Source: Alphaproteobacteria bacterium
GTDB taxonomy: Bacteria > Pseudomonadota > Alphaproteobacteria > MPNO01 > UBA830
DNA length: 64,000 nucleotides
Assembly: GCA_022822405.1 (NCBI GenBank)
Contig: JAJEBT010000113.1
Coordinates: 12,500 to 76,499 of the forward strand
Direction of reading: 5' to 3'
Shown here: positions 1 through 64,000 of the stretch, in pieces
How positions within the stretch are numbered: position 1 is the first letter of the stretch
How the letters are laid out: each line of letters begins with the position of its first letter
Program-made: the position numbers and the translations under genes
The notes under the pieces: model-generated
The model's input: only the letters and a program-made list of their open reading frames with translations
The model's database searches: none
What the model was told of the DNA's origin: nothing

Positions 1-2277
1 CAGAAACGGCGCTGTAGGCAGAATATTCACATGATAGAGTGTCGGCGTCTCCGCGAGCTTCCGAGTCGGAGTGCTCTTGCTGGCTTCGCGGTAAGCACGC
101 ACAGCCGCAATCCGTTCCCTGACATTAGGCAGACGCGCCAACTCCTCCGGTGGCGCATCGTGCAAAGCGAGAATCCAGCGCTCGCCGCCTCGCAGATATT
201 CGCGGGCACCGATGAACGGACGCAGAAATTGTGCAACCCCCGGCTCGGCCTTGAGAAATGCCTCCCGTTCCTCCGGGCCGAAGATGAAGCAGCCGTCATC
301 TATCGGTTTCGAGCCGGTAATCAGCTTTCCCATCCCGTTGATCGGCGCGCTTTCCCCCCGCACCACCAGATGCGGGTCCGATAGCCCGCCCGCATCGAAC
401 AGATACGGCGACAGCGCCGCGTGTCGGCTTTCCTCCGGGTCGCCGTTGATGTCGGGGTAGCCGAACAGCCGTTTCTCCGGTCGCGCGGCCTTGCGCCGGT
501 CGAGGCCGAGAATGACCACATGCACATGGGCCTTGCCGCGTGCGTCCAATCCCCAAGCGAAGGTCCGGTGCGCGAAAACGATCTCCAGCTTGCAGCGCCC
601 GAACAGGACCGGCCATAGCTGCGCGACCTGCTCACCCTGCGTAATCGAGTTGGTCGCGACGAAGCCGATCCGGGCATCGCCGCCCTTCACGAACTCCCCC
701 GCCTTGATGAACCACGCGGCGACGTAATCGAGCGTTCCGCCGCTCTTGCCGAGCGCCGCGATCCCGCGCACCTGCGCCCGCTGCTCCGCCGTCTGGAACT
801 TCGCGCCCACGAACGGCGGATTGCCCAGCACGAACGAACACTCGCCCGGCGGCAGCAATTCGGACCAGTCCGTTTCGAGCGCGTCGCCGTGGACGATGTG
901 CGGCGACTTCTCGAGCGGGATGCGAACGAAGGTCTGGCCGAATTCGAGGCTCAGCCGGTTGTTCATGATGTGGTCCATCATCCACAACGCGGTCTCCCCG
1001 ATGCGCGCCGGGAACTCGCCAAGCTCGATCCCGTAGTACTGGTCCACGTCCACCACCGACTGCCATGCGACATCAAGCACCGCTTGCCCACTCCCGGCAG
1101 TCGCCTCCCGAATTTCGCGGATGACCTCGATTTCGAGCGTCCGCAATTCCCGGTAGGCGATGATGAGGAAGTTGCCGCACCCGCAGGCCGGGTCGAAGAA
1201 TGTCAGGCCGCCGAGCTTCGCCTGGAACTGCCGGAGCGCCGCGAGACGGCCCCGGCCCCGGCGCGCTTTCACGCGCTCAAACTCCGCCCGCAGGTCGTCC
1301 ATGAACAACGGCTCGATCACCTTGAGGATGTTCTTCTCGGTCGTGTAGTGCGCACCCTGCGCCCGGCGTTCCGCCGGGTCCATCACCGACTGGAACAGCG
1401 CGCCGAAGATCGCGGGCGAGATGTTCGACCAGTCGAAGCGGCAGGCGTCGAGCAGCGCCCCGCGCATCGCCGCGTCGAACGAGAACGTCCGCAGGTGTCC
1501 CTTGAACAGATCGCCGTTGACGTATGGAAACCGCGCCAGATCCTCGTCGAGCGTCGCGGCGCGCTCGTCCTCTGGCGTGTCGAGCACCTCGAACAGCTGC
1601 GCAAGCCACGGCCCGAGATCGGCACCGTCCTCGCCGGTGCGCGTCTCGATGAAGTCGAGGAAGATGTCGCGCGGCTCGAACACCCCGGTGTCGTCGGCGA
1701 ACATGCAGAACACGACGCGCACGAGGAAGCGTTCCAGATCGTGCCCCCGGTGTCCGGCATCGGCGAGCGCGTCGTGCAGCCGCCCGACCAGCTCGGCCGC
1801 CTCGATATTGGCCGGGTCCTGATCGCGGAAGGTCCGGCGCTGCACGCCGAGGATGAAGCCGAACGACTCGACATGCGCGGGCAGGTCCGCGAGCGGGAAG
1901 GCAACGGTCTCGCGTTCGTCGAGATCGTACAACTCGAAGGTTTGGAAGTCGCTCACCAGGATGAAGCGCGGGCGTTCGCGTTCCAACAGCGCGTCGAAAT
2001 ACTCCCCGGCCTGTTCGTAGGCCACCGTCAGGTCGCGCCCCGCGCTCTTCTGTTCGACGATCAGCACACCCGGCCAAAACAGGTCGATGAAGCCCGAGCG
2101 GTTGTCCAGCTTGGAGACGTGTTGCTCGTAGCGGGCAACCTCACGGCGGCGCTTCCCGAAGACCTCGAATAACTCGTTGTAGAAGCTCTGCGTCTCGCCC
2201 TTCTCGTAGGCAGCGTTCTTCCAGTCTTCGGCGAAGGCGGCGGCGCGGGCGCGGACCTCGTTCCAGGACAGGCGCAC
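1..2277 (-). CDS. MmeI/YeeA-family type IIL restriction-modification enzyme (fused endonuclease + N6-adenine methyltransferase), runs off the left edge
   Basis: Not in ORF track (no stop in window). GTG at 2277 reads MRLSWNEVRARAAAFAEDW..EKGETQSFY..GFIDLFWPGVLIVEQKS (PD-ExK nuclease), GAHYTTEKNI, FFDPACGCGNFL (SAM motif I), VLGNPPFVG (motif IV); same frame at the edge gives TPTLYHVNILPTAPFL. Confidence 0.92.
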   Translation of the reverse strand, partial: MRLSWNEVRARAAAFAEDWKNAAYEKGETQSFYNELFEVFGKRRREVARYEQHVSKLDNRSGFIDLFWPGVLIVEQKSAGRDLTVAYEQAGEYFDALLERERPRFILVSDFQTFELYDLDERETVAFPLADLPAHVESFGFILGVQRRTFRDQDPANIEAAELVGRLHDALADAGHRGHDLERFLVRVVFCMFADDTGVFEPRDIFLDFIETRTGEDGADLGPWLAQLFEVLDTPEDERAATLDEDLARFPYVNGDLFKGHLRTFSFDAAMRGALLDACRFDWSNISPAIFGALFQSVMDPAERRAQGAHYTTEKNILKVIEPLFMDDLRAEFERVKARRGRGRLAALRQFQAKLGGLTFFDPACGCGNFLIIAYRELRTLEIEVIREIREATAGSGQAVLDVAWQSVVDVDQYYGIELGEFPARIGETALWMMDHIMNNRLSLEFGQTFVRIPLEKSPHIVHGDALETDWSELLPPGECSFVLGNPPFVGAKFQTAEQRAQVRGIAALGKSGGTLDYVAAWFIKAGEFVKGGDARIGFVATNSITQGEQVAQLWPVLFGRCKLEIVFAHRTFAWGLDARGKAHVHVVILGLDRRKAARPEKRLFGYPDINGDPEESRHAALSPYLFDAGGLSDPHLVVRGESAPINGMGKLITGSKPIDDGCFIFGPEEREAFLKAEPGVAQFLRPFIGAREYLRGGERWILALHDAPPEELARLPNVRERIAAVRAYREASKSTPTRKLAETPTLYHVNILPTAPFL

Positions 2278-2280
2278 GGT

Positions 2281-3210
2281 TTACAACGCTTCTAGGTCGA
2301 AATAGTCCTCGTCGATCCGCTTGATCTCATGACGGACGCGCGTTCGCACTCCGACCCCATGCCGAACCATGAGGTGCGCCAGTTCGTCACCGTCGATCAG
2401 AACGATCCGCTTCGGACTCCGCGCCACGTAATCCTTGGCGGCGCGCGTAAATTCAGCGGTGGTCACGAACACGCCCTTGGTCGTGCCTGCGGCGTCGATC
2501 GCACCCGCGAAGTTGCGCAAATCTCCCTCCCCGACGGTGTTGCCATGGGCGTACTTCTTCGCCTGCACGTACACCTCGTCCAAGCCGAGCGCATCTTCCC
2601 GGATCGTGCCGTCGATACCGCCATCGCCAGAACGTCCCGTCACGCTGCCCATCGCGGCGTCTCCACCGCCGTAGCCCATCGCGATCAGCAAATCGACAAC
2701 CGCCCGTTCAAGAAACGCCGGATCGGCATTGCGAACCCGAGCCAGCACCTCGGCTTCAAGGACGGTACGCAGTTCCCCCGCGGCACGGTCCAGGGTCTCC
2801 TCGGGCGTCTCCCCGGATTCGTTCTCTTGCTGCTCCGGGCGTTCGACACGCGGCGATTTCCGATGCGTCCGATTCTTCCATTCGACATAGGCCGGATACT
2901 GAAGCAGCAACTTCAGGTCGATACGGGCCGGGTGTCGCGACAGAAGTTGCTTGCCGTCGGAAGTTATCCGATAGACGGCGCGACGCACCCGTTCGACCAG
3001 ACCGGCATATAGAAAGTGGGTGATGCTCCAACTGACCCGATCCTTCAACTTGGTCGTGTGTCCGCCCCGGGTCCTTTCCGACAGGTCGTCCGGCGTCAGC
3101 CCTTCGGCGGCGGCGACGCGCGTGCACACTTCCGCGACCTGAACATCGCTCCCGTCCGACAATGCCTTGAGGACGGGGAGCATCAGCGACTGGAAATCAG
3201 GGACGGACAT
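2281..3210 (-). CDS. mrr: Mrr-family type IV (methylation-dependent) restriction endonuclease
   Basis: N-terminal Mrr_N (MSVPDFQSLMLPVL..RVSW) and catalytic domain (FLERAVVDLLIAMGYGG, SGDGGIDG, VYVQAKKY, KGVFVTT, IVLIDG). Confidence 0.95.
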   Translation of the reverse strand: MSVPDFQSLMLPVLKALSDGSDVQVAEVCTRVAAAEGLTPDDLSERTRGGHTTKLKDRVSWSITHFLYAGLVERVRRAVYRITSDGKQLLSRHPARIDLKLLLQYPAYVEWKNRTHRKSPRVERPEQQENESGETPEETLDRAAGELRTVLEAEVLARVRNADPAFLERAVVDLLIAMGYGGGDAAMGSVTGRSGDGGIDGTIREDALGLDEVYVQAKKYAHGNTVGEGDLRNFAGAIDAAGTTKGVFVTTAEFTRAAKDYVARSPKRIVLIDGDELAHLMVRHGVGVRTRVRHEIKRIDEDYFDLEAL

Positions 3211-3529
3211 CGGCCACCGTGCCTGTCTCCGCCGCCTGCCGGGGCGTCACGCACTTCGCGATCTCGTGGCCCGCCGCGATCTCCGCTTGGCGAAGCTCCC
3301 AGGTCTTTTGCAGGTTCAGCCAGAGTTGCGGCGTCGTTCCGAAATACCGCGCGAGCCGTAGCGCCGTGTCCGCGCTCACCCCACGCTGGCCGTTCAGGAT
3401 CATCGTCACCCGGTTCACCGGTACGCCCAGCGCCTTCGACAGCGCATTGGCCGACAGCCCGATCTCGTCGAGTTCACCGCGCAGGATTTCGCCGGGATGC
3501 ACCGGCCTCATGCCGTTCCTTGCGTTCAT
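3197..3529 (-). CDS. higA: HigA antitoxin (HTH-XRE)
   Basis: MRPVHPGEIL..LSANALSKALGVPVNRVTMILNGQRGVSADTALRLARYFGTTPQLWLNLQ; start moved to ATG 3529 behind GGAG RBS. Confidence 0.93.
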   Translation of the reverse strand: MNARNGMRPVHPGEILRGELDEIGLSANALSKALGVPVNRVTMILNGQRGVSADTALRLARYFGTTPQLWLNLQKTWELRQAEIAAGHEIAKCVTPRQAAETGTVADVRP

Positions 3530-3540
3530 GTCAGACTCCC

Positions 3541-3819
3541 TCAGTGATAATCCACGATCTCCACGTCGCATGGCCCGTCGTCCGTCCACCGGAAGCAAAC
3601 GCGCCATTGCACGTTGATCCGAATGCTGTGCTGACCGGCGCGGTCGCCCCGCAGCGCTTCCAGCCTGTTGCTCGGCAATGCGGCAAGGTCTCCGAGCGTC
3701 TCCGCGTTGTCCAGCAGGAGCAGTCGGCGCACCGCCTGATTGGCGAAGCCTTGAAACGCTGCGACGCGTCGTCCCTCGTAGAAGCGGCGCGTCTCCCGAT
3801 CCCTGAAGCTCCGTATCAT
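3541..3819 (-). CDS. higB: HigB toxin (RelE superfamily mRNA interferase)
   Basis: MIRSFRD..PSNRLEALRGDRAGQHSIRINVQWRVCFRW..VEIVDYH; toxin-first order. Confidence 0.93.
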   Translation of the reverse strand: MIRSFRDRETRRFYEGRRVAAFQGFANQAVRRLLLLDNAETLGDLAALPSNRLEALRGDRAGQHSIRINVQWRVCFRWTDDGPCDVEIVDYH

Positions 3820-3827
3820 GCGCGCCG

Positions 3828-3856
3828 ACCGTAACTTATCTTACGCTTTCCGTAAA
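3828..3856 (-). promoter_or_regulatory. Predicted higBA promoter with overlapping TTACG/CGTAA operator half-sites
   Basis: Minus strand TTTACG-N17-TACGGT ending about 8 nt before the higB ATG; CGTAA (3830), TTACG (3841), CGTAA (3851) form two overlapping inverted repeats. Confidence 0.55.
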
Positions 3857-4171
3857 GGATGCTGGCGGACCAACCCATGCTCGTGATCTTGCCGGTGTGG
3901 TGTCCGTGCCCTCCGACGGTGAATGAGATTTCGCGCATTGAGTTGTGACCCTCTGCTTCCTATAGTGCGGCTCGGAAGCCGCGCGACGGTTCGGGAATAG
4001 TTTTCTCGGGTGCGCGGTGGGCGCTGCCGCTCAAGCGCCGCTCGGGCTAACCGCCAGCCAGATAACGGCTTGCATCGCCCGGACGCTTGAGAAGGCCGGA
4101 AGCGGGATAGGAGACGCCTCGCGGCGATTGGTGGACACACCTGCCGCATCCGGTATCGGCGTGCGGCCCGC

Positions 4172-5062
4172 CTATTCGTCGACGACCGGGTTCTCCAGCC
4201 TGCCGAGGCCCGCCAGTTCGATCGAAACCGTGTCGCCGGCACTGAGCCGGCCACCATAGGGCGCGCCGACCCCGGACGGCGTTCCGGTGGCAATCACGTC
4301 GCCGGGGCGCATGGTCATCCGCGCGCTGATATATTCAATCTGCTCGTTGACGTTGAAGAACAGGTACTCCGTGTTCGAGTCCTGCTTCAGCTCGTCGTTG
4401 ACCCACAGCCGGATATCGATGTCGTGGGGATTGGCGATCTGGGAAGCGGGCGTGATCCACGGCCCCATCGGAGCCGAGCCGTCGAAATTCTTCTGGGCGA
4501 ACCAGTAGACGTTGAAGCTCCGCCCCTGGGGCCGCATGTCCCGGGCCGAAAGGTCGTTGAGAATCGTGTAGCCGGCAACATAGTCGAGGGCGTCGGCCGC
4601 GCTGACGTTGCGCGCCGGCTTGCCGATCACCACGGCAAGCTCTGCCTCCCAGTCGATGAAGTCCGAAACCCGCGGCAGGCGGATCTCGGCGCCAGGCCCG
4701 ATGACGCAGTGCGGACCTGCCTTGAGAAAGAAGTACGGATGGGTGGCGTCCTTGTCGAGCGCCTTGCCGCCCGACATCTCCTTCTGGTGATCGACATAGT
4801 TGGCCGCCGCGCAGTAGATCGCCGGCGGGAAGAGCACCGGCGCAAGCAGCCGCACGTCGGCCAGCGGGCGCGAGGCGGAGGACGAGGCCCCGTCGGCCAC
4901 CCGCTGCAGGGCCGCACTGGCGGACTCCCAGTCCCCGAGCATGTCCAGGGTCGAGCCGGCAACGCCAGCGTCGGCAAGGTCGATGACCGCGCCGTCGACC
5001 AGAATTCCGGGCCGCGGCTCGCCCGCCGTGCCGGCATAGTTCAACAATCTGTATTCCGCCAT
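4172..5062 (-). CDS. Fumarylacetoacetate hydrolase family protein
   Basis: AANYVDH, DWEAEL, GYTILNDLSARD, KNFDGSAPMGP, GDVIATGTPSGVG; start at MAEYRLL (5062). Confidence 0.9.
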   Translation of the reverse strand: MAEYRLLNYAGTAGEPRPGILVDGAVIDLADAGVAGSTLDMLGDWESASAALQRVADGASSSASRPLADVRLLAPVLFPPAIYCAAANYVDHQKEMSGGKALDKDATHPYFFLKAGPHCVIGPGAEIRLPRVSDFIDWEAELAVVIGKPARNVSAADALDYVAGYTILNDLSARDMRPQGRSFNVYWFAQKNFDGSAPMGPWITPASQIANPHDIDIRLWVNDELKQDSNTEYLFFNVNEQIEYISARMTMRPGDVIATGTPSGVGAPYGGRLSAGDTVSIELAGLGRLENPVVDE

Positions 5063-5178
5063 CCGGCCGTCCTTTCCTTGTCGCAGGTCGCCGGAATCGA
5101 CGCCCGCCGCACCGCAACCTTGACATTCGCGGCATCGTGCGGCGGATAATAGGGATATTGCCACCGGGGAGGAACCCG

Positions 5179-6030
5179 ATGCCTGCCGCGCTGGACATTT
5201 CTCCGCTCAGCCCCGTCGTCGGCGCAGCCGTGCACGGCCTGGATCTGCGCCGGGCCATCGACGACCGGACCGCGGAACACCTCCGTGAGGCGTTCGCACG
5301 CCATGCCGTCCTGTGCGTTCACGGCCAGCAGATCACCGCATCCGAACATGCGCGTTTCGTGGCCGTGTTCGGTCCCGTCGATACCGGCTACCGCGTGCGC
5401 TCGGGCGCCCGCAGCGATGAGGTGCGCAAGCGCGGCGTGATGCTGGTCAGCAACATCCGCAAGGACGGCAAGCCGATCGGCTCGCTTCCCGACGGCGAGA
5501 TGCAGTTTCATTCGGACGGCGCCCACCGCGACGTACCCTACATGGCGACCTCGCTCCATGCCGTCCGCATTCCGTCGCGCGGCGGCGACACGCTGTTCGC
5601 CAATCTTGCAGCCGCCTACGAGGCGCTCGACGAGGAGACCAGGGACCGGATAGCAAGCCTCCGGGTGCGGAACATGTACGGCTATGACGATACCTTCCGC
5701 GACGAGACCATGGACGAGAACGATCCCAACAGCTCCTCGGCAACCCACGATCTGGTCCGAACTCACCCCGAGTCGGGGCGAAAGGCGCTCTATCTCAACC
5801 GCCTGATGACGCGCCATGTAATCGGGATGGACCGCGACGAGAGCGACGCGCTTCTCGCGCGGCTGTTTGACCATGCCGAACGCCCGGAATTCGTCTATGC
5901 TCACAAGTGGGCGGTCGGCGATGTCCTGATCTGGGACAACCGGTGCCTCAACCACGCCCGCACGGATTTTCCGAGGGACGAGGATCGGCTGCTGCGCCGT
6001 TACACGATCACCGATACCACGCTGCAGTAG
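5179..6030 (+). CDS. TauD/TfdA family 2-oxoglutarate/Fe(II) dioxygenase
   Basis: HxD (QFHSDG), GGDTLFAN, HPESGRKALY, WDNRCLNHAR; ATG 5179 after GGAGGA. Confidence 0.92.
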   Translation: MPAALDISPLSPVVGAAVHGLDLRRAIDDRTAEHLREAFARHAVLCVHGQQITASEHARFVAVFGPVDTGYRVRSGARSDEVRKRGVMLVSNIRKDGKPIGSLPDGEMQFHSDGAHRDVPYMATSLHAVRIPSRGGDTLFANLAAAYEALDEETRDRIASLRVRNMYGYDDTFRDETMDENDPNSSSATHDLVRTHPESGRKALYLNRLMTRHVIGMDRDESDALLARLFDHAERPEFVYAHKWAVGDVLIWDNRCLNHARTDFPRDEDRLLRRYTITDTTLQ

Positions 6031-6082
6031 CGCGCCGTCCGGCGCGGACCGGCGTGCGAACCGCGAACAGGGGGAGAGAGTC

Positions 6083-7519
6083 TTGGCGAACAAGGACCTG
6101 CGCAACTTCGTCGACGAGATCGACGGCATCGGAGAACTCAAGCGCATTTCAGGTGCCGGCGCGGAGGAGGACATCGGCGGGCTCGTCGATATCCACATGC
6201 GCGATCTCGGCAACCCGGCCCTGCTGTTCGACGACGTGCCGGGCTTCCCCGGCGGCCACCGGGTGCTCGGAAACATTATCATGTCCCGGCCGCGCTGCGC
6301 GATCGCCCTCGGCCTGCCGCCCGAGGCCTCCGAAGCCGACCTGATTGCCTGGTGGCGCCACTATCTCGGCGACGCACCCAATCACCCGCCGGTCGAGGTC
6401 AATGGCGGTCCGCTGGTCGAGAACGTCACCGAAGGCGAGGCCGTCAATATCCGCACCATCCCCGCCCCCAAATGGCACGAACATGACGGCGGCGACTATA
6501 TTGGCACCGGCTGCATGGTGGTGATGCGCGATCCGGATTCGGGCTGGGTGAATTACGGCACCTACCGGATCCAGAGCCATGAGCCGCGCATAGCCACCGT
6601 GATGATGTCTCCGGGCAAGCACGGCCGCCTGATCATGGAGAAATACCATGGGCGCGGCGAGCCCTGCCCGGTCGCGGTCGTCGCCGGGATGCACCCGCTG
6701 ATGTACATGATCGCGGGATTCGAGGTTCCCTACGGAAAGAACGAGTTCGACGTGGTCGGCGGGATGCTCGGCGAGCCCGTCGAGGTCATCAACATGCCGA
6801 AGACCGGACTCCCGGTGCCGGCCGGCGCCGAGATCGCGTTCGAGGGCTTCATTGCCCCCGGCGACGAGCGCATGGAAGGGCCGCTCGGCGAATGGACCGG
6901 CTACTATGCCGGGGGCCAGCGCCCCGAGCCGGTCATCCGCATCGAGACCCTGATGCACCGCGATGATCCCATCGTCACCGGCGCCATTCCCGGCATGCCG
7001 CCGAACGACAACACCTACTACATGGGCGCCTACCGCGCCGCTGCGGTCTGGAACCAGCTCGAGGCCGCCGGCATCCCCGAGGTGAAGGGCGTGTACGCGC
7101 ACGAGGCCGGCGGCAGCCGCATGTGGCTCACGGTGTCGATCCGCCAGATGTATGGCGGCCACTCCAAGCAGGCCGGCCTCGTCGCCTCGCAGTGCCACGG
7201 TGGCGCCTACGCCAACCGCTGGACCGTGGTCGTCGACGACGACATCGACCCCGCGAACATGAACGAGGTGGTGTGGGCGATGTGCACGCGCTACGACCCG
7301 CGCGACGACACCGACATCGTCAACGGCTGCTGGAGCACCCATCTCGATCCGATGTGCTATGACGACGACACCGACCGCCGCAATTCGCGGGTCGTGATCG
7401 ACGCCTGCAGGCCGTTCGCCCGCAGGGACACGTTCCCCGCGGTCGCGCGTTCGTCGGCCGAACTCGACGCGAGAATCCGCGAAAAATTCGGCGAGCACCT
7501 GCCCGCGAAGTACCGCTGA
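6083..7519 (+). CDS. UbiD family prenyl-FMN (de)carboxylase
   Basis: HEHDGGDYI, NYGTYR, EIAFEG, EGPLGEWTGYY catalytic motif, VVVDDDID; TTG start. Confidence 0.92.
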   Translation: MANKDLRNFVDEIDGIGELKRISGAGAEEDIGGLVDIHMRDLGNPALLFDDVPGFPGGHRVLGNIIMSRPRCAIALGLPPEASEADLIAWWRHYLGDAPNHPPVEVNGGPLVENVTEGEAVNIRTIPAPKWHEHDGGDYIGTGCMVVMRDPDSGWVNYGTYRIQSHEPRIATVMMSPGKHGRLIMEKYHGRGEPCPVAVVAGMHPLMYMIAGFEVPYGKNEFDVVGGMLGEPVEVINMPKTGLPVPAGAEIAFEGFIAPGDERMEGPLGEWTGYYAGGQRPEPVIRIETLMHRDDPIVTGAIPGMPPNDNTYYMGAYRAAAVWNQLEAAGIPEVKGVYAHEAGGSRMWLTVSIRQMYGGHSKQAGLVASQCHGGAYANRWTVVVDDDIDPANMNEVVWAMCTRYDPRDDTDIVNGCWSTHLDPMCYDDDTDRRNSRVVIDACRPFARRDTFPAVARSSAELDARIREKFGEHLPAKYR

Positions 7520-7538
7520 GACCCGGTCACGGACGCGG

Positions 7539-8489
7539 ATGGTTCCGGTGGCAGCAGCCGTCCGGCGGGTCGTTTTCAGCCCCTATGCGCTGCTGAGCTT
7601 CGCCATCCTCTGCTGGAGCGGCAATTTCGTGGTCGGGCGCTGGGCCAATCTCGACGCCCCGCCGGTTGCGCTTTCCTTCTGGCGCCATGCCGCCGCGGCC
7701 GCGATCGTGCTGCCCTTCGTCGTCCCGCAACTGAAGCGGGACTGGCCGGCCGTGCGCCGCCGCCCGGGCACGTTCGCGGTCCTGTGCGCGCTGTTCGTTG
7801 CCGGCAACACGCTGGTCTATTTCTCGATCCTGCACACCACGGTAATCAACGCCGCGCTCATCAACGCGGGCGTTCCGGTGGCGGCGGCGCTGTTTTCGTG
7901 GATGATCCTGCGCGACCTCATCAATCGCTGGCAGGCGCTGGGTATTCTCGCCTGCTTCGCCGGCATCGCGCTGGTGGTGGCGCGCGCGGATGCCGCGTCG
8001 CTGCTTGCGCTGGAGCCGCGATGGGGCGACCTCTTCATGCTCGGGGCCGTGGTGTGCTGGGCGCTCTACATGGTGCTGTTGAAGCGCGCCGCCGCCCCGG
8101 TTTCGCCCTGGACGCTTCTCGTGGTCCTTTCGGCCGGCGGCGCGCTGTGGCTCGCGCCCGCCTACGCGGTCGAGATCCGCCTTGGCGACAGCATCGCCTG
8201 GACCGGCCTCGCCTTCGGCAGCCTCGCCTATGTCGCCCTGTTCAGCACCGTCGCGGCCTGGGCGTGCTGGAACAGCGGCACGCTCGGGATCGGACCCAAC
8301 CGGGCTTCGGCCTTCATGTGCCTGCACCCGGTCTTCGGCCCGATGTTCGGCATGGCGTTCTTCGGCGAGCAGCTTTTCGCCTATCACGCCGCCGGCACGA
8401 TCCTGGTCCTTGCCGGCGTATTCATGGTCTCGCGCCCCTACCGCAAAGCCGACCCGCCTCCGGCCCAGGACCCGGGCTGCGCCAGCTGA
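7539..8489 (+). CDS. DMT/EamA family transporter
   Basis: About 10 hydrophobic helices, WSGNFVVGR, GPNRASAF..LHPVFG. Confidence 0.88.
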   Translation: MVPVAAAVRRVVFSPYALLSFAILCWSGNFVVGRWANLDAPPVALSFWRHAAAAAIVLPFVVPQLKRDWPAVRRRPGTFAVLCALFVAGNTLVYFSILHTTVINAALINAGVPVAAALFSWMILRDLINRWQALGILACFAGIALVVARADAASLLALEPRWGDLFMLGAVVCWALYMVLLKRAAAPVSPWTLLVVLSAGGALWLAPAYAVEIRLGDSIAWTGLAFGSLAYVALFSTVAAWACWNSGTLGIGPNRASAFMCLHPVFGPMFGMAFFGEQLFAYHAAGTILVLAGVFMVSRPYRKADPPPAQDPGCAS

Positions 8490-8496
8490 ACCGGCG

Positions 8497-9417
8497 TCAC
8501 GCGGCCCACTGGTCGCGGAATCCGGTCGCCACGACCTCGCCGTAGGATGGCGAGCCCTGAAGAAACCCCATGTCGCGCGCAAATGCGTTCATGCCGTCGA
8601 CGAAGTCCTCCGAGATCGACGGATCGTAGTACGGGAAATCGCGCTCGACGACCTGCGCGATCAGCTCCGCCTCGGTCTCGGGGAAGGTCTTCCGGCCAAC
8701 CACTGTCGCGAGTCCGACATCCTCCTTCAGCGCCGCCTGCACCCTGACGATCGCGCGGACCGCAGCCGCGACCTCGTCGGGATCGCTCTCGATCCGCGCC
8801 TCGGTGGTAACAAGCGAGGGCTGGGTGTAGTTGAAGGCCGGCTTCGGTCCGAGGCCGTGCCGGGGAGCGAACACGACGGTCCCGACGCCGCGGGTCACCG
8901 CAACCTCGGTGCCCATGCCGTTGGCCCAGAAGGCATCGATCTGTCCGGCCTCGAGCGCCTTCGCCGCGGTCACGCCGAACGAGATTCCGCCGCCGGACGC
9001 TCCCGGGACCGGCCCGATCTCGACATCCTTCTCGTCGTCGACACCGAGTTCCCTCAGCATGCGCGCAAGCCCCACGTCGACCCAGGGCGCCGCGCCGATG
9101 CGGAGCCCCTTGAGGGCGGAAGCGTCACCCGGCGTCACGTCAAGGTCGGCCCGCACCACGAGGAACCAGTACATGCCCTGCGAAAGCGCGCACAGAAGCT
9201 TGCCTCCCCGCCATTCGGGAAAGGCGGAAAGCGTCGAATGTGCCGATCCCGCGACATAGTCGGCCTGGCCATCCCTGAGCGCCTCGTAGCAGGCAGCGAC
9301 GGGGTAGATGAGTTCGTAGCTGGCCTCTACCCCTTCCTTTTCGAAGAAGCCGAGTTCAACGGCAGCCTGGGCGGGAAAGTACGAGTTCGAGATGAGATCG
9401 GGGATGGCTATTTTCAT
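8497..9417 (-). CDS. NMT1/SsuA-like substrate-binding-fold protein without obvious signal peptide
   Basis: PDLISNSYFPAQAAVELGFFEKEG, LKGLRIGAAP, GQIDAFWANG; no permease or ATPase adjacent. Confidence 0.8.
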   Translation of the reverse strand: MKIAIPDLISNSYFPAQAAVELGFFEKEGVEASYELIYPVAACYEALRDGQADYVAGSAHSTLSAFPEWRGGKLLCALSQGMYWFLVVRADLDVTPGDASALKGLRIGAAPWVDVGLARMLRELGVDDEKDVEIGPVPGASGGGISFGVTAAKALEAGQIDAFWANGMGTEVAVTRGVGTVVFAPRHGLGPKPAFNYTQPSLVTTEARIESDPDEVAAAVRAIVRVQAALKEDVGLATVVGRKTFPETEAELIAQVVERDFPYYDPSISEDFVDGMNAFARDMGFLQGSPSYGEVVATGFRDQWAA

Positions 9418-9559
9418 CTTGCGGTTCCTGTCACTGGTCGAAGGAGCATTTGGCCGGAGTCTACCGGCTTCGGAATCGATTGGCGACCGAATCGGATACC
9501 GGCGCTGCGCCGACCGCAGGCCGCCTCGTATTGCCGACTGCCGTCCCCGCGATGACCGG

Positions 9560-10183
9560 CTATGCGACGCTGAAATCGAGCGCCTTCCGGACGCCCTCGC
9601 GGGCGCTCATCTCGTCGAACCAGCGATCAATATCGGGACAGCCTTCCGCATATTGCGGCACCACCGCCCGGCATCGGAGCATGATCGGATAGAGCGCAAA
9701 ATCCGCAATGGTGACCTCGTCTCCCGCGCAGTAGTGCCGCTCCGCGAACTGCCGGTTCCAGACCCTGAGATACTGGTTGAGGCGCCGCCCGAACATGTCC
9801 ATCGTCGGCACGTGCGGCTCTGCCTCGCGCCCGATCGTGAGCACCGCCATCAACGTGCCGTTGAGATCGGTGCCAATCCCCCAGAAATCGCGCCAGAACA
9901 GGGGATCCATCTCGAGTTCCTTGGGCAGGAACCTGCCGGACAGGTAGGAGAGGCCGATCAGCATGTTCATGGATTGCGTCATCACCAGTTCCCCGTCGTC
10001 CGGGCCTTCGGAGCTGATGAGGACGGGCACAAGCCCGAGCGGGTTGAGGGCGAGGAACTCGGGTTTTCTGTGCTCTCCGGCCTGCAGGTCAACGACATGC
10101 AGGGCGTATTCGAGTCCGCACTCCTCAAGCATGATTCTGGGCCGCAGGCCGTTCGATGTCGGAGCGGTGTGGAGCTGAAGCAT
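9560..10183 (-). CDS. Glutathione S-transferase family protein
   Basis: TSNGLRPRIMLEECGL, FLALNPLGLVPVL, TIADFALYP; likely start MLQLHT (10183). Confidence 0.88.
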   Translation of the reverse strand: MLQLHTAPTSNGLRPRIMLEECGLEYALHVVDLQAGEHRKPEFLALNPLGLVPVLISSEGPDDGELVMTQSMNMLIGLSYLSGRFLPKELEMDPLFWRDFWGIGTDLNGTLMAVLTIGREAEPHVPTMDMFGRRLNQYLRVWNRQFAERHYCAGDEVTIADFALYPIMLRCRAVVPQYAEGCPDIDRWFDEMSAREGVRKALDFSVA

Positions 10184-10261
10184 GTTCTTTCTCCCGGATG
10201 TCGGTTCAATGATGGGGTCGGCCTCGGGGGTCCGGGCGGCGGCAGACATCTGCCGGACCGG

Positions 10262-10741
10262 TCAGGTGCCCGCGGTTCCTGACGGCGGCCGGCCGTCGCC
10301 GGCGAGTTGCGCGAGCACGGCCATCGCCCGCCTGCGGTCGTCCGGATCGAAGTCTTCGAGAATTCGCGCTTGGGCGCGCTCCATGGCCTCGAAAGCCGAG
10401 AAGAGAATGGCTTCGCCCTCGGGCGTGATCTCCACGGCGTTGGCCCTCTGGTCCTTCTTGGTCCGCGCCCTCGCGATCTGCCCGCGATCGACGAGGCGCC
10501 TGAGAATCTCGGCGAGCGTGCTGCGGTCGATACCGGTTGCGTGAACGAGGTCGGTCTGGCTCACACCCCGGTTCTGGAACACGCTCAGCAGGATCGCGAA
10601 CTGGCGCGGCGTCGGCCCGTCCTCGCCAACCTCCTCGACGAACAGGTCGATCGCGCGCTGCTGGCATCGGCGAAGCAGATGCCCCGGCGCATTGCTCAGG
10701 GAATAGCGGCGGACCCGCTCTGTCAGCTCGTCGGACTTCAT
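10262..10741 (-). CDS. MarR family transcriptional regulator
   Basis: PGHLLRRCQQ..TPRQFAIL..SQTDLV..GIDRSTLAEILRRLVDRG..DQRANAVEIT. Confidence 0.9.
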   Translation of the reverse strand: MKSDELTERVRRYSLSNAPGHLLRRCQQRAIDLFVEEVGEDGPTPRQFAILLSVFQNRGVSQTDLVHATGIDRSTLAEILRRLVDRGQIARARTKKDQRANAVEITPEGEAILFSAFEAMERAQARILEDFDPDDRRRAMAVLAQLAGDGRPPSGTAGT

Positions 10742-10780
10742 GGCTACGGCCTGCCAGCTTGCGAAAGGGACGTAAAAAAA

Positions 10781-10798
10781 TATTCTGTACACGGAATA
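10781..10798. promoter_or_regulatory. Candidate MarR operator between divergent marR and LLM genes
   Basis: Near-perfect palindrome TATTCTGT-AC-ACGGAATA in an AT-rich divergent intergenic region. Confidence 0.6.
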
Positions 10799-10865
10799 AT
10801 TTGTGCCGTAAAGTGCCTCCGTGGCGATGCCGCGACCGGCAGGCCGGACAAGGATGGGGGAAATC

Positions 10866-11930
10866 ATGGAATTCGGGATGCAGTTCTTCCCCGATGTGGG
10901 ACCGGACCAGAAGTCTGGACAGCAGTATTTCGACGAATGCCTGCGGCTGGCGGAATACGCCGACACCTACGGCTACACGCACATGCGCACGGTGGAGCAC
11001 TACTTCCATCCCTATGGCGGATACAGCCCCAACCCGATCGTGTTCCTGAGCGCGCTCTCGCAGCGGACCGCGAAGTCACGCATCGTTACCGGCGCCATCC
11101 TCCCGGTGTTCAACAACCCGCTCAAGCTGGCCGGCGAGGTCGGCATGCTGGACGCGATCTCCGGCGGCCGTGCCGAGATCGGTTTCGCGCGCGCGTTCCT
11201 GCCGCATGAATATGAACGCTTCGGCGTGGATCTCGACGAGAGCGTGGCGCGATTCGACGAAGGCATGGAGCAGGTAGGATTGCTGCTTACCGGCGAGAAC
11301 GTCTCGCACGAGGGGCGATTCCACAGTTTCAAAAACGTGACCTCGCTGCCGCGCCCGACGACCACACCGCGCCCGCCATTCTGGACGGCAGCGTTCACGA
11401 CGCCCGAATCGTTCGAAAAGGCCGGACGGGTGGGCAACCGCATCATGGCTATTCCCATCGGCGGCGCGCAGATGGCCGAACTGATCGGAATCTACCGCGA
11501 AGCGTGGAAGTCCGCCGGACACCCCGGACAGGGCCGCGTCATGCTGGCATTCCACATGTACTGCGCGGAGACGGAGGAGGAGGCCGTGCGGGTCGCGCGC
11601 GATCCGCTCAACCGCTACCTGAAATCGCTCGTCGACGCGGCCAGCGCCTGGGTCGACGGCACGCAGTCGGACGCCTACAAGGGCTATGACAGGATGATCA
11701 GCGCTCTCAGCCGCGAGACCTTCGAGAGCCAGGTGGAGAAGAACGCGGCGTGGGTCGGAACGCCCGAGCAGCTGATCGAGTCCATCCGCGAATACGACGA
11801 CAGCGTGGGCGGGTTCGACGATGCCTCGCTGCAGGTGAACTTCAACGACATGGCCTTCGAGGATGCCGAACGCTCCGTCAAGCTCTTCGGCGAAAAGGTC
11901 ATGCCGGCATTCGCTGAAGCGGCAGGCTAG
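10866..11930 (+). CDS. LLM class flavin-dependent oxidoreductase (luciferase-like)
   Basis: MEFGMQFF, VEHYFHPYGGYSPNP, LDAISGGRAEIGFAR. Confidence 0.9.
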   Translation: MEFGMQFFPDVGPDQKSGQQYFDECLRLAEYADTYGYTHMRTVEHYFHPYGGYSPNPIVFLSALSQRTAKSRIVTGAILPVFNNPLKLAGEVGMLDAISGGRAEIGFARAFLPHEYERFGVDLDESVARFDEGMEQVGLLLTGENVSHEGRFHSFKNVTSLPRPTTTPRPPFWTAAFTTPESFEKAGRVGNRIMAIPIGGAQMAELIGIYREAWKSAGHPGQGRVMLAFHMYCAETEEEAVRVARDPLNRYLKSLVDAASAWVDGTQSDAYKGYDRMISALSRETFESQVEKNAAWVGTPEQLIESIREYDDSVGGFDDASLQVNFNDMAFEDAERSVKLFGEKVMPAFAEAAG

Positions 11931-12005
11931 GCCTGTCGGCGGCGGGCGCGTTGTCGCCGGTCAGTACATGGTCCGCCCGCCCGCCACCAACGGCGCCGTG
12001 CTGAC

Positions 12006-12977
12006 GTGACGGTCCTTGTTACCGGAGTCGCCGGCTTCATCGGCTGCGATACGGCGCTTCGTCTGCTTGACCGCGGCGAACGCGTGGTCGGCATCGACAA
12101 TGTCAGCGGATATTACAGCACCCGCCTGAAACAGGCCCGGCTCGACCGCCTCGAGGGTCGTGACGGGTTCACCTTTCACAGGATTGATCTCGCCGACCGC
12201 GGTGCGCTCGCGGCCGCGCTCGACGACACTGCGGATGTCCGGCGCGTGGTCCATCTCGCGGCGCAGCCCGGCGTGCGCCACTCCATCGACCACCCCTTCG
12301 ACTACGTCGACGCCAATCTGGCCGGCCATGTCGAGATTCTCGAATACTGCCGCCGCCGGGAAGGGCTCGAACATCTCGTCTATGCCTCGTCGAGCTCGGT
12401 CTATGGAGACACCTCCCGGCGGCCCTTCTCGGTCGCGGACAGGACAGGACGGCCCCTGTCCCTCTACGGAGCGACCAAGCTCGCCTGCGAACAGATGAGC
12501 CACTGCTACAGCCACCTCTACGGCCTGCACCAGACCGGGCTCCGCTTCTTCACCGTCTATGGCCCGTGGGGCCGGCCCGACATGGCGGTCTACACGTTCA
12601 CCGATGCGATCGCGGCCGGACGGCCGATCAGGGTCTTCAACCGCGGCGATATGCGGCGCGATTTCACCTTCATCGACGACATCGTCACGGGTGTGCTGGC
12701 GGCGCTGGACAATCCGCCCCCGGCCGAGGCGCCGCACCGGCTGTACAATATCGGCAACAGCCAGCCGGAGCCGCTCGACCGCCTGATCGGACTCATCGAG
12801 ACGGCGCTCGGGAAAAGGGCCGAGATGATCATGGAGCCGATGCAGCCCGGCGAGGTCGGCGAGACCCATGCAGACATCGGGGAGACCAGGCGGGACCTCG
12901 GTTTCGAGCCCGTCACGACGCTCGAATCCGGCATCCCCAGATTCGTGGAATGGTACCGCTCCTACCACGGAGCCTGA
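12006..12977 (+). CDS. NAD-dependent epimerase (UDP-glucuronate 4-epimerase-like)
   Basis: VTGVAGFIG, HLAAQPGVR, YASSSSVYG, YGATK, RFFTVYGPWGRPDMA. Confidence 0.9.
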   Translation: MTVLVTGVAGFIGCDTALRLLDRGERVVGIDNVSGYYSTRLKQARLDRLEGRDGFTFHRIDLADRGALAAALDDTADVRRVVHLAAQPGVRHSIDHPFDYVDANLAGHVEILEYCRRREGLEHLVYASSSSVYGDTSRRPFSVADRTGRPLSLYGATKLACEQMSHCYSHLYGLHQTGLRFFTVYGPWGRPDMAVYTFTDAIAAGRPIRVFNRGDMRRDFTFIDDIVTGVLAALDNPPPAEAPHRLYNIGNSQPEPLDRLIGLIETALGKRAEMIMEPMQPGEVGETHADIGETRRDLGFEPVTTLESGIPRFVEWYRSYHGA

Positions 12978-13166
12978 CACCGGTCCCGGGCGGATGGCCG
13001 TCTGCCGGATCGCTCCCGGAGCGGGAGAATCCGGTCTCCGGCCCGCGGCAAAGATGACAGTGAAAGCGCCAGGTGTTACCCTGCGCGCCCGGCGAGTCGC
13101 GGTGCCCGCACGTGCCGGACACCAGCGGACCCCGGCAGATTTCCAGCCCCGCAAGGAGGACGGACC

Positions 13167-14225
13167 ATGGACAGAGCCCTGCACGAAAAGCCAGAGATGA
13201 CCAACAGCCGCGCCGATTTCTACGCGCGGATGGCGACCCGGAACATGACCCCGCTGTGGGAGGTCCTGCATACCCTGCTGGCGGAAGAGCCGGTGACGGA
13301 GGCAACGCCGCACAAGTGGGATTACGAGGAGTGCCGGCCATACATCATGGAATCGGCGGACATCATTTCCGCCGAGGAAGCCGAGCGCCGCGTCATGGTC
13401 CTCGAAAACCCGACGCTCGAGGGCCGCTCCTGCATCACCGAGGCACTCTATGCGGGGTTGCAGCTCATCATGCCGGGCGAAATCGCGCCCGCGCACCGCC
13501 ATTCCCCAGCGGCGCTGAGATTCATCGTCGAGGGCACCGGCGCCTACACCGCGATCGATGGCGAGAAGGCGTACATGGAGGTCGGCGACCTCATCCTCAC
13601 CCCGTCCTGGCAATGGCACGATCACGGGCATACGGGCGACGTGCCGGTGGTCTGGCTCGACGGGCTCGACATTCCGCTGGTCCGCTATCTCGGGCCGGTA
13701 TTCGCGCAGCCCTACCCGGAACCGGAGTTTCCCCAGGGACGGCCATCCGGCGACAACATGTTCCGCTACGGCGCCAACATGCTGCCGGTCGGAGCGAAGT
13801 TCGACACCCAGAACTCGCCCGTTTTCCACTATCCCTATGTCAAGACCCGCGAGGCCCTCGAAAACCTGTCCCGTTCCGGAGACCCCGATCCGCGCCACGG
13901 CTTCAAGCTGGAATACATCAATCCCGTTACCGGCGGCCCGGTCATGCCGACGATTGGCACCCACATGCAGAAGCTGCCCGCGGGCTTCCAGGGCGAGGTC
14001 TACCAGACCACGGCGGCATGGGTGTATTCGGTCGCCGAGGGATCGGGACGCACCCGCATCGGAGACCGCGTGTTCGACTGGAAGGCCAAGGACACGTTCG
14101 TGGTGCCGGCATGGTATCCGCACAGCCACGAGGCCGACGGCGACGCCTTCCTGTTCAGCTTCACCGACCAGCCGGTCCAGCAGAAGCTCGGGCTGTTCCG
14201 CGAACAGGCCAACGGCAGCGCCTGA
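13167..14225 (+). CDS. gtdA: Gentisate 1,2-dioxygenase (bicupin)
   Basis: EEAERRVMVLENP, LYAGLQLIMPGEIAPAHRH, WHDHGH, WLDGLDIP, FSFTDQPVQQKLG. Confidence 0.88.
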   Translation: MDRALHEKPEMTNSRADFYARMATRNMTPLWEVLHTLLAEEPVTEATPHKWDYEECRPYIMESADIISAEEAERRVMVLENPTLEGRSCITEALYAGLQLIMPGEIAPAHRHSPAALRFIVEGTGAYTAIDGEKAYMEVGDLILTPSWQWHDHGHTGDVPVVWLDGLDIPLVRYLGPVFAQPYPEPEFPQGRPSGDNMFRYGANMLPVGAKFDTQNSPVFHYPYVKTREALENLSRSGDPDPRHGFKLEYINPVTGGPVMPTIGTHMQKLPAGFQGEVYQTTAAWVYSVAEGSGRTRIGDRVFDWKAKDTFVVPAWYPHSHEADGDAFLFSFTDQPVQQKLGLFREQANGSA

Positions 14226-14275
14226 ACCGCAACACGGCGCCTGCGGCGCGATCGCGCCGCGGGCGGCCGCGCCCG

Positions 14276-18808
<4,533 letters not shown>

Positions 18809-18818
18809 CTCTCGCCCC

Positions 18819-20264
18819 TCAAGCCGCCTCGGCCGTCGCCGCAGCGGCCGCCTTCGCCTCTAGATAGGTGTGGATCGACGCGGCCGCCTCGCGTCCGTCG
18901 CGGATCGCCCAGACCACCAGCGACGCACCGCGCACGATATCGCCGGCAGCAAACACCCCGTCGAGGCTGGTCGCCATCGTCCTGTAGTCGACGGCAACCG
19001 TGCCCCAGCCGGTGACCCCCAGTTCGGGCGTGTCGAACAGCAGCGGCAGCTCCTCGGGATCGAAGCCGAGAGCCTTGATGACAAGATCGGCGTCCTCGCC
19101 GAAGCTCGAACCCGGAATCGGCTCCGGCGTCTGGCGGCCCGAGGAGTCGGGCACGCCCAGATGGATCCGCTGCGCGCGCACAGCGCGCACCCGGTCGTCT
19201 CCCAGAAACGCCTCGGGGGCCGCCAGCCAGGCGAATTCGACACCCTCCTCCTCGGCATACTGAACTTCGCGGCGCGAGCCCGGCATGTTTGCGCGGTCGC
19301 GGCGATAGAGGCACTTCACCGACAGCGCTCCCTGACGCACCGCTGTGCGCACGCAGTCCATCGCCGTATCGCCGCCGCCGATGACGACGATCTTCCTGCC
19401 CTCGGCATTGAGCGTGCCGTCATCGAAGGCCGGCACGCTGTCTCCGAGGCCCTTCCGGTTGGACGCGATGAGAAAATCCAGCGCCGGCACGATATTGGCG
19501 AGGCCCGAACCCGGCGCCTTGATGTCGCGGGCCTTGTAGACACCGGTTGCGATCAGGATCGCATCGTGGCGCTCGCGCAACTCGGCGAACGACATGTCCC
19601 GCCCGACCTCGAACCCGGGATGGAAGATGACGCCGCCCTGCTTCAAGAGGTCGACGCGCCGCCCGACGACATGCTTTTCCAGCTTGAAATTCGGTATCCC
19701 GTAAACCAGCAGGCCGCCGATCCGATCGTGGCGGTCATAAACATGCACCTGGTAGCCGTGGCGGCGCAGCTCCTCCGCCGCGGCAAGGCCGGCCGGTCCG
19801 CCGCCGATGACGCCGACGCTTTCCCCGCGTTCGCTGAGCGGCGACACCGGCCGCACCCAGCCGCGCTCGAAAGCCGTATCCGTAATGTACTTCTCGACCG
19901 AACCGATGGTGACGGTGCCGTGCCCGGCCTGCTCGATGACGCAGTTGCCCTCGCACAACCGGTCCTGGGGACAGATCCGGCCGCAAATCTCTGGCATGTT
20001 GTTGGTGGCCGAGGAAACCTCGTAGGCTTCCTCGAGCCGCCCCTCGGCGGTCAGCATGAGCCAGTCCGGAATGTTGTTGTGCACCGGACAGTGAACCTGG
20101 CAGAACGGCACACCGCATTGCGAGCAGCGGCCCGCCTGTTCGGCCGCCGCATCCGGATCGAACTGCCGGTAGATCTCGTCGAAGTCCGCACGACGCATGT
20201 CCGCCGGACGCTTCTCCGGCGTCCGGCGATCGCGGTCAACGAACTTCAGCATCTGCTCAGGCAT
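18819..20264 (-). CDS. gltD: Glutamate synthase small subunit
   Basis: CSQCGVPFCQVHCP, CGRICPQDRLCEGNC, GGGPAG, GGGDTAMDC. Confidence 0.96.
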   Translation of the reverse strand: MPEQMLKFVDRDRRTPEKRPADMRRADFDEIYRQFDPDAAAEQAGRCSQCGVPFCQVHCPVHNNIPDWLMLTAEGRLEEAYEVSSATNNMPEICGRICPQDRLCEGNCVIEQAGHGTVTIGSVEKYITDTAFERGWVRPVSPLSERGESVGVIGGGPAGLAAAEELRRHGYQVHVYDRHDRIGGLLVYGIPNFKLEKHVVGRRVDLLKQGGVIFHPGFEVGRDMSFAELRERHDAILIATGVYKARDIKAPGSGLANIVPALDFLIASNRKGLGDSVPAFDDGTLNAEGRKIVVIGGGDTAMDCVRTAVRQGALSVKCLYRRDRANMPGSRREVQYAEEEGVEFAWLAAPEAFLGDDRVRAVRAQRIHLGVPDSSGRQTPEPIPGSSFGEDADLVIKALGFDPEELPLLFDTPELGVTGWGTVAVDYRTMATSLDGVFAAGDIVRGASLVVWAIRDGREAAASIHTYLEAKAAAAATAEAA

Positions 20265-20709
20265 CGATTCCCCCGCCGGTACCCCGGAAACGTCACGCGC
20301 GTCGGCGTGACGCCCGCGTCAATCGCGCATCTAGCCACATGCGCGAGACGTATTTCAGCAAAAAACCCGGAAAATGTCAACATCAGTATCCTTCTTTGCA
20401 CAGGAACGGATGATTTTTCCACAAGCGAACTAGCAGGCTGATTTAATGCTCGATTTTTTGTCACAAAATGGTACTAAATCCAGAAAAGCCGAAACGCTGA
20501 TGATTTCCGATGGCCGCGACCGCCGCACCGGACGTCTCGCGGCGCCGGCAGGCGGAGATTCCGCAGATCCGGCGCCGCGCCCGGCTGTCCGTTCAGGCCC
20601 CGCCGGCAACCGGTTCCGCCCTGCCCGCACCGCCGACCGATTGCACGGGACACGGCCGAGTGAATATACTCGGCAACGCTCCGGCGGCGGCCCGGCAACT
20701 GTCTTGCGG

Positions 20710-21897
20710 ATGACGATGCAGCATTACGACGTAGCGATAGCGGGTGGCGGGATCATGGGCTGTGCGACAGCCTATTTCCTTGCCGCATCGCCCGACTTCA
20801 GCGGTTCGGTTGTCGTCGTCGAGCGCGACCCGACCTACCAGAGCTGTTCGGCAACCCGTTCCCTGGGCGGCATACGCCAGCAGTTCACCACGCCCGAGAA
20901 CATACGCATGTCGATGTTCGGCGCAGAGTTCGCCCGCGCCGCCGACGAACTGCTGGGCGTCGACGGCGAGCGATGCGATGTGACCTTTCGCGAACAAGGC
21001 TATCTGATGATGGCCAGCGCGCACGGCGCAGGGACATTGCGGCAGAACCTCGATCTGCAGCGCCGTTTCGGCGCCGCGGTCGAGTTCTTCGAGGACGATG
21101 CGCTGGCCGAACGCTTCCCGTGGCTCAACCCGGAGGGCGTCGGCGGCGCAGTCTTCGGCCATGCCAACGAGGGCTGGCTCGATCCCAACACGCTGCTCAC
21201 CGGGTTTCGGCGCAAGGCGCGATCCCTCGGCGTCACCTTCCTCAAGGACGAGATCACGCAACTGGACCGCACGGCCAATACCGTTACCGGCTTCCGGATG
21301 GCGGAACACGGGACGATTGCGGCGGGCGTGACCGTACTTGCCGCAGGGGCCAGCGCCGGGGCCATGGCGCAAACCGCCGATGTGTTCCTGCCGGTCTGGC
21401 CCAAGAAGCGCTACGTCTACGTGTTCGACTGCCGCGACGACCTGCAGCATGCGCCGCTGACGATCGATCCGGGCGGCGTAGCCTTCCGGCCCGAGAGCGG
21501 CCAGTATCTCGGCACCGTCTCACCGCCGGAAGACGAGGATCCCGACAGCGATCCGCTCGACTTCGAGGTCGACCATGCGCCGTGGGAGGACGTCATCTGG
21601 CCCGCCCTGGCGCACCGCGTGCCGGCATTCGAGAGCGTGAAGGTAACGGGGTTCTGGGCCGGTCATTACGACTTCAACGTCTTCGACCGCAACGCCATCC
21701 TCGGCCCCCATCCGGAAATCACCGGGCTGCTGTTCTGCAACGGTTTCAGCGGCCACGGCGTTCAGCAGGCGGCCGCCGCCGGCCGTGCGATCTCCGAACT
21801 GATCTCGTTCGGCGAATATCGCGCAATCGATCTGACGCGTTTCGGTTTCGAACGGATCGCAGCCAACACCCCGGTTCTGGAAACCAACGTCTTCTAG
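20710..21897 (+). CDS. FAD-dependent oxidoreductase (DAO/FOXRED1-like)
   Basis: IAGGGIMG, RSLGGIRQQF, WAGHYD, NGFSGHGVQQ. Confidence 0.88.
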   Translation: MTMQHYDVAIAGGGIMGCATAYFLAASPDFSGSVVVVERDPTYQSCSATRSLGGIRQQFTTPENIRMSMFGAEFARAADELLGVDGERCDVTFREQGYLMMASAHGAGTLRQNLDLQRRFGAAVEFFEDDALAERFPWLNPEGVGGAVFGHANEGWLDPNTLLTGFRRKARSLGVTFLKDEITQLDRTANTVTGFRMAEHGTIAAGVTVLAAGASAGAMAQTADVFLPVWPKKRYVYVFDCRDDLQHAPLTIDPGGVAFRPESGQYLGTVSPPEDEDPDSDPLDFEVDHAPWEDVIWPALAHRVPAFESVKVTGFWAGHYDFNVFDRNAILGPHPEITGLLFCNGFSGHGVQQAAAAGRAISELISFGEYRAIDLTRFGFERIAANTPVLETNVF

Positions 21898-21967
21898 CCC
21901 GCGCGGTGGCAGGCGACCCGTCATGCGGCTATAGTCCGCAGCCCCCCGCCGATGCCGGACGATTCAC

Positions 21968-22756
21968 TTGACACTGCTCCAGCTTGCCATTCTCGCCGCG
22001 ATCCAAGGCGTAACCGAATTCCTGCCGGTCAGCTCCTCCGGCCATCTCGTCCTGGTTCCGACCCTGGCCGGCTGGCCCGACCAGGGCCTGCTGATCGACG
22101 TCGCCGTCCATGTCGGAACGCTGCTGGCGGTGGTCGTGTATCTGTGGCCGCATCTCCGGCGCATGCTGCAGGTGTCCCCGGCCAGCGGATCCGGCAGCGA
22201 CCGGCGGCTTCTCGGCCAGACCGCGCTTGCCACCGTTCCCGTCCTGGTTGCCGGCGGGCTGGTGTTCCTTTACGCAGGTTCGCTTCTTCGCAGCGCCGAG
22301 GTGGTGGGCTGGACGACGCTCATATTCGGGATACTGCTCTATCTTGCCGACCGTTTCGCCGGCACGAGCCGCCAACTCTCCGACATGACCTGGGGCAGGG
22401 CGTTGCTGATTGGCCTCGCTCAGGTCCTCGCCCTCGTACCCGGTTCCAGCCGCGCCGGCGTGACGATCACGGCAGGACGCCTTCTCGGCTTCGACCGCGC
22501 TGACGCTGCCCGGTTCTCCATGCTGCTCGCCATTCCCGCGATAATCGCGGCCGGCGGCGCAGCCGGCTGGAAGTTGTGGAACCTGGGCACGCTTCAACTC
22601 GTCGAGGAAGCTCTCGTCGCCGCAGTCATCGCCTTCTGTACCGCGATCGTTGCGATCCGGCTCATGATGAACTGGATCCGCCGCTCAAGCTTCACGCCGT
22701 TCGTCATCTACCGGCTGGCGCTCGGAGGTGCCGTTCTCGCCTGGGTCTATCTCTGA
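21968..22756 (+). CDS. uppP: Undecaprenyl-diphosphate phosphatase
   Basis: QGVTEFLPVSSSGH and PGSSRAG motifs. Confidence 0.93.
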   Translation: MTLLQLAILAAIQGVTEFLPVSSSGHLVLVPTLAGWPDQGLLIDVAVHVGTLLAVVVYLWPHLRRMLQVSPASGSGSDRRLLGQTALATVPVLVAGGLVFLYAGSLLRSAEVVGWTTLIFGILLYLADRFAGTSRQLSDMTWGRALLIGLAQVLALVPGSSRAGVTITAGRLLGFDRADAARFSMLLAIPAIIAAGGAAGWKLWNLGTLQLVEEALVAAVIAFCTAIVAIRLMMNWIRRSSFTPFVIYRLALGGAVLAWVYL

Positions 22757-22769
22757 TTGGTGCTCGCGA

Positions 22770-23699
22770 TCAGCGGTGCCAGACGCCGCGCCGGTAGCGC
22801 CTGAGATACGTCTGCAGGATCGCGCCAACCGCGGTCGGGTCGATTCCGAGATCGTCGAGCCCCGGATGCTCGCCGGTAACGACACTGTCGCAACGCAACA
22901 GCCGCACCTGGTCGCGGGTAAGCGGAGGAAAGGGGAGCTGTTCGAGCACCAGCCCGACGCAGGCCGCCAGCGGGAAGGGAAGCGGAACCAGGAGCCGCCG
23001 CCGGTCGATTTCCGCCAGCATCATTTCCATCAATTCCCGGAATTCGAGAATCTGGGGCCCGCCGAGCTCCCATGTCTGCCCCTCGCGCACGCGGTCTCCG
23101 GCGATCGCCGCAATCGCGCGCGCGACATCGGCGACATAGACCGGCTGGAACCTGGTGCGGCCGCCGCCAATCAGCGGCAACGCCGGAGCCAGCCGCGCCA
23201 TCACCGCAAACTTGTTGAAGAAATCGTCCTCGGGGCCAAAGACGATGCTGGGACGCACGACGGATGCCGCGGGGAAGGCCTCGCGGACAAGCGTCTCGGC
23301 GCGTCCCTTCGTCGCGGCATAGACGGCGGCGGCAGCCGGATCGGCGCCGATCGCCGAGACGTGCACCAGCGTCGCGGCGCCAGCGTCGCGGCTCGCCGCG
23401 GCAACCCGCCGCGCGCCCTCGACATGGACGGCGGCGAAGCTCTGCCTGCCACGCTCGGCGAGCAGGCCGACCAGATTGACGACGGTGTCGGCATCCTGCA
23501 CCGCGGCCGCAACCGAGGCGTCATCGCGGATGTTGGCCTGCACGGGGGTGACCTGACCGACATCGCCCAGCGGCCTCAGGAAGCCGGCGCGTTCCGGCCG
23601 GCGCACGGCGGCACGGACCCGTGCGCCTGTCCGGGCAAACTCGGCAACGACGTAGCGGCCGATAAAGCCCGAGGCACCGAATACGGTCACGATGCTCAT
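22770..23699 (-). CDS. Complex I NDUFA9-family NAD(P)-binding protein
   Basis: VFGASGFIGRYVV, LRPLGDVGQV, YAATK, FQPVYVADVA. Confidence 0.9.
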   Translation of the reverse strand: MSIVTVFGASGFIGRYVVAEFARTGARVRAAVRRPERAGFLRPLGDVGQVTPVQANIRDDASVAAAVQDADTVVNLVGLLAERGRQSFAAVHVEGARRVAAASRDAGAATLVHVSAIGADPAAAAVYAATKGRAETLVREAFPAASVVRPSIVFGPEDDFFNKFAVMARLAPALPLIGGGRTRFQPVYVADVARAIAAIAGDRVREGQTWELGGPQILEFRELMEMMLAEIDRRRLLVPLPFPLAACVGLVLEQLPFPPLTRDQVRLLRCDSVVTGEHPGLDDLGIDPTAVGAILQTYLRRYRRGVWHR

Positions 23700-23794
23700 C
23701 GGTCAACAATCTCCCAAGTTTCCGCCCGCGCTAATAGTCGGTCGGGTATTCGGCGTCAACTTGCACAGGCCGCGCCCGCGGCGGCTCGAAGCGC

Positions 23795-25612
23795 TCACTT
23801 GCGGGCCGCCTTCCCGCCCTGGTGCCACCAGCTCGTGATGTCCGGCCCGTATGCGGGATGCCCGGGTATTCCGAACCGGTCCCAGTAGGCGAGGCGGGTC
23901 ATGCGGATATGCCATTGCGGAATCACGTAGTGGTTCCACAGCAGAACCCGGTCGAGGGCGCGCGTCGCCGTGACCACGCCGGCCCGAGTCGGCGCCGCGA
24001 TGATCTTCTCGATCAGATCGTCCACCGCGGGATTGCGGATGCCGCCATGGTTCCGGCTGCCCTGGCGGCCGGCAGCGGCCGAACTCCAGTAGTCGCGCTG
24101 CTCGTTGCCCGGAGATTCGGACTGGCCCGCGCCGCCGACGATCATGTCGAAGTCGAACGCGTTGAGACGGTTGATGTATTGCGACTGGTCGACCGTGCGC
24201 ACGGAGGCGTCGATACCGAGACGCTTGAGGTTGCGGGCAAACGGCGTGACGATCCGCTCGAAGGCAGGCGAAACGAGCAGAATCTCGAACGATACCGGTT
24301 TCGACGTCACCGGAGAGATGAGGCGGTTCTCGCTGATCCGGTAGCCGTTCTCCTTGAGCAACCTGAGCGCCCCGCCAAGATTCCTGCGGACATTCCCCGA
24401 ACCATCCGTGGAAGGCGGTTCGTAAACCTTCGAGAAGACCTCGTCCGGTATTCGACCTCGCCAGGGCTCGAGCAGCGCAAGCTCCTCCGGCGACGGCGGC
24501 ATCCGCGCCGCCAGTTCCGAATTCGAGAAGAAGCTCTTGGTCCGGGCATACTGCCCGTAGAAGAGGTTCCTGTTCGACCACTCGAAATCGAATGCAAAGG
24601 CCATCGCCTCGCGCAGGACAGGATCGGTGAACTGCGGGCGGCGCAGGTTGAAGACGAACGCCTGCATGCCCGTCGGCCTGCGGTGCGGCACCTGTTCGAG
24701 CTTCACCCTGCCGTCGCGGCGCGCCGGAAAATCGTAGGCCGTCGCCCAGATCAGCGAGTTGTTCTCGATGCGGTAGTCATACCTGTCGGCCTTGAACGCT
24801 TCCTGCGCCACGGTCTGGTCGCGGTAATAGTCGATGCGGATGCGGTCGAAATTGTAACGGCCGCGATTGATCGGAAGGGCTGCGCCCCACCAGTCCGGCA
24901 CCCGTTCGAGCTCGACGAAGCGGCCGGTCTCGAAGGCCGCGATCCTGTAGGGTCCGCTGCCGAGCAGAGGATCCAGCGTGGTCCGGTCGAGGGGACGTTC
25001 GGCCCACCATTTCCGGGACAGCACCGGCAGCTGGCCAGTAATCTGCGGGAGCTCGCGATTGGGCGGACCGCTCAACTCGAACTTCACCTTGCGCTCGCCG
25101 ACCTTCACCGCCCGTGCAATGTTCTTGTAATAGAACCGGAAATGCGGCCTGCCCTTCTCCTTGAGCGCGTTCAGCGACCAGATCACGTCATCCACGGTTA
25201 TCGGCGTGCCGTCATGGAAGCGGGCCTCCGGCCGCAGGGTGTAGACGACCCAGGACAGATCGCCGGGCACCTCGACGCTCTCGGCAATCGCGCCGTATTC
25301 CGCTGAAACCTCGTCGGGTGCTGATGTGAGAAGGGTCTCGTAGACGAAGCCGAGCCCAGCTGCCGGCGTGCCCCTGACGCTGAACGGGTTGAAGGAATCG
25401 AAGGTTCCGATGGCGTGCTGACGCAACACGCCGCCCCTGGGCGCGTCCGGGTTGACGTAGTCGAGATGCCTGAAATCCGACGGATATTTGAGCTTGCCGA
25501 CCAGCGTGAGGCCGTGAGTGACCATGGCGCCGCCGTCTGCCGCCGGCACTCCAGACGGCGCGAGCGCCGATAGTGCGACAAGGATCGCGGCGGCCGTAGC
25601 GGACAGCTTCAT
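23795..25612 (-). CDS. yejA: YejA-like ABC peptide substrate-binding protein
   Basis: Signal peptide, YVNPDAPRGG, GTFDSFNPF, SPGNEQRDYW, RALDRVLLWNHY. Confidence 0.85.
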   Translation of the reverse strand: MKLSATAAAILVALSALAPSGVPAADGGAMVTHGLTLVGKLKYPSDFRHLDYVNPDAPRGGVLRQHAIGTFDSFNPFSVRGTPAAGLGFVYETLLTSAPDEVSAEYGAIAESVEVPGDLSWVVYTLRPEARFHDGTPITVDDVIWSLNALKEKGRPHFRFYYKNIARAVKVGERKVKFELSGPPNRELPQITGQLPVLSRKWWAERPLDRTTLDPLLGSGPYRIAAFETGRFVELERVPDWWGAALPINRGRYNFDRIRIDYYRDQTVAQEAFKADRYDYRIENNSLIWATAYDFPARRDGRVKLEQVPHRRPTGMQAFVFNLRRPQFTDPVLREAMAFAFDFEWSNRNLFYGQYARTKSFFSNSELAARMPPSPEELALLEPWRGRIPDEVFSKVYEPPSTDGSGNVRRNLGGALRLLKENGYRISENRLISPVTSKPVSFEILLVSPAFERIVTPFARNLKRLGIDASVRTVDQSQYINRLNAFDFDMIVGGAGQSESPGNEQRDYWSSAAAGRQGSRNHGGIRNPAVDDLIEKIIAAPTRAGVVTATRALDRVLLWNHYVIPQWHIRMTRLAYWDRFGIPGHPAYGPDITSWWHQGGKAARK

Positions 25613-25750
25613 GCCTGTCTCTCCCTGCTGCGAAAGGTTGGCCCGACGGCAGCGAATATACCGGCGCGGCGGCCGTCTTCATAACCGGGCTGCCGCCCGG
25701 GGCCGCCGCCGCCCGGACGCACCCCCGCCGCAGCGCGCCGGATATGGATC

Positions 25751-26125
25751 TCAGGGCTGGTCCGAGACATGGGCCGCCACGATTCGCCATCCGTCCGGGG
25801 TGCGGACCCAGCTCTGGCTCTGGCGGCTGACAGCGGCAGTGCCGGGTCGTGTCGATTCGGTGTTGGCGACGGCGAAGTCGCGGCCGAAGGTTACAATGCT
25901 CGTGTTTCTCAACGTGCGCGTCCACGGGCCGATGCCGCGGCCGCGGCGGAAGGCGGACAACGCCGCATGGCCGACGAGCGTGCCGTTGGGGCCGTAGCGC
26001 AGGGTCCGGGAATCGTTCCAGAAGAGTTCGTCGATCCCGTCGACATCGTCCGCAAGGAGCGCCTTCTCGTAGGCCATGAAGGCTTCCGTGACCTCGGCCA
26101 CGATCTCGGGAATGTTGACCTCCAT
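25751..26125 (-). CDS. HpxZ/AtzH-like (DUF3225) protein
   Basis: YEKALLADDVDGIDELFW..RYG..RQSQSWVRTPDGWRIVAAHVS. Confidence 0.85.
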   Translation of the reverse strand: MEVNIPEIVAEVTEAFMAYEKALLADDVDGIDELFWNDSRTLRYGPNGTLVGHAALSAFRRGRGIGPWTRTLRNTSIVTFGRDFAVANTESTRPGTAAVSRQSQSWVRTPDGWRIVAAHVSDQP

Positions 26126-26154
26126 GCTTCCGTCTCCCTTCCGCGGCCCGGCCC

Positions 26155-26934
26155 TCAGCCCGCGAGCGCCGCCAGGACCTCCCGGTGCAGGCGGGCGTCG
26201 CCGGCGGCGGCGATGTCGCCGGAGGAGTCCGCGTCGAGCGGCCTGCCGGACCAGTCGGTGATTGTCCCGCCCGCCTCCTCGACGATCGGCGCGAGCGCGC
26301 AGAAATCATGGAGTTTCAGGCCGGACTCGATGACGACATCGATCCGTCCCATCGCGAGAAGGCCGTAATTGTAGCAGTCGCCGCCGAACACGGCGTGCCT
26401 GGCCGCGTTCTCGACATGCTCGAAGCGCAACACCCCGCCGGGCGTGAACAGGCGCGGCGATGTCGTGGCGACCACGGCTTCGGCAAGCCTCGGACAACTG
26501 CGGACCGCCACCGGCTCGCCGTTGAACGCGGTGCCGCCGCCGCGGCATGCGATCCACCGTTCGCCGGAAACCGGCTGGTCGATCATGCCGAGAACCGGAA
26601 CGCCTCCCCGCATGGCGGCGACCAGCGTTCCGAAGATCGGACGTCCGGCGAGAAACGATTTGGTGCCATCGATGGGATCTATGACCCAGACGAACTCGGC
26701 GTCGGTGCGCTCGCCGCCGAACTCCTCCCCGACGATGCCGTCCCCGGGACGCTTCCGCGCGAGAAGCTCGCGGATGGCCTGTTCCGCTTCCCTGTCGGCG
26801 ACCGTCACGGGCGACGCGTCCTCCTTGTCGTCCACCCCTATCGGCGCCCGGAAATACCGGCGGATGACGCGGCCGCTCGCATCGGCCAGCGCATGCGCGA
26901 TCGCGGCGAACTCGGGAGGGCAGGTGGCGGACAT
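26155..26934 (-). CDS. hisN: Histidinol-phosphatase (inositol monophosphatase family)
   Basis: SPVTVADREAE, GEEFG, WVIDPIDGTKSF, GGDCYNY. Confidence 0.88.
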   Translation of the reverse strand: MSATCPPEFAAIAHALADASGRVIRRYFRAPIGVDDKEDASPVTVADREAEQAIRELLARKRPGDGIVGEEFGGERTDAEFVWVIDPIDGTKSFLAGRPIFGTLVAAMRGGVPVLGMIDQPVSGERWIACRGGGTAFNGEPVAVRSCPRLAEAVVATTSPRLFTPGGVLRFEHVENAARHAVFGGDCYNYGLLAMGRIDVVIESGLKLHDFCALAPIVEEAGGTITDWSGRPLDADSSGDIAAAGDARLHREVLAALAG

Positions 26935-26994
26935 CGGGCTGTCTGGCGATCTGCGGCGGCGCGGCCCCCGGGACCGCGCCCCCGAAAGCAGCCG

Positions 26995-27390
26995 CTAGCG
27001 TCGCGTCGTCGCGGCGATCATCTCGACCTCGACGAGGAACTTCGGATCGGCCAGGCCCGCAACCACGAGGAGTGTCGATGTCGGACGATTCTCGCCGAGA
27101 TATTCGGCGCGCAGCGCGGAATAGGCAGGGATGTTGGCGGGGTCGGTGAGGAAGTGGGTGATCTTGACGACGTCGCTGATCCTGAGGCGGTTGTGCTCGA
27201 GCACGGCGATACAGTTCGCCCATGCATTGCGTGCCTGGCCCTCGAAGTCGTCGGGCAGGTTGCCTTCGAAATCGATGCCGACCTGGCCGGCAACGAATGT
27301 CAGCTTGGCGTTCTCCGGGACCTCGACGCCGTGCGCGTAGAGACCGAGGGGCGGTTGCATGATTTCGGGATAAAAGGCGCGATTCTCCAT
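26995..27390 (-). CDS. RidA family protein
   Basis: VAGQVG, RPTSTLLVVAGLADPKFLVEVE. Confidence 0.88.
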   Translation of the reverse strand: MENRAFYPEIMQPPLGLYAHGVEVPENAKLTFVAGQVGIDFEGNLPDDFEGQARNAWANCIAVLEHNRLRISDVVKITHFLTDPANIPAYSALRAEYLGENRPTSTLLVVAGLADPKFLVEVEMIAATTRR

Positions 27391-27461
27391 GATGACCTCC
27401 TGTTGCGACGAGCGGGCGTCATTCTTCTATCCGAGCGGCAACGGCCTCACAACCCGGCGCG

Positions 27462-28946
27462 TCAGCCGTACCGCGCCTCGAGGTGGGCCTTGAACGCCGC
27501 GGTCCCCAGCGGCGCCCCGGTCGCGGCGGCCACCAGCTCGTCCGTCGTCGCGGACGACGCGCGCCCGTGCACATGCTCGCGGAGCCACGCCAGCAGCCCC
27601 GCGAATTCCCCCTTCGATATCGCGGCCATGAGATCCGGGACTTGCGCCTTGGCCGCGGCGAAGAGCTGGGCGGCGGCAAGCGCGCCGAGGGTGTATGTCG
27701 GAAAATATCCCCACGCTCCGTCGTACCAGTGGATGTCCTGGAGGCAGCCGAGCCGGTCGTCGGGGGGCCGGACACCGAGAAGTTCGAACAGCCCGTCGCT
27801 CCACGCTCCGGGAATATCGGCCACCGACATGCCGCCCTCGATCAGGGCGCGCTCGATCCGGTAGCGGAGGATGACATGGGCCGGATACGTCACCTCGTCG
27901 GCATCGACGCGGATCAGGCCCGGGGCGACGCGGGTATGCAGGAGATGGAGATTGCCCGCCTCCCAGGCCGGGCCGTCGCCGTCGAAGGCGGCGGCGATCA
28001 GCGGCGCCGCGAACTCGAAGAACTCCCGGCTGCGGCCGACCTGCATCTCGACCAGCAGCGACTGGCTTTCATGCAGCGTCATCCCGCGCGCCTCGCCCAC
28101 CGGCTGGTAGCGCCAGTCCCGCGGCAGGCCCATCTCGTAGAGCGCGTGGCCGGTCTCGTGGACAACCCCCATGATGGACTGCGAGAAATCGTCGTCGGCA
28201 TAGCGGGTAGTGACGCGCACGTCGCCGGAGGCGCCGCCGCAGAACGGATGAAGGCTGACGTCGAGACGACCGCGGTCGAAATCGAATCCGAGGGCCTCCA
28301 TGAGCCGCCGCGCCAGCACCTGCTGCCGTTCGACAGCAAATGCCGCGCATGGCAGCGGCAGCGGCCTGCGATCCTCCTGCACCGACAGCGCGCGATCCAG
28401 GAAACCGGGCAGGAACGCGGCGAGATCGGCAAACAGGCGGTCGATCATGTCCGTCCGCGCCCCCGGCTCGTAGGCGTCGAGCAGGGCCTCGTAGGGCGAA
28501 CATCCGAGCGCCAGCGCCCTGGCCTCCGCCTGCTTCCGGGTGAGATCCAGCACCTCTTCCAGGCGCGGCCGGACCGCCGCGAAATCGCTCGCCGGACGCG
28601 CGTGGCGCCATGCCATCTCGCAGGCGAGGCGTGCCCGGGTGGCGGCCTCGACGAGATCGGAATCGACGGCGACGGCGTGAATCCAGCGCCGCCGCATCTC
28701 GCCGAGATTGGCGCGCTGCCACGGATCCGCACCGCCGGTGCCGTCCGCCCGGTCGAGAAGTTCACCGAGCGCCGGATCGCTCTCCATCCGGTGGGTGACC
28801 TGTTTCAGCGCCGCAAGCTGCTCGGCGCGGCCGTCCGCGCCGCCCGGGGGCATCATGACGGCCATGTCCCAGTGGAGCATGCCGGCCGCCTCGCGGAGCG
28901 CGCCGATCTGCCGGTAGCGGGCCTCGAGTTCGCGATAGGGGTCCAT
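27462..28946 (-). CDS. Carboxypeptidase M32 family
   Basis: HPF, HETGH (HExxH), HESQS, IRVDAD, DIHW, GYFPTY; start MDPYREL. Confidence 0.93.
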   Translation of the reverse strand: MDPYRELEARYRQIGALREAAGMLHWDMAVMMPPGGADGRAEQLAALKQVTHRMESDPALGELLDRADGTGGADPWQRANLGEMRRRWIHAVAVDSDLVEAATRARLACEMAWRHARPASDFAAVRPRLEEVLDLTRKQAEARALALGCSPYEALLDAYEPGARTDMIDRLFADLAAFLPGFLDRALSVQEDRRPLPLPCAAFAVERQQVLARRLMEALGFDFDRGRLDVSLHPFCGGASGDVRVTTRYADDDFSQSIMGVVHETGHALYEMGLPRDWRYQPVGEARGMTLHESQSLLVEMQVGRSREFFEFAAPLIAAAFDGDGPAWEAGNLHLLHTRVAPGLIRVDADEVTYPAHVILRYRIERALIEGGMSVADIPGAWSDGLFELLGVRPPDDRLGCLQDIHWYDGAWGYFPTYTLGALAAAQLFAAAKAQVPDLMAAISKGEFAGLLAWLREHVHGRASSATTDELVAAATGAPLGTAAFKAHLEARYG

Positions 28947-28954
28947 GGCCCCTC

Positions 28955-29671
28955 CTATCTCCGGCGCAGGTGATAAAGCACGAAAATGACGACGAGCACC
29001 GCCGCCAGCGCAAACCAGGTCAGGGCGTATTCGAGATGCCGGTTGGATATCGTCCCGCGCGCGTCCTGCGGCTCCGGAAACCCCGTCCGGCCCGACGCCG
29101 GCAGCAGACGCACATGATACGGCCGCGCACGTTCCAGGCCGGCATGGGCGGACATCTGGGGCACGTCGACGAAGAACCACTGGCCGCCGGCGGGGTCGTT
29201 GTCCGGCAGCCACGAATTCAGGCGGCCGCCGGCGCGCAGCACGCCGACCAGCCCGTCACTGCCGTCCACCGGACGGACGGCAGGCCGGCGGCCAGCCCAC
29301 TCGAGCGGGACCCAGCCGCGGTCCACGAGGACCGAAGTGCCGTCGCCGAGCAGCATCGGCGTCACGAGCCCGTAGCCCGCCCGTCCGCGGCGCAGTCGGT
29401 TGACGACCAGCATTTCCCGGTCGTGAAGATAGCGGCCGGAGAGCCGCACCCGCCGATGCTCAAGCCCCTTCCAGTCCGCTTCCCGGATGTCTTCGATGGC
29501 AAGCGCCGGTGCCGCGGCCTGCGCCGCGCGCTCAGCGATCAGGCCCTCCTTCCACTCGAGGCGCTGCAGCTGCCAGACACCGAGGCCGATCAGCAAGGCA
29601 AGCGCCGGCACCGCGCACAGGGTCAGGCGGAGATCGAGGCGGAAGCGGCGCACCGGCGCCTCAGCAGCCAT
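28955..29671 (-). CDS. SURF1 family protein
   Basis: LGVWQLQRLEWK, VLVDRGWVP, NRHLEYALTWF. Confidence 0.92.
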   Translation of the reverse strand: MAAEAPVRRFRLDLRLTLCAVPALALLIGLGVWQLQRLEWKEGLIAERAAQAAAPALAIEDIREADWKGLEHRRVRLSGRYLHDREMLVVNRLRRGRAGYGLVTPMLLGDGTSVLVDRGWVPLEWAGRRPAVRPVDGSDGLVGVLRAGGRLNSWLPDNDPAGGQWFFVDVPQMSAHAGLERARPYHVRLLPASGRTGFPEPQDARGTISNRHLEYALTWFALAAVLVVIFVLYHLRRR

Positions 29672-30038
29672 CGCCGTACTCGTGGCGCAGGTTCCTGTAA
29701 TGGAGGGCGATCAGGACCCCCTTGAACAGGCGCAGCAGCACGATCGAAAGCCCCGAGATCAGGGGAATCCATACCGCCGCGTGGATCCACATCGGCGGCG
29801 CGAAGGCGACCTCAAGCGCGATCGCCAGGCCAACGACGACGGCGCCCAAGAACAGGATCACGAAGACGGCCGGCCCGTCGCCGGAATCGTGATTGGACAG
29901 ATCGAGTCCGCAGACGTCGCAGCGCGCCCGGACATCGAGAACCTTTTCAAGGAGCCGGCCCTTTCCGCAGCGCGGGCATCTGGCAGCCAGCCCCGTCGCG
30001 AGCGGTGACAGGGCCGGCCAGGAATGGTTGTCCGTCAT
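29661..30038 (-). CDS. DUF983 domain protein
   Basis: RCPRCGKG..CDVCGLD..DSGDGPAVFV..KGVLIAL. Confidence 0.88.
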   Translation of the reverse strand: MTDNHSWPALSPLATGLAARCPRCGKGRLLEKVLDVRARCDVCGLDLSNHDSGDGPAVFVILFLGAVVVGLAIALEVAFAPPMWIHAAVWIPLISGLSIVLLRLFKGVLIALHYRNLRHEYGDGC

Positions 30039-30082
30039 GACGGGGCCGGACGGTTGCCCGTTGCCGACATGTCCGGGTTCCG

Positions 30083-31279
30083 CTATTCCGCCGCCTGGGT
30101 GGCGACCTCGGCGTATCCGGGTTCCCATTGCCCTTCGCCGTGAAGCGCCATCGCCCCCGGCATGACCTCGCGGGCAAACAGCTCCATGGACCGCACCGTC
30201 AGTTCGCGCGGCAGCGAAGCGATCTGGAACATGCCGAGGAAATAGCCGAGGCCGACCCGTGCATGGCATTCTGCAAGTTTCTGCCCGACCGAATCCGGAT
30301 CGCCGACGATGATCACGTCGCGCTCCATCAGCGATTCGATGGAATGGGTCGAGACGAGGCTCGACTTGGTCTTCAGGATGCGCTTGTACGAAGCGACCGA
30401 CATGTAGCCCGGGGGCAGCAGCATTTCGGGGGTGTAGCGCAGGAGCTTGTTGAAGAACATCTCGACATGGGGCCGAGCCTCGTTGATCGCCGCCTCGCGG
30501 GTTTCCGCAACATAGACGGGTGCTGCCCATCCGAGCTGGCCGGAAGTTGCCGCATAGCCATTGTCATGGGCGATCTGCCGGTAGGCATCGTGGAATCTGA
30601 CCACGTTCTGGAACGGCGAGTAGGTCTGGAGATAGGTGTATTTGCGGTCCGGGTGGGCGGCCCACTCTATGGTCTCGCGCGAACCCTGGCTCGGCACCCA
30701 GATCGGCGGATGCGGCTGCTGGTATGGCCGCGGCCAGGTGTTCACGTACTCGAAATGATAATGCTTGCCCTCGAACGCGAACGGTCCCTCCTCGGTCCAG
30801 GCGCGGATGACGAGGTCGTGCGCCTCGTGGAAGCGCTCGTGGCTGAGGGCGGGATTGGAGCCGAGGGAATAGTATTCGCAGCCGAGCCCGCGCACCATGC
30901 CGCTGATCAGGCGGCCACCGGTGATGCAGTCGATCATCGCGTGCTCTTCGGCCAGCGTCTGGGGATGGTCGCGGATGCCGAAGGCGTTGCCGAGTATGGC
31001 AATCCGGACGCGTTCGGTGCGGCGTGCGAGCGCCGCGGCCATGACCACGGGCGAGGGCATGAGGCCGTAGGCGTTCTGGTGGTGTTCGTTCACGCAGACG
31101 CCGTCGAATCCCAACTCCTCCGCATACTCGATCTCGTCGAGATAGCGGTTGTAGAGCTCGTGGCCCTTCCGAGGATCGAATTTCGAATTCGGATAGATCA
31201 CCCAGCAGGACGGGTATTCCCGGTCGTACTCCGGGTCGAGATACCCGTAGGGCATCAGGTGGAACAGGTAGACCTTCAT
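30083..31279 (-). CDS. LLM class flavin-dependent oxidoreductase (tandem paralogue 2)
   Basis: FHLMPY, NEHHQNAYGLMPSP, GMVRG, HPPIW. Confidence 0.9.
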   Translation of the reverse strand: MKVYLFHLMPYGYLDPEYDREYPSCWVIYPNSKFDPRKGHELYNRYLDEIEYAEELGFDGVCVNEHHQNAYGLMPSPVVMAAALARRTERVRIAILGNAFGIRDHPQTLAEEHAMIDCITGGRLISGMVRGLGCEYYSLGSNPALSHERFHEAHDLVIRAWTEEGPFAFEGKHYHFEYVNTWPRPYQQPHPPIWVPSQGSRETIEWAAHPDRKYTYLQTYSPFQNVVRFHDAYRQIAHDNGYAATSGQLGWAAPVYVAETREAAINEARPHVEMFFNKLLRYTPEMLLPPGYMSVASYKRILKTKSSLVSTHSIESLMERDVIIVGDPDSVGQKLAECHARVGLGYFLGMFQIASLPRELTVRSMELFAREVMPGAMALHGEGQWEPGYAEVATQAAE

Positions 31280-31357
31280 CCGCTACGCACCTCCTCGCGC
31301 CTTCCTGGGCGGCAGCCGCAGGTTCCGGGAGTCGCCCCGCCCGGCCCGGGAAGCCGG

Positions 31358-32527
31358 CTATTCCGCCGCGACGCGCTCGGCGGTGCCGAATTCGCGCAGC
31401 GCGGGCATCACGTCGCGGGCGAAGCGGCGCATGCTGGCGACCGTCATGTCATGCTTCATGCTGGCGACCTGGAACATGCCGAGGAAGGTGCCGATGCCGG
31501 CTTCGGCATGGCAGTACTCGAGGCGCCGGCGCACGGTGTCGGGAGAACCGACGACCACGATGCCGGTCTCCATCAACTCCTCGAGCGACCGCACCTTCGA
31601 CAGGCCGCTCTTGTGCTTCATGACGTTCTTGTAGGAGCGAAGCGTCAGGTAGCCGGGCGGCAGGAGCATTTCCGGCGTCATGCGCAGGAACTTGTTGAAG
31701 AAGGCCTCCATGTGTGGCCGCGCTTCCTCGATCGCCTGCTCGTCGGTCTCGCCGACATAGATTGGCGCGGCCCACCCGACCTGCGAATCCACGGCCTCGT
31801 AGCCGTAGGTGTCGCGCGCCACGTCGCGATACAGATGGAGGAACTTCCGCACCGCGTCGAACGGGCTGTAGGTCTGCAGGTAGGTGTATTTGCGCTCGGG
31901 GTGCGCGGCGAACTCGATCGTTTCGAGAGAGCCCTGCGACGGGCACCAGATCGGCGGATGGGGCTGCTGGAACGGCCGCGGCCACACGTTCACGTACTCG
32001 AAATGATAGTGCTTGCCCTCGAAGGCGAAGGGGCCTTCCTCGGTCCAGGCGCGGACCACGAGATCGTGCGCCTCATGGAAGCGGTCGTGGCTGAAGGCGG
32101 GATTGGCCGCGAGGGAATAGTATTCGGCGCCGATGCCGCGGACCATGCCGCTGATCAGGCGGCCGCCGGTGATGCAATCGATCATCGCGTGCTCTTCGGC
32201 CAGCGTCAGCGGGTGCTCGCGGATGCCGAAGGCATTGCCCAGAATGGCGATCTTGGCGCGCGACGTGCGCCGCGCCAGGGCTGACGCCGGGACCACCGGA
32301 GACGGCATCAGCCCGTAGGCGTTCTGATGGTGTTCATTGACGCAGAGCCCGTCGAACCCGAGTTCCTCGCCGAGCTCAAGCTCGTCGAGATAGGTGTTGT
32401 AGAGATAGTTGCCCACCTTCGGGTCGAAGTTCGAGTTCGGATAGACGACCCAGGAAGCCTTGTAGTGCTTGTCGTACTCAAGATCGAGGTCCGCATAAGG
32501 CATGAGGTGAAACAGGAAGCACTGCAT
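31358..32527 (-). CDS. LLM class flavin-dependent oxidoreductase (tandem paralogue 1)
   Basis: Same motifs as neighbour; start MQCFLFH (32527) after GGAGAG. Confidence 0.9.
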   Translation of the reverse strand: MQCFLFHLMPYADLDLEYDKHYKASWVVYPNSNFDPKVGNYLYNTYLDELELGEELGFDGLCVNEHHQNAYGLMPSPVVPASALARRTSRAKIAILGNAFGIREHPLTLAEEHAMIDCITGGRLISGMVRGIGAEYYSLAANPAFSHDRFHEAHDLVVRAWTEEGPFAFEGKHYHFEYVNVWPRPFQQPHPPIWCPSQGSLETIEFAAHPERKYTYLQTYSPFDAVRKFLHLYRDVARDTYGYEAVDSQVGWAAPIYVGETDEQAIEEARPHMEAFFNKFLRMTPEMLLPPGYLTLRSYKNVMKHKSGLSKVRSLEELMETGIVVVGSPDTVRRRLEYCHAEAGIGTFLGMFQVASMKHDMTVASMRRFARDVMPALREFGTAERVAAE

Positions 32528-32768
32528 GACTCTCTCCGTTCTCGTTCCGGCGGCATCATAGTTTACCGTCGCGCGAATGGCCATAGTCCGCCGGGTCGGA
32601 ACCAACACGCCACGGTGCCCTCGAATAGTCCCGAGCTACCGGATCGCGCGACGCACCGCTTCTGGGCTGGGACCACATGCGCGCTTCCGAACAGCAGCTC
32701 TCGCCGCATCCCGACAGGGCTGTACGGAACCGAGTCCGATATCGCGCAGCAAAGCTCCTCTGCATCGC

Positions 32769-32796
32769 TTGACGTATCTCAATTGAGATGCATACT
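32769..32796 (+). promoter_or_regulatory. relBE promoter with palindromic operator
   Basis: TTGACG-N16-CATACT; perfect palindrome ATCTCAATTGAGAT (32776-32789) in the spacer. Confidence 0.65.
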
Positions 32797-32818
32797 CAAA
32801 CTGCCAAGGAGAAAACCG

Positions 32819-33118
32819 ATGCCGGCTCAGACCTCGATGCTCCATGTCCGCGTGGACAACGAACTCAAGACCAAGGCCGCCGACACCCTCGCCGGTGTCG
32901 GGCTGACCCTTTCGGACGCAGTACGCATCCTCCTAGCTCGCGTCGCTGCGGAAGGCGGGTTGCCGGCGGGGCTGACCGCCGATCCCGAAGCTCATGATGC
33001 CTGGTTCCGAGCCAAGGTACGGGAAGCGCTGGACGATCCGCGTCCAACCATCCCGCACGAGCAGGCCATGTCCGATATACAGGCGCTGATAGACAGAAAG
33101 CGCCGTGCGCGATCTTGA
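32819..33118 (+). CDS. RelB/DinJ family antitoxin
   Basis: MLHVRVD..GLTLSDAVRILL..EGGLP..HDAWFRAKV; AAGGAG RBS. Confidence 0.9.
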   Translation: MPAQTSMLHVRVDNELKTKAADTLAGVGLTLSDAVRILLARVAAEGGLPAGLTADPEAHDAWFRAKVREALDDPRPTIPHEQAMSDIQALIDRKRRARS

Positions 33119-33386
33119 ATGGAGTGCCGCGGCGACCGCCGATTTGACGGCGATCATCGACTATATCTCGGATGACAACCCCCGCGCCGCTCAGGTCCTT
33201 AAACAAGATATCCAAACCAAAGTAGCGGGCTTGCGCGAGAACCCACGGCTTTACAGAGTTGGTCGCATAGCGGGTACCCGCGAGATGGTTGTGCGTTCGA
33301 ATTACCTCGTCGTTTACGCCGAGGATGACCGCATCGTCACGATACTTCGAGTGCTGCACACGGCCCGTCAATGGCCCGAGGCATAA
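33105..33386 (+). CDS. RelE/ParE family toxin
   Basis: WSAAATADL..YISDDNP..GRIAGTREMVV..ILRVLH; overlaps antitoxin by 14 nt. Confidence 0.9.
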   Translation: MRDLEWSAAATADLTAIIDYISDDNPRAAQVLKQDIQTKVAGLRENPRLYRVGRIAGTREMVVRSNYLVVYAEDDRIVTILRVLHTARQWPEA

Positions 33387-33492
33387 AGGTCGCATGGGAC
33401 CACAGCGAGCAATGTAACCAGAATTCGTGCCCGCCAGTTCACTTGAAGGCACGACAGCCCGCATGATCGCCACTGCAGGCGGCGAGAATCGC

Positions 33493-33833
33493 CTAAACAG
33501 CCGCCCATCCGGTCGCGAGATCGACCCTGCCGCCACTGAGCAGGTCGAGCATCGCCCACTGTTCGGCGACGCGGATCGGATGATGCAGGGACAGTGCGTT
33601 GACCGTCTGCGCGAGGCGGATGCGCTCGGTGCGCGCCGCGACCTGGGCGAGCACGACATCAGGGCAAGACAGGACGCCGAGCGTCGAGAAATGACGCTCG
33701 CCGATCCACGCGGAATGCATGCCGAGCGCCTCGGCAAAGACCGCCTCCTCGGCGATGTCGCGGACTACTGGTTCGCCGTGCGGGTATTGGTCCTATAGTG
33801 GTTGTCGCTCGGCGTGAAGTAGCCGAATTCCAC
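33493..33833 (-). pseudogene. Frameshifted, 3'-truncated LLM-class oxidoreductase
   Basis: GTG 33833 reads MEFGYFTPSDNHYRTNTRTANQ then TAG; a shifted frame resumes VRDIAEEAVFAEALGMHSAWIGERHF..HHPIRVAEQWAMLDLLSGGRVDLATG and stops at 33493. Confidence 0.8.
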
Positions 33834-34054
33834 CACTCTCCCTCCACCGCGCGCGGCCCCGTCTCCGAGCCTCAAAGACCCGAACTATCCCAGACGGGCG
33901 GAGCTGCGTCCATGCAGGGACCCCGGCCGGACAGGAACGCCGCCACCCCGTCCGGCAGGGCGCATCCAGAGCCACGGATGACGGCGGCGCGCCGCTCGGC
34001 TATGAAGCGGGGCGCGCGCGACACGGCGTGCCCGGAGACAGGGAGACTCTGCCG

Positions 34055-35002
34055 ATGACGATCAGCCTCGGTTATCTGCTGCCGACAAGGGAACGGGTGA
34101 TGGCGGGGGTGCACGAAACCCGCGAGATCATTGAACTCGGAGTCCATGCCGAAGCTGTCGGGCTCGACTCCGTCTGGGTCGGAGACTCGCTGCTCGCAAA
34201 GCCGCGCCACGAGCCACTGACGCTGATTTCCGCGATCGCCAGCCGCACCCGCGCCGTCCGCCTCGGCACCGCGGTGCTCCTGCCGATGCTGCGTAACCCG
34301 GTCCTGCTGGCGCACCAGCTCGCGACCGTCGACCACATCAGCGAGGGCCGCTTCGTGCTCGGCATCGGCATCGCGCGCGACACTCCGGCGATCCGTGCCG
34401 AGTTCACTGCGGCTGGAGTTCCGTTCGAAAAGCGCATCGGCACGATGATGGAGGGCGTCCGCCTGTGCCGGGCCCTCTGGGCCGAAAACGGCAAGACTGA
34501 CTGGTCGGGGCGCTGGACGGTCAACGGCGGCGAACTGGCGCCGACACCGTTCACGCCCGGAGGTCCGCGGATCTGGTCCGGCGGCGGCGTGCCCGCCGCG
34601 CTCGCGCGGTGCGGACGGAACTTCGACGGCTGGTTTCCGTCGGGGCCGGGCAACGGCGAGAGCTGGGGCCGGGGATGGACGCAGGTGCAGGAAGCGGCGG
34701 CCGCAGCGGGACGAGATCCGGCAGAGGTCACCGGCGCCGCCTACGTGACCGTCGCCGTCAACAGCGCGCGGGCCGAGGCCGAAGCCGAACTCGACGCCTA
34801 TCTCGAGGCCTACTACCTCCTTCCGGCCGCGCGCATTCGCGAACAGCAGTATTGCTTCGCGGGCGACCTGTCCGAAGTCACGGCCTGGCTGCGGCAGTTT
34901 GCCGACGCCGGAGCGTCTCACCTTTGCGTCCGCTTCACGGGCACCCGGGACCGCGAACAGATGGAAACGCTCGCCGCGATGCGGGAGACGCTCTCTTCAT
35001 GA
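34055..35002 (+). CDS. LLM class flavin-dependent oxidoreductase
   Basis: DSVWVGDSL, RLGTAV, ATVDHISEGRFVLGIG, DGWFP. Confidence 0.9.
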   Translation: MTISLGYLLPTRERVMAGVHETREIIELGVHAEAVGLDSVWVGDSLLAKPRHEPLTLISAIASRTRAVRLGTAVLLPMLRNPVLLAHQLATVDHISEGRFVLGIGIARDTPAIRAEFTAAGVPFEKRIGTMMEGVRLCRALWAENGKTDWSGRWTVNGGELAPTPFTPGGPRIWSGGGVPAALARCGRNFDGWFPSGPGNGESWGRGWTQVQEAAAAAGRDPAEVTGAAYVTVAVNSARAEAEAELDAYLEAYYLLPAARIREQQYCFAGDLSEVTAWLRQFADAGASHLCVRFTGTRDREQMETLAAMRETLSS

Positions 35003-36213
35003 GCGGGCCGCTCGACGGAGTCCGCGTCCTCGACCTTACCTCGGTGGTCCTGGGACCGCTGGCGACCCAGATCCTCGGCGATCTCGGGGCGGACGTGATC
35101 AAGGTCGAGAACCCGGCCGGCGACACGACGCGCCATACCGGGCCGCGGAGATCTCCGGACATGGCGGCGCTGTTCATGGGCCTCAACCGCAACAAGCGCT
35201 CGATCGTGCTCGACCTGAAGCAGGAGGCCGCCCGCGACGCGCTGTGGCGCCTCATCGACGGCGCCGACGTGTTCGTCCATTCCATCCGGCCGCAGGCCGT
35301 CGCCCGGCTTGGTTTCGGCTACGAGGAAGTCTCCGCCCGCAATCCGCGCCTGGTCTATGCCGGGATCCATGGGTTCCGCGTGGACGGGCCGTACGGCGGA
35401 ACGCCGGCCTACGACGATGTCATCCAGGGCATGAGCGGCAGCGTCGACCTGATGGCGCGGCTGGTCGGCGAGCCCCGCTACATGCCGACGATCATGGCGG
35501 ACAAGACCTGCGGGCTCGTCACCGCCTATGCCATCGCCGCCGCGCTCTTCGAGCGCGAGAGATCGGGCCTCGGCCAATTCGTCGAGGTGCCGATGTTCGA
35601 GACCATGGTCGCTTTCAACATGGCGGATCACCTCTACGGGCACGTGTTCGATCCGCCCGAGGGGCCGCTCGGCTACACGCGCGTGCTGGCGCAGTCGCGC
35701 CGTCCCTACAGGACGCTTGACGGCCATATCTGCACCCTCATCTACACCGATGCCCAGTGGCAGCGCTTCTGGGCCGAAGTCGGCCATCCGGAATACGCGG
35801 CCGATCCGCGCTTCGACACGCTCGGAAGCCGTGCCGACAACATTGACGAAGTCTACGGGCTCGCGGCCTCGTTCGTTGCCGAACGGCCCACCGACGACTG
35901 GCTCGAGGTTTTCGCGCGCCTCGAAATACCCTGCGGGCGCGTGGCGCCGCTCGAGGATCTCACGGACGACCCGCATCTCCAGGCCGTGGGCCTGTTCAAC
36001 GATGCGGTGCATCCACGCGAGGGCGCGATCACGATGGTGGATGCGCCGGTGCGTTTCAGCCGCACCCCCGGTGAAATTGCGCGGCTGCAGCCCGGTCTCG
36101 GCGAGCACGGTGCCGAGATCCTGCGCGAGGCCGGTCTCGACGATGACGAAATCGCGGCGCTGGCCGGATCCGGAGGGACCGGTCGGCCGTCAGAGGAAAG
36201 GAACGGGTCATGA
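34999..36213 (+). CDS. CaiB/BaiF family III CoA transferase
   Basis: GPLDGVRVLDL, LGDLGADVIKVE, NRNKRS, YDDVIQ, LGEH; ATGA overlap with upstream gene. Confidence 0.92.
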   Translation: MSGPLDGVRVLDLTSVVLGPLATQILGDLGADVIKVENPAGDTTRHTGPRRSPDMAALFMGLNRNKRSIVLDLKQEAARDALWRLIDGADVFVHSIRPQAVARLGFGYEEVSARNPRLVYAGIHGFRVDGPYGGTPAYDDVIQGMSGSVDLMARLVGEPRYMPTIMADKTCGLVTAYAIAAALFERERSGLGQFVEVPMFETMVAFNMADHLYGHVFDPPEGPLGYTRVLAQSRRPYRTLDGHICTLIYTDAQWQRFWAEVGHPEYAADPRFDTLGSRADNIDEVYGLAASFVAERPTDDWLEVFARLEIPCGRVAPLEDLTDDPHLQAVGLFNDAVHPREGAITMVDAPVRFSRTPGEIARLQPGLGEHGAEILREAGLDDDEIAALAGSGGTGRPSEERNGS

Positions 36214-36674
36214 AGACGATGGGCATCGGTCTCCACTGGGACGAGCTGGAGGTCGGCCAGCAATTCAGGACACTCAACCGCACGATCACCGAGGCGGACA
36301 TCGTCAACTTCATCGGCGTGACCGGCATGGTCGAGACACTGTTCACCGATCTGACCTTCGGCGAGCAGGGTGGCGGACTGATGGGCGGCCGAGTGGTCCC
36401 CGCAGCCTGCACCTACACCATGATCGAGGGCCTCCTGTGCCAGTCCGTCATGCAGGAGACCGGGCTCGCGCTTCTCGAAGTCGAGAAGAAGGTCCTCGCG
36501 CCTGTATTCGCGGGCGACACCGTCCACGCGGAGGTCGAGGTCACCACCATCCGTCCGACGAGCAAGGGCAACCGCGGCATCGTCACCACAGACAACCGGA
36601 TCGTGAACCAGAAGGGCGAAACGGTGATCCAGTACCGCGCCGTTCGCATGATGGCGGGCCGGTCCCGCGACTGA
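36210..36674 (+). CDS. MaoC family dehydratase (hot-dog fold)
   Basis: RTITEADIVNF, PVFAGDTVH, NQKGETV. Confidence 0.88.
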   Translation: MKTMGIGLHWDELEVGQQFRTLNRTITEADIVNFIGVTGMVETLFTDLTFGEQGGGLMGGRVVPAACTYTMIEGLLCQSVMQETGLALLEVEKKVLAPVFAGDTVHAEVEVTTIRPTSKGNRGIVTTDNRIVNQKGETVIQYRAVRMMAGRSRD

Positions 36675-36946
36675 GCGGAAGGCGGTTTCGCGATTCCGTG
36701 TATCGTCCACAGCTGAGCTGCACGGCGGTCATCGCTACGGCAGCGATACCTCGCGTTTCGGCGGCCGGTACCGTATCGACGCGTGATGAAACTTCGTGAT
36801 CCGGCCTCCGGCCGACACACATTTCCCGCCTGTCTCGAACGACTGTAGCAACTGGCGCCAAGCGGCATTCGCACGGCTCCTGACGCGCTTCGCAAGACCA
36901 GCCCACCGTGCCTTGCCGACAATGCGGTCCAAACCGCGCGGCTCCG

Positions 36947-37303
36947 TCAGGCGGCGTGCATGAGATCCACTTCCATGCGGACACCGTCATAGGGAAAGCT
37001 CATGCGGCCACCTTCGTCGCGGTCAAGGAGGCCGGCCCTGACCAACGCGGTCATGTCGCGATGCACGGCCTTCACATCCCGGCCCACCCTTCGCGCGACC
37101 TCGCGCACGGGCAGCGGGCCCGCACCCGCCATCGCCCGCAGGATCGCCAGGCGCTTCGGCGCGCATATCCTGTGGAGCAGATCGACAGATGCGAATGCAA
37201 TTTGGGGCGCCATCTTCCGGCCCGTCAGCACCGCGTCCATCCGTGCAGCAAGCTCGCTCCTCGGCGCCACGGTCAGGGTCACAATCCGTTCCGTCCCATC
37301 CAT
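36947..37303 (-). CDS. HVO_A0114-like HTH DNA-binding protein (putative antitoxin)
   Basis: IAFASVDLL..PKRLAIL..VREVARRVGRDVKAVHRDMTALVRAGLL..FPYD. Confidence 0.8.
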   Translation of the reverse strand: MDGTERIVTLTVAPRSELAARMDAVLTGRKMAPQIAFASVDLLHRICAPKRLAILRAMAGAGPLPVREVARRVGRDVKAVHRDMTALVRAGLLDRDEGGRMSFPYDGVRMEVDLMHAA

Positions 37304-37572
37304 TCGTCCACCTCCTTCCAGAAATCGGCCTGGAGTCCGTTCAGATCGTCAAACTCCAGCGGCGTTTCGATTCCGTCCATGTGCATGTGGTCGCCTTTTC
37401 CGGGCTCGTTGTCGAACCGCAGGACGCATTCACCGTCAACGACGAAGGCGAAGGAATATCTCAGCCTGTGGTGACTGCCGCGCACCGGTGCCGGAACGCG
37501 CCAAGCCTTGACTTGAGCAAACGCACGATCGCTCAGGACATGCCTGTCGTCGAGCAGGAGTTCTGCGTCCAT
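37279..37572 (-). CDS. DUF6516 family protein (putative toxin)
   Basis: WRVPAPVRGSHHRLRYSF..CVLRFDNEPGKGDHMH..LQADFW. Confidence 0.78.
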   Translation of the reverse strand: MDAELLLDDRHVLSDRAFAQVKAWRVPAPVRGSHHRLRYSFAFVVDGECVLRFDNEPGKGDHMHMDGIETPLEFDDLNGLQADFWKEVDEWMGRNGL

Positions 37573-37618
37573 GCGTTGTCATCTAAGCCAACGCTCAAAT
37601 GTTGTCAAGGATACCAAC
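37573..37618 (-). promoter_or_regulatory. Leaderless promoter with two GTTG-N10-CAAC operators
   Basis: Minus strand TTGACA (37608-37603)-N17-TAGATG (37585-37580), ATG at 37572; palindromes at 37575-37592 and 37601-37618. Confidence 0.68.
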
Positions 37619-37849
37619 GACAAAACCAACAGACGAAAAGCGGAGGCCCACTCACCGACAATCGGACAACATGCCGGCAGAGGAGGACACTGGCGTCAAC
37701 GAAGACCCGAACGGTCACGCAATCCGTTGTGCTGGCTCGCACCCGTCGATCGAGTTCGACCTGCATGACTTTCTGGACAGTTGGCCTCCATGGCGAGGCC
37801 ATACTCTTCCTCCCGGCGCCGCGTTCCTTCAGGGAGGTCCCCAAGCCAT

Positions 37850-38045
37850 CTGGATTTGTTGTGGCCGTTCCCGGCGACCCGGACCCCCGGCCGCGTCGCG
37901 AGATCATCGGGCAGCGTGGCAGTGATATTCCTCGTGCCGGGAGCGACCGAAACGCGGATTTCGTATCAACGGATGCTCACCCGGGTCGAAGCCGGGATCG
38001 CACGGTCGCCTGGAGAGATGTTTCTCACCTGTTCCCAAAGGAGAT
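37850..38045 (+). pseudogene. Decayed pyridoxamine 5'-phosphate oxidase-like (MSMEG_1061-type) gene remnant
   Basis: Fragments in shifting frames: GFVV, GSVAVIFLVPGATET, RING, EMFLTC/PK, resembling GLIFLVPG-ETLRING-EAFLHCPK. Confidence 0.4.
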
Positions 38046-38121
38046 CAGCATGTCGGACATGTCATCGCGTTGACGCCCACCGGTGTTCCGTGATGAGATG
38101 GCAGATGGGGAAAACGCGCAC

Positions 38122-38595
38122 ATGTTCACGCTGAGCCATTCCGTATCGGTGAACGATCCAGAACTGCGGGGCGACGGCCCGCCGCTCTCCCGCCACGACA
38201 TCTGGCAGGGGCTGTTGCTGAAGGCGGAAAACCCGGTTCCGTTTCTCGACTCGATGAGCGCCTGCACAATTGTCGAGCGCGGCGAGAACTGGCTGCTCCG
38301 CGACTTCACCCTGCGTGGCGAAGACATGCAGGAACGTGTTACGATGGAGCCGGAAAACCGGATCGTCTTCGAGCGTACGCGGAGTTCCGCAATGGGCACC
38401 GTCACGAACGAAATCATCGAACGTGACGACGGTGAACTCGAGTTGCGTTTCAGCTTCTCGCTCGAGGTCGACGGCATCGCGCACGGAAGCGACGAGGAAG
38501 CGGCCTATGCCGAGCGCATGTCGCAGAGCTATTTCAGCGGCGTCGCCTCGACCCTCGCGGAAATCCGCCGACGCGTGGCTGCCAGGACGCTATAG
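38122..38595 (+). CDS. SRPBCC/DUF1857 (AtaL-like) protein
   Basis: LSRHDIWQGLLLKAENPVPF..MSACTIVE..LLRDF..ELRFSF. Confidence 0.75.
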   Translation: MFTLSHSVSVNDPELRGDGPPLSRHDIWQGLLLKAENPVPFLDSMSACTIVERGENWLLRDFTLRGEDMQERVTMEPENRIVFERTRSSAMGTVTNEIIERDDGELELRFSFSLEVDGIAHGSDEEAAYAERMSQSYFSGVASTLAEIRRRVAARTL

Positions 38596-38649
38596 CCCTC
38601 TCGGCCGGTCTTTCCGTTTTCGCCCTGAAATCATTCGGAGGCCCTGACG

Positions 38650-39201
38650 ATGACCCAGTTGAACCGGATAAGCGGACTGCACCACTTCGCCTACCGCTGC
38701 CGGAACGCCGAGGAGACGCGAAGCTTCTACGAAGACCTGCTCGGACTGCCGCTCGCGCATGTGATCAAGGCGGACACGGTGCCAAGCACTGGCGTCTCGG
38801 ATCCCTATGTGCACCTGTTCTTCGAGTTCGCGGACGGGAGCTACATAGCCTTCTTCGATCTTGGCGACGAGACCGCGTGCACACCCGATCCGGAAACTCC
38901 GTCGTGGGTAAACCACTTCGCGATGACGGTGAACACCGTGGCCGAAGTCGAGACCTGGAAAGCGCGGCTCGAAGATGCCGGAATCGAGGTCGTGGGCATA
39001 ACCGACCACGGATTCGTCCACTCCATCTATTTCTTCGACCCGAACGGCATGCGGCTGGAGATCACCTGCGAAGTCACCGGCGAGGACGCGCGCCAGACGG
39101 CCCGCGACCGCGCGCATGACGATCTCAAGGCATGGACCGACAGCCGGCCGCCGCCGCTGACCAACTACCGCCAGTTTGCCCGTGAGCCGGCGATGGCGTG
39201 A
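38650..39201 (+). CDS. VOC/glyoxalase family protein
   Basis: LHHFAYRC..FYEDLLGL..NHFA..HSIYFFDPNGMRLE. Confidence 0.9.
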   Translation: MTQLNRISGLHHFAYRCRNAEETRSFYEDLLGLPLAHVIKADTVPSTGVSDPYVHLFFEFADGSYIAFFDLGDETACTPDPETPSWVNHFAMTVNTVAEVETWKARLEDAGIEVVGITDHGFVHSIYFFDPNGMRLEITCEVTGEDARQTARDRAHDDLKAWTDSRPPPLTNYRQFAREPAMA

Positions 39202-39427
39202 ACCGGCCCTGTCGGGAATACGAGCGGCAAGCGCCTTCGCGCTTCGTCCTGCCGGCCCGAAAAGAGGCTCAGCTCAGGGCCGTCTCCGGGCACCGCGACA
39301 GGTGGAGTCCCGGAGAACGAGTGGTCGGAATCGTCAGCCGGGACAGCCATGAAGCCGCGAATGTTCCGGAAATCGGGATGATCGCAGGATTCCCCACCCG
39401 GGCCGGGGCTGTTCTCGGAAATACGGG

Positions 39428-40462
39428 ATGACGGCAACATCACCTTTTCCTGCGCGCGCGATCGGAACCTGGCTGCTTGCCTGCGCGGCGCTTGTCTTCC
39501 TGATGGTTCTCCTCGGCGGCCTCACCCGGCTGACCGGCTCCGGCCTTTCGATGGTCGACTGGCGGCCGCTCACGGGCTGGCTGCCCCCTCTCGGCCATGA
39601 ACAATGGCTGTCCGTCTACGAGGCCTATCGGCAGACGCCGGAATTCCGGCTTGTCAATTCCTGGATGACGCTCGAGGACTTCCGGGGCATCTTCTGGCTC
39701 GAATATCTCCACCGCCTCTTCGGCCGCATCATCGGCGTCGCCTATCTCCTGCCCTTTATCTGGTTCGCCATGCGATACCGGCTGCCCGGACGCATGGTAT
39801 TCCGGCTCGCGGTTCCCTTCGTCCTCGGCGGATTGCAGGGCTTTCTCGGCTGGTACATGGTGAAGTCGGGGCTCGTGGATGAGCCTTCGGTCAGCCAGTA
39901 CCGGCTTGCCGCCCATCTCGGCCTGGCCGTCCTGATCTACGGCTTCCTGCTCTATGGCGGCCTCGACATGCTCCGCGCCGGGCGCCGGCGGTACGGTGGA
40001 TCGGTCGGCGCCATCATGCTGGTTACCGGCATGATCTTCGCGACCATGATCATGGGCGCGTTTCTGGCAGGGCTCGACGGCGGCGGAGTCTATAACAGCT
40101 TTCCCCTGATGGACGGCCATGTGGTGCCCCCGGAAGCGATGACCCTGCATCCGTGGTGGCGGGATCTCTTCGAGAACGTCGCGACGATCCAGTTCGCGCA
40201 TCGCGTCCTGGCGCTGGCGACACTCGGCGCGATACTCGCCCTGTGGCTTGCCGCCCGCAGGAGGGGCTCCGCACGCCGGCTGTCGGCGATGGCCGTCGTC
40301 GCCGCCTGCCAGTTCGCCCTCGGCGCGGTTGCGGTGGTCCACAGCGCGCCGCTCTCCATTGCCTGGGCGCATCAGGCGGGCGCCATGATTCTCTTTTCGT
40401 GCGCGATTTGGGCCTGGCAGGGCGCGGCGCGAAGGCCCCGTTTCGGCCGGAGGCAGCTGTAA
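39428..40462 (+). CDS. ctaA: Heme A synthase (COX15/CtaA)
   Basis: GGLTRLTGSGLSM, EYLHRL, GWYMVKSGL, YRLAAHL, QFAHR, HQ. Confidence 0.93.
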   Translation: MTATSPFPARAIGTWLLACAALVFLMVLLGGLTRLTGSGLSMVDWRPLTGWLPPLGHEQWLSVYEAYRQTPEFRLVNSWMTLEDFRGIFWLEYLHRLFGRIIGVAYLLPFIWFAMRYRLPGRMVFRLAVPFVLGGLQGFLGWYMVKSGLVDEPSVSQYRLAAHLGLAVLIYGFLLYGGLDMLRAGRRRYGGSVGAIMLVTGMIFATMIMGAFLAGLDGGGVYNSFPLMDGHVVPPEAMTLHPWWRDLFENVATIQFAHRVLALATLGAILALWLAARRRGSARRLSAMAVVAACQFALGAVAVVHSAPLSIAWAHQAGAMILFSCAIWAWQGAARRPRFGRRQL

Positions 40463-40743
40463 CTCTCGCCATGCGGCGGCGCGGCGGCACGAGGAAATGA
40501 CAGGGCGGGCGGCGCACCGGATCCCCTGCCGTGCCGCTTCGCGCAACGTCCGCCAGGACGCCTTGCGGGGGCACCCTCATCTACTCCGAGGCGCTGGCGG
40601 AAGCGACATCCCGGCCGCGCGTTGGCAGGTCGCAGGGATGGCGTCGGGCCCCGGGGTGGCTGCAGCCCCTTCCATTTTTCCGCAAAGACCCTAGTTTGTC
40701 TGTCATTGCAGGAAGTTCCACGGGATCGAGACGGGAAGAAACG

Positions 40744-41568
40744 ATGTTCATACAGACCGAAGACACGCTGAGTGCCGAGACCGTCAGGTTCCTGCCCGGC
40801 CGCGAGGTACTCGCGAGCGGCAGCCTCGATCTGGCGTCGCCGGCAGAGGCCGCGAGAGTCCCGCTGGCGAAACGGCTGTTCGAGCTCGGATCGATCTCGC
40901 GGATCGCGCTCGGCACGGACGAGATACGCGTGACGCGAACTCCGGACGCCGAATGGCACGAATTGCGGCCGCGCATCCTCGCCGCGATCATGGACCATTT
41001 CATGTCGGGCATGCCCGTCATCGAGGAACAGGCCACGGCCCAGCCGGATACCGAAGAGGATCGGGAACTGACAGGCCCGGCTGCCGAAATCAAGGAGATC
41101 GTCGAAACCCGCATCCGCCCGGCGGCTAGGGACGGCGGCGGTGACGTCTCCTTCGTCGACTTCCGCGACAACGTCGCCTATCTGCGTTTCGACGGAGCGG
41201 CCTACGGGCTGATGCAACCGATCCGGAACATGCTCGGACACTATGTACCCGAGGTCGAGGACGTGCGGGATGCCATCGAACTGGAGGATCGGCCGGGGCT
41301 GCAGACCGAGGAAGGCAAGGCGATCCTCGAATTGCTGGACGCGCACATCAATCCGCAGGTTGCTGCCCATGGCGGCCATATCTCGCTGATCGACGTCAAG
41401 GAAAATACCGCTTTCGTGCGCCTCGAAGGCGGATGCCAGGGATGCTCCGCCTCGTCGGCAACGCTGCGTCAGGGCGTCGAGGTCGAGATCAAGCGGCTGG
41501 TGCCGTCGATCGCCCATGTCGTCGACGTCACCGACCACGCCGCCGGCGCCAACCCGTACTACACCTGA
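40744..41568 (+). CDS. Nfu-family Fe-S cluster carrier: Nfu_N + degenerate NifU-C + intact NifU-C
   Basis: MFIQTEDT N-domain; first NifU repeat IRPAARDGGGDV..GAAYG lacks CxxC; second INPQVAAHGG..GGCQGC..DVTDH is intact. Confidence 0.88.
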   Translation: MFIQTEDTLSAETVRFLPGREVLASGSLDLASPAEAARVPLAKRLFELGSISRIALGTDEIRVTRTPDAEWHELRPRILAAIMDHFMSGMPVIEEQATAQPDTEEDRELTGPAAEIKEIVETRIRPAARDGGGDVSFVDFRDNVAYLRFDGAAYGLMQPIRNMLGHYVPEVEDVRDAIELEDRPGLQTEEGKAILELLDAHINPQVAAHGGHISLIDVKENTAFVRLEGGCQGCSASSATLRQGVEVEIKRLVPSIAHVVDVTDHAAGANPYYT

Positions 41569-41601
41569 AAGCCGGTCTAAAAGGTTGACTCAAAATACCA
41601 T

Positions 41602-42162
41602 ATGTTGTGTTCACTTCGGAATTATACGGGATATAATGCCAGTCTATTGTGCATAGACTGGACTTTTAGGTCAAGCTCCAAGAGCTTTCAGGCGGGTGAC
41701 ATCTTATTTGGCAAGCTGCGCCCCTGTCTTGCAAAGGTCACGTGCCCCAAAATTGCAGGGCGTCGCGTCGGCGAATTTCTTGTTCTTCGTTCACGGCATG
41801 AAAGGTTCGACGGCAGTTATGCGAAGTACTTCTTGCGGTCAAAATCGGTGATCGAAACGATCAATAGCTCCACTTGCGGTGCCAGAATTCCTCGAGCCGA
41901 ATGGGCGTTCACAGGCAGCCTTGCCGTAGTCTGCCCACCCCTTCCCGAACAAACTGCCATCGTTCGGTTCATGGATGACGCTATGGCTAACGCGAGCAGC
42001 ATCATCGACCGCGCAAACCGTGAGATCGAACTCCTCCGCAAGTACTGCATCCGCCTGATTGCTGACGTTGTCACTGGCAAGCTCGACGTTCGCAAGGCAG
42101 CAGCCGAGCTGCCGGGTTCGAACCCGGCCGCGGATGGAGACGGAAAGGAGGCAAACCCATGA
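41602..42162 (+). pseudogene. hsdS: 5'-truncated type I RM specificity subunit (HsdS) C-terminal half
   Basis: FQAGDILFGKLRP..GARIPRAEW..PPLPEQTAIVRF..RLIADVVTGKLDVR; only one TRD, no hsdM upstream. Confidence 0.8.
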
Positions 42163-42386
42163 CCAACTGGTCGAACTGCCCAGCGGTGGAGCGCGATCCC
42201 CAGAAGATCAGCGGCGACTGGGCCTTTACGGGAACCCGGGTGCCGGTGTACGCCCTGTTCGAGAACCTCGAGAGTGGAGCCACCGTAAAGGAGTTTCTCG
42301 AGTGGTATCCCGAGGTCAAGGAGTGGCAGGTGACCGCAGTCCTCAAGCACGAAACCGAATCCCTCAAGACGGCCGCCCAAGCGTGA
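42159..42386 (+). CDS. DUF433 (VapB45-like) antitoxin
   Basis: VERDPQKISGDWAFTGTRVPVYALFENLESGATVKEFLEWYP. Confidence 0.88.
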   Translation: MTNWSNCPAVERDPQKISGDWAFTGTRVPVYALFENLESGATVKEFLEWYPEVKEWQVTAVLKHETESLKTAAQA

Positions 42387-42700
42387 AGATCCTGTTCGAC
42401 CACGGGACACCGGCACCCCTTCGACGGCACCTCCCGGAGCATTCCGTGGACCGGTCTGCGGAGAAGGGATGGGAGTTGCTCAAGAACGGCGAACTGATCC
42501 GCAGAGCCGAAGAGGAAGGCTATGAGGTCATCGTCACCACGGACCAGAACTTACGCTACCAACAGAACCTGACCGGGAGGAGCTTGGGCATTGTCGTGTT
42601 GATGGCCACAGCATGGCCGCGGGTGCAGCACCGAACGAGAGAGATCCGCGCGGCTATCGGGGAAGCGCGGCCAGGCCAGATCCTGGAAATCCCGATCTGA
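42383..42700 (+). CDS. DUF5615/VapC45-like PIN toxin
   Basis: GTG start overlapping DUF433 stop; KILFDHG..GWELLKNGEL..TTDQNLRYQQNL. Confidence 0.85.
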   Translation: MKILFDHGTPAPLRRHLPEHSVDRSAEKGWELLKNGELIRRAEEEGYEVIVTTDQNLRYQQNLTGRSLGIVVLMATAWPRVQHRTREIRAAIGEARPGQILEIPI

Positions 42701-42717
42701 AAATCGAGCGCGAAGTC

Positions 42718-43191
42718 GTGACCACCGATACATCCGAATATGGTCTCGGGAGCCTGATCTGCACGGCGCTGGCGGGCAAGACCTGCGCCCTGCTGGCGGC
42801 AGGCGAAATCCGGGAACCAGCGACCGGTTTCGGCGGCGTCGGCTGGAGTTGCGGCAGTTACCGCGATTACGACTGCGAACTCTGCATTGATCTCGCTCGA
42901 CTCACCGCCTTCCTTCGCAGAACTCAACCTGAAGCCGCCGTAGCCCTGGCGCTGGACGACAACGGCCCCACCCAGCCCAAGTTTCTCGCTCGGCTGCAGG
43001 GCGAGGTTACGAAGCGCGGAGCCATCGACGTGCTGCGGCATAGCATTCGACACGGCGCCCACGACCTCGACCTCTTCTACGGCACACCTGAAGTCCAGCC
43101 CTGCGGCATCCCGGGCCGGGCCGCAAAGGGCCTGTCCCGAGGTTACCCGGTCCGCACCGAAGCTCCCGGCCAGCCATCGGCCGGGATCTGA
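42718..43191 (+). pseudogene. hsdR: N-terminal fragment of type I RM restriction subunit (HsdR)
   Basis: TTDTSE.GL..DYD...CIDL..L.AFL..TQP..FLARLQGEV.KRG.IDVLR...DLFYGTP, then similarity ends near 43090; no helicase domain. Confidence 0.8.
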
Positions 43192-43205
43192 AAGAGATCC
43201 GACGG

Positions 43206-44036
43206 ATGCCCGAGCGCTCAGGCGCCTCCTGGACCGACTTCGAGATCGAGGTCATCGTCGCCGATTATGGGGACATGCTTCGTGCCGAGCTTGCTGGCGA
43301 ACCGGTGGTCAAGGTGGAGCGCAATCGTGCGCTGCAGGAGGTCATCAACCGTTCCCACGGTTCGATCGAGTTCAAACACCGGAACATCAGCGCGGTCCTC
43401 GAACTGTTGGGCCTGCCCTACATAAGCGGCTACAAGCCTGCCCGGAACTACCAGCACGCCCTGTTCGAAGCCGTCGAAGCCCACCTTGCCAAAGGCCGGC
43501 TCCTTCACGAACTCGCCACCAAACCGCCGACGATCGCTGTGCCGCCAGAGAGTCTCGTCTTCGGACCGCCGCCGGCGAGACGCGACCAACCGGCGGCGGG
43601 GGATGCGGTCATCGGGCGCATGCTCCGGAAGTACGATCCGGCAGAACGGGACCAACGCGCGCGGGCTCTCGGCGAGGCCGGCGAACGTTTCCTCTACGAG
43701 GCCGAACAGAACCGGCTGTCAGCTGAGGGGCGCGACGATCTCGCGGGGCGGGTCCGCTGGGTGGCAAAGGAGGACGGGGACGGCGCGGGCTACGACATCC
43801 TGTCGTTCTCGAGGGACGGCGGCGAACGGTGGCTGGAAGTGAAGACGACGAACGGCCCGCAGACGACGCCCTTCTGGTTGACGGAAAACGAACGCCTCGT
43901 TTCCGAAGAGCGCCGGGACGTTTTCCGGATAGCCCGCCTCTACGACTTTTCGAGGGCACCTGCGGCATACCAGATCAGGCCGCCGCTGGACCAACACGTC
44001 TGGCTCACCCCCACGAACTATCGCGCCGGTTTCTGA
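43206..44036 (+). CDS. DUF3883 (NO VEIN C-terminal) PD-(D/E)xK nuclease-like protein
   Basis: LGEAGE..WVAKEDGDGAGYDILSF..LEVKTTNG..FWLTENE; N-terminus WT..E..IVADY..SIEFKHRNISAVL. Confidence 0.85.
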   Translation: MPERSGASWTDFEIEVIVADYGDMLRAELAGEPVVKVERNRALQEVINRSHGSIEFKHRNISAVLELLGLPYISGYKPARNYQHALFEAVEAHLAKGRLLHELATKPPTIAVPPESLVFGPPPARRDQPAAGDAVIGRMLRKYDPAERDQRARALGEAGERFLYEAEQNRLSAEGRDDLAGRVRWVAKEDGDGAGYDILSFSRDGGERWLEVKTTNGPQTTPFWLTENERLVSEERRDVFRIARLYDFSRAPAAYQIRPPLDQHVWLTPTNYRAGF

Positions 44037-44116
44037 AACGGGCGCGTCCGGACACGGTTTGCCGGCCGGCGGGAGCGCATGTAGGGTGGACGCGGTCGCC
44101 AGGACACGGAAAACGA

Positions 44117-44974
44117 ATGAAACCAGCCCCGTTCACCTACCATGCTCCGGGCTCCGTTCGCGAGGTCGTCGACCTGCTGGCGGAACATGGCGAGGATGCC
44201 AGGATCCTTGCTGGCGGCCAGTCGCTGGTCCCGACGATGAATTTCCGCCTCGCCCGGCCGGACCATCTGGTCGACATAAACGGGGTCGACGAACTCGACT
44301 ATATCGAGGAGCGGGACGGCAGGCTCAGGATCGGCGCGCTGGCGCGTCACGCCGCCTTCGAGATGCCGGTCGCATCCGGCCCGCTGGCAACGCTCCTGCC
44401 CGGGATTGCCCGCCATATCGCCCATCTTCCGATCCGCACGCGCGGAACCTTCTGCGGCAGCATCGCCCATGCGGATCCCGCCTCCGAGTGGTGCCTGGCG
44501 GCAGTGACCCTGGACGCCGATATCGTGGCCCGGAGCGCGGACGGAGAACGGGTCCTGCCCGCCTCCGGATTCATCGACGGTCCGCTGAGCACCGGGCTTC
44601 GGGCCGACGAAATAGTGGTCGAGGTGCAGCTTCCCGTCCTGTCCGCCGGACTTCGCACCGGCTTCGCCGAGTTTTCCAGGCGCGCGGGCGATTTTGCCCT
44701 CGCGATGGCCTGCGCGACGGTCGCTCTCGAGGACGGGCGCATCGCCGAAGCCCGCCTCGGCATCGGCGGCGCCGCGGAGACGCCGACGCGCGTAACCGAG
44801 GCGGAACAGGCCCTCCTCGGCATGGCGCCAGACGCCGAGGCCGCCGGCCTTGCCGCGCGTCTTGCCTCCGAGGCGATCACGCCGCTTGAGGACATTCACG
44901 GATCGGCCGAATACCGGCGCGAACTGGCCGCCGCCATGGCCCGGCGCGCATTGATGGCAGCCTTCGCGTCATGA
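44117..44974 (+). CDS. Xanthine dehydrogenase/CoxM-like FAD subunit
   Basis: MKPAPFTY, LAGGQSL, IRTRGTFCGSIAHADPASE, RRAGDFA. Confidence 0.92.
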   Translation: MKPAPFTYHAPGSVREVVDLLAEHGEDARILAGGQSLVPTMNFRLARPDHLVDINGVDELDYIEERDGRLRIGALARHAAFEMPVASGPLATLLPGIARHIAHLPIRTRGTFCGSIAHADPASEWCLAAVTLDADIVARSADGERVLPASGFIDGPLSTGLRADEIVVEVQLPVLSAGLRTGFAEFSRRAGDFALAMACATVALEDGRIAEARLGIGGAAETPTRVTEAEQALLGMAPDAEAAGLAARLASEAITPLEDIHGSAEYRRELAAAMARRALMAAFAS

Positions 44975-47289
44975 GCTGGATCGGACGGCCCGTCCCGCGC
45001 CTCGAGGATCCGGTGCTGGTCCGGGGGGAAGGCGCATTCGTCGGCGACATGGCGGGTTCGGCGAAGGCGATCCGCTTCGTCCGGAGCCCTGTCGCCCGCG
45101 GGCGCCTGAAGGAGGTATCGCGGCCACAGGGAGCGACGGTGATCCTCGCCGCCGACCTCGACGGGGTGGCGCCGATCTGTCCGGTGCTCCACCGGCGCGA
45201 CTACGTTCCCGTCCGCCAGCCGATCCTCGCCGCCGACGCGGTGCGGTATGTCGGCGAGCCGGTCGCCGCCGTCATCGCGGACACGCCCGAGGAAGCCGAG
45301 GACGTGGCCGAAAGGGTAGCCGTCCATATCGATCCCGAGCCCGCGGTCGTCGACATGGACCGGGCACTGTCGGAGAACGCGCCGAAGGTGCATGAGGCCG
45401 CGCCGGGAAACGTTCTCGTCGACGGCGTCATCGACACCGGCGGCGTCGCCGAGGTTTTCGCGAACGCCGCGGAAATCGTCGAGATCGGGATCCGTTCCCG
45501 ACGCCAGGCCGCCCTGCCGCTCGAGGCGCGGGGGGCCTGCGCGGCCTTCGATCCCGCGACGCGGCGGGTGACACTCCACGCGTCGCACCAGATGCCGCAC
45601 ATGCTGCGGACCGGACTGGCCGACGTGCTGGGCGTGCCGGAGGCAGATCTGCGCGTGGTGGCGCCGGATGTCGGCGGCGCCTTCGGCCAGAAGATGTCGC
45701 TGGCGCCCGAATACGTGATGACGGCCTGGGTCGCGTTCCGTTTCCGGGGGACATTCGCCTGGATCGAGGACCGCCACGAGAACCTGATGGCGTCGTTCCA
45801 TTCCCGCGACCAGCATTACGCGATTCGCGGCGCGTTCGACGGGGAGGGGCGGCTGCTGGCGCTCGATGCGGACCTCCGCTGCAATGTCGGGGCCTATTCC
45901 TGCTACCCAGTGACCTGCGGCGTCGAACCGCTGATGGCGATGGCGGAACTGCCGGGGCCGTACGATTTTCGGGAGTACAAGGTCCGGGCTCGCGGAATCG
46001 CGACCAACACCTGCCCGATGGCCCCCTATCGCGGGGTGTCCCGTCCGGTGCTCACGCTCGCCATGGAACGGCTGATGGATGTCGCCGCCGGGCGCATCGG
46101 CCTGCCGACGCCGGAAATCCGGCGCCGCAACCTGATTGCGGAGTTCCCCTACCGGTCCGCGACCGGAATGGTCTACGACGAGGGATCGTACCGGGAATCG
46201 CTGGAAGTCGCCGAGCGTGCAATCGATCTCGACCGGTTCCGCCGCGAACAGGAAGCGGCACGCGCCGCCGGCCGCTATCTCGGAATCGGTTTCGCGGTCT
46301 TTTCCGAGAGAACCGGCTACGGCACGCCGGCCTTTGCCGCCCGTTCCATGGGCATCACGCCGGGCTACGAACGCGTGAACATCTCGATGGACCCGTCCGG
46401 CTTCGTCGAGGTACGCATCGGCGCCTCACCGCACGGCCAGGGGCTTCGCACCACGCTTTCGCAGATCGTTGCCGACGAGCTCGGTGTCGACATCGACAGG
46501 ATCAGGATCAGCCACGGAGACACCGACCGGACGCCCTACGGATGGGGCACGTTCGCCAGCCGCTCGATCGTGATCGCCGGCGGCGCCTGCAAGATCGCGG
46601 CGGCAGGGCTTGCCGAAGAGGTGAAGCGCTTCGCCGGCAAGCTTCTCCAGGTCGAGCCGGACGACGTCTTGCTCGCCGACGGCAACGCCCGTGCAACGGG
46701 GTCGGACGCGAGCATCCCGATCACCGAGATCGCCCGCCAGGTGCATCATCAGTCGCACCAGTTCGGCGAGGATGCCTCAGGCGGGCTGAACTCGGACGCG
46801 ATGTACGATCCCGCCGGCACGTTCTCGAATGCCTGTCATGTGGCCATCGTGGAGGTGGATCCCGAGACGGGAGGCGTCGGGATCGAACGTTTCGTCGTTG
46901 TCGAGGACGCGGGCCGGCTGATCAACCCGATGATCGCCGAGGGCCAGGTGCACGGCGGCGTCGCCCAGGGCATCGCCGCCGCGCTTCACGAAGAGATCGT
47001 CTACGACGACGAGGGCCAGATACTGACGACGACGCTGGCAGATTTCCTGCCGCCGACCATGGCCGAGATTCCCGAAATCGAGATACACCACCTCGAAACG
47101 GTGACGGACGCGTCGGTCAGCGGCGCCAAGGGTCTCGGCGAGGGCGGGCTGATCGGCGCGCCGGCTGCGGTCGTCAACGCGATATCGGATGCGCTCGCCC
47201 CGTTCGGGTGCGACCTGTTCGAAATGCCGGCGACACCGCAGAGGATCCGTGAACTCCTCAGGGCCGCGGCGAGGGATGGCGATGACTGA
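44971..47289 (+). CDS. Xanthine dehydrogenase/CoxL-like molybdopterin subunit
   Basis: PDVGGAFGQK, PYRGVSR active-site loop, HGQG, GTFASRS, GAKGLGEGG. Confidence 0.92.
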   Translation: MSWIGRPVPRLEDPVLVRGEGAFVGDMAGSAKAIRFVRSPVARGRLKEVSRPQGATVILAADLDGVAPICPVLHRRDYVPVRQPILAADAVRYVGEPVAAVIADTPEEAEDVAERVAVHIDPEPAVVDMDRALSENAPKVHEAAPGNVLVDGVIDTGGVAEVFANAAEIVEIGIRSRRQAALPLEARGACAAFDPATRRVTLHASHQMPHMLRTGLADVLGVPEADLRVVAPDVGGAFGQKMSLAPEYVMTAWVAFRFRGTFAWIEDRHENLMASFHSRDQHYAIRGAFDGEGRLLALDADLRCNVGAYSCYPVTCGVEPLMAMAELPGPYDFREYKVRARGIATNTCPMAPYRGVSRPVLTLAMERLMDVAAGRIGLPTPEIRRRNLIAEFPYRSATGMVYDEGSYRESLEVAERAIDLDRFRREQEAARAAGRYLGIGFAVFSERTGYGTPAFAARSMGITPGYERVNISMDPSGFVEVRIGASPHGQGLRTTLSQIVADELGVDIDRIRISHGDTDRTPYGWGTFASRSIVIAGGACKIAAAGLAEEVKRFAGKLLQVEPDDVLLADGNARATGSDASIPITEIARQVHHQSHQFGEDASGGLNSDAMYDPAGTFSNACHVAIVEVDPETGGVGIERFVVVEDAGRLINPMIAEGQVHGGVAQGIAAALHEEIVYDDEGQILTTTLADFLPPTMAEIPEIEIHHLETVTDASVSGAKGLGEGGLIGAPAAVVNAISDALAPFGCDLFEMPATPQRIRELLRAAARDGDD

Positions 47290-47749
47290 AAAGATCGACA
47301 TCTCGCTGAACGTCAACGGCAGGAACCACGACATCCGGGTCGAACCGCGGCGCACCCTTGCCGACGCGCTGCGTGACGATTGCGGGCTTACCGGAACGCA
47401 TCTCGGCTGCGAACACGGCGTCTGCGGCGCATGCACGGTGCTTGTCGACGACGAACCGGTCAGATCATGCCTGCTGTTCGCCGTGCAGGCGCGCAACGCC
47501 GCCGTGCGTACGGTCGAGGGCCTGGCCAACGGCGATTCGCTGCACCTGCTTCAGCAGGCGTTCCGCGACCACCACGGGCTGCAGTGCGGCTTCTGCACCC
47601 CGGGCTTCCTGATGCTGGCCACGCGCATCCTCGAAAAGACGCCGGACATCGAGGATGGCGAATTGCGCGAGGTGCTGTCGTCGAACCTGTGCCGCTGCAC
47701 CGGCTACCAGAACATCCTGAAAGCGGTGCGCGCGGCGCTCGGCCGGTAG
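47282..47749 (+). CDS. CoxS-like (2Fe-2S) subunit
   Basis: [28 protein letters not shown]. Confidence 0.93.
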
Positions 47750-47780
47750 ATCGCCGTCCGTGCCGGGCCGGCCGGCCGGT

Positions 47781-48494
47781 TCATGCGGCCTGGTGGCGGT
47801 CCGCTTCCGCAGCACCGGCCGACAGCCGCTGCCATTCGCTGACCAGGTCTTCGCTCTCCATCACCAGGCCGAGATGAAGCGACAGCATCTTGAGCGCCGC
47901 CTCCTCCATCTCCTCGTTGGTTCCCCGGACAAGATCCCGGAGCGCGACGACGCGATAGCCCAGGTTGCTGCCGTCGAACGCGGTGTTGAGAACGCAGCAA
48001 TCGGTCATCCCGCCATTGATGACGATCGTCCTGGCGCCCATGTTGCGAAGCAGGAAATCGAGATCGGACGGGTAGAAGGCGGTGAGCCGCTTCTTGGTCT
48101 GGACTATGAGGTCCCCCTCCACCACCTCGGTCGCGAATTCCGTCCAGCGCGTGCCCTCGATGGCATGTTCGTCGGAGTTCGGAATGTCGCCCACAAACAG
48201 CGGAAACACCAGCCGCCACGCCGACTTCAGGCCGTTGATGTCGTCGACGCCGCCCTTCCGGAGCACCGAACGCACATGAATGACGGGAACCCCGAGCCGG
48301 CGCGCAACGGCATGAAAGCCGTCAATCGGGCCGACTATCTCCCGCGCCCGCGGCGCCGGGCAAGGGCAGTCCGGCGTATCCGCGAGGTGCCCCTGGTGCA
48401 TGTCGATGGAAACCACGACAGAGTTCGACGGCTCGACGAATTCCTCGAATCCGCTGTCAAGCTCTTTCGGTTCTCCGTAGACGAATGCGCGCAT
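47781..48494 (-). CDS. Isochorismatase-family cysteine hydrolase
   Basis: IDMH, KKRLTAF, GGMTDCCV (D-K-C triad). Confidence 0.88.
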   Translation of the reverse strand: MRAFVYGEPKELDSGFEEFVEPSNSVVVSIDMHQGHLADTPDCPCPAPRAREIVGPIDGFHAVARRLGVPVIHVRSVLRKGGVDDINGLKSAWRLVFPLFVGDIPNSDEHAIEGTRWTEFATEVVEGDLIVQTKKRLTAFYPSDLDFLLRNMGARTIVINGGMTDCCVLNTAFDGSNLGYRVVALRDLVRGTNEEMEEAALKMLSLHLGLVMESEDLVSEWQRLSAGAAEADRHQAA

Positions 48495-48971
48495 GAGTCT
48501 TCGAGCCTCCGGCGCCCTCCGCGATCCCGTGCGGTCTGTTGGCCGAAGGGGCGCCGAGGCGCCCGCGCGCGCCCGTCCGGCCGACGAATGCCTGCACCGC
48601 AACCGTTCTCCTTCAGGGTAGCATGTTCGCGCCGGGCTGTTCGATCCCCGGCCAGAGGCGGAGAACCTCCGGCGACTGCCGCGCGCAGAACTGCCGCAGG
48701 TTTCCTTTTTGTCTGGTCGGTTTTGCGGCAAGCGCCCGGAGCTGATTACGGGCTGGCCATCCGAGCGAAAAACGCTCCAGCAGCTCCGAATTCTCCCTCG
48801 ATCCCGTCGAGCCGTACCCGGTGAACTCCAGGCACCTCCGGTCAGCCCGATTTACTCCGGGACCGCTAACTCAACTGGAAAAAAATGGTCCTGAGGACTA
48901 CCGCGAGGCGCTAGTCCGGCAACGCAAATCTGGTATATTCGCGAACCGAGCCGATTAAGGAAGGGGCAACC

Positions 48972-49688
48972 ATGGCCTTGACGACCCAGGGGGTTCTCGA
49001 CCGCATCACCGAGATCCACCGGGAACTCCCGATGTACGGCCATCCGCTGTGGACGGGGATGGCCGAGGGCACGTGGAACTGGGAACAATCGCGCTACATC
49101 TGCCAGCAACATGGCGGCATCCCGCTTCACAACCACAACTACCACGGCAATCTCTATGTCATCTGTCCCGATCCCGCGTGGCGGGAGATGATCGCCGAGG
49201 TCGCCTACGAGGAAGCCACGGGACGGCTGATGTCGGACGGCGTCTCGCATCACCGCCTCTATCTGAACTACGCCAAGGGCATGGGCCTCAAGCCCGAGGA
49301 GATGTACGACCCGCCCTATTGCGCCGGGGTGGTCGCCTTCCAGGCCTATTTCACGCACATCTGCTCGAAGAGCTTCCTCGAAGGCGTCGCCGCGCACATG
49401 CTCGCCGGCGAGGCCGCCATTCCGGGGCTCTACATCCGCATAGCCCGGAAGCTCCAGGAGCAGTTCGGTCTCGACGACGAGGCCGTAGCCTACTGGGTCA
49501 TCCACGACAGCGCCGACGAGGAGCATTCCGATGTCGGCCGCAAGCTTCTCGACCAGTTCGCCACGACCGAGGACGAGCGCAGGCTCGTGCTCAAGACCGT
49601 GCGCCAGATGCTCGACATCCAGCACTTGATGTACGACGACATCTACAAGCACGCGTCCGCGATCGGCGAACAGAGCGCCGTCGCCTGA
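48972..49688 (+). CDS. Heme-oxygenase-like diiron protein (CADD/PqqC/TenA superfamily)
   Basis: HPLW, YEEATG..SHH.LY, AGE, YWVIHDSADEEH (H-x3-D-x2-H), the CADD-type diiron ligand pattern. Confidence 0.8.
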   Translation: MALTTQGVLDRITEIHRELPMYGHPLWTGMAEGTWNWEQSRYICQQHGGIPLHNHNYHGNLYVICPDPAWREMIAEVAYEEATGRLMSDGVSHHRLYLNYAKGMGLKPEEMYDPPYCAGVVAFQAYFTHICSKSFLEGVAAHMLAGEAAIPGLYIRIARKLQEQFGLDDEAVAYWVIHDSADEEHSDVGRKLLDQFATTEDERRLVLKTVRQMLDIQHLMYDDIYKHASAIGEQSAVA

Positions 49689-49733
49689 CCCGCACGCCTC
49701 ATCGCCGCGCACCCATCAGAGCAAGGAACAGAC

Positions 49734-50603
49734 ATGCAGTATGAAGCACCCTCGTCCCTCGACGCCGCCATCGCGCTGGCCGGGGGCACGGGCGGGAACA
49801 ATCAGGGGACGACCCGGTTTCTGGCCGGCGGCACGGACGTGCTCGTCCAGATGCACGCCGACATCGTCGAGCCCGACCTCCTCATCGACGTGAAGAACAT
49901 CCCCGAGATGCGCGAGGTCTCCGAGAAGGGGAAGGCCTGGCGTTTCGGGGCGGCGGTTACGGGCAAGGAGCTCATGGACCATGCCGGCTTCAACGCCGCG
50001 TGGCCCGGCGTCATGGACGGGGTACGCCTCATCGGCTCGCTCCAGGTGCGTGGACGTGCGACCGTCGGCGGCAATTTGTGCAACGCCTCGCCGGCCGCCG
50101 ACAGCGTGCCGCCGCTGATCGCCGCGGGCGCAACGGCCGTCATTGCCGGACCGGGCGGAGAGCGCGAGGTTCCGGTCGAGGAGATCATCACCGGTCCCGG
50201 CCAGACGTCGCTGGAACCCGGCGAAGTCGTTGTCGCGTTCGACCTCCCGAAGCGCCCGCCGAGATCGGGCGACGCCTATCTCCGCTTCACGCCGCGAACC
50301 GAAATGGACATCGCCGTGGTCGGTGCCGCCGTCAACCTGACCCTAGACGGCAACGGCATCTGCACCGCAGCGCGGGTCTCGCTCGGCGCCGTCGCGCCGA
50401 CGCCTCTGCTCGTGGAGGACGCCGCCAAGGCGCTGATCGGCACGCCGGTCGACGAGGCGGCTATGGAGGAGCTCGCCGCTGCCGCCCGCGCCGCGTGCAA
50501 GCCGATAGACGACAAGCGGGGCACCGTCGAATACCGCATCGAGGTTGCCGGCGTGCTGGCGCAGCGCGCAGCGGCAATAGCGCTTGAAAGGGCAGCATCG
50601 TAA
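49734..50603 (+). CDS. Xanthine dehydrogenase family FAD subunit
   Basis: LAGGTDVL, RATVGGNLCNASPAAD, RTEMDIA, PIDDKRG. Confidence 0.92.
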   Translation: MQYEAPSSLDAAIALAGGTGGNNQGTTRFLAGGTDVLVQMHADIVEPDLLIDVKNIPEMREVSEKGKAWRFGAAVTGKELMDHAGFNAAWPGVMDGVRLIGSLQVRGRATVGGNLCNASPAADSVPPLIAAGATAVIAGPGGEREVPVEEIITGPGQTSLEPGEVVVAFDLPKRPPRSGDAYLRFTPRTEMDIAVVGAAVNLTLDGNGICTAARVSLGAVAPTPLLVEDAAKALIGTPVDEAAMEELAAAARAACKPIDDKRGTVEYRIEVAGVLAQRAAAIALERAAS

Positions 50604-51085
50604 TGGCCAGACACCATGTAACCGCGACCATCAACGGGGACGAGACCGAGGTCCTCTGCGACACCACCCAGACGCTTCTGGACGTGCTGCGCGACGAGCT
50701 CGACATGACCGGAACCAAGGAAGGCTGCGCCACCGGCGACTGCGGCGCCTGCAGCGTCATTGTCGACGGGGTCCTGGTCTGTTCGTGCCTGATGCTGGGG
50801 CTGGAAGCCGACGGCAAGACCGTGGAGACCATCGAGGGGATGGCGTCGGGAGACGAGCTCCACCCGCTGCAGCAGAAATTCATCGACCACGTAGCGCTGC
50901 AGTGCGGGATCTGTACGCCCGGCCTCCTCATCGCCTCGAAGGCGCTGCTCGACGAGAACCCGGATCCGACCGAGGAGGAGATCCGCTACGGGCTTGCCGG
51001 CAATCTCTGCCGCTGCACCGGATATCACAAGGTTGTAGAGGCGGTTCAGGACGCCGCCCGCGAAATGCGCGCCGGCGCAAAATAG
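50603..51085 (+). CDS. Xanthine dehydrogenase family (2Fe-2S) subunit
   Basis: [26 protein letters not shown]. Confidence 0.93.
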   Translation: MARHHVTATINGDETEVLCDTTQTLLDVLRDELDMTGTKEGCATGDCGACSVIVDGVLVCSCLMLGLEADGKTVETIEGMASGDELHPLQQKFIDHVALQCGICTPGLLIASKALLDENPDPTEEEIRYGLAGNLCRCTGYHKVVEAVQDAAREMRAGAK

Positions 51086-51099
51086 GAAAGGACCGAACC

Positions 51100-53436
51100 A
51101 TGGGACGCCCTCCGTCACCGTTCGCCACCAAGATCCCCTACGAGAAGAAGGACCTGAAGGTCGTCGGCACCAACCCGGCGGCCCGCGGCGACGCCGTGGA
51201 CAAGGTCACCGGCCGCGCCCGCTACGCCGCCGACATACGCCTGCCCGGACAGCTCATCGGCAAGGTCCTGAGAAGCCCGCATGCGCGCGCCAACGTCGTC
51301 TCGATCGACACCTCGAAGGCCGAGGGCCTTCCCGGGGTCAAGGCGGTCGTAACCCGCGACGACTTCCCGGACATGAAGGTCGAGCACGCCGCCTCCGGCG
51401 AGCTCATGGTCAACTTCCGCGACGTGACGCGGAACATGATGGCGCGGGAGAACGTGCTCTATGACGGCCACCCGGTGGCCGCGGTCGCGGCCACCAGCGA
51501 GGCGGTGGCGCGCGAGGCGCTGAAGCTGATCGAGGTCGAGTACGAGGTGCTGCCGCACGTCATCGACGTCGTCGAGGCGATGAAGCCCGATGCGCCGGTC
51601 CTCCACGACGACCAGTTCACGCGCGGGGTCGAGCCGACCCCGGACAAGCCGTCGAACATCGCGGCGCGCATGGAGAGCAAGCTCGGCGACATCGAAAAGG
51701 GCTTCGCCGAGGCCGACGTCATCGTCGAACACGAGTACAACACCAAGCCGGTCCACCAGGGCTATATCGAGCCGCAAGCCTGCGTCGCCAACTACACCGA
51801 GGGGGGCTACGCCGAGGTGTGGACCTCAACCCAGGGTCACTTCGTGTTCCGCGCCCAGATCGCCAAGCTCCTCGAGATGGACATGTCGAAGGTCAAGGTC
51901 ACGGCCGCCGAGCTCGGCGGCGGCTTCGGCGGCAAGAACAACGTCTATCTCGAACCCCTGGCGGTCGTCCTGTCGCGCAAGGCAAAGCGGCCGGTCGGCA
52001 TGGCCATGACCCGGGACGAGGTCTTCCGCTCGACCGGCCCGACCTCGGGAACCAACGTCAAGGTCAAGATGGGCGCGAACCGGGACGGTCGCATCACCGC
52101 GGCGCAGGCCGAGCTCAACTACCAGTCCGGCGCCTATGCCGGCTCGTCGCTGCCGCTCGCGACCATCACCGTCTTCACGCGCTACGATCTCGAGAATGTC
52201 CTCGTCGTCGGCCACGACGTCACCACCAACCGGCCCAAGGTCGCGGCCTACCGCGCCCCCGGCGCGCCAATGGTCGCCTTCGGCGTCGAGACGGTGATCG
52301 ACGAACTTGCGGAGGAACTCGGCATCGACCCGCTGGACTTCCGTCTCATGAACGCGGCCAAGGAGGGCACCCAGACGCATTTCGGGCCCAAGCTCGGACA
52401 GATCGGCTTTATCCAGACGCTCGAACGCGCCAAGGCCCACGCGCACATGCAGGAAAAGCTCGGACCCGACCAGGGGCGCGGCATCGCATCGGGCTTCTGG
52501 TTCACGCTCGGCGCGGAGACCTCTGCGACGCTCAATATCGGCGAGGACGGCACGGCAAGCCTGATCTTCGGGACCGTCGACGTCACCGGTGGCGGGCGCG
52601 CGGCGCTCGGCATGATCGTGGCGGAGGAGCTTGGCATCCCCTTCGAGAAGGTGCGGACGATGTCGGGTGACACCAGCGCGCTCGGCTTCAACTTCATGAC
52701 GGCCGGCAGCCGCGGTACCGCCGCGGGCAGCATGGCCGCCGTCAAGGCATCGCGGGACGCCATCGCACGCATGTGCGAGATCGCCGCCCGCAAGTGGGAG
52801 GTCGATCCGGACCAGGTGGTCTGGGAGAACGGCACGGCGCGGCCGGCCGGCGCCAATGTCGGCGACTTCGCGCCGATGACGGTCGCGGAACTCGCACGGG
52901 AAGCCTCGTGGTTCGGCGGCACCATCGCCGGACATGCCGAGATCAATGTCGCCATGGGCGGCCCGGGCTTCGGGACCCATATCGTCGATGTCGAGGTCGA
53001 TCGCAGGACCGGCGCCGTCAAGGTCCTCCGCTACACCATCGTCCAGGACGCCGGCGAGGCGGTGTTCCCGGAATTCATCGAGGGGCAGTTCCAGGGCGGT
53101 GCGGTCCAGGGCATCGGTTTCGCGCTGAACGAGGAGTACATCTACAACGAGAAGGGCGTGCTCGAGAATCCCGGGTTCCTGGACTACCGGGTGCCGGTGG
53201 CGTCGGACGTGCCGTTCATCAACACGGAGATCGTCGAGGTTCCCAACCCGGACCATCCCTACGGCGTGCGCGGCATCGGCGAGGTGCCGATCATCCCGCC
53301 GCTCGCGGCGATCTCGAACGCGATCTACGACGCCGTCGGCGTACGCCTTCGCGACCATCCGATGTCGCCGCCCAAGGTGCTCAAGGCGCTCCGGGAACGG
53401 GCGGCGGAGACGGGCGACCAGGTCGCCGCAGAGTAG
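51100..53436 (+). CDS. Xanthine dehydrogenase family molybdopterin subunit
   Basis: DKVTGRARY, HQGYIEP, LGGGFGGK, AYRAPG, RGIGE; start MGRPPS after AAGGA. Confidence 0.92.
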   Translation: MGRPPSPFATKIPYEKKDLKVVGTNPAARGDAVDKVTGRARYAADIRLPGQLIGKVLRSPHARANVVSIDTSKAEGLPGVKAVVTRDDFPDMKVEHAASGELMVNFRDVTRNMMARENVLYDGHPVAAVAATSEAVAREALKLIEVEYEVLPHVIDVVEAMKPDAPVLHDDQFTRGVEPTPDKPSNIAARMESKLGDIEKGFAEADVIVEHEYNTKPVHQGYIEPQACVANYTEGGYAEVWTSTQGHFVFRAQIAKLLEMDMSKVKVTAAELGGGFGGKNNVYLEPLAVVLSRKAKRPVGMAMTRDEVFRSTGPTSGTNVKVKMGANRDGRITAAQAELNYQSGAYAGSSLPLATITVFTRYDLENVLVVGHDVTTNRPKVAAYRAPGAPMVAFGVETVIDELAEELGIDPLDFRLMNAAKEGTQTHFGPKLGQIGFIQTLERAKAHAHMQEKLGPDQGRGIASGFWFTLGAETSATLNIGEDGTASLIFGTVDVTGGGRAALGMIVAEELGIPFEKVRTMSGDTSALGFNFMTAGSRGTAAGSMAAVKASRDAIARMCEIAARKWEVDPDQVVWENGTARPAGANVGDFAPMTVAELAREASWFGGTIAGHAEINVAMGGPGFGTHIVDVEVDRRTGAVKVLRYTIVQDAGEAVFPEFIEGQFQGGAVQGIGFALNEEYIYNEKGVLENPGFLDYRVPVASDVPFINTEIVEVPNPDHPYGVRGIGEVPIIPPLAAISNAIYDAVGVRLRDHPMSPPKVLKALRERAAETGDQVAAE

Positions 53437-53669
53437 CGGCGGCCGGATCCCGCGGACCGGAGCGCCTGCGGCGTTCCCGAAGCGGGCCAGCGGGCCCACC
53501 GGCGGCGCCCCGGAACGGAGCTGCCAGCCCGCAATCTCCGATGCGGCTGCCGGCTCGAATCGGCAGCCCCTCCGCCACGCCGCATCGGCGCGCCTGATGC
53601 ATGTGTGCCGCCACATCCTATAATCGCGGAAGAGGGACGCAGACGCGCCGCCAACAGGGGAACGGGGTC

Positions 53670-54650
53670 ATGGAAGGCAAGATCGCGCTTGAGGAACACT
53701 ACGCCATAGAGGACACCCTCATGGATTCGGCAGGCTACCTGCCGGAGCACACTTGGGCGGAACTCTCCGCCCGCGTCCTCGACATCGAGGGCCGGCGCAT
53801 CGAGGAGATGGACAGGAACGGCGTCGAACTGATGATCCTGTCGCTGAACGCGCCGGCGGTGCAGGCGATCCCGGACCGCAGGAGGGCCAACGAGGTAGCG
53901 CGCAAGTCGAACGACGTGCTCGCAGAATGGGTCGAGCGTCATCCCGGACGCTTCCGCGGCTTCGCCGCCTTGCCGCTTCAGGATGTCGACATGGCCTGCG
54001 CCGAGATGCAACGCTGCGTCAACGACCTCGGATTCGTAGGCGCGCTGGTCAACGGCTTCTCGCAAATCGACGAACCGGACACAGCCTACTATTACGACCT
54101 GCCGCAGTTCCGGCCGTTCTGGCAAGTCATGGCCGAACTCGAGGTCCCGTTCTATCTCCATCCGCGCAATCCGCTTCCGAGCATGGCGCAGATCTATGAC
54201 GGCCATCCCTGGCTGATGGGCCCCACCTGGGCCTTCGGACAGGAGACCGCCGTCCATGCCCTGCGGCTGATGGCTTGCGGGCTGTTCGACGAACACCCGG
54301 ACCTGCAGATCGTCCTGGGACACATGGGCGAAGGGTTGCCGTTCAGCATCTGGCGCTGCGACAACCGCAACGCGTGGACCGAGGCGCCGCCAGCCTACCC
54401 CGCCAAGCGCACCTTCTCGGAGTATCTCCAGGAGAACTTCTACATCACCACGTCCGGGAATTTCCGGACCCAGGCACTGATCAACGCCATGCTGGAGGTG
54501 GGCGCGGACCGCATCCTGTTCTCGGCCGACTGGCCGTTCGAGAACATCGACCACGCCGCCATATGGTTCGACAGCTGCACGATCAGCGAAGCCGACCGCC
54601 GGAAGATCGGTCGCCTCAATTCACTGGAACTGTTCGGAATCGAACTCTGA
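53670..54650 (+). CDS. Amidohydrolase-family non-oxidative dihydroxybenzoate (gamma-resorcylate-type) decarboxylase
   Basis: MEGKIALEEH, SLNAPAVQAIPD, YLHPRNP, GPTWAF, GHMGEGLP, SGNFRT, FSADWPFE closely follow the Rhizobium enzyme as recalled. Confidence 0.88.
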   Translation: MEGKIALEEHYAIEDTLMDSAGYLPEHTWAELSARVLDIEGRRIEEMDRNGVELMILSLNAPAVQAIPDRRRANEVARKSNDVLAEWVERHPGRFRGFAALPLQDVDMACAEMQRCVNDLGFVGALVNGFSQIDEPDTAYYYDLPQFRPFWQVMAELEVPFYLHPRNPLPSMAQIYDGHPWLMGPTWAFGQETAVHALRLMACGLFDEHPDLQIVLGHMGEGLPFSIWRCDNRNAWTEAPPAYPAKRTFSEYLQENFYITTSGNFRTQALINAMLEVGADRILFSADWPFENIDHAAIWFDSCTISEADRRKIGRLNSLELFGIEL

Positions 54651-54706
54651 CCGGCACGGCCATGGCATTCGCCGGCAGCCGCCCACCGGCTGGTTTCGCT
54701 CGCCGG

Positions 54707-55195
54707 TCAGGCGCCGCAGCCGCTGCAGAGACCCTGAATCTCGATCGTCTGGCGCGAGACATCGAAGCCGGCGCTGGCCGTCTTTTCTGCTATCAGAAAG
54801 GCGATGTCGGGATCGTCGAGCTCCGCGGTCTGGCCGCACCCGGTGCAGATCAGGAATTGGCCGACATGCCCGCCCCCCGGCTTGCTGCAACCGACAAAGG
54901 CGTTCAGCGATTCGATCCTGTGCACGAATCCGTGTTCGAGCAGGAATTCGAGAGCGCGGTAGACGGTCGGCGGCGCTGTCTTGCGGCGCTCCTCTCGCAG
55001 CACCTCGAGAATATCGTACGCGCCGATAGGCCCGTGACGCTGCCACACGATCTCGAGAACCCGCCGACGCGTGTGGGTGAAGCGGAGATTGCGTTCGAAA
55101 CAGATCTTCTCGGCGGTCTTCAACGCATCGTCTATGCAATGATCATGGTCGTGATCACGCGAAGGAAAACCGCCCGCCAGAACTGCTTCCGCCAT
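54707..55195 (-). CDS. zur: Zinc uptake regulator (Fur family)
   Basis: HDHDHC N-terminus, GAYDIL, PPTVYRALEFL, HRIESLNAF, two CxxC. Confidence 0.88.
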   Translation of the reverse strand: MAEAVLAGGFPSRDHDHDHCIDDALKTAEKICFERNLRFTHTRRRVLEIVWQRHGPIGAYDILEVLREERRKTAPPTVYRALEFLLEHGFVHRIESLNAFVGCSKPGGGHVGQFLICTGCGQTAELDDPDIAFLIAEKTASAGFDVSRQTIEIQGLCSGCGA

Positions 55196-55377
55196 TGCAC
55201 CGATTCCGCCTCTTGGCTCACGATCCCGAGATCATACCACAATTGTTGCATCGGCACGCGCGAACGCGGTCTGGCGCGCATGGCGGCCCGTACGGTCGCG
55301 ACGCGACCGCGCGTCCGGCCGTACGGGACAGGGGGTCGCCAAGGCTCATTCACGAATCATCCACAAGGAGCAATCGC

Positions 55378-55980
55378 ATGAAACAGGCGCCCTGCCCCCC
55401 CGACATCGATCCGCAGTCGGGAAACAGGCTTCCATTGCCCGCGCGGGACGGACTCGATGACGCGGGACAACGTGTCTATGATCAGCTCGCCGACCCCGGC
55501 GGCGGCAGTCTTGCCGGACTTCGCGGGCCCGGCGGCATAAGGCTGCACAGCCCGGCGCTCTCCGCCTGCCTGCGCCCCGCCAACCTCTATCTCCGGGATC
55601 GGGCCGGCATCGATCCCCGCTGGCGGGAGGTCGCGATACTGACGACGGCGCGCGAACATGACTGTCGGTTCGAATGGGCCGCGCACGAGCCCGAGGCTCG
55701 CCGGGTGGGCGTCTCCGACGACGTGATCGAGGCGATCCGCACGCGCGGTCCTGTCGACGGGCTCGACGATCGCAGTGCGGCAATCATTGCCTTCGGACGC
55801 GAACTGTTCGGCAGACGCCAGGTATCGCCCGAGACCTACCGCCGGCTGGCGGATGGTCTTGAGCAGCGCCTGCTCGTCGATCTCGTTCACCTCATGGGCA
55901 TGTACGCAATGACCGCAGCCACGCTCATCGCGTTCGATGCGCAACTGCCCGCGGACGCGGAGGCCGATCCCCCATCCTGA
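55378..55980 (+). CDS. Carboxymuconolactone decarboxylase (CMD/AhpD-like) family protein
   Basis: RLPLP..REVAILTTARE..FEWAAHE. Confidence 0.85.
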   Translation: MKQAPCPPDIDPQSGNRLPLPARDGLDDAGQRVYDQLADPGGGSLAGLRGPGGIRLHSPALSACLRPANLYLRDRAGIDPRWREVAILTTAREHDCRFEWAAHEPEARRVGVSDDVIEAIRTRGPVDGLDDRSAAIIAFGRELFGRRQVSPETYRRLADGLEQRLLVDLVHLMGMYAMTAATLIAFDAQLPADAEADPPS

Positions 55981-56009
55981 CGACGGACGGGTGTCCGGAA
56001 TGCGCCGGG

Positions 56010-56543
56010 TCAGCCGTCCGGTTCGAGATCGACCTCAAGCGCGCCGAGCACCCTCACATGAGACACATAGGCACCGACGAGCATGGTCAGCTCGACGATC
56101 TCGCGATCGTCGAAATGCTCCCGAAGCGGCCGGAAGGCAGCTTCGGGCACTGCGGCCGCAGCCGCCATCGCATCAGCATAGGCGAGCGCGGCGCGTTCGC
56201 GCTGGTCAAACAGCGGAGAGTTGCGCCAGTCCTTCAGGGCCTCACAGGCCTCCGCCGAAAGACCCTCGGCTTCCGCGAGCTTCGGGACATGCTGGCGAAG
56301 CACGTAGGCGGACGCGGAAGCATGGGCCAGCCTTATGATCACGATCTCGCGCAGCCGTCCGTCGATCTCCGTCTCCCAGCGCACGGCGTTCACGTGCTCG
56401 AACCAGCTCTGCGCGAGCGGAGGGCTGTGCGCCAGCATGCGGTAGACGTTGATCACCCGGCCGCGCCGCCGGCCGCGAATGCGGGCCGCGAAATCGGCAA
56501 GGCCGGGTACATCCTCAGGATTGATCAGTGGCACGCGGGCCAT
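56010..56543 (-). CDS. Carboxymuconolactone decarboxylase (CMD/AhpD-like) family protein
   Basis: MLAHSP..LREIVIIR..YVLRQH..ERAALAYAD..EIVELT. Confidence 0.85.
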   Translation of the reverse strand: MARVPLINPEDVPGLADFAARIRGRRRGRVINVYRMLAHSPPLAQSWFEHVNAVRWETEIDGRLREIVIIRLAHASASAYVLRQHVPKLAEAEGLSAEACEALKDWRNSPLFDQRERAALAYADAMAAAAAVPEAAFRPLREHFDDREIVELTMLVGAYVSHVRVLGALEVDLEPDG

Positions 56544-56624
56544 AGCGGCAGGTTCACTCCGCCTCGCCGCTTTTCCTGCATCGCAAAGGTCGTAACTGCC
56601 TTCAACCAGAATGCGCTGAGGAGA

Positions 56625-56653
56625 AGGTTAGCGGCCCGAATCTAAGCTGTCAA
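56625..56653 (-). promoter_or_regulatory. Sigma70-type promoter facing the CMD gene, with a GANTC site in the spacer
   Basis: Minus strand TTGACA-N17-TAACCT; GAATC at 56638-56642. Confidence 0.6.
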
Positions 56654-56657
56654 CACG

Positions 56658-56688
56658 AAAAAGGGCGCCGGTGTGTAGCCAGCGCCCT
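56658..56688 (-). terminator. Intrinsic terminator on minus strand
   Basis: GGGCGCTGG-CTACACA-CCGGCGCCC followed by TTTTT. Confidence 0.7.
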
Positions 56689-56808
56689 CGATCGTGTAGA
56701 GAGAGTTTCGATCGGCCACCCCCCCCCCCCTCCTCCTTCCGCTCTTCGTTCTTCGGAGAGAAAAGGAAAGGGAAAAAGGCAGGACCAAAACGCTCACCCC
56801 TTCTGACA
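56658..56808 (-). ncRNA. Predicted counter-transcribed RNA (ctRNA) upstream of repC
   Basis: Promoter at 56843-56815, U-rich tract near 56760-56777 and strong terminator at 56658-56688; same location as ctRNAs of repABC/repC replicons. Ends approximate. Confidence 0.55.
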
Positions 56809-56862
56809 AGGTGAGATTTAACAGGTGTCCGAGTCCCTGTCAACAAGGGTGGCCGATCGAAA
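56706..56862. repeat. 16-bp perfect long-range inverted repeat flanking the ctRNA promoter region
   Basis: TTTCGATCGGCCACCC (56706-56721) and GGGTGGCCGATCGAAA (56847-56862). Confidence 0.85.
56815..56843 (-). promoter_or_regulatory. Antisense promoter in repC leader
   Basis: TTGACA-N17-TAAATC with GAGTC (GANTC) at 56831-56835. Confidence 0.65.
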
Positions 56863-56903
56863 AACTCTACCGGCAAAAAAATTTTCGGGCCGGCGTGCCG
56901 GTC

Positions 56904-58331
56904 ATGGACATCAGAGAAAATCCTCTTCGCGATCCGCCATCGGATCAGGAATGCAGCACTGGCGCCACTTTCTTCGCCGGGCTCCCCGACAGCATCGAAA
57001 ACCGGTTCGAGTTCGTGCGCCTGGCGCGAGAGATCGGGACGGCCGGCGGCTGGACGCCGGCGCTGGTCGAGCACCTCGAGTTGCTGCTGGAGTGGTCGCG
57101 CCCGCAGGACTGGGAGGCGAGCGCCAGGCCTGTCGTCTGGCTCTCGGTCAACGCGACCGCCGCGCAGCTCGGCGTGTGCCCGGCGACGGTCCGGAACCAT
57201 GAGCGGGCGATGGAAGCGCTCGGCGCGATCAAGGTCACGGCCGTGGGCAACGGGCGCCGCTGCGGACGCCGGGGCGAGGACGGCGCGATCGTCTGGGCCT
57301 GGGGGGTCGACCTTGCGCCGCTCCCTGCCATCCTGCCGCGGCTTCGAAAGGAGGCGGCCGAACAGCGCCGGCGCAACGACGTCTTCGTCCAGGCCCGGCA
57401 TGAAGCGCTGGATCTGCAGAGGCGTCTCCGGGAGGCGATAGACGCGGCCGTGGGCCGCGGCGCTGGCGATCGCGGTGCGCTCGCGCTCCGCGATCGGATC
57501 CGGCGGATCGGCCAGAAATGGGGGCGCCGCAGACGGATCGAGGGCGTCCTGGCCTGGTGCAGGATGCTCGAACGCCTGCTCGCCCTCGTCACGCGGGCGT
57601 TCGGCGGGCAGGCCGCACGCAGCGAGGACACCGTGGCCTCCCGGGGCACCGCCTTCGCCCGCTCGGTTGCGGCCGAAATCGCCGAATCGACTGCTTCGAA
57701 ACCGGCAGAGGGCGGCGGCCGAGAAGCCGAGGCTTCCAACTCTCGCAACGGGAATTTCCGGCCGATGCAACCGGATTTTTCGATGCAAGTTAATTACTTA
57801 CCTATTGCCGCTGATTCCTATCAGGTAAGCCCAGAGGCGTCCGACAAGGCGCCCTCGCAACCGCCAGGGCACGCCGCAGGGGGTAATGGCCTTCAAGGGA
57901 GGCGGACCGATGGCGCCCGAAACCCCGCCGGCGGCGGGGGCGGGGCGGCGAGGGCCCGAAACGAGAAGGTTCCGATCGCCGCGATAGCGGAACTGGCGGC
58001 TGCCAGCGACCTCGTCTGGGTCGCCGACCCTGACAACTGGAACGCTCTCGTCGACGCTGCCTACCGCGCCAGCGGCGTGCTCGGCATTCAGCAGGCCAGC
58101 TGGGCCGATGCGTGCCGGGTGCTCGGACGCTATCCGGCAGCCGCGGCGGTGATCTTGATCGCGCTCAAGTTCGAGCGGAACAAGGTCCGGCTGCCCGACG
58201 GCTATCTCCGGGCGATGACCTGTCGGGCGCTGGAAGGCCGGCTCCACCTGGCCACATCGGTCTTCGGCTGGCTGATCGAGGTCGGCAAGGCCGTGGCGCG
58301 ACCGGCTGGCCGCGGGGCCGCGGCGCAATGA
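56904..58331 (+). CDS. repC: Plasmid replication initiator RepC (repABC type, divergent)
   Basis: LELLLEWSRPQDWE..RPVVWLS..LGV..NGRRCGRR..AWGVDLAPL (RP-C domain); C-terminal LGIQQASWADACRVLG..AAAVILI..PDGYLRAM..G.LHL..SVFG. Confidence 0.85.
   Translation: MDIRENPLRDPPSDQECSTGATFFAGLPDSIENRFEFVRLAREIGTAGGWTPALVEHLELLLEWSRPQDWEASARPVVWLSVNATAAQLGVCPATVRNHERAMEALGAIKVTAVGNGRRCGRRGEDGAIVWAWGVDLAPLPAILPRLRKEAAEQRRRNDVFVQARHEALDLQRRLREAIDAAVGRGAGDRGALALRDRIRRIGQKWGRRRRIEGVLAWCRMLERLLALVTRAFGGQAARSEDTVASRGTAFARSVAAEIAESTASKPAEGGGREAEASNSRNGNFRPMQPDFSMQVNYLPIAADSYQVSPEASDKAPSQPPGHAAGGNGLQGRRTDGARNPAGGGGGAARARNEKVPIAAIAELAAASDLVWVADPDNWNALVDAAYRASGVLGIQQASWADACRVLGRYPAAAAVILIALKFERNKVRLPDGYLRAMTCRALEGRLHLATSVFGWLIEVGKAVARPAGRGAAAQ
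57740..57830. other. Candidate intragenic replication origin within repC
   Basis: AT-rich island (GTTAATTACTTACCTATT), imperfect direct repeats GCAACGGGAATTTC / GCAACCGGATTTTT 21 bp apart, GANTC at 57813 (and 57684). Confidence 0.5.
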
Positions 58332-58396
58332 GCTCCAAAAACACACAACAAGGGCGGCATCCCGCCGCCCGGAACTTCAACAAGGAGGAACTGACC

Positions 58397-59035
58397 ATGC
58401 GAATCATCTCTATCGTCTCCCAGAAAGGCGGCGCGGGAAAAACCACCCTCGCCGTCAATCTCGGCGCCGCGGCCGAGGAGGCCGGGACCAGGACCAGGAT
58501 CTACGACATCGATCCCCAGGGCTCGGCGATGACCTGGTTCGACCAGCGGAGGGGGCGTGCGCCGGCGGTCCGGATGGCGCTGCCGCACCGTCTGCCGGCG
58601 GATCTCGAGGAGGCGGAGGCCGACGGCGTTGAGCTGGCGATTGTCGATTCGGCGCCGCACGCGGAGAGCGCGTCCCTGACGGCCGCAAGGGTTGCCGACC
58701 TCGTGCTGATTCCCTGCAGGCCAAGCTTGTTCGACCTTGCAGCCATCGAGGCCACACTCGAGATCGCGCAGCTCTCCGGAACGGCCGCGGTGATCGCCCT
58801 GAACGCCGTTCCAGCCCGGGGACCGCTGGTCGGCGAGGCCACGGCGGCGCTGTCCCGCCGCGGCGTCGGGATCCTGGGGCATACCGTCGGGCAACGGCAG
58901 GCCTTTGTGCACGCACTCAACCACGGCCTCGGAGTGGTGGAGTACGAGCCACGGGGCAAGGCCGCGGCGGAGATCCGCGGCCTTTGGGAGGCCCTGGTGC
59001 GCCGGGAACGGCCGGACCTGCGGCTCGTCGGCTGA
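58397..59035 (+). CDS. parA: ParA family partition ATPase (short, no N-terminal HTH)
   Basis: QKGGAGKTT, DIDPQGS, IVDSAP, LIPCRPSLFD; AAGGAGGAA RBS. Confidence 0.92.
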   Translation: MRIISIVSQKGGAGKTTLAVNLGAAAEEAGTRTRIYDIDPQGSAMTWFDQRRGRAPAVRMALPHRLPADLEEAEADGVELAIVDSAPHAESASLTAARVADLVLIPCRPSLFDLAAIEATLEIAQLSGTAAVIALNAVPARGPLVGEATAALSRRGVGILGHTVGQRQAFVHALNHGLGVVEYEPRGKAAAEIRGLWEALVRRERPDLRLVG

Positions 59036-59069
59036 CACGCTGGGCCACCGAATTCCCTGGGAGGGGATC

Positions 59070-59987
59070 ATGAAGAGAAAGAGTTTTGCTGACGCAATGA
59101 ACATCACGCCCCAGCCTGCCGCTGATGGTGCGACGCCTCCGGCCGACACCTCGCGCGCGAGGCGCGTCATTCCGATCGCGCTGGCGGAAATCCACGCATC
59201 GGATCGGCGGCGGCCCGTCGACCCGGAACAGGTGCAGGTTATTGCCGAATCGGTCGGGGAGATCGGGCTGCAGTCGCCGATAGCCGTGCGGCTGGATCCC
59301 GCTGATGCGGCCGGCTATCGCCTCGTGGCCGGCGCGCACCGGATTGCGGCCGCGGCGGAGCTCGGCTGGACGAGGATCGACGCCCTGGTGGTCGACGGCA
59401 GCGACGATGAGCTCGCGCTGATGGAGATCGACGAAAACCTCGCGCGGGCCGAGCTGACGCCGCTTGACCGGGCGCTGTTTCTGGCCGAGCGCAAGGCGAT
59501 CTACCTGCGCCTTCATCCGGGGGCGGGAAAGCCCGGGCGGCCGAGGCAGTCGGCTAATTGTGCAAAGTTTGCACAATTTCAGCCGCGGTCCTTCGAGGAG
59601 GACGCGGAGAGGCAGGTTGGGCTGTCCAGGCGCGGCGTCTATCGGGCGCTGGAGATCGGCACCGGCCTCGTTCCGACGCTGGCGGAAGCGCTCCGTGACA
59701 CGCCGTTATCGCGCCGCGAAGGCGACCTTTTCCGGCTCGCGCGGATGCCCGCGGCCGATCAGGAAGCCGCGGCCGAGCGCATCCGGGCGGGCGACGAGGT
59801 GAAGCCGGCAAAACTCGGGGATGTCGTCAAGACGTCGCCGCGCGAGCGCCAGGCCAAGACGGCCCGGGATGACCTGGTGGAAGCCTGGAACCGGGCGCGG
59901 CCCGAAGAGCGCCGGTGGTTCCTGGAGTGGCTGCGGGAGCGAAACCAACGGGGCGGGCCGCGATCGCCGGAAGGAAGAGAACGATGA
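59070..59987 (+). CDS. parB: ParB/Srx-domain protein with HTH
   Basis: GLQSPIAVR..YRLVAGAHR (GxxR), EIDENLARAELT, VGLSRRGVYR HTH. Confidence 0.85.
   Translation: MKRKSFADAMNITPQPAADGATPPADTSRARRVIPIALAEIHASDRRRPVDPEQVQVIAESVGEIGLQSPIAVRLDPADAAGYRLVAGAHRIAAAAELGWTRIDALVVDGSDDELALMEIDENLARAELTPLDRALFLAERKAIYLRLHPGAGKPGRPRQSANCAKFAQFQPRSFEEDAERQVGLSRRGVYRALEIGTGLVPTLAEALRDTPLSRREGDLFRLARMPAADQEAAAERIRAGDEVKPAKLGDVVKTSPRERQAKTARDDLVEAWNRARPEERRWFLEWLRERNQRGGPRSPEGRER
59556..59578. repeat. Perfect 11-1-11 palindrome inside parB
   Basis: AATTGTGCAAA-G-TTTGCACAATT, AT-rich in a very GC-rich gene. Confidence 0.9.
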
Positions 59988-60274
59988 CCTATATCGAGGG
60001 CTTGAGCATGTACCTCGACGACGAGGCGACCAACGCCGTTGAGAAGGCGTTCGCGGTCGAGACCGCAAGCGGAGCGAACTTCACGCTGATCTATCGCCGC
60101 GCCGCGAGCGAAGAAATGCGCTGGATGGTGCGCGGGGCCGGCGGCACGGAGTTCCATTCGGATTTCCTTGATGCCTACAACGCGATGATGCTGACCCTGA
60201 CAGTCGGCGGAGCCGAGAGCCCGCACCCGCCTGAAAGGAGAGAAGGCGGGGGACTGACATGCACAGAGAGGTAA
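59984..60274 (+). CDS. Hypothetical protein
   Basis: ATGA overlap with parB stop, purine-rich RBS, non-shadow composition (MTYIEGLSMYLDD..). Confidence 0.65.
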   Translation: MTYIEGLSMYLDDEATNAVEKAFAVETASGANFTLIYRRAASEEMRWMVRGAGGTEFHSDFLDAYNAMMLTLTVGGAESPHPPERREGGGLTCTER

Positions 60275-60411
60275 CCGCGGGGATCGTGGAACAGCTGCGC
60301 AAGGGTGTGCGGCCGTGGACCGCGAGCGGTGCGCGGGGCCGGGCGTGGGAGCGCTGCGGCGAGGAGGATCGCCGCTGGTTCCTGGAGCGCATCCGGAAGC
60401 AAACCCGATGA
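60259..60411 (+). CDS. 50-aa mini-ORF: ArdC-like N-terminus fused to a copy of the ParB C-terminal motif
   Basis: MHREVTAGIVEQLRKGVRPW..AWERCGEEDRRWFLERIRKQTR; below ORF-track cut-off; GGGGGA upstream. Confidence 0.55.
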   Translation: MHREVTAGIVEQLRKGVRPWTASGARGRAWERCGEEDRRWFLERIRKQTR

Positions 60412-60475
60412 CGTGAGTGTATTCTGCGACGATTGCACCGGGGCCGGAGCCGAGACGAGCGAGGGGGATTGACTG

Positions 60476-61513
60476 ATGAGGTATCGCGTGATGATGGAGT
60501 GCGGCAAGGGATTCTGGATCTTCCTCGAGCCCAGAGCGCCGGCGAACGCGCCGTTGACGGCGCTCCTCGACGATTCGCCGGTCTTCCGGAGATTCGCCGG
60601 CCACCTCCTCGGCGATGTCGGTCCCGAGCGGGATCCGCGGCGTGCCGCGGAGCTGGCGCGAAACTGGTTCTATGGCGGCGGCCAGGCCGGGCACGAGATC
60701 GTCTCCGTGGAGGAGACCCGGATCTCGCCGCCGGCGGAGCATGGCAGGATCATGGTCGAGGACTTCGTCGACTACGATGTCATCCTGGGCCGGCCGTTCG
60801 CCAGCGCGGCGCTGGTGCTCGAGTTCCGGGCCGGGGACATCCGGACCGGGCCGATCGTGCTGCGGACGGCCGAGATCGACGGAATCCGCGGAGACGCGCC
60901 GGCGGGCGATGCCTGGAAGGCGGCGACGGTGAGCATCGAGGCGCCGCGGCAGATCGGCGAGGAGTGCATGGCCGGGCGTGTGCAGATCGGCATCATCGCG
61001 CATGAGCTCCTGCCCAGGATCGAGGCCTGGTGGGAGCTGGAACGGGAGGATCCGGACTGGGAGCGGCGGGCGGAGGAGTTCCGCGCGTGGTTCCGGGATT
61101 TCGACTGGACCGACGGGCGCCGGCGCCGCGAGCTGCGCGGCGTGGTGGCGCCCGAGGACTACGCGATCGCGTGCGACGGGCCCCTCGTGGCGGGCGACCT
61201 GATCCGGTGGGCGGAGGACGTGCCGGCGGGAGAGGACGGCGCGCGGCCGCTGGGGCCGAGGACGATCGAGGGCGAGATCCGGGAGTGCCGGACGGCCGCC
61301 GAGATCGCCGACGACGCATTGCTGATCCGGGTCGACGCTGCCGAGGGTGTGGAGCCGCCCCGGCCCGACGACGCGTTGACGCGCCATCATCGGGATCTGC
61401 TGAAGATCGGATGCCGGCGAGCGGAGGTGGACGAGGCCGCGCGCGAGGCCCTCGTCACCCACAGCGAGACCGCGCGCGCCGCGGTCCGCGAGGGCGGCAG
61501 ACTGGGAGCCTGA
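60476..61513 (+). CDS. Hypothetical protein
   Basis: 345-aa ORF with GAGGGGG RBS, same strand as module, high GC at third positions. Confidence 0.75.
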   Translation: MRYRVMMECGKGFWIFLEPRAPANAPLTALLDDSPVFRRFAGHLLGDVGPERDPRRAAELARNWFYGGGQAGHEIVSVEETRISPPAEHGRIMVEDFVDYDVILGRPFASAALVLEFRAGDIRTGPIVLRTAEIDGIRGDAPAGDAWKAATVSIEAPRQIGEECMAGRVQIGIIAHELLPRIEAWWELEREDPDWERRAEEFRAWFRDFDWTDGRRRRELRGVVAPEDYAIACDGPLVAGDLIRWAEDVPAGEDGARPLGPRTIEGEIRECRTAAEIADDALLIRVDAAEGVEPPRPDDALTRHHRDLLKIGCRRAEVDEAAREALVTHSETARAAVREGGRLGA

Positions 61514-61519
61514 CGGGAC

Positions 61520-61864
61520 ATGTCCGCGGCGGGGAAGTTCCCCGGTTGCGTCCTGCTGGTGAGGATAGATCCGGCGCGGCGCATGCGGCGCTACTATCGG
61601 ATAGAAATCAGCCCCAGCCTGATCGGCGGCTGGCTCATGGTCCGGGAATGGGGCCGGCTGGGATCCCGAGGCCGGACGCGGCGGCGGCATTTCGAGACCC
61701 GGGCCGAGGCCGAGGAGGCCATGGTGCGGCTGGAGCGCGAAAAGCGGCGCCGCGGGTACCGGGCGACATGGGAGGCTGGATCGAGGGAAGCGAGAAGTGG
61801 AAAGGGGGGGGGTATATACCTAAGTGACCAAATAAGCCGAGGCGGAGATTCCGGCCGCAGCTAG
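61520..61864 (+). CDS. Stand-alone WGR domain protein
   Basis: RIDPARRMRRYYRI..REWGRLG..EKRRRGY. Confidence 0.85.
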   Translation: MSAAGKFPGCVLLVRIDPARRMRRYYRIEISPSLIGGWLMVREWGRLGSRGRTRRRHFETRAEAEEAMVRLEREKRRRGYRATWEAGSREARSGKGGGIYLSDQISRGGDSGRS

Positions 61865-62322
61865 GGAGTTGCGGCTCCCGACGGACGAGGGTAGGCGATG
61901 GTTACTGATCCAGTAATCCCGTTGTAGGCCATCGTTACGTGCTGAAGAAGTGTCCTGCCCATGAGCGCCGAGTGCGGCTGGCCGCCGGCATGGAGGTGCA
62001 CCCCAGCGAATTTCCCGGACAGAACCACCCCTAAAACGGGGATGAATATCTGAGCAAGATGGACATTCACCTCGGCCGATCCGTGAGCACCAGATACCTG
62101 CTGACGATCAATGATCGGCAAGTCTACTGTGGTGGCAATCGAGGAGTCGATGCAACTTTCAGATGCTCCAGTATCCACCAAGGCATGATATTCGGTATTG
62201 GCCAGATTCGGAGTGTGGCCAACTCGATAAGCTGGATCGAAACCTATACACACATGGAGCGTAGGGCCGAACTGGACCAGACTATCAGGTTGGCCAGGGA
62301 ACCCGCACTCAGCCTGAGGCAT
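61861..62322 (-). CDS. Retropepsin-like (clan AA) aspartyl protease
   Basis: ALVDTGASESCI catalytic motif and LMGRTLL C-terminal motif; single domain, no signal peptide. Confidence 0.85.
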   Translation of the reverse strand: MPQAECGFPGQPDSLVQFGPTLHVCIGFDPAYRVGHTPNLANTEYHALVDTGASESCIDSSIATTVDLPIIDRQQVSGAHGSAEVNVHLAQIFIPVLGVVLSGKFAGVHLHAGGQPHSALMGRTLLQHVTMAYNGITGSVTIAYPRPSGAATP

Positions 62323-62578
62323 GCGCAGCCACTGGATTGTAGAGAACGGACGCGGGCAACGTGATCGGGGGGGCTCCCACCTTCCTGATCAGATAAGGTC
62401 CCCGCCCGAACTGCTCAACCGCGTACTCTGCCGCCTGCTCGAACGTATCGTAGATGCCTACAAGCACCTGGCTGTGCACGATCACCCACTTCCCCAAGTG
62501 ATCCGTTTCGAGCCCGCTACGAATTCCTTCATACGCAGCAATCTCCTTGGACAGGGTCGGCGTCGTCGTATCAGACAT
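62309..62578 (-). CDS. Small DUF5678-like protein coupled to the protease
   Basis: EIAAYE..L..HLGKWVIVH..LVGIYDTFEQA..FG..PYLIRKVG; overlaps protease start by 14 nt; GAGGGG RBS. Confidence 0.7.
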   Translation of the reverse strand: MSDTTTPTLSKEIAAYEGIRSGLETDHLGKWVIVHSQVLVGIYDTFEQAAEYAVEQFGRGPYLIRKVGAPPITLPASVLYNPVAAHASG

Positions 62579-62925
62579 TTGCCCCTCCCCCCTCTTGTCA
62601 GCGTCTCACCCAAGCGTAATATGGCCCGACATGTCTTAGCTGTCGGTCTCTCCGTGTTTTGATGAGGGCCACAACCCTAAGGCATGCATTGTTACCTGTA
62701 AATAGTGCCCGTGACCGCTTGGTCACGCTTCCACGAGCTGCGGGAACGCCGGCGCGCGGCGTGAGATTCGCCTGTTGGTGACGATTTGGGAGCTCAGGAG
62801 GCCTCTCTCGTGGCCTGAAGGCGGGGCGGCGAGCGATGATCCGGGGCGCGAATTTTGAAGACGGGGGTGATGGGTATAGAACCGGCTTGCCCTTGCCGGC
62901 TATGGCGGGGCGGACAGGAGGCCCC

Positions 62926-64000
62926 ATGAGCCAGCGAGACAGGAAGGGCGCGATCTACGCCCGCTATAGTTCCGCTATGCAGAATCCGAGATCCATCGAG
63001 GACCAGCTGGTTCTCTGTCGACGAAGGATTCCGGATGGCGCCGCGGGCGCGGAGATCGACGTCTACGTCGATCGCGCCGAGACCGCGACCTCCATGTATG
63101 AGCGCGACGGACTGCACCGGCTGCTGCGCGATGTCGCGGACGGGCTGGTGGGTTTCGTGCTGGCGGAATCCCTTGACCGCATCTCCCGGGATCTGGCGGA
63201 TCTGGCGGGGTTCTACAAGCGCCTGCAGTTCCACGACGTGGAGCTGAGCACGGTCGAGGAGGGGCGGATCACGCCCCTGCATGTGGGCCTGAAGGGCGTG
63301 ATGAACCAGGAACACATATCAAGCCTGGCCCTGAAGACGCGGCGCGGCATGGAGGGCGTCGTAAGGCAAGGGCGGGCGACCGGCGGCGTCGCCTACGGCT
63401 ACCGGGTCGCCAACCGGATCAACCCCGACGGGCAGATCGTGCGCGGATTGCGGGAGATCGACGTCGATCAGGCGGAGGTGGTGCGCCGGATCTACCGATG
63501 GTACGCGGACGGCAGGGGCGTACGCTGGATCGCTGACCAGCTCAACGCCGAAGGCATCCCGGCGCCAGGGGGAGGGCTATGGAAGACGGGGGTGATCAAC
63601 GGACACGCGAAGCGGCGGAACGGAATCCTGCAGAACGAACTCTATTGCGGCCGGCGGGTGTTCGGCAGAACCAGGAGCCGGCGTGATCCGGACACCGGGC
63701 GCCGGCGGGCGCGCTTCATGCCGCCTGACGAATGGACCGTTGTGGAGGTGCCGGAGCTCCGGATCATCGAAGAGGATCTCTGGGCGGTCGCGCAACTCCG
63801 GCGGAAGGCGGGCAAGCGGAGCGGGCCGGGACGGCGTACGAACCGGCCGCTCACGGGGCTCGTGCGCTGCGGAATGTGCGGCGGCCGTATGACGATTCAT
63901 CAACGTGCACGGTATGCCTGTCTGACGCGGCAGGAGACGGGGGCTTGCGCGATGCGGCGGCGCGTTGCGGCCGAGGACGTAGAGCAGACAGCAGCGCAGC
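62926..64000 (+). CDS. Large serine recombinase (integrase), runs off the right edge
   Basis: Not in ORF track. ATG 62926 after AGGAGG: AIYARYSS..SIEDQ, ESLDRISR, KTRRG, GGVAYGY, ILQNELY.G, zinc ribbon LTGLVRCGMCGG..YAC..GAC. Confidence 0.93.
   Translation, partial: MSQRDRKGAIYARYSSAMQNPRSIEDQLVLCRRRIPDGAAGAEIDVYVDRAETATSMYERDGLHRLLRDVADGLVGFVLAESLDRISRDLADLAGFYKRLQFHDVELSTVEEGRITPLHVGLKGVMNQEHISSLALKTRRGMEGVVRQGRATGGVAYGYRVANRINPDGQIVRGLREIDVDQAEVVRRIYRWYADGRGVRWIADQLNAEGIPAPGGGLWKTGVINGHAKRRNGILQNELYCGRRVFGRTRSRRDPDTGRRRARFMPPDEWTVVEVPELRIIEEDLWAVAQLRRKAGKRSGPGRRTNRPLTGLVRCGMCGGRMTIHQRARYACLTRQETGACAMRRRVAAEDVEQTAAQ

Follow-up and report, generated by a model that had tools for sequence, protein, structure and literature searches.

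The window, the whole 64,000-nt stretch of DNA analysed here, originates from a sponge-associated alphaproteobacterium (genome G000) and contains in its last part an element that is integrated in the chromosome and whose left boundary is shown (Table 1). Genes for a RepC-family replication initiator, a small ParA, ParB, small proteins, a WGR-domain protein and a large serine recombinase (LSR) follow each other on its plus strand; Pfam and NCBIfam agree on this order, which had been correctly read in the original prediction, as had the contiguity with housekeeping-type genes, since chromosomal-type genes (gltBD, uppP, hisN, ctaA, zur) are found upstream. The limits had to be corrected, because the element starts at 56556 instead of 56620, repC at 56904, and the LSR gene runs to 64530. 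The supposed lack of a relaxase is explained by the window ending before it: a TrwC/MobF gene is situated just past the window end on the same contig (C148). RepC, LSR and TrwC have uninterrupted reading frames and can be aligned to relatives over the full length or nearly so.

Table 1. Features of the left arm of the element and its flank, in window coordinates
Feature	Position	Strand	Basis
Left chromosomal flank, YciW-like / carboxymuconolactone decarboxylase family gene (outside element)	56010..56543	-	Pfam CMD 3.5e-9; NCBIfam YciW-related
attL junction	56551..56563	.	homology to three congeners ends here
repC leader, 348 nt	56556..56903	+	sequence features
Candidate counter-transcribed (antisense) RNA	56655..56809	-	terminator scan, folding, covariation
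Candidate antisense promoter	56816..56843	-	-35/-10 read from sequence
repC, 475 aa, divergent RepC-family replication initiator	56904..58331	+	Pfam RP-C, RP-C_C
Candidate oriV, AT-rich dip in repC	57749..57829	.	GC 0.45 vs 0.70 gene-wide
parA, small Walker-type partition ATPase, 212 aa	58397..59035	+	profile matches; without HTH domain
parB, 305 aa from first Met after parA	59070..59987	+	ParB_N, TIGR00180, phrog_3264, translation
ORF, 119 aa	59915..60274	+	no family match
ORF, 345 aa	60476..61513	+	GC3 0.90; no family match
WGR-domain protein, 114 aa	61520..61864	+	Pfam WGR 2.4e-18
Retropepsin-like aspartic protease, 153 aa	61861..62322	-	Pfam gag-asp_proteas 9e-7, Asp_protease_2
ORF, 89 aa	62309..62578	-	no family match
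Large serine recombinase (LSR), 564 aa, likely start Met31	62836-64530 (window ends 64000)	+	Resolvase, Recombinase, Zn_ribbon_recom
TrwC/MobF relaxase-helicase, 1730 aa	65243-70435, beyond window (C148)		profile match
Tyrosine recombinase	71277-72347 (window-equivalent), C148 end	-	both phage-integrase domains

RepC matches the RP-C N-terminal domain (5.5e-21) and RP-C_C (1.5e-18) in Pfam, reaches 141 bits on NCBIfam RepABC_RepC, slightly below the 150-bit cut-off, and can be aligned with its relatives over the full length. Only 6 proteins among 5.8 billion match it at E<=1e-20. ParA (approximately 212-235 aa; if translated from the alternative start at 58328, its gene would overlap the repC stop codon in the sequence ATGA) is short and lacks the N-terminal HTH, as predicted; it scores 175 bits on ParA_partition (cut-off 180) and only 36 versus 348 bits on RepA TIGR03453. 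ParB shows the ParB_N domain (3e-10) and 67 bits on TIGR00180 (cut-off 58), but only 54 versus 201 bits on RepB TIGR03454. The claim that it resembles ParB proteins of Mu-like prophages more than RepB holds in part, in so far as its best profile, the phage ParB-like family phrog_3264 (1.6e-52), fits far better than RepB. No parS was identified, a point against the reading preferred below. Among the small genes, the start of the 119-aa ORF is uncertain because of its overlap with the parB end, and the 345-aa ORF is kept in a relative in genome G002 with 77% amino acid identity.

The chromosomal location is supported by independent evidence. The sequence breaks at 56555|56556, and three genomes of the same genus (G002, G004 and G001) have both flanks, a yciW-like gene on one side and a 2-hydroxyacid dehydrogenase gene on the other, joined directly; the left flank is 91% identical to contig C2 of G002 as far as 56555. 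Moreover, a metagenome contig from X4 shows 0 differences in 2055 nt of flanking sequence and diverges precisely at the junction (position 2055 of L001 = window 56555), which suggests that the element was gained or lost recently. Hence, the predicted insertion was confirmed. The original prediction had named a chimeric assembly junction near 56.6 kb, or a chromid with this module as native origin, as readings that would overturn it. Both are extremely unlikely, even if G000 is a metagenome bin of 222 contigs and the genome of the congener G002 is split into two large pieces: attL is crossed by Logan contigs from three runs of two studies (X1 and X2, possibly the source, and X3 from the other study), the single-contig chromosomes of G001 and G004 hold the flanks side by side without the element, and dnaA is on a different contig while the RepC studied here is the only one in the genome.

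The right side is less complete. The gap between the flanks comprises at least 16.0 kb on C148 plus 2.1 kb on C71, the contig with the right junction; the insertion of at least 18 kb, which is not closed, does not fit the term "minimal" used initially. The right end is not assembled. C148 ends past the tyrosine recombinase gene, and its end as well as the start of C71 lack an overlapping contig, which counts against the preferred reading. GGTTC (56551-56555) is common to attL and the right junction on C71. However, a counterpart of the C71 right arm (CobW, DUF1826) with 87% identity is located elsewhere in G002, so that the insertion is possibly composite, with an uncertain right end.

Regarding the site of integration, the first element bases from 56555/56556, CACTCCGCC, are similar to CACCCTCCGCCA, the last 12 nt of tRNA-Ser(CGA). 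Related elements in G002 and G004 (G004a) are found at tRNA-Ser(CGA), that of G002 beginning at the identical base, and two others (G040a, G048) at tRNA-Met(CAT). These relatives at tRNA 3' ends hold about the 12 last tRNA nucleotides at their left end, and copies at other sites retain the terminal 12 nt of the tRNA. Two observations on the G000 element count against the preferred reading: its left end reads CAC--TCCGCC, i.e. the tRNA core minus 2 nt (alignment A2), and it occupies a non-tRNA site, the tRNA-Ser site of the same genome being empty. To our knowledge, tRNA 3' ends as primary sites are unusual for LSRs; targeting of tRNAs with a shared 12-nt core is more typical of tyrosine integrases and is in this respect a point against the LSR as integrase.

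Hence, the tyrosine recombinase with both phage-integrase domains at the C148 end might be considered the integrase, leaving the LSR for another task such as resolution or inversion. We regard this as very improbable, because the protein is Xer-like according to NCBIfam, an 86%-identical partial copy exists on another contig, the 60 kb that represent the G004a element next to tRNA-Ser contain no homologue, and no tyrosine recombinase was found in the approximately 9.5-kb stretch common to the two G001 copies (L029/L030). The LSR, in contrast, is the sole recombinase common to the family, and a homologue is located on the same contig within 15 kb in 15 of 16 RepC hits tested from two genera of the order. 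It contains the active-site motif YARYSS..Q and has weak NCBIfam matches to XisF and Ccr. It shares the three-domain architecture and the active-site serine motif with LSRs of phages and integrative conjugative elements (ICEs) such as phiC31, Bxb1, TnpX/TndX, CcrAB and XisF, but differs from them in that the primary sites are 3' ends of tRNA genes, the last ~12 nt of which are carried by the element. At 29 loci elsewhere in the class, LSR homologues with 34-46% identity lack RepC and ParAB within 1.5 kb.

The search for synteny revealed that the arrangement repC-parA-parB-LSR exists and is found repeatedly. Of 78 genomes of the order, 10 have PF03428 matches; they belong to 2 of 24 genera. parA follows repC at 8/9 loci of the second genus as well as in G000, G001c and G004a. 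Moreover, repC, with or without parAB, together with an LSR gene on the same strand is a conserved module in two genera. The best-preserved relative is G004a, where on a closed chromosome tRNA-Ser is followed by repC, parA, parB, restriction-modification genes, LSR, ArdC, TrwC and further on by a coupling protein (T4CP) and the Dot/Icm-like type IV secretion genes DotI and DotH. Because of this transfer gene set, the family looks like ICEs. The relative in G002, in contrast, is decayed, with a RepC-ParB fusion and a split LSR, a further point against the preferred reading. In G000, a Dot/Icm-like block is only present elsewhere, between rpsD and leuA on contig C78, hence transfer may need help in trans.

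The leader of repC deserves attention with regard to the silencing of repC that the original prediction demanded, since a candidate silencer exists in the form of a conserved antisense RNA unit. The leader contains a tract of 12 C (56719-56730), an inverted repeat of 22 nt (56700-56721 / 56847-56868) and two CTGTCAACA boxes that are invariant (56647-56655 and 56837-46). The candidate RNA, approximately 155 nt here and 95-116 nt in relatives, would end with a GC-rich hairpin (56689-56661) and a subsequent U run, as found in the terminator scan. When the G000/G002 copies are compared with G004, 5 pairs are compensatory, and the same two-tier hairpin was obtained in all 12 leaders folded (z -5.3 to -7.9; 0/200 shuffles equal); no Rfam family was matched. 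The putative promoter consists of a -35 box TTGACA (reverse complement of 56838-56843), a 16-nt spacer and a -10 box TTAAAT (reverse complement of 56816-56821); it was not called by the consensus promoter scan, which demands A at position 2 of the -10 box. The TGTCAA box is invariant in 4/4 close relatives and present in 8/8 leaders of the second genus, and promoter plus terminator are conserved in 12 of 15 leaders; the motif is absent from the three G001 leaders, an exception that does not favour a general role. Moreover, an AT-rich dip was found in all five family repC genes considered, at 55-70% of gene length. The oriV of repABC plasmids is located inside repC. Judged from the sequence, the antisense unit and the dip resemble the control and origin of repC plasmids.

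Collectively, our data indicate that the stretch is probably the left arm of an integrative element, either conjugative or mobilizable, with the backbone leader-repC-parA-parB-small genes-LSR-MobF/TrwC. The LSR would integrate the element and, with a directionality factor, excise it; RepC would then replicate the circle, starting at an origin within repC, and ParAB would partition it, while the antisense RNA would hold RepC low, also in the integrated state. TrwC would nick oriT, and transfer might proceed via the Dot/Icm-like type IV system. An excised circle, attP or an empty-site read was not seen directly among the assembled contigs, which counts against ongoing excision. The coverage ratio proposed as a check revealed similar depths of element and flank (12.4 and 10.7 versus 11.3 in X1; 17.7 versus 18.2 in X2), hence no sign of extra copies, contig depth being a poor copy measure. 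It is conceivable, albeit rather unlikely, that the element is a stranded, decaying remnant, formerly mobile and now fixed at a secondary site, no longer able to excise, replicate or transfer. The shortened core at a non-tRNA site, the unassembled interior with its possibly composite right arm, the separate secretion block, the degraded sister in G002 and the equal depth would fit, but every backbone gene is open and full length, the site is polymorphic as seen with X4, and antisense unit and AT-rich core are both intact. The equal depth would also agree with RepC not being a vegetative initiator but having a transient role, e.g. in repair-type replication of the circle before transfer, or acting as DNA-binding regulator, so that the element would never be a plasmid. 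In this regard, megablast against 72,556 plasmids gave no hit and hence no free-plasmid relative, all plasmid matches to RepC and LSR are less than 60% identical, and all family members were seen in chromosomes or large contigs. Nevertheless, this is quite improbable, because ParA/ParB directly downstream, ctRNA-like control and an AT-rich core within repC are hallmarks of stable low-copy repC replicons.

ICEs with replication and partition modules include SXT/R391, the Tn4371 family (repA-parA-parB) and actinomycete AICEs such as pSAM2. Like these and TnGBS, which are integrated conjugative elements encoding theta or rolling-circle replication and partition, the present family comprises a member with relaxase, coupling protein and type IV secretion genes (G004a), but its initiator is RepC, its integrase an LSR aimed at tRNA 3' ends and its secretion genes are Dot/Icm-like (DotI/IcmL, DotH/IcmK). 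PMC5704250 lists IMEs with Rep_3, RepA/RepC and ParB as well as SGI1 and TnGBS, with the theta replication of TnGBS cited; bioRxiv 10.64898/2026.01.12.698999 describes that PIMEs replicate after excision and that PIME1 excises, amplifies ~8-fold and requires repA-oriV. According to these texts, integrative elements with replicons and partition genes are established, hence the original term "new class" went too far. SGI1 and the PIMEs of Pseudomonadota likewise are chromosomal elements with integrase, replication initiator and mobilization genes, for which replication is expected only after excision; however, their integrases are of the tyrosine type and their replicons of the iteron or IncQ type, whereas the element presented here combines an LSR with a RepC known from Alphaproteobacteria (PF03428), with ParA and ParB as a pair and with an antisense-RNA unit. 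It belongs to a small family that is apparently undescribed, and what is new here is the conserved antisense unit in the repC leader and the AT-rich dip inside repC.

Plasmids with repABC or solo repC share with the element a RepC in which both Pfam domains are present, AT-rich DNA within repC at the place of oriV and, immediately before repC, a small antisense RNA unit comparable to the ctRNA. As predicted, the element is unlike canonical repABC, since the order is repC-parA-parB instead of repA-repB-repC and, by the NCBIfam scores given above, ParA and ParB are not RepA and RepB; it also differs in a RepC below the equivalog cut-off, in the lack of a match to a ctRNA family in Rfam and in being an integrated replicon tied to an LSR. 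The term "repC family" replicons is used in PMC3832669. Solo repC is common on plasmids, with repAB missing at four of the five plasmid loci opened. In a quick tree, the 10 RepCs of the elements, including that of G042, which is outside the LSR-linkage test set, branch apart from the 5 sampled plasmid RepCs (SH-aLRT 93).

The analysis identifies the DNA from position 56556 onwards as an element that is integrated and either conjugative or mobilizable, with repC at its left end and a maintenance module of the repC type. The carrying contig (C148, 85,098 bp) belongs to a genome of 222 contigs, 4.98 Mb and 65% GC, and the public runs holding the stretch are labelled as sponge metagenomes. Upstream of the element, the genes are chromosomal in type, namely gltBD, uppP, hisN, ctaA, an NfuA-like gene, zur and aromatic-degradation genes. 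Three genomes of the same genus provide the corresponding empty sites. The genome G002 matches window positions 52500-56555 at 91% and then runs into sequence equivalent to contig C71 of the source genome from about position 2119, while in G004 and G001, both single-contig chromosomes, a yciW-like gene and the 2-hydroxyacid dehydrogenase gene of C71 are direct neighbours. Because these congeners join both flanks directly, the insertion comprises at least 16.0 kb (C148:69055-85098) plus 2.1 kb (C71:1-2118), which substantiates the proposed integration beside housekeeping-type genes. The sequence GGTTC is common to both junctions.

Two artefactual or trivial explanations had been considered in the original prediction. 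A chimeric junction near 56.6 kb fails against independent Logan contigs, since attL is bridged by those of X1 and X2, two runs that are possibly the source, and of X3 from another study (66 nt across in X3). A contig from a further run, X4, contains 2055 nt of the flank with 0 differences and departs from the reference exactly at the junction. The left junction is therefore neither a chimera nor fixed in the population, and the left end of the element is exact (56555|56556) according to both the congener comparison and the Logan contigs. The second explanation, that the whole contig is a chromid or plasmid with the module as its native origin, is ruled out, because the flanks lie side by side in the single-contig chromosomes of the congeners and carry core genes; moreover, the source genome contains only one RepC, and dnaA is located on another contig. 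The suggested extension of the contig towards both attachment sites thus yielded an exact attL, whereas the right end, placed on C71, and the element size are uncertain, because the end of C148 and the start of C71 are unjoined and the CobW-DUF1826 pair of C71 has an 87%-identical counterpart at another place in G002. No contigs overlapping these ends were found when shared k-mers with the last 20-127 nt of C148 and the first of C71 were searched. The suggested coverage ratio gave about equal depths for element-only and flank-bearing contigs (12.4 and 10.7 versus 11.3 in X1; 17.7 versus 18.2 in X2), hence no sign of extra element copies in these two runs, contig depth being a weak measure.

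The predicted gene order on the plus strand, i.e. repC, a short ParA gene without HTH, parB, small genes and a serine recombinase, was confirmed by Pfam and NCBIfam searches. RepC clearly exceeds the cut-offs for both of its domains (PF03428, 75.6 bits versus 24.4; PF11800, 67.4 bits versus 32.6) and reaches 141.4 bits with the NCBIfam RepABC_RepC equivalog, just below the cut-off of 150. ParA scores 175 bits with ParA_partition (cut-off 180). The suggested resemblance of ParB to proteins of Mu-like prophages rather than to RepB holds in part, in that its best profile is the phage ParB-like family phrog_3264 (1.6e-52). No parS was identified. The large serine recombinase (LSR) carries the resolvase catalytic, recombinase and zinc ribbon domains (PF00239, PF07508, PF13408), all above cut-offs. 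The small ORFs gave no match in PHROGs or Pfam, and for the 345-aa ORF the ESM Atlas returned only weak leads (0.85 or below, DUF7699-like), which were not used.

Genes of the element and of the presumed right arm of the insertion. Positions refer to the window or, beyond its end, to window-equivalent coordinates, unless a contig is named.
Feature	Position	Strand	Remarks
repC	56904-58331	+	475 aa; N- and C-terminal RepC domains both present
parA	58397-59035	+	small; alternative start 58328 overlapping the repC stop; without HTH
parB	59070-59987	+	ParB_N domain
Two ORFs	after parB	+	119 and 345 aa; without family match
WGR protein	after the 345-aa ORF		
Aspartic protease and 89-aa ORF	between WGR gene and LSR	-	
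LSR	62836 to 64530 (window-equivalent)	+	564 aa; YARYSS..Q motif
109-aa ORF	between LSR and TrwC	-	
TrwC/MobF relaxase-helicase	65243-70435 (window-equivalent)		1730 aa
Xer-like tyrosine recombinase	71277-72347 (window-equivalent)	-	contig end after it
CobW, DUF1826, 100-aa ORF	C71:1-2118		right arm of insertion

The relaxase had gone unnoticed because it lies past the end of the window. C148 extends 8.6 kb further and encodes there a relaxase-helicase (TrwC, 8e-60; MobF NF041492, 191 bits versus 100; AAA_30 helicase present). The C-terminal part of the TrwC gene and the following DNA (L001:14764-16300, window-equivalent 69264-70800) are split among small contigs in X1 and X2, and this stretch looks repeated because these contigs show about twice the depth. 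A partial copy of the tyrosine recombinase, with 86% identity, was found on contig C118 together with dnaA and a TrwC-like gene. Within the partition region, a 43-nt direct repeat with 77% identity was noticed (59904-59946 and 60364-60406). Its first copy encodes EERRWFLEWLRERN at the ParB C-terminus, while a similar peptide, EDRRWFLERIRKQT, is encoded between the 119-aa and 345-aa ORFs in a reading frame that lacks a start codon; the repeat may stem from duplication of the ParB tail or belong to an overlooked gene.

The element thus differs from canonical repABC replicons, as originally stated, in gene order and in its partition proteins. Instead of repA-repB-repC it has repC-parA-parB, and ParA and ParB remain far below the cut-offs for RepA (TIGR03453, 35.9 versus 348 bits) and RepB (TIGR03454, 53.9 versus 201.5 bits), while its RepC has both domains as in repABC and repC replicons. 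Replicons with a solo repC are ordinary on plasmids, as was seen in the plasmid loci inspected and is also indicated by PMC3832669.

Counter-transcribed RNAs control repC in repABC and repC plasmids, and the repC leader of the element offers a candidate for such a regulator. This leader of 348 nt contains two invariant CTGTCAACA boxes, of which the repC-proximal one reads on the minus strand as a TTGACA -35 element, followed after 16 nt by TTAAAT. A terminator scan placed a GC-rich hairpin with a U run about 95-160 nt further along the minus strand. Its stem pairing is kept through 5 double changes between the G000/G002 elements and the two G004 copies. The antisense regions were folded singly, because the stems were misaligned by MAFFT and RNAalifold recovered only 5 pairs from all 12; the same two-tier hairpin appeared in 12 of 12 box-bearing leaders (4 from this genus, 8 from the second genus of the order), with z-scores of -5.3 to -7.9 and 0 of 200 shuffles folding as well. 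The boxes are absent from the three G001 leaders. A consensus promoter scan of the leader gave 0 sites, and no Rfam family matched it at E<=5 apart from microRNA models on the poly-C/purine hairpin, which stayed below gathering scores. Collectively, the conserved antisense -35/-10 and terminator look like a candidate counter-transcribed RNA, which would keep RepC quiet in the integrated state, a silencing that the original prediction had called for. The antisense region is flanked by a 22-nt inverted repeat. Within the candidate RNA, a C12 homopolymer is found at 56719-56730, for which the X2 contig has one C fewer; it may reflect sequencing noise or a variable tract. At the corresponding RNA position, two elements of the second genus have runs of G8 and G11, each with UGGCC after it.

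In repABC plasmids, oriV is located in an AT-rich stretch inside repC. A similar dip was found in 5 of 5 repC genes of the family (GC 0.41-0.55 versus 0.69-0.78 for the genes), each time at 55-70% of gene length, and represents a candidate oriV.

The attachment sites point to tRNA genes as targets. The relative in G002 shares its first base with the G000 element, but it starts directly at the 3' end of tRNA-Ser(CGA), as does the copy G004a. The second G004 copy, G004b, and the G000 element occupy non-tRNA sites, and their left ends represent the last 12 nt of the tRNA (CACCCTCCGCCA and CAC--TCCGCC, respectively); the tRNA-Ser site of G000 itself, on contig C89, is empty. Two elements of the second genus directly adjoin tRNA-Met(CAT), and others carry only CCCCCGCAACCA. 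Judging from these positions and the carried tRNA termini, the targets of the family are tRNA 3' ends, which are restored. The LSR is the likely integrase, because it is the only recombinase common to all family members. Targeting of tRNA 3' ends is more usual for tyrosine integrases. No second copy of the tRNA core was found within 56 kb at the right end of G004a, and no clean right end for the copies G001a and G001b, the right ends of which diverge inside coding sequence.

The best-preserved relative is G004a on a closed chromosome, where tRNA-Ser(CGA) is followed by repC, parA, parB, restriction-modification genes, the LSR (55% identity), ArdC, a homologue of the 109-aa ORF and TrwC (43% over 1284 aa). 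Downstream of TrwC, genes for methylases, a Toprim/LPD3 polyvalent protein, a coupling-protein region, DotI/IcmL, DotH/IcmK, TcpQ-like and DUF6750 proteins are found, a gene content by which G004a is classified as an ICE with a predicted type IVB-like system. It contains no homologue of the G000 tyrosine recombinase. The assembled part of the G000 element is without coupling protein or mating-pair formation genes, the insertion interior being missing from the assembly. The one T4CP of G000 and a Dot/Icm-like block (66-73% DNA identity to the G004a block) reside on contig C78, flanked by the chromosomal genes rpsD and leuA, with a counterpart of 91% identity in G002 at a distance of about 18 kb from the tRNA-Ser of that genome. 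This block is a separate locus and could serve the element in trans at best. A search of the G000 genome for VirB4 with PF03135, a model that may not cover type IVB ATPases, gave no match. The C78 block (about 5700-19700, L037) contains genes for a DUF6750 protein, a 995-aa and a 908-aa protein, the T4CP and then a PIN toxin pair, with an aldehyde dehydrogenase on one side and a ring hydroxylase, rpsD and leuA on the other; its G002 counterpart is G002:C1:2349454-2366062. Copies of the Dot/Icm-like block also occur in G001 (three) and in the genome G003 (one), which is without RepC. The G002 assembly consists of two pieces. DNA left of the tRNA-Ser lies on piece 1 (L012, G002:C1:2384480) beside the decayed element, and the DNA following tRNA-Ser in G000 (C89:11130 onward) corresponds to the middle of the larger piece 2 (L027, G002:C2:1318775). 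On piece 1 dnaA is present, while neither dnaA nor RepC was found on piece 2, only weak AAA matches. The split may result from a rearrangement at the element or from an assembly problem.

The proposed synteny search revealed that repC-parA-parB with an LSR recurs in two genera. An LSR homologue is located on the same contig within 15 kb in 15 of 16 RepC loci tested (G000 1, G002 1, which is split, G001 3, G004 2, G040 2, G047 2, G048 1, G043 3, G041 0 of 1; the RepC of G042 was left out). Of the 9 loci in the second genus, 8 have parA after repC on the same strand, with parB next in both loci whose sequence reached far enough (L040, L047) and then the LSR by coordinates. The copy G001c has repC-parA-parB-LSR back to back, while in G001a and G001b the LSR comes directly after repC. 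G001 contains two near-identical repC-LSR modules, each about 140 kb from a Dot/Icm-like block with the same spacing in both (G001:C1, 346 kb/484-497 kb and 5394 kb/5534-5547 kb), a hint that this genome may carry a very large element twice.

The RepC clade is rare. Only 6 proteins at E<=1e-20 were retrieved among 5.8 billion, and besides a RepC-ParB fusion of G002 one other 50%-identity cluster is more than 50% identical, the next ones reaching 34-42%. Of 78 genomes and 24 genera sampled from the order, 10 and 2, respectively, contain PF03428. A quick RepC tree placed 10 element RepCs on one side of a branch (SH-aLRT 93) and 5 plasmid RepCs apart, the latter being few (1 repABC, 4 solo) and on long branches, and LSR linkage having been examined for nine of the 10 element rows. 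Outside the order, no RepC, ParA or ParB was found within 1.5 kb of 29 LSR homologues (34-46% identity) in a class sample of 401 genomes. Among plasmids, megablast of 56600-64000 against PLSDB gave no match; tblastn with RepC hit 196 records, each with a query coverage below 80% and an identity below 60%, and with the LSR 57 records, all less than 60% identical, while no RepC was near the one plasmid LSR match inspected (Komagataeibacter). Scanning genome contigs with a single-protein RepC pattern retrieved nothing, whereas a RepC alignment retrieved 2 loci, one being the G002 remnant and the other a Poseidonocella locus that resembles canonical repABC; metagenome contigs yielded 3 distant loci (25-26% identity) with parA on the opposite strand.

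To our knowledge, replicating ICEs and IMEs described so far pair a tyrosine integrase or DDE transposase with a replicon of the iteron or rolling-circle type. The present family joins RepC, the typical plasmid initiator of Alphaproteobacteria, with apparent antisense control and a candidate internal origin, and ParAB to a tRNA-aimed serine integrase, at least one member also having a type IVB-like conjugation system. IMEs and ICEs that encode replication initiators and ParB have been reviewed (PMC5704250), and PIMEs have been shown to excise, amplify and need repA-oriV (bioRxiv 10.64898/2026.01.12.698999). The full texts searched, with subscription journals and supplements outside this coverage, contained no report of an alphaproteobacterial RepC coupled to a serine integrase. 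Of the features expected for an ICE, integration with an integrase, an exact left end and a relaxase are present in the G000 element, and the definition of an IME (integrase plus relaxase or oriT, incomplete secretion system) fits its assembled part, the interior of the insertion being missing. Hence, the integrated replicon-LSR element of the original prediction stands, whereas the new class gives way to a small and seemingly undescribed family of IME/ICE-like elements. Excision, replication and partition of the element are predicted from its sequence. A more far-reaching view, which we regard as rather doubtful, is that of a distinct repC-replicon lineage permanently coupled to a tRNA-targeting LSR, which would switch between a plasmid state, partitioned by ParAB and controlled by the ctRNA, and a chromosomal state, and be transferred by the Dot/Icm-like system. 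If true, integrative repC elements could seed chromids or large rearrangements, for which the synteny break at the G002 copy gives a hint. Replicating ICEs and IMEs in general blur the line between plasmids and integrated elements. A working replicon would mean that repC plasmids, ICEs and perhaps chromids are linked by a natural route, and would provide a compact replicon-integrase cassette for little-studied marine Alphaproteobacteria as well as a collection of serine integrases whose tRNA attachment sites are defined; otherwise, the element would be one more mosaic genomic island.

Two minor observations concern the remaining window. Amid the aromatic-degradation genes, a HigA antitoxin gene (3197-3819, minus strand; TIGR02607, 1.4e-26) and a small upstream ORF probably form a HigBA pair. 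Finally, a 75-aa ORF (33493-33720, minus strand), probably a fragment of a gene, adjoins two full-length paralogues; its match to luciferase-like monooxygenases is confined to their N-terminal part.
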